Below are positions 1 through 29,000 of a DNA stretch of 29,000 nt, in pieces. The stretch is taken from positions 1 through 29,000 of the forward strand of contig JABLTI010000026.1 in NCBI GenBank assembly GCA_013166835.1, given 5' to 3'. Positions within the stretch are counted from its first letter, which is position 1; every line of letters begins with the position of its first letter. The notes below the pieces were generated by a model. The model worked only from the letters and a program-made list of their open reading frames with translations. It had not been told where the DNA came from and did not search any database. The position numbers and the translations under genes are program-made. This DNA comes from Promethearchaeati archaeon. GTDB taxonomy: Archaea > Asgardarchaeota > Heimdallarchaeia > JABLTI01.

Positions 1-519
1 GATCATTGAATTGCTTCCAAAAGGTGAAGATTTTTGTATGATTTCAGCAGCGAGATCACTATCAACAACTCGGAGATTTTCACCTTCAATAATATTGTTA
101 AAAGGTAATTTCTCATCTGGGAATTCAAGAATTGAATCGAAATACTTTGCTTGATCATATCCTCTCCAAATTACACTACTTAAACCAAAGTATATTGGCC
201 CGATAAGTATGAGTGCTCCAATTGCTAATGCAGCAATTTTTTCTGGGGAACGCCCTAATCGACCAAAACTTCTGGAGAATAATCGAAGCAAAGCAATAAT
301 ACCTACACCAGCGATAAGCAGACCAATAAGAACAATTGATCCCCATGTTGGCATAATATACCAAAATTGCAACAGAGAGACAAGAAAACCAGCAAGAAAT
401 GCTCCCCCGCCAACAATGCCTGTTCCAAGATTGAATTCACCTTTAGCTAACCAAACAACTACTGTTGCTAAAACACCAAAAATTGCTCCCATTACAAGTG
501 CGGCTACAAAGATAAGCAT
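1..519 (-). CDS. Hypothetical membrane protein, partial (runs off left edge)
   Basis: Not in the ORF track. Manual translation from ATG 519 (in-frame TAA two codons upstream) is open to position 1: MLIFVAALVMGAIFGVLATVVVWLAKG... with about 4 hydrophobic segments, then a soluble region (WRGYDQAKYFDS...LRVVDSDLA). Confidence 0.8.
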   Translation of the reverse strand, partial: MLIFVAALVMGAIFGVLATVVVWLAKGEFNLGTGIVGGGAFLAGFLVSLLQFWYIMPTWGSIVLIGLLIAGVGIIALLRLFSRSFGRLGRSPEKIAALAIGALILIGPIYFGLSSVIWRGYDQAKYFDSILEFPDEKLPFNNIIEGENLRVVDSDLAAEIIQKSSPFGSNSMI

Positions 520-617
520 TTTTTATCATTCATCCAAATTTAACATATATTTCTAAATATAATTGTTTTAGTTACACCAAATTCATATACTTTTTTGAAT
601 AACAATTAAAGACTTGG

Positions 618-2399
618 CTAGTAGACACTTACTTTTTTCTCTTCTTTCAATAAAGTCCTGCCAATCCTATTCATTAAAACAAATTCCAACATGTTTGAAC
701 CTGTTCTATCAAGTTTTATAGCTGGTTTGAATTTTAGATGTTCATTTGGTGAAATTTTCACTCCTTGAATTGAGAGCAGCTTATTTATCCCATCTTCAAT
801 TCTTCTGATTTCAAAGCAACCATTATAAATAGATTTCGAATTATTGCTTATTGTAATTACTTGATTCTTCATCGTTCCAGCCTTCATTACATCTGGGACG
901 GATAAATCAAAAGATAATTGTTTTCTAGTCTTGTTCTTATTAGTTAAATCGATCCTTGTTTTCTTTATTGGAATTGTTTTTGCTGGTATTTTTACAATGT
1001 CTGATCCCATAATCTCGATTGGTTTTTTATGAGTTGTATCTGAGAGAATTTTAACCTTAGTGGAATCCAGCATTTGAGGTTCAAGTATCTTAATAGTTTT
1101 AGTGCTAGTTGCATCAAATGGTTCTTTTTTCTTAAATGTTAATCCATGTTCAAAGATGATTTTCCAATCAATATTTACATCAAGCTTCTGTGTTTGCTCC
1201 ATAATTTGATATCTGTAAGAAACTTCTTTGGCTATTGTGTCTCCCATCCAGTTTCCACGAGTAACGATAATGGTATTTGGTAAAGAGCCAAGAAAAATAT
1301 CATTTCCATTTTGACCGGTCACGTCTATTGGAATCCATCTTCCCGCAACAAGAAATTCTGCAGTTGCATGTCTTTCCCAATTCTGAGCTAAGGCAAATCC
1401 TGCATTTGTTCTTGCAGGGATTCCTGCAGCTCTACAAAGAGCTACGAACAAAGCAGCATATTCTGTGCAATCACCTTCTCCTTTCTCGATCGCATAAGCA
1501 GCCCCGTATTCGTCCGGTTGAATTTTGTATTTTATTTTTCGATTAACAACTTTAGCAGCTTTTTTTGCAAATGATATTGGGTCCTTATTACTTATTTTTG
1601 AAGCAAGTTCTACTATTTTCGAATGATTACTCTCAATGTGCGGTTCTGGACTTAGATACTTTTTCAGAAATTGTTTTTTATAAGGATTTATCTTATAGTT
1701 TTCAGGAATAGATTTTGAAATGATCAGAGGTTGACAATCTGCAAGTGCTGAGAAACTCATAATATGTTCTGCTTGTGGGTCAATTCTTGGTAATTCATAA
1801 TGAATCCAGTGGTTTCCTTCGACATCAGTAGAATCCTTGAGGTTATTTGGGAACGTTTTCAAGTCCTTTATGATTTGTTGTGGGAGAATTGTTATAGGAA
1901 GCGCTACAAAGGCAGAAAAATTTCCAATGGTTTTAGTTGTAGGATTCTTAACTTTGATTTGATAATGAATACGCCATTTTGGAGAAATTGTCTTTGCTGT
2001 AAGATAGGTTTGTAATTTATTTACAGCTGTAACGTTGAAATAGTTCGTACAAACAATCTTATTTCGTGTATCTAGCACATTTGCTTGATAAGAACCGCAA
2101 ATCCAATTTTCAGGAATGATAACATCAAAGTAAACTAACTTAGAAGGATCAATTTCGTGCAAATCTCCTGATACTACTCTTTTTTCCAATGGACTAAGAA
2201 TTTCAATTATACCAGCTTTTACTTTTTGAGCATCGGTTTCGTCTGGATTAATAACTAATCGTAGTTTTTCACCATTTTTTATTGAGTTATGAGATTTTAA
2301 TGGAATGTCTCCTACTTCTGTACTTTGAAAAGAATTAATCAGCACGTTAATGTCCTCGGTTTCTTCACTTCTTTTCTTTCGTTTGTTTCTTACTGTCAA
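618..2399 (-). CDS. Transglutaminase-like (Cys-His-Asp) domain protein, cytoplasmic, multi-domain
   Basis: GDCTEYAALFVALCRAAGIPAR ... HATAEF ... WIPIDVT gives the transglutaminase-like catalytic triad. No signal peptide. Linker with repeated IKIL-type motifs, then a beta-rich C-terminal domain. Confidence 0.88.
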   Translation of the reverse strand: MTVRNKRKKRSEETEDINVLINSFQSTEVGDIPLKSHNSIKNGEKLRLVINPDETDAQKVKAGIIEILSPLEKRVVSGDLHEIDPSKLVYFDVIIPENWICGSYQANVLDTRNKIVCTNYFNVTAVNKLQTYLTAKTISPKWRIHYQIKVKNPTTKTIGNFSAFVALPITILPQQIIKDLKTFPNNLKDSTDVEGNHWIHYELPRIDPQAEHIMSFSALADCQPLIISKSIPENYKINPYKKQFLKKYLSPEPHIESNHSKIVELASKISNKDPISFAKKAAKVVNRKIKYKIQPDEYGAAYAIEKGEGDCTEYAALFVALCRAAGIPARTNAGFALAQNWERHATAEFLVAGRWIPIDVTGQNGNDIFLGSLPNTIIVTRGNWMGDTIAKEVSYRYQIMEQTQKLDVNIDWKIIFEHGLTFKKKEPFDATSTKTIKILEPQMLDSTKVKILSDTTHKKPIEIMGSDIVKIPAKTIPIKKTRIDLTNKNKTRKQLSFDLSVPDVMKAGTMKNQVITISNNSKSIYNGCFEIRRIEDGINKLLSIQGVKISPNEHLKFKPAIKLDRTGSNMLEFVLMNRIGRTLLKEEKKVSVY

Positions 2400-2721
2400 G
2401 TATTTTAATCCCTTTCTTAGGGAGGATCTTTACTGTTGGTTTCTCATCTTCTTTTACTATGTTTTGAGCTGTTGTTTGTACTGGTTTTGGTGGGAGAATT
2501 TTGATGAATTTCAATTCATGTTCTTTCACACCTAATAGTCTTGCAGCAGGACATAAGTCATAATCTTTTACAGCTTGTTTGCAATCAGGACAGAAATATG
2601 CTTGACATTCAGAACAGATGAATAATTCTTTGTAACTACGTGTTCCTGTTGCCAGTTGCTTATTGCAGAGAATGCAAGGTATTTTTTCCGTTCTGAGATT
2701 TACCACTACGACTACAACCAT
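2365..2721 (-). CDS. RING-like Cys-rich zinc-finger protein with low-complexity tail
   Basis: CILC...CSECQAYFCPDC...CP...H pattern. Overlaps the transglutaminase ORF start and resembles 15918..16403. Confidence 0.7.
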   Translation of the reverse strand: MVVVVVVNLRTEKIPCILCNKQLATGTRSYKELFICSECQAYFCPDCKQAVKDYDLCPAARLLGVKEHELKFIKILPPKPVQTTAQNIVKEDEKPTVKILPKKGIKILDSKKQTKEKK

Positions 2722-2826
2722 TCACTCATCTTTTCTTCGTAAAATATAGTTTTAATTACTGTTAATAATCTTGGTAATATTTAGTTGTTTTTTCACTAAT
2801 ATTAAGTTACCAAATAAAAGGAGATA

Positions 2827-2843
2827 TTGGGGGAGGTCCCCAA
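2827..2843 (-). terminator. Small GC-rich hairpin downstream of hisS
   Basis: TTGGGG-gaggt-CCCCAA inverted repeat about 10 nt after the hisS stop codon. Confidence 0.35.
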
Positions 2844-2852
2844 AAATATTCT

Positions 2853-4349
2853 TTACTTCTTTATTCGTTTGACTAATATACTAACGATTTTCTTAAGAGG
2901 AACGACTTCCTGATCTCCGGTAATAATGTTTCTTAGTGTTACTGCATCATTTGCTAAATCCTTGTTTCCAACAATTATCATCCATTCGACATTGCGTTTC
3001 TCTGCATTTTCGAAATGTCTTCTTAGTTTCCAATCAAATGGATTGAATATTGTTTTCAGTCCTTTAGCTCGTAGTTGATCTGATAGTTTTGTGATTATTG
3101 ATAAGTTTTCAAGTTTTATCGGAGCAATATAGACATCACAGATTTCTTGCTGGGGATATTTTACCTTGAATTCATCCATTAATTCCATGAGAACCGTTTC
3201 ACCGAAACCAAAACCTGTTCCTGTTAATGGTTGACCACCAAGCATAGCTACTAAATCTGCATATCGTCCTCCACCTGCTATGGCTCGTGGAAGAACTCCT
3301 TCTCTGCTCCATGCTTCAAAAACAATACCGGTATAATAATCCAAACCGCGTGCAAGACTACCATCATAGAGGACGTAATCAGTTATTCCAAAATTATCCA
3401 ATAACTTTGCGAGTTCTTCGAGATTCTTAAGTAAGTCATTTATATTTTCTAGTTTTGCTAGTTCCTTTACTTTCTTCAAGAATTTCTTTGGAGTATCCTT
3501 AATTTCTGATAGACTAAATAGAATATCAATTTGATCTTTATCCATCGTTAGTTCTTTCAATGCATCTTTAAATGAACTCTCAATAAAGAAAGAAATGTTG
3601 TCTATTATTTCTTCAATTACTTTTGTTTGTGGTATTAATTTGTAGATAGTATTCAACGAGGTTATATTTTGTCTAATCTTTAATGCTATATCGCTTGCTT
3701 GTTCCTCTGGAAACTTGCTTTTTATTTTCTTGAAGATGGATTCTTGTAACAACTTACCTTTTCTATCGAAAACTCGAAATACTGAAAGATAATCTGTTAC
3801 TCCTATTGATTCCATGAATTGTTGCATGAAACTTCTATCATTAATTAATACAACAAATTGTTTCTTGGATAATCCACATTCAGCAATTATTTTCGCAAGA
3901 ATTGTAATTATTTCTGCATCTGCATAAATTTCATCCATTCCGAGTATATCGATATTATACTGCCAGAATTCTTTGACTCTTCCTCTTTGAAGCGTTTCAT
4001 CTCTGTAGCACCGAGGTATACAGAACCATCTGATGGGTTTCGTATAGTACTGTTGTCGTTCTGCAAGCATTCTTGTAAGAGTTGGTGTTAATTCAGGAAT
4101 CAATACCAACTTCTGCCCACTTCTACTTGTAATTTTGAAAGTTTCTCCAACGAGCTCATCGCCTGATTTTAGTTCATATAATTTTCGCAGTTCTACTGCT
4201 GGAGTCTGATATTCCACATAACCAAATTCACGTGAAATGCGTCTCATTGTGCCTAGTACAAAGTCAACTTTTGCATATTCTTCTGGAAAGAAATCTCTGA
4301 AACCAGAGGGTTTTCCTATCTTTACTTTTTTTGTTTCTTCTTCAGTCAT
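2853..4349 (-). CDS. hisS: Histidyl-tRNA synthetase
   Basis: PSGFRDFFP, PELTPTLTR, motif 2 YRDETLQRGRVKEFWQ, ARGLDYYTG, AGGGRY, C-terminal anticodon-binding domain. ATG 4349 preferred over GTG 4358 because GAGGTG there looks like a ribosome-binding site. Confidence 0.97.
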   Translation of the reverse strand: MTEEETKKVKIGKPSGFRDFFPEEYAKVDFVLGTMRRISREFGYVEYQTPAVELRKLYELKSGDELVGETFKITSRSGQKLVLIPELTPTLTRMLAERQQYYTKPIRWFCIPRCYRDETLQRGRVKEFWQYNIDILGMDEIYADAEIITILAKIIAECGLSKKQFVVLINDRSFMQQFMESIGVTDYLSVFRVFDRKGKLLQESIFKKIKSKFPEEQASDIALKIRQNITSLNTIYKLIPQTKVIEEIIDNISFFIESSFKDALKELTMDKDQIDILFSLSEIKDTPKKFLKKVKELAKLENINDLLKNLEELAKLLDNFGITDYVLYDGSLARGLDYYTGIVFEAWSREGVLPRAIAGGGRYADLVAMLGGQPLTGTGFGFGETVLMELMDEFKVKYPQQEICDVYIAPIKLENLSIITKLSDQLRAKGLKTIFNPFDWKLRRHFENAEKRNVEWMIIVGNKDLANDAVTLRNIITGDQEVVPLKKIVSILVKRIKK

Positions 4350-4615
4350 TTGAGACACCTCAAAATTACTTGCATTATTCTATTCTTTTTCCTTTGAGAT
4401 TCAAAAAATTTCCTCAAAAGAAATGGCTTAGAAGTGGGATTTAACCTATTATAAAATAGACTTATTGCATATTTTCTTTTAGTGAACATTATCCCACATT
4501 ATGAGTTACACCTAGAAAGAAAGCAAAGACAACAATATTTAATGTTTTCTATGAAAAGTCATTCAACTAAGAATCTAGTGGATTATAATCCCATAACGTT
4601 ATGTTTTATTAGGAG

Positions 4616-5149
4616 ATGATTTCTTATTTACATATTATGAGTAAACGAACTACAAGTTCTAGATTTTTCATTATTGCGGCTTTCATAGTGTTATTGTTTT
4701 TTGGTGGGTTTTCATTATTTGGTTATTTTGCGGGAAGTATGTTTATGTTTTACTTCATACTTGGATTCGCAGTTCTATCTTTTGTTATGATAATGTTATT
4801 TGCATTAATTATGAGAAAGAAGGGTATACAAGATTGGGATAAAGACAAAGATGAAATTCACTCAAAATTAGCTACTTATACTCCAGAAAAAACAAGCGAT
4901 GAATACAAAGAGTTTGTACAACCACGAGTCCAATCCTCATCTGGCAGATACCGTATTGATGCATATGTGATCACAAATCCACCATCCAACGAATTGTGCA
5001 GAATATCAAAACTACCACTTAGAACTGATCAGGATGTTTTGCAGTGTCCCTCTTGTGAATCATATTTCATTAAGAATTATTTGGAAGATTGGCTTCGAGA
5101 AAATGATGTTTGCCCCGTTTGTAAATTCAAACTCAAAATCATTGTTTAA
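4616..5149 (+). CDS. Membrane-anchored degenerate RING-finger protein (putative E3-like)
   Basis: Two N-terminal hydrophobic helices. C-terminal CRIS...CPSC..F....L..WL....CPVC RING-like spacing. Start may be ATG 4637. Confidence 0.72.
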   Translation: MISYLHIMSKRTTSSRFFIIAAFIVLLFFGGFSLFGYFAGSMFMFYFILGFAVLSFVMIMLFALIMRKKGIQDWDKDKDEIHSKLATYTPEKTSDEYKEFVQPRVQSSSGRYRIDAYVITNPPSNELCRISKLPLRTDQDVLQCPSCESYFIKNYLEDWLRENDVCPVCKFKLKIIV

Positions 5150-5171
5150 TTTAATTAAAAAAACAGAAAAA

Positions 5172-5190
5172 GAATGGGAGATTCCCATTC
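5172..5190. terminator. Hairpin between convergent genes, T-tract on the minus strand (likely hutH terminator)
   Basis: GAATGGGA-gat-TCCCATTC 8-bp stem, followed on the minus strand by TTTTTCTGTTTTTTT. Confidence 0.55.
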
Positions 5191-5197
5191 AATAAGC

Positions 5198-6721
5198 TTA
5201 ATTTAAGCTGCCAACTTCTTTTTCGACTTCTTCAAGGATCTCGCAAGATTTAACAAGTGCTTTCATTGTGTTATGATCATCGAATAAAGGTCGGTCTTCA
5301 TCAAGGAATTCAACATGTCTTCGAATAACTTCTTTTGCTTTAGTAACTCCATCACCGAACTTGAATTCTCTGAAATCTAGAGCTTGAGCAGCAGCCATAA
5401 ATTCGATGCCTAAAACACCATAGGCATTATCCATGATTTGATTATTCTTCAATGCAGTGTTCATACCCATTGAGACAAAATCCTCTTGATCAGCAGCAGC
5501 TGGAATAGACATAATGCTTGCAGGCATGGATAAGATTCGCATTTCTACGATTTGCATGTCAGCAGCATATTGACTTAACATAAGACCTGACATTAAACCT
5601 GCACCCTTTGTTAGGAAAGGTGGTAAGCCAATACTTAGAGCTGGATGATTTAATCTGTTCATACGTCTTTCAGACATGACACAAACCATAGTAATAGCAG
5701 CACCAGCCATATCCATTGGTAAACAAACTGGAGTTCCTTGGAAATTAGCACCAGTTAACTGTAACTTTTCTTTGGTGAAGAAGACAGGATTATCACCTAC
5801 ACCATTAAGCTCAATTTCTACTTGTGATCGAGCCCAAGCAAGTGCATCATGAGCAGCACCAATAACTTGAGGAGCAGAACGCATTGAGTAAGCATCTTGA
5901 ACTTTTACTTTCAATTTGCCTTCAAACAAGTCTCCACCTTTGAAAAGCTTAGAAAGTGCTGTTGAGCTTCTAATTGCTCCAGCGAAACCTCTAATCTTGT
6001 GCAGTTTAGGAGTATAAGGTTTCATGTTGCCCATTAAAGCTTCAATCGACATTGCGCAAGCAATTTCAGCTTGCTTCAGGAAATTTAAAGCATCATAAAG
6101 CCAAAGAGCACTCATACCTGTAAGGAAATTGGAACCATTAATTGCTGCTAAACCATCCCTAGGTTGCAAGCCAGGAATTTTAATGCCTGCTTTATCCATG
6201 GCTTCTTTACCAGGTATTAATTTACCTTTATAATAGGCTCGTCCTTCACCCAAAAGTAGTAAAGCAATTTGTGACATAGAGCACAAGTCTCCAGAAGCAC
6301 CAACAGAACCTTTTTCCATTACTTCCGGAGTAACTCCTTTATTTAGCATCTCAACTAATGTTTCAGCAATAATCACTCTATTACCAGAATAACCTTGTGT
6401 AAGAACATTAAGGCGACCTAACATAGCAGCACGAACATGTTCAATAGGGGCTGCATCGCCAATGCCTGCAGCATGATTGTAAATTAAGTATTTCTGGAAT
6501 AGCAAGGTTTCCTCTTCATTGAAGAATGTTTCCGAGAATTCTCCAATCCCTGTAGTTATTCCATACATTACCTCTCTTGCTTTTATTTTCTCTTCAAGCA
6601 TATCTCTGCATGCTTGCATCTTTTTTATTGCATCTGGATGCAATTCCACTTTCTCGTTATGACGTGCGACTTTAACAACATCTTCGATTGTTAGTCCTTC
6701 ACCAGTAATCACATATGTCAT
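5198..6721 (-). CDS. hutH: Histidine/aromatic amino acid ammonia-lyase (MIO enzyme), copy 1
   Basis: YGITTGIG, GSVGASGDL (MIO Ala-Ser-Gly), VQDAYSMR, DNP, GANFQG, QEDFVSMG. ATG 6721 with upstream AGAGG preferred to TTG 6754. NH and FQG/QEDF variants leave the substrate less certain. Confidence 0.85.
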   Translation of the reverse strand: MTYVITGEGLTIEDVVKVARHNEKVELHPDAIKKMQACRDMLEEKIKAREVMYGITTGIGEFSETFFNEEETLLFQKYLIYNHAAGIGDAAPIEHVRAAMLGRLNVLTQGYSGNRVIIAETLVEMLNKGVTPEVMEKGSVGASGDLCSMSQIALLLLGEGRAYYKGKLIPGKEAMDKAGIKIPGLQPRDGLAAINGSNFLTGMSALWLYDALNFLKQAEIACAMSIEALMGNMKPYTPKLHKIRGFAGAIRSSTALSKLFKGGDLFEGKLKVKVQDAYSMRSAPQVIGAAHDALAWARSQVEIELNGVGDNPVFFTKEKLQLTGANFQGTPVCLPMDMAGAAITMVCVMSERRMNRLNHPALSIGLPPFLTKGAGLMSGLMLSQYAADMQIVEMRILSMPASIMSIPAAADQEDFVSMGMNTALKNNQIMDNAYGVLGIEFMAAAQALDFREFKFGDGVTKAKEVIRRHVEFLDEDRPLFDDHNTMKALVKSCEILEEVEKEVGSLN

Positions 6722-6896
6722 ATTTCTGCCTCTTAAATGAATAACTAGCTTCAATAATATATCAGTTTAAAATTTTTGTCTAATATTACGATAAATGAAG
6801 TAGTTTGCAGTAAGTAAATAGTACTTCTTGTTGGTATTATTTTAATTAAATTAGACTAGGAAATATACTTAATAGTCAATTTTAGAAAACTCGATT

Positions 6897-7478
6897 ATGA
6901 ATAAAAAAAGTGCTTATTTATTCCTCTATGATCAGTTTGCAGATTTTGAAGTTATTCAAGCATTATTGCTCCTAAGAGATAATTATAATCTTACAACAGT
7001 TGGTTTTCAGAAAGGACTAGTTGACTCATTTTCCAATTTGAGAGTAGAAGCTTCAATGACTATTGAAGATATCGATGCTGCTAATGTGGATGTTTTCATT
7101 ATTCCTGGTGGAGAGCCAAAAGATTTCATTAGAAATGATAAATATTCCAAGAAAATCCAGAGTCTTAATGACAAGCTTATTGCCTTAGCTAAATCAGGAA
7201 AAATTATTGCTGCAATTTGTGGAGGTCCTACTTTTCTAGCAAATGCAGGAATTCTAGATGGAAATAATTGTACGGCTTCTATTGATAACGAAGGAGAGGA
7301 AAAATTCTACGAAAAAAGTACTTTCAAAGATTCTGATTATGTTCTCGATAAGAATATTCTAACTGCAAAAGGCCATGCATTTACTGATTTTGCTGTTCAA
7401 TTAGCTAAATTATGTGGTGTCCTGAAAACAGATGAGGAAGTAGAGCAAACAAGAAATTGGTTGCGAAATGTTGAATAG
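6897..7478 (+). CDS. DJ-1/PfpI family protein
   Basis: FADFE, IIPGG, nucleophile elbow AAICGGP, LANAGILDG, ILTAKG. Confidence 0.92.
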   Translation: MNKKSAYLFLYDQFADFEVIQALLLLRDNYNLTTVGFQKGLVDSFSNLRVEASMTIEDIDAANVDVFIIPGGEPKDFIRNDKYSKKIQSLNDKLIALAKSGKIIAAICGGPTFLANAGILDGNNCTASIDNEGEEKFYEKSTFKDSDYVLDKNILTAKGHAFTDFAVQLAKLCGVLKTDEEVEQTRNWLRNVE

Positions 7479-7524
7479 AAAAAGAAAAGTAGGAGCGTAG
7501 GTGCTCTCTGAAGGAATAATAGTC

Positions 7525-8118
7525 TCACTTACTATTCAATCGTTTTAAATAAGAATCCCAAAAGAGCACATTCCGAAGGATTTTATTTCCATGCTCCAAG
7601 GTATGTTGAATGGATTTTGTTATAATGAATTCTATAGTAACATTACCCCAATTAGTGTTTGATCGTTTCTCTGTCCATTGAGCTTCAGTGATTTTATTTA
7701 GTATGTCAATCTGTTTCTTACGAACTAGATGAAATCTATCGAGTAGAGTTTGAAGGGAAAGTTCATTCATCAATGCATCTTGATATGCTGCTTTCTCTCC
7801 ACCACATCTACGTTTCATTTGTTCCGATTCTTCTAACCACAAAGTCAAATTTGGCAAAGCTGCAGACTCCTCATAATGTAATAAATGAAATAAAATATGA
7901 TAGGCAGACCAAGAACCGAAATATCTTTTCACATCTTCCGATGCGTTTGGATGAGTGCTATGGGGTGGTTCCTCTAATAGTCGTTCATCAGGTACTGATT
8001 TCATTGCCCATTCAATAATCTTAGCAGTTTCTCCTAATTGTCTTGCTAAAAGATCCTTAGAATTTTCTTTAGATATTTTTGTTGGACACGGATTTTTAGT
8101 TTTCTCTACTTGAGTCAT
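7525..8118 (-). CDS. DinB/YfiT-like four-helix-bundle protein
   Basis: WSAYHILFHLLHYEE and QHTLEHG metal-binding His pattern typical of the DinB superfamily. Confidence 0.8.
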   Translation of the reverse strand: MTQVEKTKNPCPTKISKENSKDLLARQLGETAKIIEWAMKSVPDERLLEEPPHSTHPNASEDVKRYFGSWSAYHILFHLLHYEESAALPNLTLWLEESEQMKRRCGGEKAAYQDALMNELSLQTLLDRFHLVRKKQIDILNKITEAQWTEKRSNTNWGNVTIEFIITKSIQHTLEHGNKILRNVLFWDSYLKRLNSK

Positions 8119-8221
8119 AATTAAAACCTATAGTATATGAAAAAAAATTCATATAAAAGAATATTCACATATCTATAATTATTCAGATGTATTTAAGACA
8201 AAAAAAAATGAATAAAGAAAA

Positions 8222-8295
8222 TGGTGCCAGGAGAGAGAATTGAACTCTCGGCTAAGCATCCACAGTGCCTAATGTTACCATTACACCATCCCGGC
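8222..8295 (-). tRNA. trnH: tRNA-His (GUG), CCA encoded, no intron
   Basis: GCCGGGA TG GTGT AATGGTA ACAT T AGGCA CTGTGGA TGCTT AGCC GAGAG TTCAATT CTCTC TCCTGGC A CCA folds as a cloverleaf with anticodon GTG. Confidence 0.97.
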
Positions 8296-8437
8296 AATGC
8301 TATTAGTTGTTGCAAATCTTAACTGGTTAATAAAATTTATTGAAGATATTTATATTCAGTCTATGGACCTGTAGAGAGTAAAAAATAGCGATAGAATATA
8401 TAGGGCTACTGTAATATTATAACTTAGAGCGAGACAA

Positions 8438-8794
8438 ATGAAATTTTCAGAGTTAGAAAATAAACTAATTGTAGATATTAATAGTAAAAAATTAGGGACG
8501 ATTATACGTGTAGATGTCCATTCTTCATTGGATAAAGAAGAAGCGATATTTCTAGCGATAATCAAAATTCATCATTTTTTCAGAAGAGATCATTACTTTC
8601 CGATGCCAGTTAATGCACCTATTCTAACACAAGTTGAACAGAATACCCTGCGTTTAGATATGACTAAGAAGGAATTTGCAATGATAGTTCAGCAATATGA
8701 TACTGAGCGAAAGCTCAAAGTAAAAAAGGCAGATTTAGCAAAAGCTTCTGATCACGATAAAGCCATAGCCCTTTCTGCTTGGTCTAGGTTTTAA
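8438..8794 (+). CDS. PRC-barrel domain protein
   Basis: MKFSELENKLIVDINSKKLGTIIRV matches the PRC-barrel N-terminal pattern. Confidence 0.65.
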   Translation: MKFSELENKLIVDINSKKLGTIIRVDVHSSLDKEEAIFLAIIKIHHFFRRDHYFPMPVNAPILTQVEQNTLRLDMTKKEFAMIVQQYDTERKLKVKKADLAKASDHDKAIALSAWSRF

Positions 8795-8893
8795 TCCATT
8801 CAAGAATTTTCCTATTTTCTCCTATGATAGATTTTTGTTTTTTACCCAGACACTTATATTTTTAGATTGTAATTATCAAATAGCATACTGAGG

Positions 8894-10846
8894 TTGGCGT
8901 TCCTGAAGCAAACTAAAGCATTTTCATTTTTCATTATCTTTATGCTAGTTTCACTTTCATTACAAGTTGATTCATATTGGAAAAATCCAGAAAGTCAAAA
9001 TGATGTTGTATATCCTAATACAGTCAAAAACTGGACTATGATGCTTTATTTTTGTGCTGATACACGATCTGATTATGTTACTTCTGATCTAAACAATTCT
9101 GGAAATGGTCTCTATATTGACATGCTTGGTACACTTAATTACCTTGATGATAATCTCCAAGCTGGATCTTCGGATTTCATCAATATAATCGCTTTATTTG
9201 ATTATCCTTGGACAGACTTTCATCCTTACGGTTATGCTGAAATGTATGAGATAACTTCAACTGGCAAAAATCGTATAGCTGAACTTGATCGTACAAATAT
9301 GGGTGATCCGCAAACACTAGAAGATTTCATTACTTTTTGTAAAACGAATTATCCTGCGAATTATTATTCACTATCACTTATTGACCATGGAAGAGGATAC
9401 GCTGGATTTTGCTATGATTATCACGCTACTCATCCTTATTGGGCGTATGCTTTAGGGGATTGTTTAACTGTTCAAGAAATTGACACGGTTCTTGGTAATA
9501 CGGGTGGTGTAGATATTTTATGTTTAGATACCTGCTCAGGCGGATCTTTTGAGGTTAGTTGGCAATTTATAGATGAGGTTGATTATCTTCTTGCAGGAGA
9601 ATCCATGCAATGGAATAATGCGCTGGTTCATTCAGTTGAGATGGCATATAATTTGAGCTGTAATGTTGGTTATACTCCTTTTCAGTTTGCTCAAAGTGCT
9701 TTTGATTGTGCTAAAAAAATACAAGTTTATCCTTGGAATAATGGTGGTCGTTGGAAATCGAATTCCTGGTATGATCTAACTCAGTTTGACGTTCTCGGGG
9801 CATCTCAAAATGTGATGGAAATTTTTAGCGATTTATCTGATTTACTCTTGGACGAGTTGAATCACAATTACACCACAAACAGAGAGCTATTTATTGAAAT
9901 TCGTAATATATCCACGCTAGATGAAAAGGCATTTAGTACGAAATCTATGATGGTGGATCTCTATGATTTTGTCAATAATTTATTGCCTTATTGTGATCAA
10001 TTTTATTATGGAGGTCCCATTGCAACCCTAGGATCTGAACTTTTAACTAAAATAACACCAAACACTGCTGCTATTGTACGGGGCGAAGCTCACGATTCGA
10101 GATATGATGGATTATATGGTTTTAGTGTTTGTTTTCCAGATTCATATGATATGTATCAAGGATATCTTTATCCTAATTTCTATGAAGGATTAGATATTTC
10201 TCTAAACACTAAATGGGATGATTTCATATTACGACTATTTCCACAATTAAATTTTAATATCAATCAATTTGAATTTTGGGAATTTCAGTTGAATCTTATC
10301 GATCCTTCTGTTGGTTTACATGTCTTCTTAGAACATGAAACTCTCATAAATCCCATACACATAGGATTAAATGAATTTGCGGATTTTGGTATGGGTGTAG
10401 AACTTGGCTTAGATGGAGCTGAATTTTATGATGATCTTTTATTTGGTAATTCCATGATTCGCATTCCTTCTGAAAGCTTGAATTCTTTTCTCATGAAAGC
10501 TCCTAGCCCAACTGAAATTACTTTCAAAGTGGTAGTTAATGCCACTGCAGCAGCTAGTGCTAGCCAGATGGTTAATTTAACAGTCAAGCATGTAAATAAT
10601 CAATCAGTGGTTTGGCAAGCAAATAAACTAAGCACCTTTGAAAGAGGGCAAACATTGATTTGTAAAGTTTCTACAAATGAAGAAATTACTGATTTCGAAA
10701 TCATTGATTCCCCATTTGATACTCCTAGAACAATTTTAGGATTACCTCTTAAATGGTTCATAGTCACAGTAGTTGGTTGTGTGGTACTATTAGCAATTAT
10801 ATTCACAATTACCTTTTATTTAAAAAAGAAAAAATCAAGAGTCTAG
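8894..10846 (+). CDS. Clostripain-family (C11) cysteine peptidase, secreted and C-terminally anchored
   Basis: Signal peptide, WTMMLYFCAD, NMGDPQTL, YPANYY.L.L.DHGRG (catalytic His), LDTC (catalytic Cys), C-terminal TM helix plus KKKK tail. Confidence 0.9.
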   Translation: MAFLKQTKAFSFFIIFMLVSLSLQVDSYWKNPESQNDVVYPNTVKNWTMMLYFCADTRSDYVTSDLNNSGNGLYIDMLGTLNYLDDNLQAGSSDFINIIALFDYPWTDFHPYGYAEMYEITSTGKNRIAELDRTNMGDPQTLEDFITFCKTNYPANYYSLSLIDHGRGYAGFCYDYHATHPYWAYALGDCLTVQEIDTVLGNTGGVDILCLDTCSGGSFEVSWQFIDEVDYLLAGESMQWNNALVHSVEMAYNLSCNVGYTPFQFAQSAFDCAKKIQVYPWNNGGRWKSNSWYDLTQFDVLGASQNVMEIFSDLSDLLLDELNHNYTTNRELFIEIRNISTLDEKAFSTKSMMVDLYDFVNNLLPYCDQFYYGGPIATLGSELLTKITPNTAAIVRGEAHDSRYDGLYGFSVCFPDSYDMYQGYLYPNFYEGLDISLNTKWDDFILRLFPQLNFNINQFEFWEFQLNLIDPSVGLHVFLEHETLINPIHIGLNEFADFGMGVELGLDGAEFYDDLLFGNSMIRIPSESLNSFLMKAPSPTEITFKVVVNATAAASASQMVNLTVKHVNNQSVVWQANKLSTFERGQTLICKVSTNEEITDFEIIDSPFDTPRTILGLPLKWFIVTVVGCVVLLAIIFTITFYLKKKKSRV

Positions 10847-12574
10847 ATCTATTACAATACTACCTGCTCTTACTAATTCAACTATTTTGTTTATGTCTGG
10901 ATAGATTATTCTATCATGAACTAATTTTGGAACGACTGATCTGATTGTTTTGTAGGCATTGTATGTTTGTTTTCCTAGTGCTTTTTCGTGAGGAATCTTT
11001 TGTATTTCGCACCTCAAATCTATTGCTTGCACTGCTAACATCATTTCGATGGCAAGAATGTATTGAAGGTTTTCAAGGATTTTCGCTGTTTTTCTTGCTG
11101 CAATTGGGCTCATACTTACATGATCTTCAGCTTCATCAGATGTTGGAATTGAATCTACAGATGCCGGGGCTGATAATACTTTGTTTTCTGATACTAACGC
11201 TGCTGCGGTGTATTGAGGCATCATAAAACCACTATTCAATCCTAATTCACTGCGTGGTATCAAAAAGAGACTTAATCCGTCGTTTCTTTTATCATCGATT
11301 AGTTTTGCGCATCGTCTCTCTGAAATATTGCCTACTTCAGCCATAGCGATTGATAAGTAATCCATAACCATAGCAATCGGTTCACCATGGAAATTACCAC
11401 CAGAGTAAATATCAAATTCTAACGGATCTTTTTTGGTGATAAAAATTAATGGATTATCAGTCGCGGCATTAATTTCTCGAGAAATCGTATCACAGCAATG
11501 TGCCAATGTTTCTCTTACTGGGCCCAATACTTGTGGAGTGCACCTTATAGAGTAGTCATCTTGTATTTTTGGCCACTGCTTTTCAAAATCAGCCTTTGAT
11601 CCACCACAATTTGGACAAATCCAATCATCTGGTAAATTGATAAATTCAGTATTAGGAGGTACATTTTGTGACGCATCACCCATTTTCCTATCATAGTAAT
11701 ACCCACAATTCTCTACTTCACATGTGAATAAACTTTCATGCTTTTTCACAAAGACGCTGCCTTTTGTATAGGACCGAAGGTTTTTAGCTACCTCTATTTG
11801 ACCAGGGTGAAATCGTGCTTGATGGATTCTATCGTCAAATTGTTGACTAGCTGCTTTGAGAGCTTCTAATGATAAGGCTGCAGCAATTTCTGCATTCTTG
11901 ATTAAATTACTTGCTTCGTGTAAAACTATACAGGCTATTCCTGCTGAATATTGAGCGCCATTATTTAGAGCTAAGCCTTCTTTGTATGATAATTTTGTAA
12001 TTGGAATCCCGGCTTTTTGCATGCCTTCTTTAGCATTGTATATTTTTCCCTCAAATTTCAGATTGTTTTCTCCTTCACCAATCATCGCCAAAACCATATG
12101 TGATAGTTGTGCTAAATCTCCACTTGCTCCAACAGATCCTTTTATTGGAATTATTGGTAAGACATTTTTGTTTATCATTTGAACTAGATTTTCTAAAGTT
12201 TTTAATTGGCAGCCAGAATATCCTTGTGCAAGTGCAGTCACCCTTAGAACCATCATAGCTTTGACGAAATCATCTCGAGCAGGTTCCCCAACCCCGACAC
12301 AGTGACTTCTTATCAAATTAGTTTGTAATTTAGTAGCATCTTTTTCAGGAATAACAATATCCCGCAATGCGCCAAAACCAGTAGTAATACCATAGATTTT
12401 TTCCCCTGATTCTACAGCTTTTTCAATAGCTTTTCGAGCTAAAATCACTTTTTCTTTCACATTTTCAGATAGCTTCAACTTGTAATCATTTTTCACAATG
12501 TGAACAACATCTTCCAATGAGAGTCCTTCATTATCAAGAATTACTGTTTCTGGCAAGAGCTTAATCCACTCCAA
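10835..12574 (-). CDS. hutH: Histidine ammonia-lyase, copy 2, with inserted rubredoxin domain
   Basis: YGITTGFG, NLIRSH, GSVGASGDL, IQDDYSIRCTPQ, GGNFHGEP, EDHVSM. In-frame rubredoxin at 11579..11728. Start could be TTG 12556. Confidence 0.93.
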   Translation of the reverse strand: MEWIKLLPETVILDNEGLSLEDVVHIVKNDYKLKLSENVKEKVILARKAIEKAVESGEKIYGITTGFGALRDIVIPEKDATKLQTNLIRSHCVGVGEPARDDFVKAMMVLRVTALAQGYSGCQLKTLENLVQMINKNVLPIIPIKGSVGASGDLAQLSHMVLAMIGEGENNLKFEGKIYNAKEGMQKAGIPITKLSYKEGLALNNGAQYSAGIACIVLHEASNLIKNAEIAAALSLEALKAASQQFDDRIHQARFHPGQIEVAKNLRSYTKGSVFVKKHESLFTCEVENCGYYYDRKMGDASQNVPPNTEFINLPDDWICPNCGGSKADFEKQWPKIQDDYSIRCTPQVLGPVRETLAHCCDTISREINAATDNPLIFITKKDPLEFDIYSGGNFHGEPIAMVMDYLSIAMAEVGNISERRCAKLIDDKRNDGLSLFLIPRSELGLNSGFMMPQYTAAALVSENKVLSAPASVDSIPTSDEAEDHVSMSPIAARKTAKILENLQYILAIEMMLAVQAIDLRCEIQKIPHEKALGKQTYNAYKTIRSVVPKLVHDRIIYPDINKIVELVRAGSIVIDLDS

Positions 12575-12725
12575 GGTTTTTTTTCCTTATTTGTATTGGT
12601 TTATTGCTATCATCATTTAAACATATTTTTTATTTGGAGTAAAATTACTGTTCTTGATTGCTATTAATGCAAAAAACAAAAAGAAATTGAGAGAAAAGAA
12701 CAATTTACTCTTGCTAATAAATCAA

Positions 12726-13043
12726 TTATTGTTTTTGTTTTAATCGTTTTCTTTTAATGAATTCCTTTCCTTTGAAATGTCGATAACATTTCAAATAGGG
12801 TGAAAAATTAGGAGGTATTACTTCTTTGATTTCCATGTCTTTTTCTGATATGATTTTTATTGTACTCGCTCTCTTATGTTTTTCTTCTATCTCCTCTTGA
12901 TATACCTCTTCAGCAAAAATTTCCTCTATAGATTCTTCTTCACTTGTGGTTGAACTCACTTCGTATGCAAATTCCAAAGGTTCTTCAGTATCTTTGGTAT
13001 CCGCTTTATTTTCACTTGTGGTCTCAACTTTCTTGTTTTTCAT
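12726..13043 (-). CDS. Small acidic, low-complexity hypothetical protein; last gene of the SMC/Ubl operon
   Basis: ATGA start/stop overlap with the E2 gene. Glu-rich N-terminal half, TIKIISE motif, basic C-terminus. Confidence 0.7.
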   Translation of the reverse strand: MKNKKVETTSENKADTKDTEEPLEFAYEVSSTTSEEESIEEIFAEEVYQEEIEEKHKRASTIKIISEKDMEIKEVIPPNFSPYLKCYRHFKGKEFIKRKRLKQKQ

Positions 13044-13795
13044 ATTATCCTCACTCCTCCTTTCTTTTCTTCCTCTTTCTCCTCTCGAGGTATGATCTTA
13101 ATAGTTGTTCCTTTATCCTCTGTGACTACTTTCTCTTCACCTTCAGAACCAATAATTCTAATACCACCACTTTCTTTCAAAGATACTTTCTCATGATTAG
13201 CATCCCATTTTGTTAGCATTAGTTTATGGATATTATCAGCGTCTTTCTCAAACCACCTCATTGCAATGGTATTCGTTCCTGAGTCTTCTTTCGGAAAGAG
13301 CTTTGGGGGGCGTATTCTTCTTGGATCCATGAGAATGTGATAAAGAATATCAATGAGTATTCTATCTACTTCCCCATTCACAGTTATACAAGCTTCACCG
13401 TTGCTACCTGTAGATATTCTTGGATGCCATAACCTTGTTATAGCCCTCATTTTGATATGGGAGAGATTTGCTGGATATTCTCGAGGAAGAAAAATTGAGA
13501 ATTTATGATCGTTACTCATATTTAATTGCTTTCTGTTTGCTGATTGTCCTACTAAACCGGGGGTTCTCCTCATTGTGAAGAGGATATCTCGATAAGCACT
13601 ATCTTTGTATTTTCCCTTTATTTCTACAGTGTAATCTTCCTGAACCCATTTGTCCCCTGTGCGTTTTTGTGGTACCCACTTCCACCCTTTCTTTTTGAAG
13701 AAATCTTCCATTGATTCATAGAAAACTGAAATTGATTCAGCTATTCTAGCATTTACTACTGTAGCTGGAAAATATGTTCTCGCTATTTTTTTCAC
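13040..13795 (-). CDS. Ubiquitin-conjugating enzyme E2 (UBC fold) with C-terminal tail
   Basis: FSIFLPREYPA...ITRLWHPRIS...GEAC matches the UBC signature (F-x-YP, HP(N)I, G-x-x-C active Cys). Adjacent to the Ubl and E1 genes. Confidence 0.82.
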   Translation of the reverse strand: MKKIARTYFPATVVNARIAESISVFYESMEDFFKKKGWKWVPQKRTGDKWVQEDYTVEIKGKYKDSAYRDILFTMRRTPGLVGQSANRKQLNMSNDHKFSIFLPREYPANLSHIKMRAITRLWHPRISTGSNGEACITVNGEVDRILIDILYHILMDPRRIRPPKLFPKEDSGTNTIAMRWFEKDADNIHKLMLTKWDANHEKVSLKESGGIRIIGSEGEEKVVTEDKGTTIKIIPREEKEEEKKGGVRII

Positions 13796-13832
13796 CTTCG
13801 TTTTACATTTAGTCTTAACTGAAAGAAGAGAT

Positions 13833-13869
13833 GTTGAAATTACTATCCGAATTGATAGTGAATTCCAAC
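13833..13869 (-). promoter_or_regulatory. Intra-operon stem-loop downstream of the Ubl gene
   Basis: GTTGGAATT-C-ACTATC-aattcg-GATAGT-AATTTCAAC: about 15-bp stem with one bulge and one G-U pair. Confidence 0.5.
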
Positions 13870-13888
13870 CCGTTCAATCTAACAGTTT

Positions 13889-14200
13889 TTATCCTACTTG
13901 AGCACAAGCGTCTAACTTGAAACGTTCATTTGATTCCAATGCTGGTTCAAGCGAACCAAAGGTTGCAGCAGGTGGCAATGCTGTGTTACCAGTCATTTTT
14001 CTCATCATGATAAAACTAACATTGGGTTGCCCGACCTTTTCCTTAGCCCACTTATTGATATCGACACCTTCATCGATGCATCTTTGTACCAAAGTTTTTA
14101 CAACTTCATCTATTGTTGATTCTTCCTCAACAGCTACACGAAATTCTTTTTGTCTTGGCTCAACATCTATAATGACTTCACGCCATATTTCTTCGCTCAT
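13889..14200 (-). CDS. Ubiquitin-like (beta-grasp) modifier with C-terminal Val-Gly
   Basis: Beta-beta-alpha start (EVIIDV..KEFRVAVEEESTIDEVVKTL). FIMMRK..GNTALPPAATFGSL..LESNERFKL parallels ubiquitin [27 protein letters not shown]. Ends AQVG-stop and lies between E1 and E2. ATG 14200 or GTG 14212. Confidence 0.75.
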   Translation of the reverse strand: MSEEIWREVIIDVEPRQKEFRVAVEEESTIDEVVKTLVQRCIDEGVDINKWAKEKVGQPNVSFIMMRKMTGNTALPPAATFGSLEPALESNERFKLDACAQVG

Positions 14201-14279
14201 TGTTTTGTTCACACCTAAGTTATATTGCTGTTTGATGCTTTCTCAGCATCTTTAGTACTCCATCAGGCTTCTGATGGGG

Positions 14280-15221
14280 TTACCGATCTGAGATTTTATT
14301 TGCCTTTCTTCTTGCCCTACACGTTACATCTACACATTTGGGATTTGGCATAATGTTCGCGAATATCATTTCATGATCACGTAAATCATACCTAATCATT
14401 TTACCGAAATTAGGTTCTTGACCTTTGGTAACATCTGAGTATCCGCCTTTTCCGTCACTACTTACCAATACTTTTGTTGCTTCCACAGACATAATTCCTC
14501 CAACGATTGAAGTTAAAGTGCTAATCATTGGAAATTTTGGCAGTGTTTCCACAAAGAATTCATCACAACTCAGAACCACTTGATGATTCATAATTGCTTG
14601 ATAGTAATCTTCACTCCATAAACACACAGCACAAGCAGTAATTCCCGGATGATAGATTTGGGCTTCTATGAAGGACTTACCCATTGCACCATTAATCATA
14701 GGGACTGTTTTTTCTTGCATTAAATTACCATAATTTAACATGTATCTTGCATAATCATTATCTAATGCCATTATGATTAAATCAACTTGATACACTTCTT
14801 GTGGTGCGTCCTCTATTCGCACTTCATATGGGGTTACTTTTGTGTTAGGAGCTATTTCTGGTAATCTTTCAGCTACTGCATTTACTTTTGAAATGTTCTT
14901 ATGGTCACCTGGTCTGAAGAAAATGCATCTGTTTATGTTAGATTTATTTACAATATCAAAATCAACGAGCTTGATATGTCCTACACCTAGCATTCCCAGG
15001 TTTTTACAAATTTCATTTCCTACAGCTCCGGCTCCTACGCATAAGATAGTACTATTCTTTATTTTTTCTAGATTCGCTTTGCCAAAGTATCTTCTTGTCC
15101 TATCTTCAATATCCTCTTCAAAGAAACCAACACTTAGTAACTCTTTTTCTTTTATAGAACCATGGGATGAATTATCCGATTGGTGAGTACTTTTTTTCTG
15201 TGTTGATTCTCCATCTGGCAA
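14280..15221 (-). CDS. E1-like activating enzyme (ThiF/MoeB/E1 family)
   Basis: VGAGAVG nucleotide-binding motif, DFDIVNKSNINR, ALDN..AR, Zn ligands CAVC and CVDVTC, candidate catalytic Cys in VLSCDE. Confidence 0.93.
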   Translation of the reverse strand: MPDGESTQKKSTHQSDNSSHGSIKEKELLSVGFFEEDIEDRTRRYFGKANLEKIKNSTILCVGAGAVGNEICKNLGMLGVGHIKLVDFDIVNKSNINRCIFFRPGDHKNISKVNAVAERLPEIAPNTKVTPYEVRIEDAPQEVYQVDLIIMALDNDYARYMLNYGNLMQEKTVPMINGAMGKSFIEAQIYHPGITACAVCLWSEDYYQAIMNHQVVLSCDEFFVETLPKFPMISTLTSIVGGIMSVEATKVLVSSDGKGGYSDVTKGQEPNFGKMIRYDLRDHEMIFANIMPNPKCVDVTCRARRKANKISDR

Positions 15222-15238
15222 ATTATCACTTCAGTTAT

Positions 15239-15901
15239 TCATTTTACAGTATATTCGATCCAGTCTACCTCTTTGAGATCTTTTTCGCCATTCTCATTAA
15301 CAACAATATAGGATTTGTAATAATTAGATCTAGGATCAATTAAGACAAACACATTATGTTCAGCATCGTAAGGAAAGTTTAGAAATGTGTTATAATCAGT
15401 CGATGAGAAATGTGGATTGGATCCAAACGGATGAGAATGAAAAATACCGACTATTTTTGGTCGTTCTTCACTTCCACCATACTTTTCTTCTATAATAGTT
15501 GTATATTGTCTAACGCCTTCTGGGGTAAATTCCGCATAAGCATGACTTGAATATGCTTTTCCTGTGACCCAGTCAACAACTTTAACGTACTTCTTTCCTT
15601 TGTATAGATATTTGTACCCAAGTAATATCCCAATTGCTTCATTTGGGTCTGATTTCTTACATAATAGAAATGTTTCGTAAACGACTCTTTGTAAAATATA
15701 AACAGGATAAATGTCTTCTTCTTCTGGATTCCCTATTAATTCTTCTGTTTTTGATTTCTCAGTAATCGTTTTCTCTTGTATCAATTCTTCTTTTCTTTTA
15801 CTTCTTTTTGGAGTTCCTTCAGGCTCTCCTAATAATTTACCAAGATGATTCTTCGGGGTTTCTTTTTGGGAGTCCTTCTTATCTTTCTTCATGTTATCCA
15901 C
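15239..15901 (-). CDS. JAB1/MPN+ (JAMM) metallo-isopeptidase
   Basis: EAIGILLG ... VGIFHSHP....FSSTD is an intact E-HxH-S-D JAMM motif; VLIDP follows. Confidence 0.92.
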   Translation of the reverse strand: MDNMKKDKKDSQKETPKNHLGKLLGEPEGTPKRSKRKEELIQEKTITEKSKTEELIGNPEEEDIYPVYILQRVVYETFLLCKKSDPNEAIGILLGYKYLYKGKKYVKVVDWVTGKAYSSHAYAEFTPEGVRQYTTIIEEKYGGSEERPKIVGIFHSHPFGSNPHFSSTDYNTFLNFPYDAEHNVFVLIDPRSNYYKSYIVVNENGEKDLKEVDWIEYTVK

Positions 15902-15917
15902 TCATTCTTCTGTTCAC

Positions 15918-16403
15918 TTACCCAATTTTTTCCCATGTGATGAACTTACCTCGCCTTCTCTTTGTCATTACGAAACCAAAGGAAGACCAGATTTCTTCTT
16001 GGATTTTGGGAGGTTCGAGACTTAGCTCATCGTCTTTATCCTCTTCTTCTGCTTTCTTCTCCACAGCAGCGTAAAAAGGCATGAAGCCCATTTGTTCATC
16101 TTCAAAGAACAATGTCTCTAACAAACCACCAGTTATTCCTTCTGACTTGTTGGATTCAACAAATAGCATGACTTCTTCAATTGGAATTGGTCCAGGACTT
16201 AATTGATGTCTATCAATTCCAAAGATGAAGGATGGACAAGCTCCCGCCATTTTCAAATCGAATTCCTGAATGCATTTTGGGCATATGAATGTTCTACAAA
16301 TTCGACACATTCGCCAACCAACATCAATAGCTTCCCTTAAGGTAGCACGACCATTATGTCCTGCACAACGAATTGATACTGTTGAAGTTGTTATTACAGC
16401 CAT
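15918..16403 (-). CDS. RING-like zinc-finger protein (candidate E3, Nse1-RING-like)
   Basis: CAGH...GWRMCRICRTFICPKC..F.....CP...H gives eight potential ligands in RING-like spacing. Sits between the KITE and JAMM genes. Confidence 0.6.
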   Translation of the reverse strand: MAVITTSTVSIRCAGHNGRATLREAIDVGWRMCRICRTFICPKCIQEFDLKMAGACPSFIFGIDRHQLSPGPIPIEEVMLFVESNKSEGITGGLLETLFFEDEQMGFMPFYAAVEKKAEEEDKDDELSLEPPKIQEEIWSSFGFVMTKRRRGKFITWEKIG

Positions 16404-16427
16404 TTTCTGCTACCTTCTTTTTCTTTT

Positions 16428-17054
16428 TTAGAGCAACATTCCCTCAGTTCTATCGGCGATTTCCTTCCTTCTTTCTGGTGCAATCTCTATCTTCGTTCTA
16501 GCACCGTATCGTATCTTGTTCCCACCTCTCCTAATATAACCTGCAGAAACTAAGGTTCGTAAAATTCTTGTTAAGGAGTATTCTGAATAATAACCTCGTT
16601 TCACTAAACGATCGAAAAGGATGGTTGAAGTTATAGGAATTTCCTCTCGTCTTCGATGATCGGTAGTTTTCTCTATTAGATAAATTATTGTCCCAAGAAC
16701 AGCTTGTTCATCCAATGATAATTCGTTTGGAACAACATAGATAGATCGCAAGCAATACCAAACTTCATTATCAACTACATATGAAATTAATTCTAATCCA
16801 AGTCGCTTCACATTTCTTCCAAAATCTTCTAATAAAGTCTCAAGCTCGAGAAGTGTTAAACCTGTTTTATTTCTTAAATGCCTTTTAGATACCCCAAAAG
16901 CCAATGAGTCATTTTCCATACGTCGTCTGGAAGTTAAAGCAAGGAATAATTGAGGGTCAATCTCTCCGAAATCTTCCTCTAATTTTTCTCTTACGTTATT
17001 AATGGATCTTTTTTCAACTTGTTCTTCATCACTATTTGATTGATTTTCAATCAT
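16428..17054 (-). CDS. KITE-family tandem winged-helix protein (Nse1/Nse3-MAGE/ScpB-like)
   Basis: LGLEL...WYCL and E..VLGTII.LI...L..LVSAGYI....IRYGART.IE resemble Nse1/MAGE WH-A and WH-B (compare WGPRA..E). Size and position downstream of SMC and kleisin fit. Confidence 0.65.
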   Translation of the reverse strand: MIENQSNSDEEQVEKRSINNVREKLEEDFGEIDPQLFLALTSRRRMENDSLAFGVSKRHLRNKTGLTLLELETLLEDFGRNVKRLGLELISYVVDNEVWYCLRSIYVVPNELSLDEQAVLGTIIYLIEKTTDHRRREEIPITSTILFDRLVKRGYYSEYSLTRILRTLVSAGYIRRGGNKIRYGARTKIEIAPERRKEIADRTEGMLL

Positions 17055-17075
17055 TTTTCAACCTTCTATTAATCA

Positions 17076-17939
17076 TTATTTTCTTGTTTTTCTTGGAGTA
17101 ATTACAATTGATTGATTTACAAGATCAAGCTCATCTATCCTCTCAGAAGCAGTTTGCACAGGAATAATTTCAATTGAATCTTTTCCTGTTCGCAAAAGCA
17201 TAATTTGCTTTTCTCTTACTAAGAGTGATATCAAATCAGCGGAAATACTGTCAATTTTGCTTTCAAGTTCAGAAATTTTGAATTGCTTTCCACCAAACTT
17301 TTTCAAGAATTCTTTTTTCAAAGATTCCTTTTGCTCTTTCGTCAATTTGCGTAATGGTAGCGATTCCATGATCGCTATGCCTTTCCCCTCTAGAATTTCA
17401 TCTTCAACGAGGAGTTCTTTCTCGTCTCCTTCAATAATCTGTACTCCACCAACATCATGTAGATTAAACATATCCATATCCAGCGTATTATCTCCTGGCA
17501 TAAACATAATGGCTTTAGTACGTATCTTCACTTCCCATGCAATCATACGTAAACGATCTCTTTCGGTAGTTCCCTCTAAAGCTATTTTCGTATCTCTAGT
17601 TCTTTGCATCTTGGTGAGAGATTGGTATACTCGAGCATCTAATTGTTTGTGTCTATTACTGGCAATGTGTAGGTAAGCATCTGATACTTCTATTCGATCC
17701 TCTTCACTTTCAGCTATTTGTGGAACAGTTCCTTTTTCTAACAAAGTCTTGTATTTCTTTGCGACACTCCACAATAATTTCTCAATCCCATCACTAGTTT
17801 GTTTTTTCTTGGGATCATTTTTCTGCTTATCCGGATTATCATTTGGTTTTAATTTGTTAGAAGATTTCTCACTGTCTTCTTCATTTGTTGATTCCGAAGT
17901 GGATATTTCTATTTCAATATCATTATTGTCTTCTAACAT
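17076..17939 (-). CDS. Putative kleisin (Nse4/ScpA-like) subunit
   Basis: Overlaps the SMC stop by 17 nt. Helical N-terminal region, acidic linker, and a C-terminal winged-helix-like segment ISLLVREKQIML reminiscent of Nse4 SFLVRDG. The call relies heavily on context. Confidence 0.5.
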   Translation of the reverse strand: MLEDNNDIEIEISTSESTNEEDSEKSSNKLKPNDNPDKQKNDPKKKQTSDGIEKLLWSVAKKYKTLLEKGTVPQIAESEEDRIEVSDAYLHIASNRHKQLDARVYQSLTKMQRTRDTKIALEGTTERDRLRMIAWEVKIRTKAIMFMPGDNTLDMDMFNLHDVGGVQIIEGDEKELLVEDEILEGKGIAIMESLPLRKLTKEQKESLKKEFLKKFGGKQFKISELESKIDSISADLISLLVREKQIMLLRTGKDSIEIIPVQTASERIDELDLVNQSIVITPRKTRK

Positions 17940-20922
17940 GTTCAGCTTTTACCACCTTCATCTCAGAAACAACCATGTGATGGATATTATCTGATACATC
18001 AACGTCTAAAGCATCAGGACAAAGCAGAATAAATTGAGGAACAAAGCGAGAATTTTCTCCAGCTAGTTTTTGTGTTCTTACTGCTATACTGAATGCTAAT
18101 GCTTTATTTTTCTCGTCTAATCTCTGTGTGAATTCATCAATAGCATGGATTGGTGAATCCGTTAGAGTATGCATTGCTAAAATGAGCCCTTCAATTGCTA
18201 GGACTTTCTCTCCTCCGCTTAGTTCTCGAAAATCACGATAGGCCTTCCCTTTAGTAATCGCTTCTATGTATAATCCTGCATCTTCTGGTTTATTGATGTT
18301 AGTTACTTTCAATCTTACTTTCTCAAATATTCCTCCTAATAGGAGTTTCATCGAACGTGTGATATTTGTAATAACTTCTTGTAGCTCCCCATTCCAAAAT
18401 GCTAATCTAGCTTCTAAATCTGCACGTAAATTAGTAATATGCTCCTCTCTTTCAACCATATAAACCTTCAAAGATTCAACTTTCACTTTTTGAGCATCTA
18501 TTTTATCTTCATCTACATTACTGATTCCGATTGAATCTAAATGCCCTTCAATTCGGTTTAACTCATCCCTTATTTCAGTATAATTTCTAATTTCTTCTGG
18601 TCGTTCCCCTTTCTGCTTTGCTTGTTCCTCTCTTTCATTTTTTTCTTGTAAATGAGTTTCATATTCAGAATCAAAGTTTAACTCGAGTGTGAGAAGCCGT
18701 GTAGATTTCTCAACTAAACTATGAGATTCTATTCGAAGCAATTCAATTGTTTCATTTATATCCTCAATATTTCTTTTTACTTCATTCTTTTTTATGAAAT
18801 AAGTAGCAAAATCATCATCAGCTTCATCGAGTTCAAGTTTCAATCCATTCTGATGTATTTTGTATTCCTGTGTTTTCGCTTCGATTGTAGCGATGATTTC
18901 ATTTATGGTTTCAATTTTACCCAAGATTTTTTCATCAGGCATACCTAATGCTTGAATTTCTTGATGCAGCTTTGTTATTTCTTTTAGGGTTTTTATTTCA
19001 TCGATTTTTAAATCGCGTGTTTCTTTTTCTAATCGTGCGATTGCAACTCGTGTTTTCCTTTCATTAATTATGGTCGTGAATTGCTTTTCTTCTGATGCTT
19101 TTATCTTCCAACCAAAAGGATTCTTCATTGGTGCAGGTGGTCTTCCGAATCCTCCATGTGATAAATAGTAGCTTTTTCCTGATTTTGTTAGGATATTAAT
19201 ACGGGAATCCCTAGCGATATTTGTTAAAGTATTTGGATCATATTTATCCTCAGCAACACCAGCTTTCACTACTCTTTTCAGAAAGCCTAATGCATAAGGA
19301 TTACCAGATAGGAGATTACTGGCAATATCATTAACTTCTTTGTATGGAGGTTTTTTGAGCATTTCAGATGCTTTTTTGGCATCTTCAGCAGTTACTTTGT
19401 ATACAGAAATTGGGGGTTTCCATCGAGGCCATGTCTCATCATACAATCTTTTTGCAAATCTATAACCCTCATCTGTCTTAGCTAAAAAGGCATAAAGATT
19501 TCGACCGATGAGATTTTTAACAGCATTTCTCCAAGTTTCTTTTCCCTCTTTAATATCGATTAAGGAAATTATTGGTCCGATGATTTCTTTGTCCATAGAT
19601 TGTTTTCTAATTTTATGATAGAAAATTTTCGCAGAATTTGTTAGGTCTTCTTCAAACTTTGTTAAGCGTTGTCCGGAATAGGTTTCTTCGTCTGAAGAAA
19701 ATGAATCAAAATGTGGTTCAACAATTATTCTCCTTCTGTGAATGAGGAGTTCTTTATCTGCATTGGAGTATTTTTCTTGAATCATGGATAACTTTTTTGT
19801 TTTTATTATCAGAGCTTCTTGTCTATCTTGGAGTTTTCTATCCTTTTCACTTAGATTCTTAGTGGCAATGATTTTTTCCATTTCATTTTTTTGTTCGTTA
19901 TATCGTTCAATCTCTTTTCCAAAATTCTCGATATTTTCTTGATCGTTTTGGATTTGAGTTTCTAATGTGATCAACTTTCTATTCTTTATTCGTTCTTGTT
20001 CTTCTACTAATTCTAATTCTTCCTTCAAAACTTGTAATCTATTATTTGTTAAATCAATTTCAGATTTCTTTTTACTTATCGCTTGTTCATTCTCACTTTT
20101 TTGCTTTACAATTGTTAATCGCTGCTTATTTACCCCATCTAATTGTTTCTCTAATCGAGTCACAGATGACCAAGCAAGTTCTGTTTCCAATTTTGTTTTC
20201 ATTATCATTAGTTTCTTCTTTTGATTTAGAATCTTCATTGCATCGTTCCAAAGGTTTAGCAATTTACTTTCAGTTTCATACTTTCTTTTTAATGGTTCAA
20301 TCTCTTGAATGCTTGCTTTTAGTGTCTCTTGAGAGGTTATTACCTCTTCTCGATATTGTTTTAGTCCTGTTACTTCTAAGAGAACTTCCAATTTTCTCTT
20401 GGGACTTTTTGAAGCAAAATCATCTACAGTTCCTTCCCCTGTAAATGCTAATTTATTATCACCGCGAACTCCAATTGATTCAAAGACTCTTCTAACATCT
20501 CGTCTTGTAACCAATCTTCCCCGAATAATTCTTCTTGAGTTATTAATACTATATGTAACGGAACTATCATCCCGGGATATTTTAGCTGTGACCTTAAATG
20601 TATCAAAATCTATCACTGAATTCAAATCTTTATCCAAAGTATGAATTGCTCTTCGACCATTTATGATTGGGTTAGCTATTTCTAATGTAATTGTAGAAAA
20701 ATCATCATTTTTCCCAACTAAACTACCAACACCCTTTGCTTTTGCTCTAGCAGGAATATGTCCGATGCATAAGGTTAATCCATCTAGCACTTGTGTTTTT
20801 CCAGAACCATTTGCTCCTGTAATCAATGAAATAGCTTCTTTAGCTAAATCCACTACTGTGAATTCGTGAAGCATTAGGTTTTCCATGGTTATTTTTTGGA
20901 ATAGTTTAGCTTTTCCATTCAT
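17923..20922 (-). CDS. smc: SMC-family ATPase, SMC5/6-like
   Basis: Walker A GANGSGKT, long coiled coils, central hinge IIGPIISLI......W..AV..LIG..L.AF, signature LSGGEK, Walker B/D-loop SPIHAIDEFTQRLD. 999 aa, with no Rad50 CxxC hook. Confidence 0.9.
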   Translation of the reverse strand: MNGKAKLFQKITMENLMLHEFTVVDLAKEAISLITGANGSGKTQVLDGLTLCIGHIPARAKAKGVGSLVGKNDDFSTITLEIANPIINGRRAIHTLDKDLNSVIDFDTFKVTAKISRDDSSVTYSINNSRRIIRGRLVTRRDVRRVFESIGVRGDNKLAFTGEGTVDDFASKSPKRKLEVLLEVTGLKQYREEVITSQETLKASIQEIEPLKRKYETESKLLNLWNDAMKILNQKKKLMIMKTKLETELAWSSVTRLEKQLDGVNKQRLTIVKQKSENEQAISKKKSEIDLTNNRLQVLKEELELVEEQERIKNRKLITLETQIQNDQENIENFGKEIERYNEQKNEMEKIIATKNLSEKDRKLQDRQEALIIKTKKLSMIQEKYSNADKELLIHRRRIIVEPHFDSFSSDEETYSGQRLTKFEEDLTNSAKIFYHKIRKQSMDKEIIGPIISLIDIKEGKETWRNAVKNLIGRNLYAFLAKTDEGYRFAKRLYDETWPRWKPPISVYKVTAEDAKKASEMLKKPPYKEVNDIASNLLSGNPYALGFLKRVVKAGVAEDKYDPNTLTNIARDSRINILTKSGKSYYLSHGGFGRPPAPMKNPFGWKIKASEEKQFTTIINERKTRVAIARLEKETRDLKIDEIKTLKEITKLHQEIQALGMPDEKILGKIETINEIIATIEAKTQEYKIHQNGLKLELDEADDDFATYFIKKNEVKRNIEDINETIELLRIESHSLVEKSTRLLTLELNFDSEYETHLQEKNEREEQAKQKGERPEEIRNYTEIRDELNRIEGHLDSIGISNVDEDKIDAQKVKVESLKVYMVEREEHITNLRADLEARLAFWNGELQEVITNITRSMKLLLGGIFEKVRLKVTNINKPEDAGLYIEAITKGKAYRDFRELSGGEKVLAIEGLILAMHTLTDSPIHAIDEFTQRLDEKNKALAFSIAVRTQKLAGENSRFVPQFILLCPDALDVDVSDNIHHMVVSEMKVVKAEHVRRQ

Positions 20923-21072
20923 AAATTCCTAACTCCGCTGCTTTACTTTAGACGAAGTGCAAAAGATCTGGTTGGGAGATATTCAAATAGAACAATCTAT
21001 CAGCTTTCTCCGATGCTTCCCTCTTTTCATTGACTCTTTACTTCGGTCTAACTATATCCTCTTGTTTATCTG

Positions 21073-21084
21073 TTTAAATAAAAA
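21073..21084 (-). promoter_or_regulatory. Candidate TATA box for the SMC/Ubl operon
   Basis: TTTTTATTTAAA on the minus strand about 150 nt upstream of the SMC ATG and about 22 nt upstream of a structured leader. Confidence 0.35.
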
Positions 21085-21239
21085 GTTTGAAAGGAGTTAA
21101 GCGAAAGTATTTTTCGACTCACCTGCTACACTAAATGTTATTAGTGTACTACATCATTCTGTATATATAACTAATTAAATGTGGTAATATCAAAAGTAAT
21201 AAGCTCTTGCTTAACTATGAGAAAAAAAGATAAAAGAAA

Positions 21240-21270
21240 AATGGAAGGAAATTATTTTCCAGCTTCCATT
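21240..21270 (-). terminator. Hairpin plus T-tract after the subtilase gene
   Basis: AATGGAAG...CTTCCATT stem enclosing GAAA/TTTC, followed on the minus strand by TTTCTTTTATCTTTTTTT. Confidence 0.55.
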
Positions 21271-21287
21271 CTATGAACATTTTTGAA

Positions 21288-23597
21288 TTATTTTCTCTTT
21301 CTAGCTGTTAAAATCACACTGGTTAATCCAATTGTGCTTAAAACTATCCATGCAGCAAAAGGAATTCCAAATGGGAAGGTAAAGCCATTAGTTGGTGTAC
21401 CTGTTTTTGTTGCTTCTGCTGAAAGAGTAAAACTACCAGATCCAGAGACTCGTTTAACCACAATATAGACTGTCTTGTTGTTTGCAGGTGTGTAAAGGAT
21501 ATTTTCGGGCACTCCCGCTGTTGCTGTAGTACTACTCGCCAAAATTGCTGAAGCTGAGGTTACATCTACTGAGGGATCATACAAGTAAAGATCATAGTCA
21601 GCAGTTCCATCCATTTCAATACCAGCTGTAAACTCAATTAATTCAACTAATTCTACTTTTCGAGCCCAGCTTTGCATGCTAGTCGGTGAACTACTAAGTG
21701 ATTCAGTTACATTAGTTCCAGCGGTATATGTTGAGAGGAATGCTTCAATCGCTGCATCACCGTGTACTTTGCCAAAACCTTCAACTAAATCTCTTGCGCC
21801 TCTATTCAAGGTAGGAGGATTACTATAAACATCCACTACTTCACCATACCGAACTTCTGTTGCGGTTCCGCAGAGAATATTCTTTATGTAAAGCACGTTT
21901 GCTTCTGTATGAGTCCAATCTGTTCCCATGGCTTCTATCATTAATGCTGCTAAGCCAGCTACATGAGGAGTAGCCATACTGGTTCCCTGAAATGCTATGT
22001 AATCATCTGTATTTAGTTCAGTTTCCCAATAAGTGGATGGGGATCCTGATGAGAAATCAATAACATCTTTATCATTTGTGTCAGCAGCAACTATTGGATG
22101 AGTATTTTCATCTGCCCCTATGGGATCTTTGTATGCTCCACCAGGAGCCAAAATATCGGGTTTACCTGTTCCGGTGTCACCATTTGAGGAATAAATTGCT
22201 ACTTTATCAACATCATCAATGGCTCCAACGGTTATTGCTTTACTTGCTGTACCAGGGGAATAAATAAAATCACCATCTGTATGACCATTACCAGCAGCTG
22301 CCACACATACATATCCTAAAGAAACAAGATTGTTTATTGCAGTATCTACTGCTGAAATTTCCGAATCAAAACCTAAGGACATACTTACTACTGCTATATT
22401 ATAAGTATCACCATTAGCATTTATCCAATCTAAAGCATCAGTAAATTCTGTTTGAGAGCCAATTCCTGAATCATCTAAAGCTTTCAAAGCAACGATTTCA
22501 CAACCAGGTGCAACACCTCGATATTTATTGTTTCCATCAGATGTTGAAGAAGCAGGACGAGTAATTTTGTATTGAACTTTTGCTCTCGCAATTTCTGAGG
22601 AGGGTTCTCCTCCTTCATATGGTCCAATTATGTATTGATATTTTCCTGGGGAAAGAGTTCCAGATGTAAAAGTCAATGGTGTTACACCAGTACCATAATC
22701 TTGAGTTATTATATCCTCAAAACCAGCAGCTAATGGATTTGAATCAAATGCAAGAAACAAAGTATCTGTTGGACTATCTGGGGTATCTGTTTCATCCCAC
22801 CAAATTTCGAATGATACAGTTCCTGAAGTTTCCACTTCTACATGGCTTATTAAGCCATATAGTTCATTTAAGTGAGGTAAGCCAAGTGTTGCTGATATTT
22901 CCACATTTGCTGCAGTTCCAGCACCTGCACCTGATCCAGCTGCGATACTTGAAACATGAGTCCCATGGCCACTCCAATCAGTTGCAGTTCCATATTCATC
23001 ACTTCCAACAAAAGCATCATGTCCAATGAAATCTTCCCAATGTGAGATTCTTCCAGTGAAATCTGGATGGGTGTCATCAATTCCTGTATCTATAATTGCA
23101 ATAGCGTCACTTACATCTCCCTCAAAACCTAAGGTATCCCAAACATAGGGTCGAACATTTATTTGGGGAACGCTTGTACTCAGCATTGTTTTACATTTAT
23201 AGTTCTCTGTCACAAAATTGACTCCCGGGATCGCTGCTAAAGCACCTATTTGTGTTCCTTTAATTCTAACTGCAGCACCATGAATTACAGACCAAGAACT
23301 AACTATGATACCATCTAGTGATTCAATGCTGTTTCTAATCATGTCATTTAGAGGTGTATCAAAAGTGACGACTGTTGTATAGTATTCACTCTCAAATCCA
23401 TTGCTTACTATGTTCTCTAAATGGTCATGAACTTTATTTTTATTCAAATCCAAACTTGTATCTTGTTTCACAAGTGGATTGAAAGTGCTTACTTCTATTG
23501 GGACATCGGGTAGTTGGGCAGATGCATATGACCCAAATGCCAATGGCAATAAGAAGAAGCTAAAAAAGATAAGAGCATGCATTTTTTTGTTAATCAT
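21288..23597 (-). CDS. S8 subtilisin-like serine protease, secreted and C-terminally anchored
   Basis: Signal peptide, I9-like prodomain, IIDTGID (Asp), HGTHVSS (His), AAGN, GTSMATPHV (Ser), PPC-like DYDLYLY domain, C-terminal TM plus RKRK. Confidence 0.95.
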   Translation of the reverse strand: MINKKMHALIFFSFFLLPLAFGSYASAQLPDVPIEVSTFNPLVKQDTSLDLNKNKVHDHLENIVSNGFESEYYTTVVTFDTPLNDMIRNSIESLDGIIVSSWSVIHGAAVRIKGTQIGALAAIPGVNFVTENYKCKTMLSTSVPQINVRPYVWDTLGFEGDVSDAIAIIDTGIDDTHPDFTGRISHWEDFIGHDAFVGSDEYGTATDWSGHGTHVSSIAAGSGAGAGTAANVEISATLGLPHLNELYGLISHVEVETSGTVSFEIWWDETDTPDSPTDTLFLAFDSNPLAAGFEDIITQDYGTGVTPLTFTSGTLSPGKYQYIIGPYEGGEPSSEIARAKVQYKITRPASSTSDGNNKYRGVAPGCEIVALKALDDSGIGSQTEFTDALDWINANGDTYNIAVVSMSLGFDSEISAVDTAINNLVSLGYVCVAAAGNGHTDGDFIYSPGTASKAITVGAIDDVDKVAIYSSNGDTGTGKPDILAPGGAYKDPIGADENTHPIVAADTNDKDVIDFSSGSPSTYWETELNTDDYIAFQGTSMATPHVAGLAALMIEAMGTDWTHTEANVLYIKNILCGTATEVRYGEVVDVYSNPPTLNRGARDLVEGFGKVHGDAAIEAFLSTYTAGTNVTESLSSSPTSMQSWARKVELVELIEFTAGIEMDGTADYDLYLYDPSVDVTSASAILASSTTATAGVPENILYTPANNKTVYIVVKRVSGSGSFTLSAEATKTGTPTNGFTFPFGIPFAAWIVLSTIGLTSVILTARKRK

Positions 23598-23934
23598 AAA
23601 AAAACCTCATGGTTTAAACATTCAATAATTATATTATTTCAAGATATTAACATAACACTTCATTTATTTTCAATTCAACCAACGATTAGGATTAATCGTT
23701 CTAAATTTGATTGCTATCTGGTTATTGAGCTAAACAACTAATAAATACTTTCAATGAAGCAAGAACCGTTCGGAATTGTTCGATGAGAATGACAAAAATA
23801 CAGAAACAACCATTAATTTTGATAGGATAAGAAAATATTGAAATATATCCTATGTTTACTTTTTGGCAGTTATGTATTTTGTAAGAAAATTAAAAAAAAT
23901 TGATTCCTAAATAAGTAAAAAAGTGTGATTAATC

Positions 23935-24987
23935 TTGTCTCATTCAGAAGAAGTTGGTATAGTAGGTTATGGTGTCTACATACCTCGGTTTAGAATTAAA
24001 GTTGAAGAAATAGCTCGAATTTGGGGACAACCTGGGAAAGTTGTCAGTAAGGCACTGGGAGTGGAGGAAAAAAGCATACCAGATATGGATGAAGATACCA
24101 TCACCATTTCAGTGGAAGCTTCAAGAAATGCCTTAAAAATGGCTGGTATTATACCAGAAGATATTGAAGCTGTTTATGTTGGATCTGAAAGCCATCCTTA
24201 TGCGGTTAAACCAACAGCTACTGTAGTTGCTGAAGCAATAGGAGCTGCACCAATTACAACTGCTGCAGACCTTGAATTCGCTTGTAAAGCTGGAACTGCA
24301 GGTGTACAAATGTGTATGGGGCTTGTGAAGAGTAAAACAATAAATGCTGGTTTAGCAGTTGGTGCGGATTGTTCTCAAGGAAGACCGGGAGACGCACTTG
24401 AATATACTGCAAGTGCAGGAGCATGTGCACTGGTTATTGGTTGTTACAATATTATAGCAAGTATTGATCACACAGAAAGTTTCACTACTGATACTCCTGA
24501 TTTTTGGAGAAGAGAAGGGGCAACCTATCCTTCTCATGGTGGGAGATTTACAGGAGAACCAGCATATTTCAAACATGTAACTAGAGCAGCTGAGAATATT
24601 ATGTATAACACTAATACTACTCCTGATGATTATGATTATGTCGTATTTCACGAACCGAACTCTAAATTTCCTTTAACAACTGCTAAAAAACTTGGTTTTT
24701 CTAAAGAAAAAGTGGAGCCAAGTCTTGCTGTTAGATGGATTGGGAATACCTATTCAGCATCTTCTATGATCGGTTTAGCAGCAACTCTTGATATAGCCAA
24801 AGCTGGTGATAAAATCTTAATGATATCTTATGGCTCTGGTTCTGGTAGTGATGCTTTTACAATAACCGTGAGAGACGGTATTGAAGAACGACGAAAAAAT
24901 ATTCCAAAAGTGCAGGATTACATTGACGATAAGGTATTTTTGGACTATTCATATTATACGAAACATCGTGGAAAAATCAAAATGTAA
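23935..24987 (+). CDS. hmgB: Hydroxymethylglutaryl-CoA synthase (archaeal type)
   Basis: [30 protein letters not shown] (catalytic Cys), [18 protein letters not shown]. Confidence 0.96.
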
Positions 24988-25000
24988 TGGAGGACAAAAA

Positions 25001-26164
25001 ATGAAAAAAATTGCAATTGTTGGTGTTGGCAATACTAAAATCGGTGAATGGTATGAAAACAGTCTTCGAGGTCTAACAGATATAGCGATTACAAAAGCAA
25101 TTGAATCTGCAAATATAGATCCGAAGGAAATCGAATCAACTTTTATTGGTTCAATGTCACCTGGAATCTTCAATCAACAAGAACATATTTCAGCTCTAGT
25201 TGGTCCTCATTCTGGTGTGAACGCCCCAGCATTACGTGTTGAATCTGCATGTGCAAGTGGATCTCAAGCACTTAGAGTAGCTATGATGGCAATTCAAGCA
25301 GGATATTATGATTCAGCATTAGTTGTTGGTGTAGAAAAAATGACTGATCTCATTGACATTGGTGATGTTACAACAGCTTTAGGAACAGCTTCTGATGGTT
25401 CGTGGGAACTCGGAATGGGAGCTACTTTTCCAGCCCTTTTTGCACTAATGATGAGAGCACATATGCATAAATATGGGAGTACTCTTGAGGAATTTGCTAG
25501 TGTAGCTGTCAAGAATCATAACAATGGTTCTCTTAATCCTGATGCTCAATTTAGAAAGAAAGTTACCATGGAGACAGTTATGAATTCTCGAATAATTGCT
25601 GATCCAATTAGATTGTTTGATTGCTCACCTGTAAGCGATGGTGCAGCAGCAATCATAGTAACAAAAGAGAGTTTAGCTAAGAAATATACAGATGATCCAG
25701 TATATGTTACAGGAACGGGTGCAGGAACAGACCATATAGCACTACATCAAAGACCAGATATTACAACCATGGAATCTGCGAAAAGAGCTGTAAAAACAGC
25801 ATTCGATATGGCGAAAATTAAAACTAAAGATGTTGATTTCATTGAAGTGCATGATTGCTTCACAATTGCTGAAGTAATTACCCTTGAAGATGTTGGATTC
25901 TGTAAAAAGGGTCAAGGTGGAAAATTCTCACTTGACGGTGAAACGGCACTTAACAGTACAATTTCAGTAAATCCAAGTGGTGGTCTCAAATCAAAAGGCC
26001 ATCCTGTTGGCGCCACTGGAATTTATCAAGTTATTGAGGTGTTTCATCAATTACGAAACGAAGCTGGAAAACGGCAAGTAACAAACAATAACATAGGTGT
26101 AACGCATAATATTGGAGGATCCGGGGCAACCTGTGTTGCTAATGTTTTTACAAGAGGTGATTAA
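25001..26164 (+). CDS. Acetoacetyl-CoA thiolase (archaeal/SCP2-type)
   Basis: VESACASG, EVHDCF, NPSGGLKSKGHPVGATG. True start is ATG 25001 after GGAGG, not 24881. Confidence 0.95.
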   Translation: MKKIAIVGVGNTKIGEWYENSLRGLTDIAITKAIESANIDPKEIESTFIGSMSPGIFNQQEHISALVGPHSGVNAPALRVESACASGSQALRVAMMAIQAGYYDSALVVGVEKMTDLIDIGDVTTALGTASDGSWELGMGATFPALFALMMRAHMHKYGSTLEEFASVAVKNHNNGSLNPDAQFRKKVTMETVMNSRIIADPIRLFDCSPVSDGAAAIIVTKESLAKKYTDDPVYVTGTGAGTDHIALHQRPDITTMESAKRAVKTAFDMAKIKTKDVDFIEVHDCFTIAEVITLEDVGFCKKGQGGKFSLDGETALNSTISVNPSGGLKSKGHPVGATGIYQVIEVFHQLRNEAGKRQVTNNNIGVTHNIGGSGATCVANVFTRGD

Positions 26165-26165
26165 T

Positions 26166-26579
26166 GTGTCAGTTCCGAGATTTTGGCGAAGAATTCATTC
26201 ATTATATAGACTAGAAGGTACTAAATGTCCTAAGTGTGAGACACTATTTTTCCCAGAACGTAGTCGTTGTACAAAATGTAATGCAAATGAGCTAGAAGCC
26301 TTCTTTTACTCTGGGTTTGGAAAAATCGTTAGTTACTCCTGGGTTTACACCCCTCCTAAGGGATTCAAAAGCAGCATTCCTTATTGTTTAGCGATAATCG
26401 AGTTAGATGAAGGACCTCGATTAACTACACAAGTGGTTGCTGTTACTCAGGAAGAAGTTTCAATTGATATGCCTGTAGAATTTGCCTTTAGAAAAATTTC
26501 TTCAGAAGGAGAAGAAGGAGTCATTACTTACGGCTTCAAATTCCGACCAAAAGGTTATCCAAATCATAAAAAGAAATAG
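26166..26579 (+). CDS. DUF35 Zn-ribbon/OB-fold scaffold of the thiolase-HMG-CoA synthase complex
   Basis: CPKC..FFP.R..CTKC, PY.LAIIELDEG, YGFKFRP. GTG 26166 follows GAGGTGA. Canonical archaeal three-gene arrangement. Confidence 0.92.
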   Translation: MSVPRFWRRIHSLYRLEGTKCPKCETLFFPERSRCTKCNANELEAFFYSGFGKIVSYSWVYTPPKGFKSSIPYCLAIIELDEGPRLTTQVVAVTQEEVSIDMPVEFAFRKISSEGEEGVITYGFKFRPKGYPNHKKK

Positions 26580-26584
26580 AAGCT

Positions 26585-26628
26585 AAAATTTGAAGATTAA
26601 AAGACCTTCAAATTTTTTCCTTTTTTTT
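26585..26628 (+). terminator. Hairpin plus T-tract after the mevalonate-entry operon
   Basis: AAAATTTGAAG-N10-CTTCAAATTTT followed by TTCCTTTTTTTT. Confidence 0.6.
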
Positions 26629-26714
26629 ATTTCCAAGTGCTTTAGTAATGTTTTAATTCACTTTTCCTAAATTTATCGTGAGTTTATCAATTGTAAGTAT
26701 TTGAGCTGACCTGC

Positions 26715-29000
26715 ATGGGAAAAATCAATGAACGCTTTAAATTAAATTTAAAATTCATTGGAATTAGTAAAAGATTAGCTATCATTACAATTGTAGGATT
26801 AAGCATTAGCATTGCAATGATAACTCAGAATATCTTTTTCCTAGACAGTTTTCGGAACAATGCTTTCAGTGAGTTTGCTGCTAATACAACCGATACTTAT
26901 GTGGAAGCACAGATTGATAATGTGAGATACCCCGGTAGTCAGTTTCAACAAATTTTAGAGGCATCAATAATCAATGAACTTGAAGAAGCTGGTTTTGTTG
27001 AGGAGGACCTGGCATTCCAAGAATGGATATCATTTAGATTTTTCTACTTATTACTTTATAATGAAATATTTCAACAAAATGAATTTCATGATACTTATGT
27101 CATAGGTATAGACCGACAGTATTTGAATTTAGGAGTACTGGATGGCTTGATGTCTGAAGGAACAGCTCCTAATCCCGGAGAATTCGCCATTATTACTAAT
27201 ACCCAAACTTTAGAAGAAACTAACCTAAACATCAGTGACACATATAGCGCTTATATTAAGCTTGATGAACGAGGAAACCCTTGGGATTCGTATCAAGCTG
27301 GATTAGGAAATGCTGGTCAAGTTATTGGTTTTAGTGGAATAATAAATATTGATGATATAATCTACAACACGCAAAATATTCCCCCAGAGTTAATGAATCT
27401 AATAACTATGGTTTTAAGTTTAGGTCAAGAAGTAATTATTACTAATTTTGAAAATGTACTAAATTTGGTGCAATCAATTTATCTTTCTAATTGGGAGTTT
27501 TCTGTTTTAGGGAGAATGATTTTTGATATTCAAAGATTTAGTGTATTTCAATTAGATGAACATTTAGGGAATTTGCAAGTTTTCATTAATCGTATTCAAG
27601 AGTCTCTTTTAAGTCTTGTAGATGTGTATTCGACTAACCATGAATTAAGTCTTAACACCAAAGTGCTACCATTATTGTCTAACTTTAGACGAGAGTATAG
27701 AATCTTTCAGATATTTCTACTAGTCTTTATGTTACCGACTTTAGGCATGGCGTTAACTCTTACGGCTTTTGCTAGTAACCAGGTTAAAAAACAAAGAGAT
27801 TTACAAGTGCATAATTTCCATCAAAGGGGATCGTCGAGGCAAATGCTCTTTGGTTTTATGGTTTTTGAGCTGGTTGTTTTCTCATTAATTGCTGTTTTAA
27901 TTGGATTGCTAATTGGTTGGCCTTATACCTTTGTTGCTTTGAAAAGTGATGAGTTCTTCAGTTTTGGAGCAAATGCAGGTGAGTTTGCTTTAAACTTACA
28001 AACAATTGGAATTTGTTTAGCTATTGGATTTGGGATTGCTTTCCTATCCAATATATTCTCTCTTTGGAGAAAAACTAAAACATCAGTAGAGGAAGCATTG
28101 CAAGAGCGAATTGAAAAACCTCCCTTCTGGGAACGCTTCTATGTGGATTTCTTTGTCCTATTCCTTGGATTATTGATGTGGCTTATCTCCTTCTCACAGA
28201 TACAAGGAACGTCTGAGACAGCTATAGAGTTTGCTATCTTTTTTGCAGCTCCAGCTCCTATACTGATTATTGTTGGGGCAATTATGATTATTACAAGAAT
28301 TTATCCTATTATTGTAAGGTTCTTGTCTAATTTAATATTCAAAATTCCTAGACTGGAAATCTCCGCAGTTTCTGCAAGGAATGCTGTTAGGAGAAAAGGT
28401 TCTACCAGTAGAACTATAATTTTGATGACAATAACCTTCACATTAACAGTTGCAACTATGATTGTTCCTGATTCATATAGAGCATTTGATGTTGAAGATA
28501 ATTACTACAACCTAGGAGCCGACATTGTAGTTAATGGTGTGGATATATTAACTTCGACATATAAGGAAACCATTGAAGCTATGGACGGGATTGAAGCAGC
28601 AACCTATGTTGGCGTTTTGGAATTATCTAATACTGAAAGTGATCTTCTATATCAGATTAAAATAATGGGTATAGAACTGGATAATTATAGCAAAGCGGCA
28701 TTTCAGGAAAGTGAATATACGAATGGTAGAGGAATTGATGACTTAATAGATTCAATCGTAAATGATACTGATGTCATAGGACAACACAATGAAATAGATT
28801 TACTCTCCTTAAATGAAAATGGTACTTTTATTATTAGTAATTGGGTTTTAGAAGGGTCTGATGTTGTGGAAAGATTCTATCCAGTTCAAGTCGTTGATTA
28901 TTATGATTATTGGCCAACACTTTACAATACCGTTCCTCAAACAACAGCGAAAGAAATTAATGTTGGTTTGATTGGTAATCTTTCCTTGCCATTTTCAATT
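26715..29000 (+). CDS. FtsX/MacB-like ABC transporter permease, partial (runs off right edge)
   Basis: Not in the ORF track. MGKINERFKLNLKFIGISKRLAIITIVGLSISIAM, large extracytoplasmic domain, QRGSSRQML...E TM block, second repeat RNAVRRK...GADIVV. Appears open to the window end. Confidence 0.85.
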   Translation, partial: MGKINERFKLNLKFIGISKRLAIITIVGLSISIAMITQNIFFLDSFRNNAFSEFAANTTDTYVEAQIDNVRYPGSQFQQILEASIINELEEAGFVEEDLAFQEWISFRFFYLLLYNEIFQQNEFHDTYVIGIDRQYLNLGVLDGLMSEGTAPNPGEFAIITNTQTLEETNLNISDTYSAYIKLDERGNPWDSYQAGLGNAGQVIGFSGIINIDDIIYNTQNIPPELMNLITMVLSLGQEVIITNFENVLNLVQSIYLSNWEFSVLGRMIFDIQRFSVFQLDEHLGNLQVFINRIQESLLSLVDVYSTNHELSLNTKVLPLLSNFRREYRIFQIFLLVFMLPTLGMALTLTAFASNQVKKQRDLQVHNFHQRGSSRQMLFGFMVFELVVFSLIAVLIGLLIGWPYTFVALKSDEFFSFGANAGEFALNLQTIGICLAIGFGIAFLSNIFSLWRKTKTSVEEALQERIEKPPFWERFYVDFFVLFLGLLMWLISFSQIQGTSETAIEFAIFFAAPAPILIIVGAIMIITRIYPIIVRFLSNLIFKIPRLEISAVSARNAVRRKGSTSRTIILMTITFTLTVATMIVPDSYRAFDVEDNYYNLGADIVVNGVDILTSTYKETIEAMDGIEAATYVGVLELSNTESDLLYQIKIMGIELDNYSKAAFQESEYTNGRGIDDLIDSIVNDTDVIGQHNEIDLLSLNENGTFIISNWVLEGSDVVERFYPVQVVDYYDYWPTLYNTVPQTTAKEINVGLIGNLSLPFSI

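Follow-up and report, generated by a model that had tools for sequence, protein, structure and literature searches.

A zinc-finger protein and a transglutaminase-fold enzyme within an Asgard Ubl/SMC gene cluster, and the short docking-like motif that they carry

With reference to the literature, the closest described system is the archaeal ubiquitin operon of Caldiarchaeum and Asgard archaea, which in the accessible text of PMC5654768 comprises ubiquitin, an E1-like and an E2-like protein, a small RING finger protein and an Rpn11/JAMM protease, and of which an ESCRT-linked Asgard version is presented in the accessible part of bioRxiv 10.1101/2023.07.25.550441. The words 'SMC' and 'transglutaminase' do not occur in the text that is accessible from these two sources (PMC5654768 without its Supplementary Fig. 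1 'Cluster III'). Asgard SMC5/6-related SMC-kleisin-kite operons are the subject of bioRxiv 10.1101/2024.01.07.573240, in the accessible part of which the Nse1 RING is regarded as having arisen in eukaryotes, archaeal kites being without it, and a linked system of ubiquitin-like protein (Ubl) is not mentioned. We found no paper describing the Asgard Ubl/SMC cluster reported here. In this study, a stretch of 29,000 nucleotides from a Promethearchaeati archaeon (the window) was analysed together with related Asgard loci. Like the archaeal ubiquitin operon, the cluster brings together an E1, an E2, a RING-like zinc protein, a beta-grasp precursor modifier and a JAMM protease. It differs in that the modifier ends in VG and has no ubiquitin Pfam match, the E2 matches UQ_con only marginally, and two paralogous RING-like proteins, a transglutaminase-fold protein (TGase), a small acidic protein and an SMC unit are added. 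As in eukaryotic SMC5/6, with its Nse1 RING and Nse2 SUMO ligase, an SMC and small partners including a winged helix lie beside a RING-like protein and a Ubl cascade. Our overall reading, which we judge evenly balanced between standing and falling as a whole, is that the zinc-finger protein (ZnF118) and the TGase are standing parts of an Asgard cluster of about 11 genes rather than an accessory module, and that a short motif serves for docking.

Composition and gene order of the cluster

All features described below lie on the minus strand. The Ubl gene (13889..14212) encodes 103 aa from ATG 14200, ending ...AQVG, and is situated between the E1 and E2 genes in the window and beside the E2 gene elsewhere. 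Its homologues carry an invariant VG followed by 0 to about 50 residues, the form of VG-plus-propeptide precursors. In the AF2 model (pLDDT 77.7, pTM 0.72) the elements follow the beta-beta-alpha-(alpha)-beta...beta order of a predicted beta-grasp fold, and Foldseek returned ubiquitin, SUMO1, UFM1, ATG8, Caldiarchaeum ubiquitin and the EccD Ubl domain at probability 1.00 (TM by query 0.5-0.67, E 6e-4 to 7e-3, bacterial Ubl included), ranking the protein no nearer to SUMO than to other beta-grasp proteins. Neither Pfam nor PDB sequence searches matched it to the ubiquitin, SUMO or UFM1 families; YukD matched weakly in eight of 15 family members (best E 0.043). With a mean column identity of 83%, the Ubl is the most conserved of the cluster proteins, and among the 46 clusters of its family every record that has a name says 'hypothetical protein'.

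The E2-like protein (13040..13795) has an HPR motif and Cys136, with H124, P125, R126 and C136 invariant in its alignment (A5) together with I214, P236 and I250 of the tail, and its match to Pfam UQ_con (E 9.6e-4) falls short of the cut-off. Three copies of the short motif lie in its tail (nt 13151-13162, 13091-13102 and 13043-13054), the last forming the C-terminus. The start of the small acidic protein p105 (12726..13043) overlaps the E2 stop by 4 nt (ATGA), and p105 carries one copy, IKII (residues 62-65, nt 12849-12860), after which comes a conserved PPN(F/Y)xP segment. [quoted passage not shown] The SMC unit follows, with the RING-like 161-aa protein RING161 (15918-16403), a winged-helix protein of 208 aa (16428-17054), a 287-aa protein (17076-17939) and the SMC itself (17923-20922). 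The SMC matches Smc, Smc6 and Smc1/3 sequences of the PDB at E 1e-13 to 1e-7, yeast Smc6 being among its best full-length matches. Of 13 members of the winged-helix family, 12 show weak matches of MarR type and one to MksE, and neither the winged-helix protein nor the 287-aa protein, which is labelled a kleisin from its position only, has a solved-structure match or a Pfam family above cut-off.

The order Ubl-E2-small protein-ZnF-TGase was observed in Asgard contigs labelled Hermod, Prometheo, Thor and Odin, with 4-nt ATGA overlaps at junctions within it, and in 15 of 17 non-Heimdall-type loci E2 and ZnF have a small p105-like ORF between them. In 19 of the 21 non-Heimdall-type loci (L011-L031) the ZnF-TGase pair is located inside the Ubl/SMC cluster, the Ubl-to-TGase unit being flanked by the SMC/287-aa/winged-helix/RING-like genes on one side and by E1/JAB on the other; as they come from related MAGs, these 19 are not 19 independent observations. 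The ZnF gene lies directly upstream of the TGase gene in 28 of 31 Asgard loci, with one TGase lacking a ZnF (L030), and in 14 loci the SMC unit adjoins the Ubl unit in divergent transcription. Each cluster examined has a single Ubl gene. The flanking genes are housekeeping genes, and the order is shared by contigs under several Asgard phylum labels, the identities following the taxonomy. In four Heimdall-type loci (L003, L004, L008 and L009), E2 and p105 lie 6.8-8.9 kb upstream of the pair in the arrangement Ubl-E2-p105, and in two others (L005 and L010) no cascade gene was found within about 9.5 kb of ZnF-TGase. In the window, 10 kb of unrelated genes, including those for HisRS, tRNA-His and two aromatic-amino-acid ammonia-lyases, part ZnF-TGase from Ubl-E2-p105. 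A first-pass annotation of the window had described the pair as a satellite module serving the distant operon. Its link to the operon holds, the residence in the cluster in 19 of 21 loci and the proximity in the four Heimdall-type loci ruling out an independent distribution. The satellite position does not, since the pair sits inside the cluster in the other Asgard lineages; it is a lineage-specific rearrangement, a Heimdall-lineage split of an ancestrally contiguous unit.

The zinc-finger protein and the transglutaminase-fold enzyme

The ZnF118 gene (2365..2721) encodes 118 aa from ATG 2721 in the ORF list, and its orthologues suggest GTG 2706 (MVNLRTE) as the likelier start. Eight ligands, C16, C19, C36, C39, C44, C47, C57 and H68, are invariant in the family alignment (A2, 23 sequences), spaced C-x2-C-x16-C-x2-C-x4-C-x2-C-x9-C-x10-H, and delimit a predicted binuclear zinc-binding RING-like domain (2518..2676). 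The pattern CxxCxx[YF]xCPxC...CP...G...HxL, noted at first pass, is indeed common to ZnF118 (CSECQAYFCPDC...CPAARLLGVKEHEL) and RING161 (CRICRTFICPKC...CPSFIFGIDRHQL), and at the level of sequence comparison their paralogy is confirmed, by BLASTP (29% identity over 42 aa, E 4e-5) as well as by alignment of the two family profiles with hhalign (probability 97.5%, E 5.9e-12, 63 columns). Among 1.84 billion representatives, the ZnF118 family links only to itself and to RING161. When the domain profile was compared with the PDB, the RNF4 RING was recovered at E 4.5e-4 for the single RING and 5.5e-7 for the tandem construct, and RNF4 is the best RING match in both sequence profile and fold. Ligands 1, 2, 3, 5, 6 and 7 map onto RNF4, ligand 4 being the Cys of a CxxC pair rather than of CxH and ligand 8 a distant His, which gives a last pair of C-x10-H instead of C-x2-C. 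In the zinc-free AF2 models, residues 11-80 reach pLDDT 67-90, and the Foldseek list consists mostly of RING, U-box and B-box folds, every one at E of at least 6e-3 and none at E <= 1e-3, with RNF4 (2xeu_A) at E 0.23, probability 0.89 and TM 0.61 by target. No Pfam RING model reaches its cut-off. In A2 the first Cys is followed by a conserved hydrophobic residue and the seventh ligand by a conserved Pro, which are putative positions of E2 contact. ZnF118 may be regarded as a putative E3 ligase.

The TGase gene was listed as 618..2399 (593 aa, start TTG 2399), which made it overlap ZnF118. This overlap is an artefact of the TTG start, because in 23 of 26 orthologues the start lies 18 codons downstream, and a GAGGA sequence stands ahead of GTG 2345 (VLINSF...); the gene therefore extends over 618..2345 (575 aa) and leaves a 19-nt gap after the ZnF118 stop. 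In 593-aa numbering, residues 265-359 (1323..1607) form a Transglut_core domain (Pfam PF01841, E 1.9e-21, 76.8 bits against a cut-off of 23), and the in-cluster TGases of L011, L013 and L030 pass the same cut-off. The catalytic triad, reported as intact at first pass, is so: Cys311 (1467-1469), His344 (1368-1370) and Asp359 (1323-1325) are invariant in the 26 orthologues of the family alignment (A1) and have their aligned counterparts in the GxC, H and D motifs of 3isr_A and TgpA 6g49_A. The protein thus resembles COG1305-type bacterial proteins such as these two in its Transglut_core fold and Cys-His-Asp triad, and differs from them in being encoded within an archaeal Ubl conjugation cluster. 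A C-terminal domain (about residues 495-593; 621..917) carries the block PD...N...G.(F/I)E(I/V)...NRIGR conserved in A1, and the Heimdall-type TGase additionally contains two beta-rich regions and a linker that bears the motif. About 40 full-length orthologues were collected from Heimdall- and Asgard-labelled records. A branch of the TGase tree has all 30 ZnF-linked Asgard rows on the same side, a single origin of the two TGase clades being weakly supported (76/31; 73% of 200 bootstrap trees). The TGase does not belong to the archaeal PNGase lineage treated in the accessible part of PMC6222260, and the PDB profile search returned no PNGase.

Distribution and conservation of the short motif

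The 25 proteins of the window (8931 aa) were scanned for [IV][KR]I[IL], with shuffled sequences as the null. Nine matches were obtained, all within ZnF118, TGase, E2 and p105, whereas 1000 shuffles averaged 2.3 and never exceeded 8; an Ile/Lys-rich composition, which the first-pass annotation had put forward as the explanation that would overturn its proposal, does not account for them. The remaining 21 proteins had none where 1.95 were expected, as did 14.7% of shuffles. The observed counts were reached in 0/5000 shuffles for ZnF118, 0/5000 for E2, 177/5000 for TGase and 107/5000 for p105, and in 10/5000 for the TGase linker alone. As the pattern was defined after its copies had been seen, conservation is the stronger test.

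In ZnF118, FIKILPP, TVKILPK and GIKILDS occur at residues 73, 97 and 105, as first noted, and two of this trio of repeats withstood comparison. Copy A (VKIL, residues 97-100; 2422..2433) and copy B (IKIL, residues 105-108; 2398..2409) correspond to columns 106, 108 and 109 and to columns 125, 127 and 128 of A2, all of which are aliphatic in 23/23 rows, and the mean top-residue share of the 62 other tail columns is 0.28; copy B is also present in the family representatives P0123-P0128, P0136 and P0142. The tail itself is predicted to be disordered (pLDDT < 50, no strand assigned). FIKILPP (IKIL, residues 73-76; 2494..2505) is not a free repeat, since it aligns with FTRFLGPR and with FTRFL / FLKML / VVKLL in other lineages and is covered by the strand at residues 72-75, the last of the modelled zinc domain. 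In the TGase, TIKILEP (residue 436, nt 1094) and KVKILSD (residue 449, nt 1055) were likewise located as claimed. The first (IKIL, residues 436-439; 1083..1094) is kept in 26/26 rows of A1 within an indel-rich linker, and the second (VKIL, residues 449-452; 1044..1055) in 23/26, with K448 invariant and K450 and I451 nearly so. PIEIMGS, also proposed as a linker repeat, is not conserved, and of IVKIP one aliphatic column is conserved and the rest is not. The linker copies IKIL and VKIL are confined to the Heimdall-type family, as 0/19 TGases of other lineages with a readable segment contain the motif, and motif-mediated recruitment of the TGase is therefore not universal.

In general form the motif is psi-x-psi-psi, conserved in tails that cannot otherwise be aligned, where columns at least 85% aliphatic are motif positions almost without exception. 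It reads [ST/G/K/R]-[IV]-x-[IVF]-[LI], with D/E next outside the Heimdall type; Heimdall-type copies have K/R at x, K-rich flanks, T/S/G before the core and P/D/S then K after it. In logos of 39 Heimdall-type and 71 other instances, the acidic run that follows the core is confined to the latter, the window's own lineage having basic flanks, and position 2 is R in 10/39 of the former and R, V, I, Q or T in the latter, with K in 3/71. There are three copies in E2, one in the small protein, two in ZnF and two in the Heimdall-type TGase linker, and the spacing of the ZnF copies varies by lineage from 3-4 residues to about 13. Across L004-L031, psi-x-psi-psi islands reach 1.28 per 100 aa in p105 (10/10), 1.22 in ZnF (25/25) and 1.04 in E2 (20/20), against 0.091 in 225 other ORFs and 0/17 Ubls, and none of the SMC-unit proteins carries one. 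An origin of the copies as DNA duplications was rejected, only 12-21 nt matches of chance size being found, and a comparison of net charges across lineages singled out no partner of the motif.

According to the accessible part of PMC12751080, a SIM has a four-residue core in which V/I/L fill at least three places and which is located in a disordered stretch and flanked by acidic or Ser/Thr residues, and the SUMO-targeted ubiquitin ligase (STUbL) RNF4 joins a RING to four clustered SIMs. The motif resembles a SIM in its four-residue core with three V/I/L, its disordered setting, its multiple copies and, in most lineages, an acidic run as in parallel SIMs; it departs from one in that its candidate partner is no SUMO by sequence and that Heimdall-type copies have K/R at position 2 and K-rich flanks. 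ZnF118 is similar to RNF4 in combining a RING-like domain with at least two hydrophobic strand motifs in a tail predicted to be disordered, and differs in that the motifs are C-terminal to the domain and, in the window's lineage, have basic flanks, and in that E2, the small protein and the TGase carry the motif too. A STUbL in the literal sense recognises SUMO as one modifier and attaches ubiquitin as another. With a single Ubl gene in the cluster, such a double role is not evident here, and of the STUbL-like architecture first proposed, the two conserved copies and the predicted disorder of the tail stand and the literal STUbL does not.

Possible partners and functions

The cluster is composed of three units, (i) SMC/287-aa/winged-helix/RING-like, (ii) Ubl/E2-like/small acidic/ZnF/TGase and (iii) E1/JAB. 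In the reading that we prefer, the motif would be a docking strand that gathers E2, the small protein, ZnF and TGase on one common partner. By analogy with the way SIMs bind SUMO, this partner may be the Ubl, bound by beta-strand addition, an identification that we hold at slightly less than even confidence. The two copies could then keep the RING-like ZnF on the Ubl or on modified targets and so increase transfer from E2, and the TGase could act on C-terminal or isopeptide bonds of the Ubl, the likely targets being the adjacent SMC complex or the chromatin around it. Trimming of the Ubl precursor or deconjugation is tentatively suggested as the TGase reaction; Gln-directed deamidation or cross-linking appears a rather unlikely one. 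The latter is the chemistry of the Legionella transglutaminase MavC, described as a thiol transamidase that can deamidate a ubiquitin Gln or cross-link it to an E2 Lys, and MavC is likened to the TGase here for this Ubl chemistry, not by sequence comparison.

The same observations could be read in other ways. The motif could dock E2, ZnF, p105 and TGase not onto the Ubl but onto the SMC complex (SMC, 287-aa, winged-helix and RING161 proteins) or another hub, so that these proteins would be held on their substrate, much as Nse2 sits on Smc5 in eukaryotes; we consider this unlikely. The divergent adjoining of the SMC and Ubl units in 14 loci, the lack of the motif in SMC-unit proteins, which a receptor would be expected to show, and the basic Heimdall-type flanks, a poor fit to the SIM model, agree with it. 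Against it, no receptor fold was found, the winged-helix and 287-aa proteins having neither a solved structure to match nor a Pfam match that passes the cut-off; no cluster protein is better conserved than the Ubl, and a psi-x-psi-psi core with an acidic run is a known ligand of Ubl grooves (accessible part of PMC12751080). It is improbable that the strands of E2 (3), p105 (1), ZnF (2) and the Heimdall-type TGase (2) pair with one another in an intermolecular beta-sheet without any receptor: the carriers are exactly one translationally coupled unit and a turn-like PKKG or PKKS parts the Heimdall-type ZnF copies in a hairpin-like manner, yet AF2 gives the ZnF tail no hairpin, and the lineage-dependent spacing of the copies also speaks against it. 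The view that the motif lysine accepts the Ubl, as the lysine of psi-K-x-E accepts SUMO, or that the motif is a product of Ile/Lys-rich composition, is barely credible; Lys does occupy position 2 in all window copies but two, but R replaces it in about a quarter of Heimdall-type instances and it is nearly absent elsewhere, the conserved positions are the aliphatic ones, and the shuffles reject chance.

Rather than acting as an E3 ligase, ZnF118 might recognise the Ubl, for instance through the free C-terminus of the latter, or be a zinc protein with a structural role. zf-UBP domains read the free C-terminus of ubiquitin, and Pfam zf-UBP matches weakly in 19/23 members of the ZnF118 family (best E 0.0082); no RING model passed, and Foldseek placed first, at E 6.4e-3, a small zinc protein from the 30S subunit of S. 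solfataricus, which is probably the protein of about 80 residues and two zincs that the accessible part of PMC11698992 describes. Nevertheless, B-box, IBR, FYVE and RING matches are equally weak in the same Pfam scan, RING and U-box E3 domains, RNF4 first, otherwise lead the profile and fold lists, and the two presumed contact positions are conserved, and we think it fairly unlikely that ZnF118 is no ligase. Again, a defence system, with an SMC as in Lamassu or Wadjet, a Cap2/Cap3-like E1 and JAB, and ZnF-TGase as effectors, might be imagined from the PADLOC matches (SMC to LmuB at 3.5e-12, E1 to CBASS-type E1-E2 domains down to 3.8e-19, and JAB) and from weak NCBIfam 6A-MBL cap2_3 matches. 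These matches are, however, at superfamily level, and PADLOC returned none for the ZnF, TGase, E2, Ubl, p105, RING161, winged-helix and 287-aa proteins; the taxonomic tracking, the housekeeping flanks and the scarcity of the TGase on mobile elements, where three plasmid records (25-28% identity) and one phage record gave weak matches only, render this reading very improbable.

Returning to the preferred reading of the Ubl as docking partner, its widest form is that the cluster is a second, so far unannotated Asgard Ubl system dedicated to an SMC complex, in which SIM-like motifs on the E2, a RING-like ligase and a thiol enzyme read the modifier, a eukaryotic logic already pre-assembled; in this full extent we regard it as speculative and rather unlikely. 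If it were true, SUMO/SIM recognition, STUbL-type ligases and Ubl control of an SMC5/6-like complex would predate eukaryotes, and so would a transglutaminase-fold Ubl peptidase or cross-linker without known cellular counterpart.

Gene order of the pair and the Ubl/SMC cluster

A search of one genome per species with the profile of the transglutaminase-fold protein (TGase; alignment A1) disclosed 75 loci, of which L001-L031 belong to Asgard archaea and were annotated by BLAST of their ORFs against the window proteins. A zinc-finger (ZnF) gene lies immediately upstream of TGase at 28 of the 31 Asgard loci, the others being L027, whose contig is 2.9 kb long, L030, where no ZnF was found, and L031, which the contig end truncates. 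At 19 of the 21 loci L011-L031, which come from related MAGs so that the counts are not independent, this pair is located inside the Ubl/SMC cluster and is shown to be a member of it. One strand of the cluster carries RING161 (a RING-like protein of 161 aa in the window), a winged-helix protein, a 287-aa protein and SMC; the other carries Ubl, an E2-like protein, a small ORF, ZnF and TGase, with E1 and JAB convergent beyond. The small ORF is a relative of the acidic 105-aa protein p105 (RI[VI]IL-ERDIPFEEERPPNFSP), found in 15 of 17 such loci, and ATGA overlaps are frequent at the gene junctions. The first-pass annotation had described the pair as a satellite about 10 kb from the Ubl operon, which holds for the window's own lineage (Heimdall-type), where the split order recurs in L003, L004, L008 and L009 with a p105-ZnF distance of 6.8-8.9 kb, but not for the in-cluster loci. 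No cascade genes were found within about 9.5 kb of the pair in L005 and L010.

In the tree of the TGase core (70 rows; six loci with short or weak matches omitted), the 11 Heimdall-type rows fall in a clade of their own (99/98-99), as do the 19 in-cluster rows (99/99), and these two clades together make up one side of a branch with weak support (76/31). Locus L005 (DATKZI010000043.1) is titled Candidatus Bathyarchaeia, yet it displays the Heimdall-type order of HisRS, ZnF, TGase and membrane protein, and its TGase falls inside the Heimdall-type clade; the bin may be mislabelled.

G+C is low throughout the window (0.31-0.39), and database proteins close to those it encodes carry the label Candidatus Heimdallarchaeota. 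The 10-kb spacer between the pair and p105/E2 (2722-12725) exhibits a histidine theme, comprising HisRS (2853-4358), tRNA-His (8222-8295) and two paralogous aromatic-amino-acid (histidine-type) ammonia-lyases (5198-6754 and 10835-12574, the latter with an inserted rubredoxin domain); spacer length and content differ among the Heimdall-type loci. A terminator hairpin after HisRS was rejected: the pattern fits, but z was -0.01 and 85 of 200 shuffles fold at least as well. In all seven Heimdall-type loci with sufficient flank, among them L005 and L010, where Ubl genes are not nearby, TGase is followed by a multi-pass membrane protein of some 620 aa that matches no Pfam family; it is present at 1-519 (minus strand, cut by the window end), at L001 10151-12007 and in relatives. 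Of the 19 loci L011-L029, 16 have an SF2 helicase (ResIII + Helicase_C) on the far side of JAB and 12 have a histone-deacetylase-family protein past RING161, with GNAT, HAD, malic enzyme and Ras-like GTPase farther out. None of these neighbours is close to the window's cluster, and the shared flanks may simply reflect the common ancestry of related MAGs.

The transglutaminase-fold enzyme and its zinc-finger neighbour

The TGase ORF (618-2399, minus strand) encodes 593 aa from a TTG start, and Pfam places Transglut_core at residues 265-359 (E 1.9e-21). The intact Cys-His-Asp triad noticed earlier was borne out, as C311, H344 and D359 are invariant across the 26 orthologues of A1 (35-90% identity) and align with the catalytic motifs of 3isr_A and TgpA 6g49_A, the two solved relatives found by profile search. 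The overlap reported between this ORF and that of the 118-aa zinc-finger protein ZnF118 (2365-2721, minus strand) is, on the other hand, a product of the TTG start: 23 of the 26 orthologues start 18 codons further on, and a start at GTG 2345, which encodes VLINSF... and is preceded by GAGGA, leaves a 19-nt gap to the ZnF118 ORF. In databases its relatives go by 'transglutaminase domain-containing' or 'hypothetical protein', and an NCBIfam search with TGase gave no useful match. A mobile-element origin was discarded, plasmid and phage matches being weak and generic only. Short in-cluster TGases of about 290 aa (L013, L015, L022, L023, L028, L029) lack the C-terminal domain as well as the first of the N-terminal regions, and terminate a little past the core with WKV(T/K/R)x(V/I)(V/I)(G/S)(L/I/F).... 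A 238-aa database protein, P0121, is an in-frame deletion-fusion matching window 2518-2706 joined to about 618-1130; in it a ZnF118-type Zn domain leads directly into the TGase linker, which keeps its two motif copies, and then into the C-terminal domain, with the ZnF tail, the entire TGase N-terminus and the catalytic core missing. P0121 could be genuine or could have arisen by misassembly, and was the only fusion of the ZnF family found in longer proteins.

The proposed paralogy of ZnF118 and RING161 (15918-16403, minus strand) was upheld by a sequence match (E 4e-5) and by agreement of the family profiles (A2, 23 sequences; A3, 13 sequences; hhalign probability 97.5%, E 5.9e-12). Eight ZnF ligands are invariant, namely C16, C19, C36, C39, C44, C47, C57 and H68. 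Against the PDB, the domain-only profile (A6) ranks the RNF4 RING first (single RINGs E 4.5e-4 to 1e-3), then TFIIH p44. Only 33 proteins among 1.84 billion representatives matched the domain at E <= 1e-3; the small ones belong to the ZnF and RING161 families, the long ones to generic proteins with Cys-rich repeats. In the AF2 model of ZnF118, residues 11-80 fold into a domain (pLDDT 67-90), and pLDDT stays under 50 in the tail. We consider the domain RING-like and not a RING, because ZnF passed no Pfam RING model and the ZnF118 model obtained no Foldseek match at E <= 1e-3. Foldseek ranked first (E 6.4e-3) a chain of 71 residues from the 30S subunit of S. solfataricus. This chain is probably the protein with two zincs and roughly 80 residues in PMC11698992, whose accessible portion remarks on RING E3 domain similarity for the new ribosomal protein aS34; RNF4, U-box, B-box and TRAF RING domains came next (E 0.2-1). 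NCBIfam searches with ZnF and RING161 and a PDB search with the RING161 profile gave no useful match, and the atlas look-alike Prok-RING_2 (score below 0.9) is a lead only for ZnF.

Outside the Heimdall type, the RING161 family carries Asp in place of the first Cys of the third pair (FFIDPxC), and ligand 2 of the window RING161 is His (CAGH); its zinc site is therefore partly altered. A membrane protein at 4616-5149 (plus strand), TM-RING177, has at its C-terminus a RING-H2-like finger that stays below the zf-RING_2 cut-off (E 0.0013), and at L027 813-1592, on a Sifarchaeum-labelled contig, a relative adjoins TGase in divergent orientation. Kinship of TM-RING177 with the ZnF domain was rejected as not significant (hhalign 63.6%).

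A conserved motif in disordered tails

The candidate docking strand [IV][KR]I[IL] occurs nine times in 25 window proteins, all within ZnF118, TGase, the E2-like protein and p105, with three copies in the E2 tail, the last at its C-terminus. The suspected excess over composition was sustained, since none of 5000 shuffles reached the observed count for ZnF118 and none of 5000 for E2. Across Asgard lineages the motif broadens to an isolated psi-x-psi-psi; the Heimdall-type logo (39 instances) reads [TGS]-[VI]-[KR]-I-[LI]-[PDSG] with K-rich flanks, and that from outside this type (71 instances) [GS]-[RKST]-V-[RVIQ]-I-L-[DEG]-[DE]. Under a definition independent of the window's own pattern, p105, ZnF and E2 hold 1.0-1.3 motifs per 100 aa, with 55 of 55 proteins as carriers, compared with 0.09 across 225 other ORFs and no more than 0.08 for the remaining cluster families. 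Nearly all tail columns that are at least 85% aliphatic are motif positions; the other columns are rich in gaps, with a mean top-residue share of 0.26-0.33.

Two copies listed in the first-pass annotation did not survive: by alignment and AF2 model, FIKILPP forms the final strand of the Zn domain, and PIEIMGS is not conserved in A1. The two TGase linker copies persist in 26 of 26 and 23 of 26 Heimdall-type rows and in none of 19 other TGases with a readable segment, and are thus limited to the Heimdall-type family.

The Ubl cascade and a possible common partner

Within the cascade, E1 belongs to the ThiF family with eukaryotic E1 adenylation domains nearest, the JAB protein matches the Prok-JAB model, and E2 retains HPR and Cys with UQ_con only marginal. 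The Ubl family forms 46 clusters, called 'hypothetical protein' where records name it. Its sequence found no useful match in the PDB (single sequence and profile) or Pfam, but its AF2 model adopts a beta-grasp fold (pTM 0.72) with Foldseek matches including Caldiarchaeum ubiquitin, SUMO1, ubiquitin, UFM1 and ATG8; the atlas look-alikes Rad60-SLD and PI3K_p85B, all below 0.9, are leads only. Homologues carry 0 to about 50 residues beyond an invariant VG, and those with such residues are therefore made as precursors. In Ubl (13889-14212; alignment A4), DVEPRQKEFR is invariant at residues 12-21, across the turn joining the first two modelled strands, and its Gln17 and Lys18 readily suggest themselves as a possible site of recognition or modification. 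SMC is a true SMC by PDB sequence search and the winged-helix protein is weakly MarR-like. No useful match came from the PDB for the winged-helix profile, from Pfam for the 287-aa protein and the p105 family, or from NCBIfam for p105, E2, Ubl, the winged-helix protein and the 287-aa protein; PADLOC matched E1, JAB and SMC only, at superfamily level.

We propose that the motif would dock E2, p105, ZnF and the Heimdall-type TGase on one common partner. Ubl is favoured, because Ubl grooves generally bind strands of SIM-like type and the motif fits the SIM definition. That definition is taken from the accessible part of PMC12751080. Alternatively, the partner could be the SMC unit, or the strands could pair mutually with no separate partner; a net-charge comparison between the Heimdall-type and other lineages pointed to no receptor. 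TGase would most simply be a putative thiol peptidase acting on Ubl precursors or conjugates. Its retention in Heimdall-type genomes whose Ubl requires no trimming speaks for a function that goes beyond maturation. A bolder alternative, by analogy with what available accounts say of MavC, would be deamidation or cross-linking at Gln17/Lys18, which are invariant in Ubl.

Archaeal Ub operons (PMC5654768, bioRxiv 10.1101/2023.07.25.550441) and, separately, Asgard SMC operons (bioRxiv 10.1101/2024.01.07.573240) have been described, and the accessible portions of these three sources neither link Ub and SMC operons nor mention a transglutaminase. Within open full-text literature, subscription journals and closed supplements lying outside this scope, no paper joined Asgard SMC, a Ubl cascade and a transglutaminase. 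The Ubl cascade, candidate RING-like ligase, SIM-like motif and TGase-fold enzyme are known kinds in a new combination. Ubiquitin-type signalling relies on short modifier-reading motifs, and these motifs and the ligases built on them are, to our knowledge, considered eukaryotic. Here, a candidate reader motif is common to the E2, RING-like protein, small adaptor and, in one lineage, the enzyme of a conserved archaeal cluster, and, in the archaea most closely related to eukaryotes, gene order ties its carriers to an SMC complex. The cluster proteins are small, soluble-looking and easily tested in vitro. If the motif binds Ubl, this would be a prokaryotic SIM-type system, the Ubl/SMC link would predate eukaryogenesis, and the view of the Nse1 RING as a purely eukaryotic addition, as worded in the accessible part of bioRxiv 10.1101/2024.01.07.573240, would need qualifying.

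Follow-up and report, generated by a model that had tools for sequence, protein, structure and literature searches.

The question raised by this locus is what is bound by a short peptide motif that recurs three times in the C-terminal tail of an E2-like protein, encoded beside a ubiquitin-like protein (Ubl), an E1-like enzyme and a JAB peptidase. The locus lies in a window of 29,000 nucleotides (the whole stretch of DNA that was analysed) from an Asgard archaeon. In the earlier note the repeats were taken for SUMO-interacting motifs (SIMs) with acidic flanks, through which the tail would bind the operon's Ubl multivalently, for example for chain building or group modification, in a SUMO-like manner. 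The genes concerned are listed below, with the SMC-like module given as a whole and then gene by gene.

12726-13043, minus strand: small acidic/basic protein, 105 aa, downstream of the E2-like gene and translationally coupled to it (E2 stop and ATG start overlap as ATGA)
13040-13795, minus strand: E2-like protein, 251 aa, GTG start, with a UBC-like core (about residues 10-205), H124-P125-R126, Cys136 and a predicted disordered tail (205-251)
13889-14200, minus strand: Ubl, 103 aa from an MSEE start (the listed open reading frame starts at a GTG at 14212), beta-grasp, ending in AQVG
14280-15221, minus strand: E1-like adenylyltransferase, 313 aa, ThiF domain at 45-296 (Pfam ThiF, E 3.7e-40)
15239-15901, minus strand: JAB/MPN peptidase, 220 aa (Pfam Prok-JAB, E 2.1e-8, above cut-off; PADLOC JAB models)
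15918-16403, minus strand: Cys-rich Zn-ribbon-like protein, 161 aa, part of the linked module, without the motif
16428-20922, minus strand: linked SMC-like module of three genes, recognised from SMC matches and synteny
16428-17054, minus strand: winged-helix-like protein, 208 aa
17076-17939, minus strand: protein in the kleisin position, 287 aa
17923-20922, minus strand: SMC-like ATPase, 999 aa

The E2-like protein and its tail

Pfam UQ_con (PF00179) matched the 251-aa protein weakly and over residues 97-139 only (E 9.6e-4, 19.2 bits), short of the curated cut-off of 27 bits, and a genome-wide PF00179 scan found two other loci but not the open reading frame at 13040-13795. The core of the AF2 model, which was confident (mostly pLDDT 80-97), had the UBC alpha/beta fold, and among the matches listed by Foldseek from the PDB all were UBC E2s (Ubc13, Ube2G2, UbcH10 and others; E 1.6e-4 and up, TM to target 0.45-0.55). 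An HPN-type motif and a catalytic cysteine were evident at H124, P125, R126 (Arg replacing Asn) and C136, which did not vary among 25 close sequences and kept at least 90% conservation in a wider 24-sequence alignment of the E2 family. Because the UQ_con cut-off was missed, the protein is classed, as far as sequence and model indicate, as a divergent and non-canonical relative of UBC-fold E2s, with putative thioester transfer from E1 to Cys136. Elsewhere the same genome encodes canonical ubiquitin, a canonical 155-aa E2 without the tail and a UEV-like protein, and the present locus is therefore a second, divergent system.

The translation ends in KESGGIRIIGSEGEEKVVTEDKGTTIKIIPREEKEEEKKGGVRII, followed by the stop (open reading frame 13040-13795, minus strand). 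The tail and its motifs are placed as follows.

13043-13183, minus strand: predicted disordered, charged C-terminal tail, residues 205-251, holding all three motifs
13151-13168, minus strand: motif 1, GGIRII, residues 210-215, core IRII (212-215, at 13151-13162), followed by GSEGEE
13091-13108, minus strand: motif 2, TTIKII, residues 230-235, core IKII (232-235, at 13091-13102), followed by PREEKEEE
13043-13060, minus strand: motif 3, GGVRII, residues 246-251, the exact C-terminus, core VRII (248-251, at 13043-13054)

In the available portion of PMC12751080 a SIM is described as a core of four residues, three or more of them V/I/L, with a neighbouring acidic stretch, which in parallel SIMs follows the core. 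Each of IRII, IKII and VRII holds three such residues, and an acidic stretch follows motif 1 (GSEGEE) and motif 2 (PREEKEEE), with the C-terminal carboxylate in this place for motif 3, so that the consensus may be written G-[IV]-[RK]-I-[IVL] and then negative charge. The charge of the flanks is bipolar: the core is preceded by basic residues or Gly, and a basic N-terminal flank is atypical of SIMs. The segment that carries the motifs is predicted to be disordered, with variable linkers: residues 210-251 had pLDDT below 50 (34-37 per 10-residue block from 211), and the tail was undocked on the core in the AF2 monomer model, for which the 25-sequence alignment was the input. Thus the three SIM-like motifs of the earlier note are real, with cores at exactly the positions listed above, while the acidic flanks claimed for them hold after the core, as acid or carboxylate, but not before it.

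When the 47-residue tail was shuffled 200,000 times, no shuffle reached at least three matches to [IV][RK]I[IVLM] and 242 reached at least two. Across 6,901 open reading frames of the genome (at least 60 aa) the pattern [GSTA][IV][RK]I[IVLM] was matched 157 times, and only the E2-like open reading frame had at least three matches. The three copies are encoded by different codons, and no DNA direct repeat of at least 12 nt was found beneath them. From the shuffles, the genome-wide count and the absence of a DNA repeat, chance is excluded as the origin of the three-copy array. Duplication at the DNA level was also ruled out as the source of the copies, given the lack of such repeats and the single array reported by TRF, a short one of 9 nt and 2.1 copies at 13066-13085 within the tail linker.

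Conservation of the motif and its other carriers

The earlier note had made its reading depend on conservation of the motifs in orthologous tails, and this was strongly borne out. All three copies were present in 25/25 close E2 homologues, with the third at the exact C-terminus in each, and all nine hydrophobic motif positions were I/V/L/M in every sequence (100%); linker positions in these 25 tails were only 0-28% hydrophobic. I212 and I214 of motif 1 were invariant, as was I250 of motif 3, and positions 215, 232, 234 and 235 were I/V/L/M throughout. The fraction held by the top residue was 0.69-0.92 for motif columns as opposed to 0.38-0.55 for linker columns, and the linkers drifted in length as well as sequence, such that start-to-start spacing of the motifs ranged over 17-20 and 16-28 residues.

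Distant relatives of the E2, in four Asgard families, mostly keep one to three motif copies; the search for related loci covered 400 genomes of the phylum. In family f12, 15 of 17 loci had two strict copies with a conserved variant, P-[RQK]-[IV]-L, between them, and of 28 anchor-placed distant representatives 15 had at least one strict copy and several others had near-variants. In relatives from other families D/E stands after the last motif (runs of D/E in f12) whereas in close homologues the motif ends the protein; the core is thus followed by negative charge in either form, as side chain or as the carboxylate of motif 3. Among the clusters of 10 distant E2 relatives, one was labelled Planctomycetota.

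The motif was also noted outside the E2. In the small protein it occurs together with a second conserved element:

12849-12866, minus strand: fourth motif copy, STIKII, residues 60-65 of the 105-aa protein, followed by SEKD
12798-12815, minus strand: conserved PPNFSP in the same protein

Among database homologues of the small protein IKII was kept in 23/23 and PPNxxP in 21/23, and wherever the flank of a locus was long enough the protein was encoded downstream of the E2. A Zn-ribbon paralogue from f12 (P0099) holds two true copies, which brings the non-homologous carriers in one conserved locus to E2, small protein and Zn-ribbon paralogue. Because the motif is found on the latter two as well, it is best described, on the sequence evidence, as a docking peptide common to the whole system and not peculiar to the E2, with a putative binding partner; an E2 tail for chain building, as in the earlier note, is therefore too narrow a description.

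Two motif-like sites, GGVQIIEGDE (17421-17450) and KGIAIMES (17361-17384), were noted in the 287-aa protein and were both kept in 5/5 f1 sequences. In the two f12 orthologues aligned the first site was deleted and the second partly kept (RIAL), although E2 tails of f12 retain their motifs. The window's own Zn-ribbon protein was considered as a carrier and rejected, since its C-terminal GFVMT...GKFITWEKIG is a conserved segment that aligns with f12 orthologues and differs in character from the motif.

The Ubl, its neighbours and known systems

No Pfam family matched the 103-aa Ubl, ubiquitin and SUMO families included. Its AF2 model (pLDDT 84.7) was a beta-grasp fold in the order beta-beta-alpha-alpha-beta-beta-beta, and Ubl folds were the top matches in both structure searches. 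In Foldseek, SUMO1 from SUMO1/SIM complexes came first (E 1.3e-4), followed by ubiquitin and Caldiarchaeum ubiquitin (3.6e-4). In VIA-align, run against 48,161 chains, SUMO1 (Z 9.5) tied with Ubl domains of EccD, kindlin, FAT10 and parkin (Z 9.5-10.7), and 8tyz_B, a chain from a bacterial E1-E2-Ubl complex, was among the tied matches (Z 9.3). SUMO-likeness of the Ubl was dropped as an argument in view of these ties, since many other Ubl domains lay no more than 1 Z from SUMO. As modelled, the Ubl has a generic ubiquitin-type fold and is not demonstrably SUMO-like. The tail motif fits the description of a SIM, as in the earlier note; neither structure search nor Pfam marked the modifier as specifically SUMO-like. 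The C-terminal V102-G103 was invariant in 25 Ubl sequences, of which 14 end at the Gly and 11 extend 1-3 residues beyond it.

A ThiF E1 and a Prok-JAB peptidase adjoin the Ubl in the window, are syntenic with it in f1 and lie within about 4 kb of it in f12. NCBIfam ThiF, MoeB and SAMP-E1 models all scored below their cut-offs against the 313-aa E1. In the 161-aa Zn-ribbon-like protein, which is syntenic in f1 and f12, C13, C33, C36, C44, C56 and H66 were invariant; it had no family match in Pfam, PADLOC or NCBIfam, and its one match in the Atlas search (0.77) was uninformative. Phmmer aligned the SMC-like ATPase with a prokaryotic Smc head (7e-13) and, at full length, with Smc6 (1e-8 to 1e-7). 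For the 287-aa and 208-aa proteins Pfam gave no match at E 0.01 and a PDB profile search none at E 1, and genome scans with ScpA and ScpB models gave none in the window. Weak MarR_2 winged-helix matches were obtained in 6/7 members, and Atlas searches with the two proteins returned winged helix (0.89), MAGE (0.80) and MksE/DUF4194 (0.78-0.80), all below 0.9, such that kleisin and kite identities of the two proteins are leads.

The full set of SMC-like and Ubl/E2/E1/JAB genes was found at 11/11 places in f12 and at 6/9 places in f1, the other three being interrupted by contig ends, and the two modules adjoin in both families despite different gene orders. The Ubl, E2 and small protein form the only trio that is adjacent across all four families. 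In f8 the E1, JAB and SMC module are elsewhere, with the E1 on a different contig from this trio and about 1 kb from the 208-aa orthologue. Presence or absence of E1, JAB and SMC module was discarded as a criterion for the partner of the motif, as genomes of f7, f8 and f12 contain every one of them and the criterion has no discriminating power.

The likenesses to known systems given here refer to the available portions of the papers cited. The cluster of Ubl, E1-like, E2-like and JAB/Rpn11-type genes resembles the ubiquitin operons of Caldiarchaeum and Asgard archaea, which comprise ubiquitin, E1, E2, a small RING protein and Rpn11 (PMC5654768, PMC6043591). It differs from them in an E2 below the UQ_con cut-off, a Ubl without a Pfam match, a Zn-ribbon protein and no recognised RING, and linkage to an SMC-like module. 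Bacterial Bil/Bub and CBASS Cap2/Cap3 operons likewise combine E1, E2, Ubl and JAB in a prokaryote (PMC12687455), whereas the present locus is syntenic across whole genera and not patchy like a defence island, and a motif-bearing tail is not reported in the available portion of that paper. PADLOC gave domain-level matches only, for the E1 (E1 part of E1-E2 models, best E 3.8e-19) and JAB (1.3e-7), and 0 matches for E2, Ubl, small protein and Zn-ribbon protein. In Smc5/6-Nse2, in which a SUMO ligase carries SIMs, an SMC-type complex is likewise coupled genetically to Ubl conjugation and to SIM-like peptides (PMC8636563); here, unlike there, the coupling is one of gene neighbourhood alone, and kinship of the SMC-like protein with Smc5/6 is putative. 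No SP-RING was detected at the locus.

The core of a LIR or AIM needs an aromatic residue ([WFY]xx[LIV]), which was absent from every core position in the three cores here and in 24 homologues. The LIR of human ATG3, by which a cascade enzyme binds its own Ubl (PMC10214526), and the UFM1-interacting sequence (UIS) of the E1 UBA5 (PMC5428781) compare with the tail as short Ubl-binding peptides in the flexible region of a cascade enzyme, where they matter for catalysis; unlike these, the archaeal motif has no aromatic residue, stands in three copies as opposed to one and is C-terminal. With SIMs and their tandem arrays in RNF4 and ZNF451 the tail shares an aliphatic core, disorder, acid after the core and several copies, and there as here components of the modifier pathway carry the motif (PMC12751080, in which the SIM groove of the modifier is also described). 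The differences are that here the Ubl matched no SUMO family in Pfam, stood level with other Ubl folds in structure and is a putative partner, that the variable core position x and the N-terminal flank are basic, and that the archaeal array is on the E2 itself as opposed to an E3 or reader.

Candidate partners of the motif

The best-supported reading, which we hold tentatively, is that the motif binds the operon's own Ubl in the manner of a SIM or LIR. Fixed motifs amid drifting linkers, predicted disorder and the family-wide spread of the motif were counted in its favour, as were the adjacency of Ubl, E2 and small protein in all four families, the beta-grasp fold of the Ubl, the fit of the motif to the loose definition of a SIM and the precedents in ATG3, UBA5 and ZNF451, and three non-homologous carriers fit a reader-type contact with a common hub better than an E2-specific contact. 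The most conserved stretch of the Ubl comprises the beta1-beta2 turn and the beta2 edge strand, in which V13, E14, P15, R16 and F20 were invariant and Q17, K18, E19 and R21 at least 90% conserved. In eukaryotic Ubls this is the region at which SIMs and LIRs add a strand, and its conservation here was counted for binding by the Ubl. Complex prediction for the Ubl with E2 residues 200-251 gave scores of 0.01 and 0.00, the mark being 0.32, without controls, and speaks neither for nor against.

The tail would then be intrinsically disordered and hold a row of three short linear motifs for docking, each of which would most likely add a beta-strand to an edge strand that a common partner exposes, much as in the contacts of SIMs with SUMO, LIRs with Atg8 and the UIS with UFM1. 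The E2-like enzyme would in this way hold its own modifier, be it in free form, as a thioester on Cys136 or on a target already modified. The tail could set the donor Ubl in place for discharge and so make a separate E3 unnecessary, in the way that a pair of SIMs is enough for E3 activity in ZNF451 (PMC12751080, available portion), or could keep the E2 on already-modified targets such that further Ubls are added, and the small protein and the Zn-ribbon paralogue of the other family could be recruited to the same Ubl through their own copies. The partner, beta-augmentation as the mode of contact and any catalytic effect of the tail are putative.

Other observations run against the Ubl as partner. 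Basic residues occupy position x and precede the core (KKGG-VRII, GR-VRIL), which is not the case in most SIMs, and the Ubl is net acidic, so that the electrostatics are unlike those of SUMO and SIM. The SUMO-likeness of the Ubl is not specific, given the ties in the structure searches. The beta1-beta2 region might just as well be conserved for binding of E1, E2 or JAB. The motif-like sites on the 287-aa protein of f1 point equally to the SMC complex.

Docking of the E2 and the other carriers onto that complex (its ATPase, the 287-aa or 208-aa protein, or the Zn-ribbon protein), which would bring the conjugation machinery to the SMC-like complex or its DNA substrate, is unlikely but has several observations behind it. 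The SMC-like module neighbours Ubl, E2, E1 and JAB in both f1 and f12 under different gene orders, the f8 E1 stays near the 208-aa orthologue, and the two sites in 5/5 f1 sequences of the 287-aa protein, if they are winged-helix contacts, suggest a site that the E2 tail could share. These sites are lost or partial in the two f12 sequences, where E2 tails keep their motifs, and for the putative kleisin and kite there was no ScpA/ScpB match in Pfam and no PDB profile match, the findings being weak winged-helix matches and the Atlas leads. Somewhat less likely again is recruitment of the E2 to the E1, in a mirror image of the UBA5 tail peptide and UFC1. Docking of E1 and E2 through a short linear motif is known from the UFM1 system (PMC8481289, available portion), and the E1 here would be a bare ThiF-type enzyme, since a domain spanning 45-296 of 313 aa leaves no space for a ubiquitin-fold domain, the absence of which we infer. 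A single docking site, however, would not need three copies, the small protein and the Zn-ribbon paralogue carry the motif and are not E2s, and in f8 the E1 is on a separate contig while Ubl, E2 and small protein stay together.

That the motifs pair with one another, by strand-strand association of E2, small protein and Zn-ribbon paralogue into an oligomer or condensate, is very unlikely. Identical short beta-prone motifs on adjacent gene products, with multivalent, disordered and charged linkers, would suit such association, but a four-residue core with a charged middle residue and with Gly/Pro and charge in its flanks would be expected to disfavour stable cross-strand stacking. Least probable of all is a tail that folds back on the backside or active-site cleft of its own E2 core, with an autoinhibitory or self-activating effect. 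Some eukaryotic E2s are known to have a C-terminal extension with an action on the enzyme itself, but the motif is also found on proteins without a UBC core, and AF2 left residues 210-251 undocked at pLDDT 34-37, which is weak evidence.

It is quite improbable that the locus as a whole is an Asgard counterpart of the SUMO pathway, that is, a second Ubl with SIM-like reading by its own E2 and accessory proteins, coupled to a second, non-canonical SMC complex. Were this true, SIM-type recognition would be older than eukaryotes, and so would a link between SMC complex and Ubl ligase of the kind known from Smc5/6-Nse2-SUMO. According to the available portion of PMC12687455, it is unknown when ubiquitin and SUMO diverged from one another. 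A literature search of main texts outside subscription journals found no paper that describes the E2 family, its tail or the gene linkage. If the Ubl is the partner, reading of a modifier through short motifs would be older than eukaryotes, and if the SMC-like complex is the partner, the motif would point to archaeal Ubl conjugation directed at a machine that organises chromosomes; either would be new. The archaeon, a member of the group nearest to eukaryotes, thus holds canonical ubiquitin plus a divergent Ubl/E1/E2/JAB system, with a SIM-shaped peptide that is rigidly conserved on the E2 and accessory proteins of that system, and the question of the peptide's partner is therefore directly testable with a few small recombinant proteins.

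Fold and tail motifs of the E2-like protein

Mapping from the translation placed three short cores in the tail of the E2-like protein, at exactly the positions assigned to them in the earlier note:

13040-13795, minus strand, E2-like ORF, 251 residues, ending KESGGIRIIGSEGEEKVVTEDKGTTIKIIPREEKEEEKKGGVRII-stop
13151-13162, minus strand, tail core IRII
13091-13102, minus strand, tail core IKII
13043-13054, minus strand, tail core VRII

Pfam UQ_con matched residues 97-139 of this protein at 19.2 bits, under the 27-bit cut-off. In an AlphaFold2 model obtained with a 25-sequence input, the core was confident and residues 210-251 had pLDDT below 50; the PDB matches listed by Foldseek for the model were all UBC E2s (E from 1.6e-4, TM to target approximately 0.5). 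H124-P125-R126 and Cys136 were invariant in close homologues and at least 90% conserved in the wider family alignment. Fold and catalytic residues thus place the protein in the UBC superfamily, as a divergent member that falls under the curated family score.

The presence of three tail motifs was confirmed and lies far beyond chance, as judged from shuffling, a genome-wide pattern count and a check of codons and repeats. Thus, none of 200,000 shuffles of the 47-residue tail contained three matches to [IV][RK]I[IVLM], and 242 contained two. When this pattern was given one extra flanking position ([GSTA][IV][RK]I[IVLM]), 157 matches were noted among the genome's 6,901 ORFs (60 aa or longer), and the E2-like ORF alone had at least three. 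The three copies are encoded by differing codons, no direct DNA repeats of at least 12 nt were found across 12990-13230, and the only array detected in the tail DNA by Tandem Repeats Finder was one of 9 nt and 2.1 copies in the second linker. The different codons and the lack of such DNA repeats indicate that the motif repetition is maintained at the protein level.

When 5.8 billion clustered proteins were searched with the E2-like sequence, 27 of 433 candidates were homologues at E ≤0.001; their source labels included several Heimdallarchaeota/Asgard, one Thorarchaeota and one Zixibacteria. The window protein was aligned with 24 of these, fragments P0024, P0025 and P0027 (200, 177 and 165 aa) being dropped. 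Conservation in orthologue tails, which the earlier note had proposed as a check, was borne out by three motif copies in all 25 aligned sequences, at identities down to 48%, and the last motif formed the exact C-terminus of each. The nine aliphatic motif positions were occupied by I, V, L or M in 25 of 25 sequences whereas linker positions were 0-28% hydrophobic, and the mean fraction of the top residue was 0.92, 0.69 and 0.84 for the motifs as opposed to 0.38 and 0.55 for the linkers. Start-to-start spacing of motifs ranged from 17 to 20 and from 16 to 28 residues.

The E2-like family is rare: profile searching against 1.84 billion representatives returned just 52 proteins at E ≤0.001. The wider family was read from the C-termini of representatives and from an alignment that combined 23 selected ones with the window protein. 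Most distant relatives ended in one, two or three copies of basic-aliphatic-x-aliphatic-aliphatic, after which came D/E or the end of the chain. For a strict motif count, a sequence anchor could be placed in 28 of 50 representatives, the other 22 being fragments or too divergent. At least one strict copy was present in 15 of the 28 (one copy in 12, two in 2 and three in 1); the remaining 13 included several near-variants and about six proteins without any tail. The family was present in 32 of 400 genomes of the window's phylum: by taxonomic family, in 9 of 11 genomes of f1 (with which the window is grouped), 2 of 2 of f7, 1 of 1 of f8 and 19 of 19 of f12, and it was not found in the remaining families among the 400 (e.g., 0 of 135 genomes of f20). 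Two strict copies with a conserved P-[RQK]-[IV]-L variant in between were seen in the E2 tails of 15 of 17 f12 loci, and one strict copy in the other two.

Conjugation genes and motif copies elsewhere in the locus

Upstream of the E2-like gene, on the same strand, are genes for a ThiF-type E1 (Pfam E 3.7e-40), a Prok-JAB peptidase and a 103-aa Ubl of beta-grasp fold (AF2 pLDDT 84.7) that matched no Pfam family. Residues V102-G103 of the Ubl were invariant in 25 sequences. The window Ubl stops at this Gly; 1-3 extra variable residues follow it in 11 of the 25 (alignment A6; loci L030 and L032-L048), which implies proteolytic maturation in those lineages. On contigs C194, C197 and C110, the window genome (G000) also encodes a ubiquitin and a 155-aa E2 that are both canonical (50.4 bits to PF00240 and 113 bits to PF00179, respectively), together with a UEV-like protein of 256 aa without the catalytic Cys. 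The canonical ubiquitin and E2 indicate that the window system is a second, divergent Ubl pathway. Unlike the E2-like protein, the canonical E2 has no tail, and no such motif array was seen in the UEV-like protein.

Motif copies or motif-like sites were also located on two other proteins of the locus:

12726-13043, minus strand, small protein of 105 aa whose ATG start overlaps the E2 stop (ATGA)
17421-17450, minus strand, GGVQIIEGDE, motif-like site in the 287-aa protein (ORF 17076-17939, kleisin position)
17361-17384, minus strand, KGIAIMES, motif-like site in the same protein

The small protein, for which no family match was found in Pfam, PADLOC or NCBIfam, carries STIKII, then SEKD, together with a PPNFSP element. 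Among its database homologues, IKII was present in 23 of 23 and PPNxxP in 21 of 23, and its gene followed E2 in the f1, f7, f8 and f12 loci that were read. The N-terminal half of the small protein is acidic and includes a conserved EFAYEVSS; the motif, PPNFSP and a Lys/Arg-rich C-terminus come after it in that order. In f12, two more copies of the motif lie in the tail of a 130-aa Zn-ribbon paralogue encoded downstream of the small protein. Both sites in the 287-aa protein were conserved in 5 of 5 f1 sequences; in two aligned f12 orthologues the first was deleted and the second partly kept.

Further upstream, the gene for the 287-aa protein is accompanied by genes for a 161-aa protein rich in Cys, a 208-aa protein for which 6 of 7 members gave weak winged-helix matches, and an SMC-like ATPase of 999 aa. 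The full set, from the SMC-like module and 161-aa gene to JAB, E1, Ubl and E2, was collinear in 6 of 9 f1 places, the other 3 being cut by contig ends. The same genes occurred together in 11 of 11 f12 loci but in a divergent arrangement; in f8, the Ubl-E2-small-protein cassette was on one contig and E1 and the 208-aa orthologue were approximately 1 kb apart on another. This linkage was seen across window 15918-20922 (minus strand) and related loci L015-L017, L019, L050, L052-L061 and L063. Elsewhere in the window genome are an SMC (802 bits) and an ScpB, both canonical, and a Rad50-like gene with an Mre11-sized ORF ahead of it, which argues that the module represents an additional SMC-type complex that is coupled to Ubl conjugation.

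Candidate partners of the motif

Disorder, rigid four-residue aliphatic cores, drifting linkers and conserved negative charge after the core suggest that the tail is most likely a set of short linear docking motifs that would bind as added beta-strands. Since the motif is common to three non-homologous proteins of one locus, a shared hub is argued for. The Ubl may be this hub, a tentative assignment favoured because Ubl, E2 and small protein form the sole trio adjacent in all four families, and because conservation in the Ubl is highest in the turn between beta1 and beta2 and in the beta2 edge strand. It is also favoured by agreement of the motif with the loose SIM definition of PMC12751080, including an acidic stretch that follows the core, as parallel SIMs have, and by the precedent of enzymes in such cascades that keep hold of their Ubl through a flexible peptide (ATG3 LIR, UBA5 UIS). 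A further precedent is ZNF451, in which two SIMs are described as sufficient for an E3 (PMC12751080).

Against the Ubl as hub, the x position and N-terminal flank of the motifs are basic, unlike those of typical SIMs, and the Ubl has a generic ubiquitin-type fold, the first rank of SUMO1 in Foldseek not being upheld by VIA-align, in which SUMO ties with many Ubl domains. Its conserved surface could equally serve binding of E1, E2 or JAB. The two sites resembling the motif in the 287-aa protein point instead to docking onto the SMC-like complex, which we consider an unlikely alternative, and docking onto the E1, which is apparently UFD-less, seems slightly less likely still. Pairing of the motifs with one another is improbable, and folding of the tail back onto the E2 core very improbable. 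The earlier proposal that a SIM-like tail binds the Ubl multivalently, for example for chain building, is thus partly supported: the motifs are real docking peptides, conserved (25 of 25 sequences) and SIM-shaped, in a genuine Ubl-conjugation locus (E1, JAB and Ubl adjacent), whereas the Ubl as partner, a multivalent contact and a role in chain building are tentative.

By sequence-level comparison the motif is SIM-like on paper; groove binding and a SUMO-family partner, the two features that matter most for the definition, are putative here. According to a recent review (PMC12687455), the SIM groove of SUMO is not shared by any of the prokaryotic Ubl systems known to date. The motif is not an LIR because it has no aromatic residue. 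Nor is the locus a recognised defence system, since PADLOC matches were confined to the E1 and JAB domains. A literature search outside subscription journals and supplements found no published description of the E2-like family, its tail or the SMC linkage.

Neighbouring genes

In 5 of 5 f1 sequences, the C-terminus of the Cys-rich 161-aa protein (15918-16403, minus strand; alignment A9) reads WEKIG, Gly being terminal. Among f12 orthologues, one ends in WEKVGTT and another in WEKILF, so that the resemblance to the V-G end of the Ubl is inconsistent. The f12 cassette (L050:7423-9413, minus strand, and matching genes of L032-L049) extends past the small protein, with the Zn-ribbon paralogue of the 161-aa protein first and then a protein of approximately 260-534 aa whose core resembles transglutaminases (weak match in NCBIfam, E 3.5e-5). 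In f7 and f8 loci the small protein is likewise followed by a large ORF that includes transglutaminase-like sequence; neither type of gene is present at that position in the window.

In all f1 loci the gene for the small protein is immediately followed by that for a histidine/aromatic ammonia-lyase (window 10835-12574, minus strand; Pfam Lyase_aromatic, E 2.7e-179) with a rubredoxin domain inserted at residues 283-330 (E 1.8e-16), and several of these loci have a nearby second lyase paralogue, 32-36% identical. Two flanking genes also keep their synteny with the locus in relatives from f1: one (8894-10846, plus strand) encodes a clostripain-family protein (Peptidase_C11) of 650 aa that has a hydrophobic C-terminal segment, and the other (21288-23597, minus strand) a 769-aa subtilase-like protein.

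Follow-up and report, generated by a model that had tools for sequence, protein, structure and literature searches.

Do the nine genes at positions 12726–20922 encode one system, in which an SMC complex works together with ubiquitin-like (Ubl) protein conjugation, or two systems that share nothing but their place on the chromosome? The cluster, like the two genes at 618–2721 discussed below, lies on the minus strand of the window (the whole 29,000-nt stretch of DNA analyzed here). The sequence-only reading had described it as nine co-oriented genes with gaps under about 100 nt, joining an SMC5/6-like complex to a complete Ubl cascade. The open reading frames confirm this layout with exactly the same coordinates: all nine are co-oriented, and their junctions, in gene order, are a 17-nt overlap, gaps of 21, 24, 16, 17, 67, and 93 nt (the widest), and a 4-nt overlap. 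Upstream of the SMC gene is an AT-rich intergenic region of 365 nt (20923–21287), in which the S8 protease gene is followed first by a T-rich stretch and then by AT-rich segments; this region is the likely start of the transcription unit.

Gene content of the cluster

The first gene (17923–20922) encodes an SMC ATPase of 999 aa, with Pfam matches to AAA_23 and SMC_N above the cut-off and with Walker A (GANGSGKT), signature (LSGGE), and Walker B (IHAIDEF) motifs in its translation. When its profile (A9) is compared with the PDB, the best five matches are all SMC6 (131–135 bits), aligned end to end in one stretch (14–961 of the query to 82–1083), followed by SMC4 (105 bits), prokaryotic Smc (90 bits), SMC5 (87 bits), and Rad50 heads (at most 38.5 bits). 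By these profiles the protein is SMC5/6-like and closest to SMC6, in agreement with the original proposal. The same genome also encodes a canonical SMC of 1214 aa and Rad50, the latter in a HerA–Mre11 operon.

The next two genes may encode a kleisin and a kite protein, judging by their positions. The kleisin-like protein (287 aa, 17076–17939) has no match in Pfam, NCBIfam, the PDB profile search or the ESM Atlas; its gene overlaps the SMC stop codon by the 17 nt mentioned above, and is kept between the SMC gene and the third gene in every examined locus spanning that position. The C-terminal half of the kite-like protein (208 aa, 16428–17054), the conserved third core gene, matches a winged-helix, SarA-type domain in the PDB profile search (8e-5), with a sub-threshold MarR match in Pfam and with MAGE and DUF4194 (0.80 each) in the ESM Atlas as leads only; these four sources gave no family or fold match confirming either identity. 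Among the initial gene assignments, SMC, RING-like, JAMM, E1, Ubl, and E2 stand, while kleisin and kite are putative calls from gene position.

Five further genes form the Ubl cassette. The JAB/JAMM metallopeptidase (220 aa, 15239–15901; Prok-JAB, 34.5 bits against a Pfam cut-off of 25) carries the motif HSHPFGSNPHFSSTD and matches PADLOC JAB models down to 1.3e-7. The E1-like ThiF-family adenylyltransferase (313 aa, 14280–15221; Pfam ThiF, 138 bits, 3.7e-40) has partial NCBIfam matches to ThiF, MoeB, UbaA, and Ube1. The Ubl (107 aa, 13889–14212) is modeled by AF2 as a beta-grasp fold (pLDDT 89.6, pTM 0.80); Foldseek yields seven matches at E ≤ 1e-3, the best six being SUMO1 (TM 0.71–0.78), followed in the ranking by Hub1, ubiquitin, and the Caldiarchaeum ubiquitin (6fno_D, E 1.2e-3). 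Its C-terminus reads QVG and then stop; VG is kept without exception at this end in 18 of 18 homologs, with an added 1–4 aa in some of them.

The 251-aa product of the gene at 13040–13795 appears to be an E2 on account of its catalytic motif, as its UQ_con score of 19.2 bits lies below the Pfam cut-off of 27. Among 21 homologs the HPR…C (Cys136), YPANL, and RPP motifs do not vary, and of the 60 PDB chains listed for its profile (A11), 59 are E2s whose alignment covers the catalytic stretch, at E values of 0.011–0.8. Its tail bears three [IV][KR]II motifs, the last one lying at the C-terminus. The gene of the small acidic protein g9 (105 aa, 12726–13043), which overlaps the E2 stop codon by 4 nt, is next after the E2 gene in both the colinear and the divergent gene orders described below; g9 contains a conserved [ST]IKIIS-E-[KR]-D…PPN[FY]SP block and has no family match in Pfam, NCBIfam or PADLOC. 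Elsewhere the same genome encodes canonical ubiquitin plus a pair of canonical UQ_con E2s, so that the SMC-linked cascade is an extra, specialized one.

The RING-like protein g4 and its paralog

The gene between the kite-like and JAMM genes (g4, 15918–16403) encodes a RING/U-box-like zinc protein of 161 aa. Residues 1–89 form an N-terminal binuclear cross-brace zinc finger of the RING/U-box type, followed by an acidic disordered linker and, at the C-terminus, by a conserved three-stranded sheet with the motif EExWxxxGxVxVKRxRGKFITWE. The zinc ligands are C13, C/H16, C33, C36, C41, C44, C56, and H66, the last pair being C-x9-H or C-x4-C; in two members (P0058 and P0059) ligand pairs 1 and 3 are missing together, as expected for a cross-brace. 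The AF2 model has a mean pLDDT of 81.7, with block means of 86–97 over residues 1–80, and is confident over residues 1–89.

Nse2/Mms21 is the SP-RING SUMO ligase of eukaryotic SMC5/6. RING, U-box, and SP-RING E3 domains dominate the Foldseek and VIA lists for g4, Nse2 included (2yu4, Z 4.8; 7qcd_C, Z 4.2), and RING, U-box, SP-RING or ZZ domains make up most of the best 50 VIA matches listed (Z 3.8–5.5), though all of these matches have Z ≤ 5.5 and Foldseek E ≥ 0.2, values common for unrelated small domains. Nse1 is not among the 50 matches listed in either VIA list.

The sequence-only reading had treated the nine genes as an SMC half and a Ubl half; the linkage of the two holds, but g4 falls in the SMC module. 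The order SMC–kleisin–kite–g4, with short overlaps, occurs in nine out of nine distant loci, including those from lineages without the Ubl cassette. In a search of genome contigs the complete four-gene core was found in 25 of 35 g4 loci, and at a minimum the kite gene adjoins g4 in all 35. g4 is the fourth core gene in all lineages and near-universal within families (28 out of 31 genomes in f2, 16 out of 19 in f12, nine out of 11 in f1). As these four genes constitute a conserved core, g4 belongs to the SMC half, not to the Ubl cassette, and its product may well be a physical member of the SMC complex and act as an E3.

Complex prediction for E2 (residues 1–205) and g4 (residues 1–90) gives a score of 0.56 against 0.01 for the best control, with runs agreeing in at least 80% of contacts and a partner pLDDT of 86; in the benchmark 58 of 80 solved complexes reached the mark, as did two of 110 mismatched pairs, and scores of 0.60 or lower came from seven of those 80 complexes and from both passing mismatches. 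Because RING–E2 complexes have been solved many times, the pass may reflect likeness only, and the prediction weakly suggests an E2–g4 pairing.

A g4 zinc-finger paralog, ZnP (118 aa, 2365–2721), is encoded in the same window about 10 kb from the cluster. It lacks the C-terminal sheet and has a tail with KILP and KILD motifs; its gene overlaps by 35 nt that of a transglutaminase-like (papain-fold) protein of 593 aa (618–2399; Transglut_core, 1.9e-21). In other genomes (G098, G118) and metagenome loci (L097, L102, L103, L104) ZnP lies inside the cassette (Ubl–E2–g9–ZnP–TGase), and in G010 and L091 downstream of the cluster. A transglutaminase-like gene comes after ZnP or E2 in G098, G118, G092, G081, and G082 and in the metagenome loci L097, L102, L103, L104, and L112. 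The cascade is thus not complete within 12726–20922, as had been claimed, since two genes that are cassette members elsewhere reside at 618–2721.

Linkage of the two modules across Asgard archaea

In a sample of 400 Asgard genomes from about 33 families, g4 is found in 62 genomes, the E2 of the cluster in 32, and both in 29. The E2 is confined to four families (f1, f7, f8, f12), all of which also have g4, itself present in eight. In 20 of the 29 genomes with both, g4 and E2 share a contig at a distance of 2.1–5.2 kb; seven of these belong to f1, with the colinear order, and 13 to f12, with the divergent one. Among the other nine, contig ends were inspected in six: they interrupt the cluster in three f1 genomes and in G151, and in G081 and G082 g4 lies beside a fragmentary JAB gene, no more than about 260 bp from where the contig stops. 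For G136 and G137 the assessment used coordinates alone. The two parts are truly separated in one genome (G124/G092): g4, JAB, and E1 stay with the SMC operon, and Ubl and E2 are elsewhere. There are therefore at least two gene orders and one split form.

The JAMM gene is directly 3′ of g4 in f1, f7, f8, and f29, the last represented by Sifarchaeum (kite–g4–JAB–E1), as well as in L108 and L113, metagenome loci of a third, very divergent lineage with the order g4–JAB–E1–Ubl–E2. Among the metagenome loci found via E2, 11 out of 31 contain SMC-module genes, L108 and L113 being two of the 11. As the arrangement recurs across families and in differing gene orders, it is not due to chance, and the earlier expectation that the halves would stay together in relatives is mostly borne out.

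The two modules might nevertheless be neighbors that have no function in common, with the Ubl cascade as a general or unrelated modifier, engaged for example in proteolysis targeting or sulfur transfer. In f2, the largest Heimdall and the largest g4-bearing family, the core is retained, with g4 in 28 of 31 genomes, but the E2 was found in none of the 31, including the complete genome G016, which was searched with the profile, and no ubiquitin genes occur within 5–10 kb of the f2 loci; therefore, g4 and the SMC core work without the cassette. Conversely, some long contigs carry Ubl–E2(–TGase) but no SMC genes (L045, contig C13 of G092, and L112, where 9.7 kb of upstream sequence is clean). Within the genus of the window, synteny extends equally to the flanking genes for an S8 protease and an ammonia-lyase, so conservation at that level carries no weight. 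Against all this, the E2 occurs only in g4-bearing families, four out of four, although these number just eight among the approximately 33 sampled; the adjacency survives rearrangement from the colinear to the divergent order; the split genome keeps JAB and E1 in the SMC operon even with Ubl and E2 elsewhere; and the presence of E2 and RING-like proteins favors conjugation over sulfur transfer. Taken together, we consider unrelated neighbors unlikely, and the pattern of linkage makes functional coupling of the modules likely.

Comparison with known systems and a possible mechanism

Several features recall eukaryotic SMC5/6: the SMC closest to SMC6, an associated RING-type domain with Nse2 among its fold matches, and a Ubl that has SUMO1 as its nearest structural match; the order SMC, kleisin-like, kite-like is that of kite-type SMC complexes. 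In contrast to eukaryotic SMC5/6, there is one SMC gene and no SMC5/SMC6 pair, and genes for the E1, E2, Ubl, and peptidase accompany those of the complex, whereas in eukaryotes the general cellular machinery supplies these functions. The gene order kite–RING mirrors the domain order of Nse1, which comprises a kite and a variant RING (PMC8750328). Unlike the Nse1 RING, g4 stands apart from the kite as a protein of its own; its C-terminal domain is different, and it has C-x9-H or C-x4-C as its last ligand pair.

TACK and Asgard archaea have been described as having, in addition to the canonical SMC, a second SMC operon that encodes three subunits together (van Hooff et al., bioRxiv 10.1101/2024.01.07.573240). 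The cluster resembles such an operon, with g4 and the adjacent Ubl cascade in addition; main-text parts of that study do not mention these, and say that archaeal kites lack the Nse1 RING, which they call a eukaryotic innovation. The ubiquitin operons of Caldiarchaeum and Asgard archaea combine the same five functional gene classes, namely ubiquitin, E1-like, E2-like, small RING, and Rpn11-like JAMM (PMC5654768, PMC6043591, PMC3082918). In the present cluster, by contrast, the Ubl ends in VG and not GG; the Ubl, E2, and RING-like proteins are far more divergent, as none has an above-threshold Pfam match; the cassette has g9 and the transglutaminase-like protein in addition; and it is linked to an SMC operon in a host with canonical ubiquitin and E2s elsewhere. 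Literature searches returned no description of a pairing of SMC5/6 and Ubl operons.

Defense systems are usually patchy in distribution, and bacterial Ubl-conjugation modules serve in defense (CBASS Cap2/Cap3, 6A-MBL, Bil-type), the Ubl cascade acting as effector in Bil- or CBASS-associated systems. By analogy with these and with Wadjet (JetABCD) or Lamassu, in which an SMC-family ATPase shares an operon with kleisin- and kite-type partners, the SMC could sense plasmid or viral DNA and the Ubl cascade could be the effector. E1, E2, and JAB enzymes are likewise encoded together here, JAB and E1 have partial NCBIfam 6A-MBL cap2_3 matches, PADLOC gives partial matches to E1–E2 and JAB models and a weak one of the SMC to LmuB (3.5e-12, N-terminal half only), and eukaryotic SMC5/6 restricts episomal DNA (reviewed in PMC10586767). 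Yet Pfam and PADLOC find no nuclease, cyclase or other known effector in the operon, such as the JetD Toprim nuclease or an LmuA-type protein; JetC models match at E 0.02 or worse; E1 and E2 are separate proteins, unlike in the bacterial modules; the SMC profile is far nearer to SMC6 than to Rad50-type proteins; and the module is near-universal within families, in chromosomal surroundings that are conserved, non-mobile, and uniform in composition. A role in defense thus seems improbable. Still less probable is that the cascade regulates the SMC complex itself (its loading, turnover or ATPase cycle) and is not steered by the complex toward other substrates, for which the same linkage and the ubiquitination of the kleisin Nse4 by fission yeast Nse1 (PMC8750328) can be cited. 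This is a non-exclusive variant of the model below, and the evidence is silent on the direction of action.

Given the observed gene content, folds, and conserved linkage, we find it fairly probable that the cluster represents two cooperating modules of a Heimdallarchaeial chromosome-maintenance system. The first would be an archaeal SMC5/6-related complex of one SMC, presumably a homodimer, with the kleisin-like and kite-like proteins and g4, anchored by its C-terminal sheet. The second would be a Ubl conjugation system that is divergent and distinct from the canonical ubiquitin of the organism. In it E1 would adenylate the Ubl at its terminal Gly, E2 would carry it on Cys136, and ZnP and g9 would assist; its processing and removal would fall to the JAMM peptidase, possibly together with the transglutaminase-like protein. 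On the SMC complex g4 may recruit the charged E2, so that the Ubl would be attached to SMC subunits or nearby DNA-bound proteins at sites of complex loading. The motif [KR]-V-[KR]-I-[IL]-acidic, which recurs in E2, g9, and ZnP, may act like a SUMO-interaction motif, holding the Ubl or Ubl-modified targets. Since the cassette has its own RING paralog in the divergent order, ZnP rather than g4 could be the E3. With the same pairing present in several Asgard families, SMC5/6 and protein tagging may have been connected before eukaryotes arose.

The gene cluster and its SMC core

The sequence-only reading placed nine co-oriented genes at 12726–20922, in the order SMC, kleisin-like g2, kite-like g3, RING-like g4, JAMM/JAB, E1, Ubl, E2, and g9; all nine ORFs were found at exactly these coordinates, on the minus strand, and their close spacing was confirmed as well, the longest overlap being 17 nt and the widest gap 93 nt. 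The first gene of the cluster is preceded by 365 nt of AT-rich intergenic DNA, and base composition is even over the cluster and both flanks. The gene calls proved largely right: SMC, JAMM, E1, and Ubl are supported, while kleisin and kite follow from position and conservation, plus one winged-helix match.

A hairpin with a 7-bp stem (CCATCAG-AAGC-CTGATGG, about 14253–14270, minus strand) lies just after the E1 stop codon, inside the 67-nt gap before the Ubl gene; no T-run follows it, and it could serve in processing or stability or have no role at all. Two aromatic amino acid ammonia-lyase genes (10835–12574 and 5198–6754, both on the minus strand) adjoin the cluster throughout the genus, and the product of the former has a rubredoxin-type zinc domain inserted mid-protein (Pfam Rubredoxin, 1.8e-16, residues 283–330). 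The region is also flanked by genes for a clostripain-family (C11) peptidase (8894–10846, plus strand) and for a large S8 subtilase that ends in a transmembrane tail (21288–23597, minus strand), both of which appear unrelated to the cluster.

The SMC protein (999 aa) passed Pfam AAA_23 and SMC_N, and its translation carries the Walker A, signature, and Walker B motifs. The single sequence aligns end to end with SMC6 chains. When a profile of 11 orthologs was compared with the PDB, the best five matches were SMC6 (131–135 bits, one stretch covering profile positions 14–961), followed at lower scores by SMC4 (105 bits), prokaryotic Smc (90), SMC5 (87), and Rad50 heads (at most 38.5), which bears out the proposal that this SMC is nearer to SMC5/6 than to other SMC classes. 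Strict SMC5/6 membership fails on the heterodimer: no second SMC partner for an SMC5/SMC6-type pair was found, the operon having one SMC gene and the other long SMC_N frames over the cut-off in the genome being a canonical SMC (1214 aa) and the Rad50 of a HerA–Mre11–Rad50 operon. By analogy with other prokaryotic SMCs, the protein probably acts as a homodimer. Since the canonical SMC and Rad50 are also present in the genome, the SMC of the cluster is the second paralog, related to SMC5/6, such as bioRxiv 10.1101/2024.01.07.573240 describes in TACK and Asgard archaea.

Position and conservation mark g2 as a putative kleisin (Nse4-like); it had no Pfam, NCBIfam, or PADLOC match, no meaningful PDB profile match, and no usable ESM Atlas match. 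For g3, a putative kite, position and conservation are joined by one winged-helix match in the C-terminal half (profile vs. PDB, 8e-5); this profile comparison yielded a generic winged helix alone, without Nse1, Nse3, or ScpB, and the Atlas leads, MAGE (0.80) and DUF4194 (0.80), are both under the trust level of the tool. In Ca. Heimdallarchaeum aukensis (G016), a 214-aa ORF (L013:18636–19280) matches only the SMC N-terminal head, at 35% identity; between this ORF and the full SMC gene downstream of it lies a 650-aa gene, whose family precedes SMC in many loci of family f2 (core without the Ubl cassette) and gives faint CARDB and DUF11 matches.

The RING-like fourth gene

A RING-like gene had been noted in the operon, and it is present, but the unit to which it belongs is a different one. 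Other families of the class have the SMC-g2-g3-g4 block, with short overlaps, in nine loci (SMC 29–33% identical over the aligned region), and no lookalikes of JAB, E1, Ubl, E2, or g9 were found beside the block there. The RING-like g4 belongs to the SMC half.

The g4 family comprises 59 proteins, mostly of 150–170 aa, at E ≤ 1e-3 in a profile search of 1.84 billion representatives. Eight zinc ligands are conserved (C-x2-[CH]-x16-C-x2-C-x4-C-x2-C-x11-C-(x9-H or x4-C)), as is a C-terminal motif, EExWxxxGxVxVKRxRGKFITWE. Two family members have jointly lost ligand pairs 1 and 3 and kept pairs 2 and 4, the joint loss being expected from a cross-brace topology. In the g4 model (mean pLDDT 81.7; 86–97 across residues 1–80), a disordered acidic linker runs from the zinc domain at the N-terminus to a three-stranded sheet. 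Foldseek and two VIA-align runs list hardly any fold matches besides RING, U-box, SP-RING, and ZZ domains, and among them is the SP-RING of Nse2, both alone and inside the Smc5/6 holocomplex (Z 4.8, 4.2, 3.9); all these scores are modest (Foldseek E ≥ 0.2, Z 3.8–5.5), and such values can arise by chance in small domains. Nse1 is not among the matches listed (best 50) in either VIA comparison, which does not amount to an exclusion. By sequence, the best PDB profile match was the RNF4 RING (E 0.05), and for all 37 g4 family members the comparison with Pfam yielded nothing beyond scattered matches to IBR, B-box, FYVE, and RING, each of them sub-threshold. Taken as a model-based assignment, a RING/U-box-like fold of g4 is supported at modest scores. 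The zinc-ligand spacing resembles what we take to be the detailed consensus spacing of the C4HC3 class. The variant RING of Nse1 is assigned to this class in PMC8750328.

For E2 (residues 1–205) and g4 (residues 1–90), complex prediction gave a score of 0.56 (best control, 0.01), with runs agreeing in at least 80% of contacts and a partner pLDDT of 86. Of 80 solved complexes, 58 attain the mark used, as do two of 110 mismatched pairs, scores of 0.60 or under being those of seven of these solved complexes and of both passing mismatches. Moreover, RING–E2 complexes are common among solved structures, and hence the pass may show likeness only; the predicted E2–g4 interaction is weakly supported.

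Seven proteins of 243–395 aa (P0068, P0071, P0072, P0075, P0076, P0078, P0084) have a C-terminal part matching the g4 zinc finger, preceded by a region in which long helices and a winged-helix-like segment can be discerned by eye. As far as the sequences suggest, this architecture is reminiscent of Nse2, with its helical arm-binding region and RING.

The ubiquitin-like cascade

The identities of E1 (ThiF, 138 bits vs. a cut-off of 28.1) and JAMM (Prok-JAB over the cut-off, an H-x-H...S-x2-D-like motif in the translation) are secure. The modifier had no family match by sequence. Its AlphaFold model, built from 18 homologs (pLDDT 89.6, pTM 0.80), yielded seven Foldseek matches at E ≤ 1e-3 (best E 3.2e-4), of which the top six are SUMO1, and its fold matches include SUMO1, Hub1, ubiquitin, and Caldiarchaeum ubiquitin; the E-values are too close together to favour a SUMO-like over a Ub-like identity. 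The VG end is invariant (18 out of 18 homologs), with the stop codon directly after it in nine and, in five, a 1–3 residue extension or, in the metagenome locus L112, a 13-residue tail. Short extensions of this kind occur in family f12. The original Ubl assignment is thereby supported, the protein being a beta-grasp modifier with a C-terminal Gly. In three metagenome loci (L110:3403–3858, L114:273–701, L115:171–626), the Ubl frame runs beyond VG into a sequence resembling the E2 N-terminal helix, and the E2 ORF overlaps in another frame; these run-on frames may represent Ubl–E2 fusions, frameshifts, or assembly errors.

The E2 is a putative one: UQ_con scores 19.2 bits, under the cut-off of 27, but all 21 sequences compared share HPR, Cys136, YP, and RPP, and 59 of the 60 PDB chains listed for the E2 profile are E2s (E 0.011–0.8, none individually significant). 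Nothing meaningful was found for g9 in Pfam, NCBIfam, or PADLOC (two NCBIfam matches, E about 0.07–0.1). A short motif, in which a basic residue precedes V/I-[KR]-I-[IL] and acidic residues often follow, recurs in the E2 tail, in g9, and in ZnP, a paralog of the g4 zinc finger; E2 has three copies of it in both gene arrangements. Like SUMO-interaction motifs, these copies may, we propose, bind Ubl.

On other contigs, the genome encodes canonical ubiquitin (PF00240, 50 bits) along with two canonical UQ_con E2s (together, G000:C194:775–969, C197:31661–32023, and C110:18209–18460), and thus the SMC-linked cascade is an additional, divergent system. That it is complete within 12726–20922, as the sequence-only reading had it, requires correction. 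In the divergent arrangement, seen elsewhere, the cassette includes a 128-aa ZnP and a transglutaminase-like protein; in the window, the genes for the counterparts of both (ZnP, 2365–2721; transglutaminase-like, 618–2399) lie outside these limits, at 618–2721, on the same strand as the cluster, separated from g9 by the two ammonia-lyase genes, histidyl-tRNA synthetase, and others.

Loci of f2 keep a transglutaminase-like gene of about 535 aa, 7–9 kb from g4 (e.g., L013:2839–4446), with a C-terminal tail resembling that of the 593-aa protein of the window; the gene may be what is left of synteny shared by the region or of a cassette that was lost. Beside a Ubl–E2 pair in a genome of family f7, a 165-aa protein (L045:3408–3905, plus strand) combines a zinc finger of the DNA-nick-sensing PARP type (zf-PARP, 1.7e-14) with a faint match to SMC_Nse1 (E 0.008).

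Linkage across Asgard archaea and its meaning

Within the window's genus, linkage carries no information, since the S8 protease and ammonia-lyase genes on either side are conserved along with the cluster. Among the g4 loci in named genomes, Ub genes adjoin g4 in 10 out of 35 and in none of the other 25; nine of the ten come from the window's own lineage, the tenth being Ca. Sifarchaeum subterraneum (kite-g4-JAB-E1, 41–56% identity). Three relatives of the latter extend the comparison. G092 has colinear SMC-g2-g3-g4-JAB-E1, with Ubl-E2-transglutaminase on another long contig; in G098, Ubl-E2-g9-ZnP-transglutaminase is divergent from SMC-g2-g3-g4, with JAB-E1 beyond; G118 has the order of G098 interrupted at contig ends, and its candidacy as a module without the cassette was dropped, as a second contig, terminating at the break, carries the cassette. 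In f7, from the window's class, g4 lies about 260 bp or less from a contig end, and the sequence left over holds a JAB fragment (colinear in G081, convergent in G082); Ubl-E2-x-transglutaminase is on other contigs.

Metagenome loci found through E2, a sample biased toward the cassette by construction, contain SMC-module genes in 11 cases out of 31 (five colinear, four divergent, and two, L108 and L113, with g4-JAB-E1-Ubl-E2 in a very divergent lineage); three (L110, L112, L114) have Ubl-E2 without SMC genes, 13 are under 3.2 kb and uninformative, and four more are cut at the relevant end.

The survey of 400 Asgard genomes is unbiased for g4 and E2. It found g4 in 62 genomes (families f1, f2, f5, f6, f7, f8, f12, and f29) and the cluster E2 in 32 (f1, f7, f8, and f12 only). 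Both genes occur in 29 genomes, on one contig in 20 (about 2 kb apart in seven f1 genomes, 4.9–5.2 kb apart in 13 f12 genomes) and on different contigs in nine, six of which (three f1, G151, G081, G082) had their contig ends inspected. We infer a break in G136 and G137, where g4 is <2.9 kb from the contig start; in G124, the same genome as G092, the cassette is truly split. In f2, g4 is present in 28 out of 31 genomes and E2 in 0 out of 31, and neither gene occurs in f20, the largest family surveyed (135 genomes). For 46 distinct g4 sequences, a quick maximum-likelihood tree sets a tight unlinked clade (25 rows) against long-branched, mostly linked lineages and needs at least three changes of linkage state; several of its branches are long, and its deep order is unreliable.

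An accident restricted to the genus was rejected as the explanation of the linkage, on the strength of the rearranged, linked loci beyond the genus and of the 400-genome survey. The claim that the two halves are linked stands across several Asgard families despite rearrangement, but not for G124/G092, where they are split, nor for f2. Several families conserve the linkage of an SMC5/6-like core having a RING-like subunit with a private Ubl cascade, but in others it is dispensable. Copies labelled Bathyarchaeia, Thorarchaeota, and Zixibacteria (L047, L074, P0022) are near-identical to, or group closely with, Heimdall-type cluster genes, and these labels are likely binning or labelling errors.

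Archaeal SMC5/6-related operons have been published as three-gene units (bioRxiv 10.1101/2024.01.07.573240), and archaeal Ub-E1-E2-RING-JAMM operons have been published as well. The suggestion that the combination is undescribed agrees with full-text literature searches and the available text of 10.1101/2024.01.07.573240, in which we found no account of an SMC operon whose fourth gene is RING-like or which a Ubl cascade adjoins. Wadjet and Lamassu differ in having a dedicated nuclease/effector (JetD, LmuA) in the operon, whereas none was found among the nine proteins here by Pfam and PADLOC.

Functional coupling of the SMC core and the Ubl cascade is the best reading of these data, and we consider it reasonably probable. 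SMC5/6, the least understood eukaryotic SMC complex, is alone in having subunits that act as ubiquitin and SUMO ligases, which raises the question why. The cluster would offer a compact archaeal version that could be rebuilt from about ten small genes; the rebuilt system would ask whether SMC DNA loading and ATP turnover gate conjugation, and which substrates are modified, with the lineages that have the core without the cassette (f2) as natural controls.

More tentatively, the tie of SMC5/6 to ubiquitin/SUMO-type ligases might predate eukaryotes: on this view, the Asgard core already had a RING-like gene right after kite and, in several families, would have been served by its own SUMO-like E1–E2–protease set, so that a kite–RING fusion could have led to the Nse1 architecture, and the dedicated cascade could be a forerunner of SMC5/6-directed SUMO/ubiquitin ligation. 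If true, this would contradict the published view of the Nse1 RING as a eukaryotic innovation, expressed in the one paper found on archaeal SMC5/6 (bioRxiv 10.1101/2024.01.07.573240). If g4 is related to the RING of Nse1 or Nse2, the ligase arm of SMC5/6 was inherited, not invented, which bears on eukaryogenesis.

Follow-up and report, generated by a model that had tools for sequence, protein, structure and literature searches.

To our knowledge, SMC5/6 is the only eukaryotic SMC complex that carries built-in ubiquitin (Nse1) and SUMO (Nse2) ligases. In the portions available of the relevant literature, the RING of Nse1 is described as a C4HC3 variant, and Nse1 is described as ubiquitylating the kleisin Nse4 (PMC8750328). 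SMC-kleisin-kite operons related to SMC5/6 have been reported from Asgard archaea in a study that, in its available portions, regards the RING of Nse1 as gained in eukaryotes and lacking in archaeal kites (van Hooff et al., bioRxiv 10.1101/2024.01.07.573240). An archaeal cascade of E1, E2 and a small RING protein was, according to the available part of its description, active in vitro and modified the SMC-like protein Rad50 (PMC5654768).

Examination of the window (the whole stretch of DNA analysed, 29,000 nucleotides from a heimdallarchaeal contig) revealed a string of nine genes on a single strand, coding in order for an SMC-like ATPase, a candidate kleisin, a KITE protein, a zinc-finger protein (here called the finger protein), a JAB peptidase, an E1, a candidate ubiquitin-like modifier (Ubl), an E2 and a small acidic protein (Table 1). 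The KITE and finger genes are the third and fourth of the nine. The intergenic gaps are, in order, -17, 21, 24, 16, 17, 67, 93 and -4 nt, and 365 nt upstream of the SMC gene are non-coding.

Table 1. Features of the gene string, and of its KITE and finger genes, in the window.
Feature	Position	Strand	Description
SMC-like ATPase, first in string	17923-20922	minus	999 aa; Pfam AAA_23 1.9e-12, SMC_N 6e-12
Candidate kleisin	17076-17939	minus	287 aa; 17-nt overlap with SMC stop; position between SMC and KITE
KITE-type tandem winged-helix gene	16428-17054	minus	208 aa; ATG start, TAA stop
Spacer between KITE and finger genes	16404-16427	minus	24 nt; in-frame TAG and AAGGT
Two-domain zinc-finger gene	15918-16403	minus	161 aa; ATG start
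Finger domain	16149-16382, residues ~8-85	minus	eight ligands in four pairs; cross-brace indicated, RING superfamily supported
C-terminal conserved domain of finger protein	15921-16013, residues 131-161	minus	three strands, basic KRRRGK turn
JAB/JAMM peptidase	15239-15901	minus	220 aa; Pfam Prok-JAB 2.1e-8
E1-like adenylyltransferase	14280-15221	minus	313 aa; Pfam ThiF 3.7e-40, NCBIfam Ube1 subfamily 1.5e-17
Candidate ubiquitin-like modifier	13889-14212	minus	107 aa; ends ...CAQVG then stop
E2-like protein	13040-13795	minus	251 aa; Pfam UQ_con 9.6e-4, under cut-off
Acidic/basic 105-aa protein	12726-13043	minus	4-nt overlap with E2 stop

The first-pass annotation had described the KITE and finger genes as two separate genes lying 24 nt apart in the same frame, and both coordinates and sequence agree with this. 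The spacer, AAAAGAAAAAGAAGGTAGCAGAAA on the coding strand, holds a TAG as its sixth codon, read in the KITE frame, and an AAGGT situated 8-12 nt before the ATG of the finger gene. The common reading frame was found at only two of the ten loci (the window and L007) and is therefore incidental; at the remaining eight the spacer measures 20-31 nt and the two frames are different. A purine-rich GGAG, GGTG or AAGG motif is present in the spacer, upstream of the finger-gene start, at all ten loci. Taken across the ten loci, the frames and this motif therefore establish two real genes throughout the clade. Readthrough, or the remains of a broken fusion gene, was rejected because the window has two stops in frame and because the KITE and finger frames disagree at eight of the ten loci.

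The arrangement is conserved. The KITE gene stands directly upstream of the finger gene at all nine archaeal loci where this could be assessed, and the JAB gene directly downstream at 10/10. Across Heimdallarchaeota the genes recur in the sequence SMC, candidate kleisin, KITE, finger, JAB, E1, candidate Ubl, E2, with all nine genes in place at L001 (where the contig start truncates the SMC gene), L003, L005, L007 and L008, and the KITE-finger-JAB-E1 core is also found on a Sifarchaeum contig at 41-56% identity. The related loci, gathered with a 12-member alignment (A3), are mainly close relatives, and because the Heimdall loci also have their flanking genes in common (an S8 protease and HAL) they represent one orthologous region in related genomes, not independent cases. 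Between the window and L007 identity reaches 74% for KITE, 75% for the finger protein and 86% for the Ubl, which are the most conserved products of the string, against 61% for SMC and 64% for the neighbouring protease.

Judged by its sequence, the first gene product is an SMC-like ATPase, and its matches place it in no one subfamily. It gave no match to Pfam SMC_hinge, and NCBIfam SMC_prok_A/B matched at 3e-20, far under the cut-offs; its PDB sequence matches are Smc heads, and the alignments of nearly full length are to Smc6 (residues 8-956 against 82-1074, E 1e-7 to 4e-7). The 287-aa product, for which searches of Pfam, NCBIfam, PADLOC and PDB sequences all came back empty, is regarded as a candidate kleisin from the position of its gene. 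The JAB peptidase has as its best PDB sequence match 6fjv, an archaeal Rpn11-like protein named 'proteasome regulatory subunit N11-like protein' (E 3e-4). Position, size and a terminal glycine, the latter kept without any extension in 7/7 loci, suggest that the 107-aa product may be a Ubl, and no family or PDB match was found for it. The listed PDB matches of the E2-like protein are E2 enzymes (best UBE2N, 0.0043), and its alignment displays an HP[RN]...C motif (WHPR...GEACI). The 105-aa protein at the end of the string is without a family match and shows 42-92% identity across the six loci long enough to show it.

That the 208-aa protein is a tandem winged-helix KITE, as proposed from the letters alone, is upheld by its AF2 model (mean pLDDT 77.4), in which two consecutive winged helices, each an H-S-H-H-S-S unit, can be recognised: H34-41, E43-45, E51-53, H57-64, H68-83, E87-94 and E97-104 in the first, and H114-130, H143-150, H158-170, E174-177 and E180-183 in the second. 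The best Foldseek matches are KITE entries. The top two, 7dg2_A (E 1.3e-3, prob 1.00) and 5hvq_C (3.1e-3), both come from Nse1-Nse3 complexes and are followed by ScpAB, MukEF and JetABC entries. Among the 38 matches listed, 14 are Nse1-Nse3, ScpAB/ScpB, MukEF/MukBEF or JetABC entries, the ScpAB, MukEF and JetABC entries making up 12; these matches are named by entry, the chain identity having been read from chain lengths. ScpB and MukE score near Nse1. Pfam returned MarR-type winged-helix matches only, in the second half of the protein, and none of its KITE families (ScpB, MukE and DUF4194 included) matched. Searches against PDB sequences, with the single sequence and with a profile, gave nothing significant, and the protein Atlas offered leads only (MAGE and DUF4194 at 0.80). 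The protein is thus classed as a KITE by its predicted fold.

The Cys/His spacing that had been noticed in the 161-aa protein (C13-x2-H16, C33-x2-C36-x4-C41-x2-C44, F48 and C56-P57) is present, and its conservation in aligned sequences goes well beyond chance. Among 46 family members with the finger, C33 and C36 are each kept in 46, C56 in 45, C44 in 44 and C41, the fifth ligand, in 43. The eighth ligand is H66 in 37/46; the other nine all have a cysteine at position 61, and none of the 37 has both. The ligand formula is accordingly C-[C/H/D]-C-C-C-C-C-[H/C], and P57 follows the seventh ligand in 34 members. In two relatives (P0101 and P0104) ligands 1, 2, 5 and 6 are missing as a set and ligands 3, 4, 7 and 8 are retained, as a cross-brace predicts. 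Such ligand patterns, together with top fold matches that are mostly cross-brace, indicate a cross-brace in which pairs 1 and 3 form one site and pairs 2 and 4 the other. In the predicted model, with pLDDT >93 over residues 1-85, one helix (residues 22-28) lies between ligand pairs 1 and 2, and another (residues 42-51) has ligands 5 and 6 at its start and is hydrophobic at position 45 in 37/46 and at position 48 in 43/46. In the 46-member table, the last ligand is not followed by a conserved basic (linchpin) residue.

Several weak similarities support the assignment of this two-zinc finger to the RING superfamily. RING-type proteins (CesA, NOT4, RNF125, RAD18, TRIM32, RNF4 and RNF31) account for 15 of the 25 sub-threshold PDB profile matches and are the only zinc fingers there, with no PHD, ZZ or FYVE finger among the 25. 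The best sub-threshold sequence matches are zf-RING_4 and zf-UDP-type RINGs: over 27 members, Pfam zf-RING_4 was hit by 5 and zf-UDP by 3, followed by zf-RING_UBOX (2/27, best E 1.9e-4) and zf-C3HC4 (2/27, 1e-3). FYVE, B-box and VAL1 models score similarly to the RING models, none of which attains its gathering score in the family, and for the window protein itself Pfam gave no match at E<=1. Most of the fold matches listed for this protein are to RING, U-box, PHD or ZZ fingers, none at E<=1e-3 (0/452 in the PDB, 0/500 in BFVD); about a third of the named BFVD rows are RING- or TRAF-type proteins. Neither single-sequence nor profile searches of PDB sequences gave a significant match, and the protein Atlas gave no lead (0.77).

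Downstream of the finger lies a second conserved domain, modelled with pLDDT 90-94 over residues 131-160. In 27 diverse members E137, W139, R149, G152 and W157 never vary and V145 hardly does, and K148 and K153 are invariant in A3; our guess is that this domain may be a winged-helix wing. The protein thereby adds a previously undescribed family of zinc-finger proteins in which a second domain is conserved as well. Elsewhere the finger domain is fused to long helical proteins (P0111 and P0115-P0121) or to a Cys/His-rich N-terminal region (P0122 and P0129). A stand-alone paralogue of the finger is encoded within the window at 2365-2721, and on a contig labelled Planctomycetota a finger gene lies beside a kinase-like gene, with no SMC gene.

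The reading that we favour, with moderate confidence, is that the finger protein serves as an E3 or an adaptor coupling the Ubl cascade to an SMC5/6-like complex. The KITE protein, to judge from the SMC-like and 287-aa genes directly upstream, would belong to an SMC-kleisin-KITE complex like those that have been described from TACK and Asgard archaea and related to SMC5/6. The finger may act as a RING-type E3 that recruits E2~Ubl from the same string, and the basic C-terminal domain may tether the protein either to the SMC-kleisin-KITE module or to the DNA that this module holds. The Ubl would then be attached to the complex or to its clients, a modification that the JAB peptidase could reverse. 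The archaeal finger would in this way do the job of the Nse1 RING in eukaryotic SMC5/6. The suggestion that the RING-like protein belongs to the neighbouring cascade agrees with the place of its gene, between KITE and the JAB-E1-Ubl-E2 set.

The first-pass annotation went further and regarded the pair as a split Nse1 in a pre-fusion state. On such a reading the KITE and finger genes would be the unfused ancestors, or the closest living relatives, of the parts of Nse1, which would have obtained its RING by fusion. KITE followed by finger is indeed the domain order of Nse1, the lineage is Asgard, the two leading KITE folds are from Nse1-Nse3 entries, the finger appears to be a cross-brace with CP at ligand 7, the SMC protein aligns with Smc6 over nearly its whole length, and the eukaryotic gain of the RING (bioRxiv 10.1101/2024.01.07.573240, as treated in its available portions) would fit as well. 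The specific tie to the Nse1 RING was not supported, however. In the Pfam scans, zf-RING-like was matched by 0/27 finger members and SMC_Nse1 by 0/22 KITE-family members at E<=1; ligand 5 is cysteine, as against the C4HC3 of Nse1; and neither the fold matches listed for the finger nor its PDB profile matches include an Nse1 chain. ScpB and MukE come close to Nse1 in the KITE fold search, the finger domain is promiscuous, and its protein has a C-terminal domain that is missing from Nse1. KITE-RING fusions were also looked for among homologues and none was found: the finger is a separate gene at 10/10 loci, none of the 50 profile matches listed, at any length, has a KITE part, no finger-family protein reached E <1 in an hmmsearch of 130 collected proteins with the KITE profile, and when the KITE alignment was compared by hhalign with the fused finger forms the probability was 0.1. 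The search for longer KITE relatives returned none, which is weak evidence of absence. We thus consider a true split Nse1 unlikely, and equally so the broader proposal that sees in the entire string a surviving relative of the SMC5/6 ancestor, equipped with its own Ubl cascade, with the KITE and RING-like genes as an unfused Nse1 precursor. A different possibility, which we hold to be doubtful rather than negligible, is that two unrelated sets lie side by side by chance, one an SMC-kleisin-KITE operon and the other a Caldiarchaeum-type ubiquitin operon whose finger would act as E3 for non-SMC targets. Operons of ubiquitin, E1, E2, small RING and Rpn11 do stand alone in archaea (PMC5654768, in the portions available), the best solved relative of the JAB is the 'N11-like' protein, and the evidence on gene order comes mostly from close genomes that share their flanks. 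Yet gaps of 24 nt between KITE and finger and 16 nt between finger and JAB leave no larger gap as an operon boundary, and the KITE-finger-JAB-E1 junction is preserved in Sifarchaeum at the identity given above; moreover, the finger is not of the RING-H2 srfp type, and the Ubl, whose last residues are VG, lacks the propeptide of the Caldiarchaeum protein as described in the available part of that same source.

A role in defence against plasmids or viruses, with a Wadjet- or Lamassu-like SMC sensor joined through the finger as adaptor to a Bil-like Ubl module, would account for the PADLOC LmuB match to the N-terminal half of the SMC protein (3.5e-12) and for the matches of JAB and E1 to CBASS/Cap2-Cap3 models and to the NCBIfam anti-phage model cap2_3. 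As far as the available portions of the reports go, bacterial E1-E2-Ubl-JAB operons are defensive (bioRxiv 10.1101/2023.09.26.559546), and SMC5/6 and Wadjet restrict extrachromosomal DNA (PMC10586767). Against this, the Wadjet and Lamassu models of PADLOC gave no match for the candidate kleisin, KITE or finger, no JetA, JetB, JetD or nuclease effector was found with them, and JetC scored only E>=0.02. The finger is without a match in the plasmid and phage collections, and the KITE, finger and Ubl proteins are the best conserved of the string in L007. The string also occupies a fixed place between the same neighbours in L003, L005, L007 and L008 (in L001 this is visible on the HAL side only), and the recurrence of these neighbours in four loci makes it unlike a variable defence island. 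A defence system is, in our estimation, quite improbable. Least probable of all would be a finger that is no E3 but a zinc-finger reader or DNA-binding accessory (PHD-, ZZ- or FYVE-like, with a winged-helix-like tail) involved in regulating or loading the SMC complex. PHD, ZZ, FYVE and B-box models or structures do score about as well as RINGs, the basic C-terminal hairpin resembles a nucleic-acid-binding wing, and the lack of a conserved linchpin residue points the same way; but the zinc fingers among the 25 PDB profile matches are exclusively RING-type (all 15), and the gene adjoins those for JAB, E1, Ubl and E2 in a string with no other E3 candidate.

Asgard archaea thus encode a RING-superfamily finger and an E1-E2-Ubl-JAB set in tight association with an SMC protein, a candidate kleisin and a KITE. 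Such a linkage of an SMC operon with a Ubl cascade was not found in the literature titles, abstracts and paper passages searched. With or without Nse1 ancestry, the locus offers a small, reconstitutable system for asking how Ubl conjugation comes to be coupled to an SMC machine, and why. If the split-Nse1 reading were true, ubiquitin-type ligase activity would have been tied to this SMC complex ahead of the origin of eukaryotes, and Nse1 would owe its RING to the fusion of neighbouring genes instead of to recruitment from a eukaryotic RING.

The string resembles the eukaryotic SMC5/6 complex; that the Nse1 RING descends from the finger gene is an unlikely hypothesis. The likeness to Nse1 lies in a tandem winged-helix KITE with Nse1-Nse3 entries as best folds and in a cross-brace finger encoded directly after it; the likeness to Nse1-Nse3-Nse4 and SMC5/6 extends to an SMC-kleisin setting with a ubiquitin-type E2 at hand. 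The differences are that KITE and finger are here two polypeptides and in Nse1 one, that ligand 5 is a cysteine here and the Nse1 RING C4HC3, that no similarity to the Pfam SMC_Nse1 or zf-RING-like models was detected, that the archaeal string has a single KITE gene in place of the Nse1/Nse3 pair, that Nse1 has no counterpart of the conserved C-terminal domain, and that the archaeal string encodes a dedicated E1, E2, Ubl and JAB alongside. With the archaeal SMC5/6-related operons (bioRxiv 10.1101/2024.01.07.573240; Yoshinaga and Inagaki, PMC8665677) the locus shares, on the available portions of those papers, the order SMC, kleisin, kite, the Asgard affiliation, and an SMC protein that aligns with Smc6 and is likewise of less than canonical length; neither a linked zinc finger nor a Ubl cascade is described in those portions.

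At the level of single proteins, the KITE resembles ScpB, MukE and JetB in its tandem winged-helix fold and in a gene that comes after the one in kleisin position, and differs from them by a long N-terminal helix (7-29) and a C-terminal helix. The finger is spaced like the C4C4 RING of CNOT4/NOT4 (zf-RING_4) and the N-terminal RING of CesA (zf-UDP), Cx2C-x(n)-Cx(1-2)C-x4-Cx2C-x11-C(P), but its scores fall under every cut-off, its last pair is Cx4C or Cx9H and not Cx2C, and it has the helix between pairs 1 and 2. Finally, the E1, E2, RING-type protein, candidate Ubl and Rpn11-like JAB encoded together here form a Caldiarchaeum-type set, the same activities being gathered in one string in the Caldiarchaeum and Asgard ubiquitin operons (ubiquitin, E1, E2, srfp and Rpn11; PMC5654768 and PMC6043591, in the portions available). 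The nearest solved relative of the JAB and the HPx...Cys of the E2 add to this likeness. According to the available part of the description, srfp is a RING-H2 protein (C3H2C3) and Caldiarchaeum ubiquitin ends in a di-glycine followed by a C-terminal propeptide (PMC5654768), whereas the present finger is C4C4-like with a second domain and the candidate Ubl ends in ...QVG, with neither GG nor propeptide, at 7/7 loci. The cascade genes, moreover, are here joined to an SMC operon.

Nine minus-strand genes follow one another in a single string, with gaps of -17, 21, 24, 16, 17, 67, 93 and -4 nt between successive genes and a 365-nt non-coding stretch 5' of the first, which encodes an SMC-like ATPase whose near full-length alignments among PDB sequences are to Smc6. 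No family was detectable for the candidate kleisin in Pfam, NCBIfam, PADLOC or PDB sequences, and the candidate ubiquitin-like modifier (Ubl) has neither a Pfam family nor a PDB match. The best solved relative of the JAB peptidase is an 'N11-like' protein (E 3e-4). The PDB matches listed for the E2-like protein are E2 enzymes, the top one and nearest solved relative by sequence being UBE2N/Ubc13 at an E value (0.0043) too weak for any conclusion; Ubc13 is described as the E2 used by Nse1 (PMC8750328). The product of the ninth gene, acidic in its N-terminal half and basic in its tail, is 42-92% identical across 6 loci and has no family match; it is a possible substrate or adaptor for the ubiquitin-like cascade.

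Features of the window: the nine-gene string in gene order, followed by further ORFs
Feature	Coordinates	Strand	Length (aa)	Basis or remark
SMC-like ATPase		-	999	Pfam AAA_23 and SMC_N; PDB matches to Smc heads
Candidate kleisin		-	287	placed by position only
KITE	16428-17054	-	208	fold and gene context; TAA stop
Zinc-finger protein	15918-16403	-	161	cross-brace finger and C-terminal domain; ATG start
JAB peptidase		-	220	Prok-JAB 2.1e-8
E1		-	313	ThiF 3.7e-40
Candidate Ubl		-	107	predicted; C-terminus ...QVG then stop in 7/7 loci
E2-like protein	13040-13795	-	251	HPR...Cys motif
Acidic/basic protein	12726-13043	-	105	4-nt overlap with E2 stop
Stand-alone finger paralogue	2365-2721	-	118	Cx2C ... 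Cx2C-x4-Cx2C ... CP ... H
ORF with Cys-rich tail	4616-5149	+	177	CPSC ... CPVC
Ammonia-lyase paralogue	10835-12574	-		inserted rubredoxin domain (Pfam 1.8e-16)
Ammonia-lyase paralogue	5198-6754	-

The first-pass annotation had read the KITE gene (a tandem winged-helix SMC subunit) and the adjoining finger gene as a 'split Nse1', and its anatomy of the locus proved right: the two ORFs are separated by a 24-nt spacer with an in-frame TAG and, a short way 5' of the finger ATG, an AAGGT. The corresponding spacer measures 20-31 nt in nine related archaeal loci and carries a purine-rich GGAG, GGTG or AAGG motif in each. A common frame is found in only 2 of 10 loci (the window and L007). Since the frame mostly differs and the spacer motif is found throughout, KITE and finger are two genes across the clade. 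The separateness of the genes was upheld; the shared frame, noted in the first-pass annotation, is an accident of the window genome.

Scanning 185,579 species-representative genomes with a pattern drawn from the finger's own C-terminal motif, which biased the search towards close relatives, yielded 11 loci (L001-L011). The KITE gene lies immediately upstream of the finger gene, by tblastn mapping, in all nine assessable archaeal loci (L006, whose contig starts within the finger gene, was left out), and the JAB gene immediately downstream in 10/10 loci. The complete nine-gene order is present in L001 (SMC gene cut by the contig start), L003, L005, L007 and L008, the other loci being interrupted by contig ends. 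Flanking S8 protease and HAL genes are common to most of the longer Heimdall loci, which therefore count as a single orthologous region rather than as separate observations. The gene order has its most independent instance in L010, a Sifarchaeum contig from another Asgard phylum, with KITE-finger-JAB-E1 at 41-56% identity. KITE, finger and Ubl are the best conserved genes of the string; their identities in L007 are 74%, 75% and 86%, versus 61% for SMC and 50% for kleisin.

Two aromatic amino-acid/histidine ammonia-lyase paralogues of the window form a pair that is syntenic in several related loci. In L011, labelled Planctomycetota, a 32%-identical two-domain finger homologue (8584-9024) adjoins a 1100-aa kinase-like ORF (protein-kinase match), and the 8.5 kb upstream contain neither an SMC gene nor E1/E2 genes. 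The source labels 'Zixibacteria' and 'Bathyarchaeia', borne by 82-83% identical fingers and a 75% identical KITE (P0008/P0074, P0013, L002), are probably binning errors and not true non-Asgard occurrences.

The KITE protein has 54 detectable relatives, 50-98% identical to it, and those that carry a name are mostly labelled Heimdallarchaeota or Asgard. Against the SMC_Nse1 and MAGE families, the comparison proposed for it earlier, none of 22 scanned members gave a Pfam match, nor did any match ScpB or MukE; the only Pfam hit was a MarR-type winged helix in the second half (MarR_2 in 17/22). In an AlphaFold2 (AF2) model built from 22 sequences (mean pLDDT 77.4, pTM 0.63), two helix-strand-helix-helix-strand-strand units lie between a long helix at the N-terminus and a further helix at the C-terminus. 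Foldseek found nothing in PDB at E<=1e-3, the top two matches being 7dg2_A (E 1.3e-3) and 5hvq_C (E 3.1e-3), each with probability 1.00 and both chains of Nse1-Nse3(-Nse4) complex entries. Fourteen of the 38 rows listed come from Nse1-Nse3, ScpAB/ScpB, MukEF/MukBEF and JetABC entries, and the others from multi-winged-helix proteins (SelB, TFIIIC, Pol III subunits, cullins, Fur). We read the matched chains as Nse1, ScpB, MukE and JetB from chain lengths, the search labelling entries only. The low TM-scores (0.2-0.34) presumably reflect a different orientation of the two domains. From the two winged-helix units of the model, these best matches and the gene context we conclude, in agreement with the earlier assignment, that the 208-aa protein is a KITE in fold and setting; a particular closeness to Nse1 is no more than suggested.

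The finger protein has 28 close relatives (52-97% identity), most of the named ones Asgard, and searching 1.84 billion representatives with a profile retrieved 50 proteins at E<=1e-3, most of them of 140-190 aa with both halves present. The finger alone occurs at the C-terminus of helical proteins of 243-363 aa (P0115, P0116, P0118-P0121), behind an N-terminal region rich in Cys and His (P0122, P0129) and, in P0111 (397 aa), at the N-terminus; fused to such partners, it is a mobile module. None of 17 scanned relatives reached the Pfam cut-off, and the partner regions are without a Pfam family.

Ligands were counted in the window protein and these 50 relatives after removal of five with the C-terminal part alone (n=46). 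Cysteine occupies position 13 in 42, 33 and 36 in all 46, 41 in 43, 44 in 44 and 56 in 45; position 16 is C in 19, H in 15, D in 8 and other in 4, and position 66 is H in 37. Position 61 is Cys in 9/9 members without H66 and in 0/37 with it, and this mutual exclusion identifies the eighth ligand as H66 or C61. Two relatives, P0101 and P0104, jointly lack ligands 1, 2, 5 and 6 and retain 3, 4, 7 and 8, which fits ligand pairs 1+3 and 2+4 as zinc sites and thus a cross-brace. In the AF2 model (mean pLDDT 83.2; >93 over residues 1-85), ligands 5 and 6 stand at the start of helix 42-51, which is hydrophobic at positions 45 (37/46) and 48 (43/46), and Pro directly follows ligand 7 in 34/46; these are the positions at which RING fingers contact E2 enzymes. 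The stand-alone paralogue in the window has the same ligand pattern and no C-terminal domain, with an orthologue in L008 at 19948-20325. The 177-aa ORF, with its hydrophobic N-terminal half, may encode another RING/U-box-like finger.

Residues 131-161 are the most conserved stretch of the finger protein: E137, W139, R149, G152 and W157 are invariant and V145 nearly so in 27 diverse members, and K148 and K153 are invariant in a narrower 12-member alignment (A3). This part is modelled with confidence as three strands around a KRRRGK turn, residues 86-130 being variable and modelled with low confidence. We suspect a winged-helix-like wing that may bind DNA or a partner; Nse1 has nothing resembling this domain.

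The finger profile gave 25 matches to PDB sequences at E 0.27-10, 15 of them RING-type (CesA 4, NOT4 2, RNF125, RAD18, TRIM32, RNF4 2, RNF31 4) and ten GCN4 constructs and mitoribosomal uS5m. At E<=1, 27 members yielded Pfam matches to zf-RING_4 (5), zf-UDP (3), IBR (3), zf-RING_UBOX (2, best 1.9e-4) and zf-C3HC4 (2, 1e-3), together with the non-RING models VAL1_N (5), FYVE_2 (4), FYVE (3) and B-box (4 each). Zf-RING-like, the Nse1 model against which a check had been suggested, matched none of the 27. No Foldseek match to PDB among 452 had E<=1e-3; the top rows comprise RING/U-box (3lrq, Ring1b-Bmi1, RNF4, RBX1, OsCIE1), PHD and ZZ fingers together with the SP-RING of NSE2, an Nse1 chain being absent from them, and a BFVD search gave a similar picture. 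The spacing, Cx2[C/H/D]-x16-Cx2C-x4-Cx2C-x11-C(P)-x4-C or x9-H, had been likened to that of the Nse1 RING; it is nearest to C4C4 RINGs of the NOT4 type and departs from the C4HC3 pattern reported for Nse1 (Kolesar et al., PMC8750328). Nothing here is significant, and the weak signals point one way, towards RING. On the ligand pattern and these matches, we therefore place the protein among the cross-brace fingers of the RING superfamily, RING proper being the most likely subtype.

Best supported is a reading in which the finger protein would serve as E3 or adaptor for the E1-E2-Ubl-JAB cascade encoded with it and would couple that cascade to the SMC-kleisin-KITE complex, on or with which the cascade would act; what we infer here comprises the E3 activity, a physical link and the targets. 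Such coupling would account for the placement of the finger gene, which might otherwise reflect two operons merely abutting, and a further alternative is that the finger is not an E3. A defence system is another explanation, with a PADLOC match of the SMC protein to LmuB (3.5e-12); however, PADLOC found no Jet or effector components. That the KITE and finger are a true unfused Nse1, caught before fusion, we consider improbable, the data neither supporting nor refuting it.

The proposed coupling of a Ubl cascade to SMC proteins by the finger can be set beside known systems. The Caldiarchaeum E1/E2/small-RING cascade is reported to work in vitro and to have modified Rad50 (PMC5654768), and Nse1 with Ubc13/Mms2 to ubiquitylate the kleisin Nse4 (PMC8750328). 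SMC5/6-related SMC-kleisin-kite operons have been described in TACK and Asgard archaea (van Hooff et al., bioRxiv 10.1101/2024.01.07.573240; Yoshinaga and Inagaki, PMC8665677), as have archaeal ubiquitin operons (PMC5654768, PMC6043591). Titles, abstracts and portions of the main text of the papers covered mention no SMC-kite operon that is linked with a RING-like gene and genes for a Ubl cascade. Against this part of the literature, we rate the joining of the two operon types, each known singly, as the new part.
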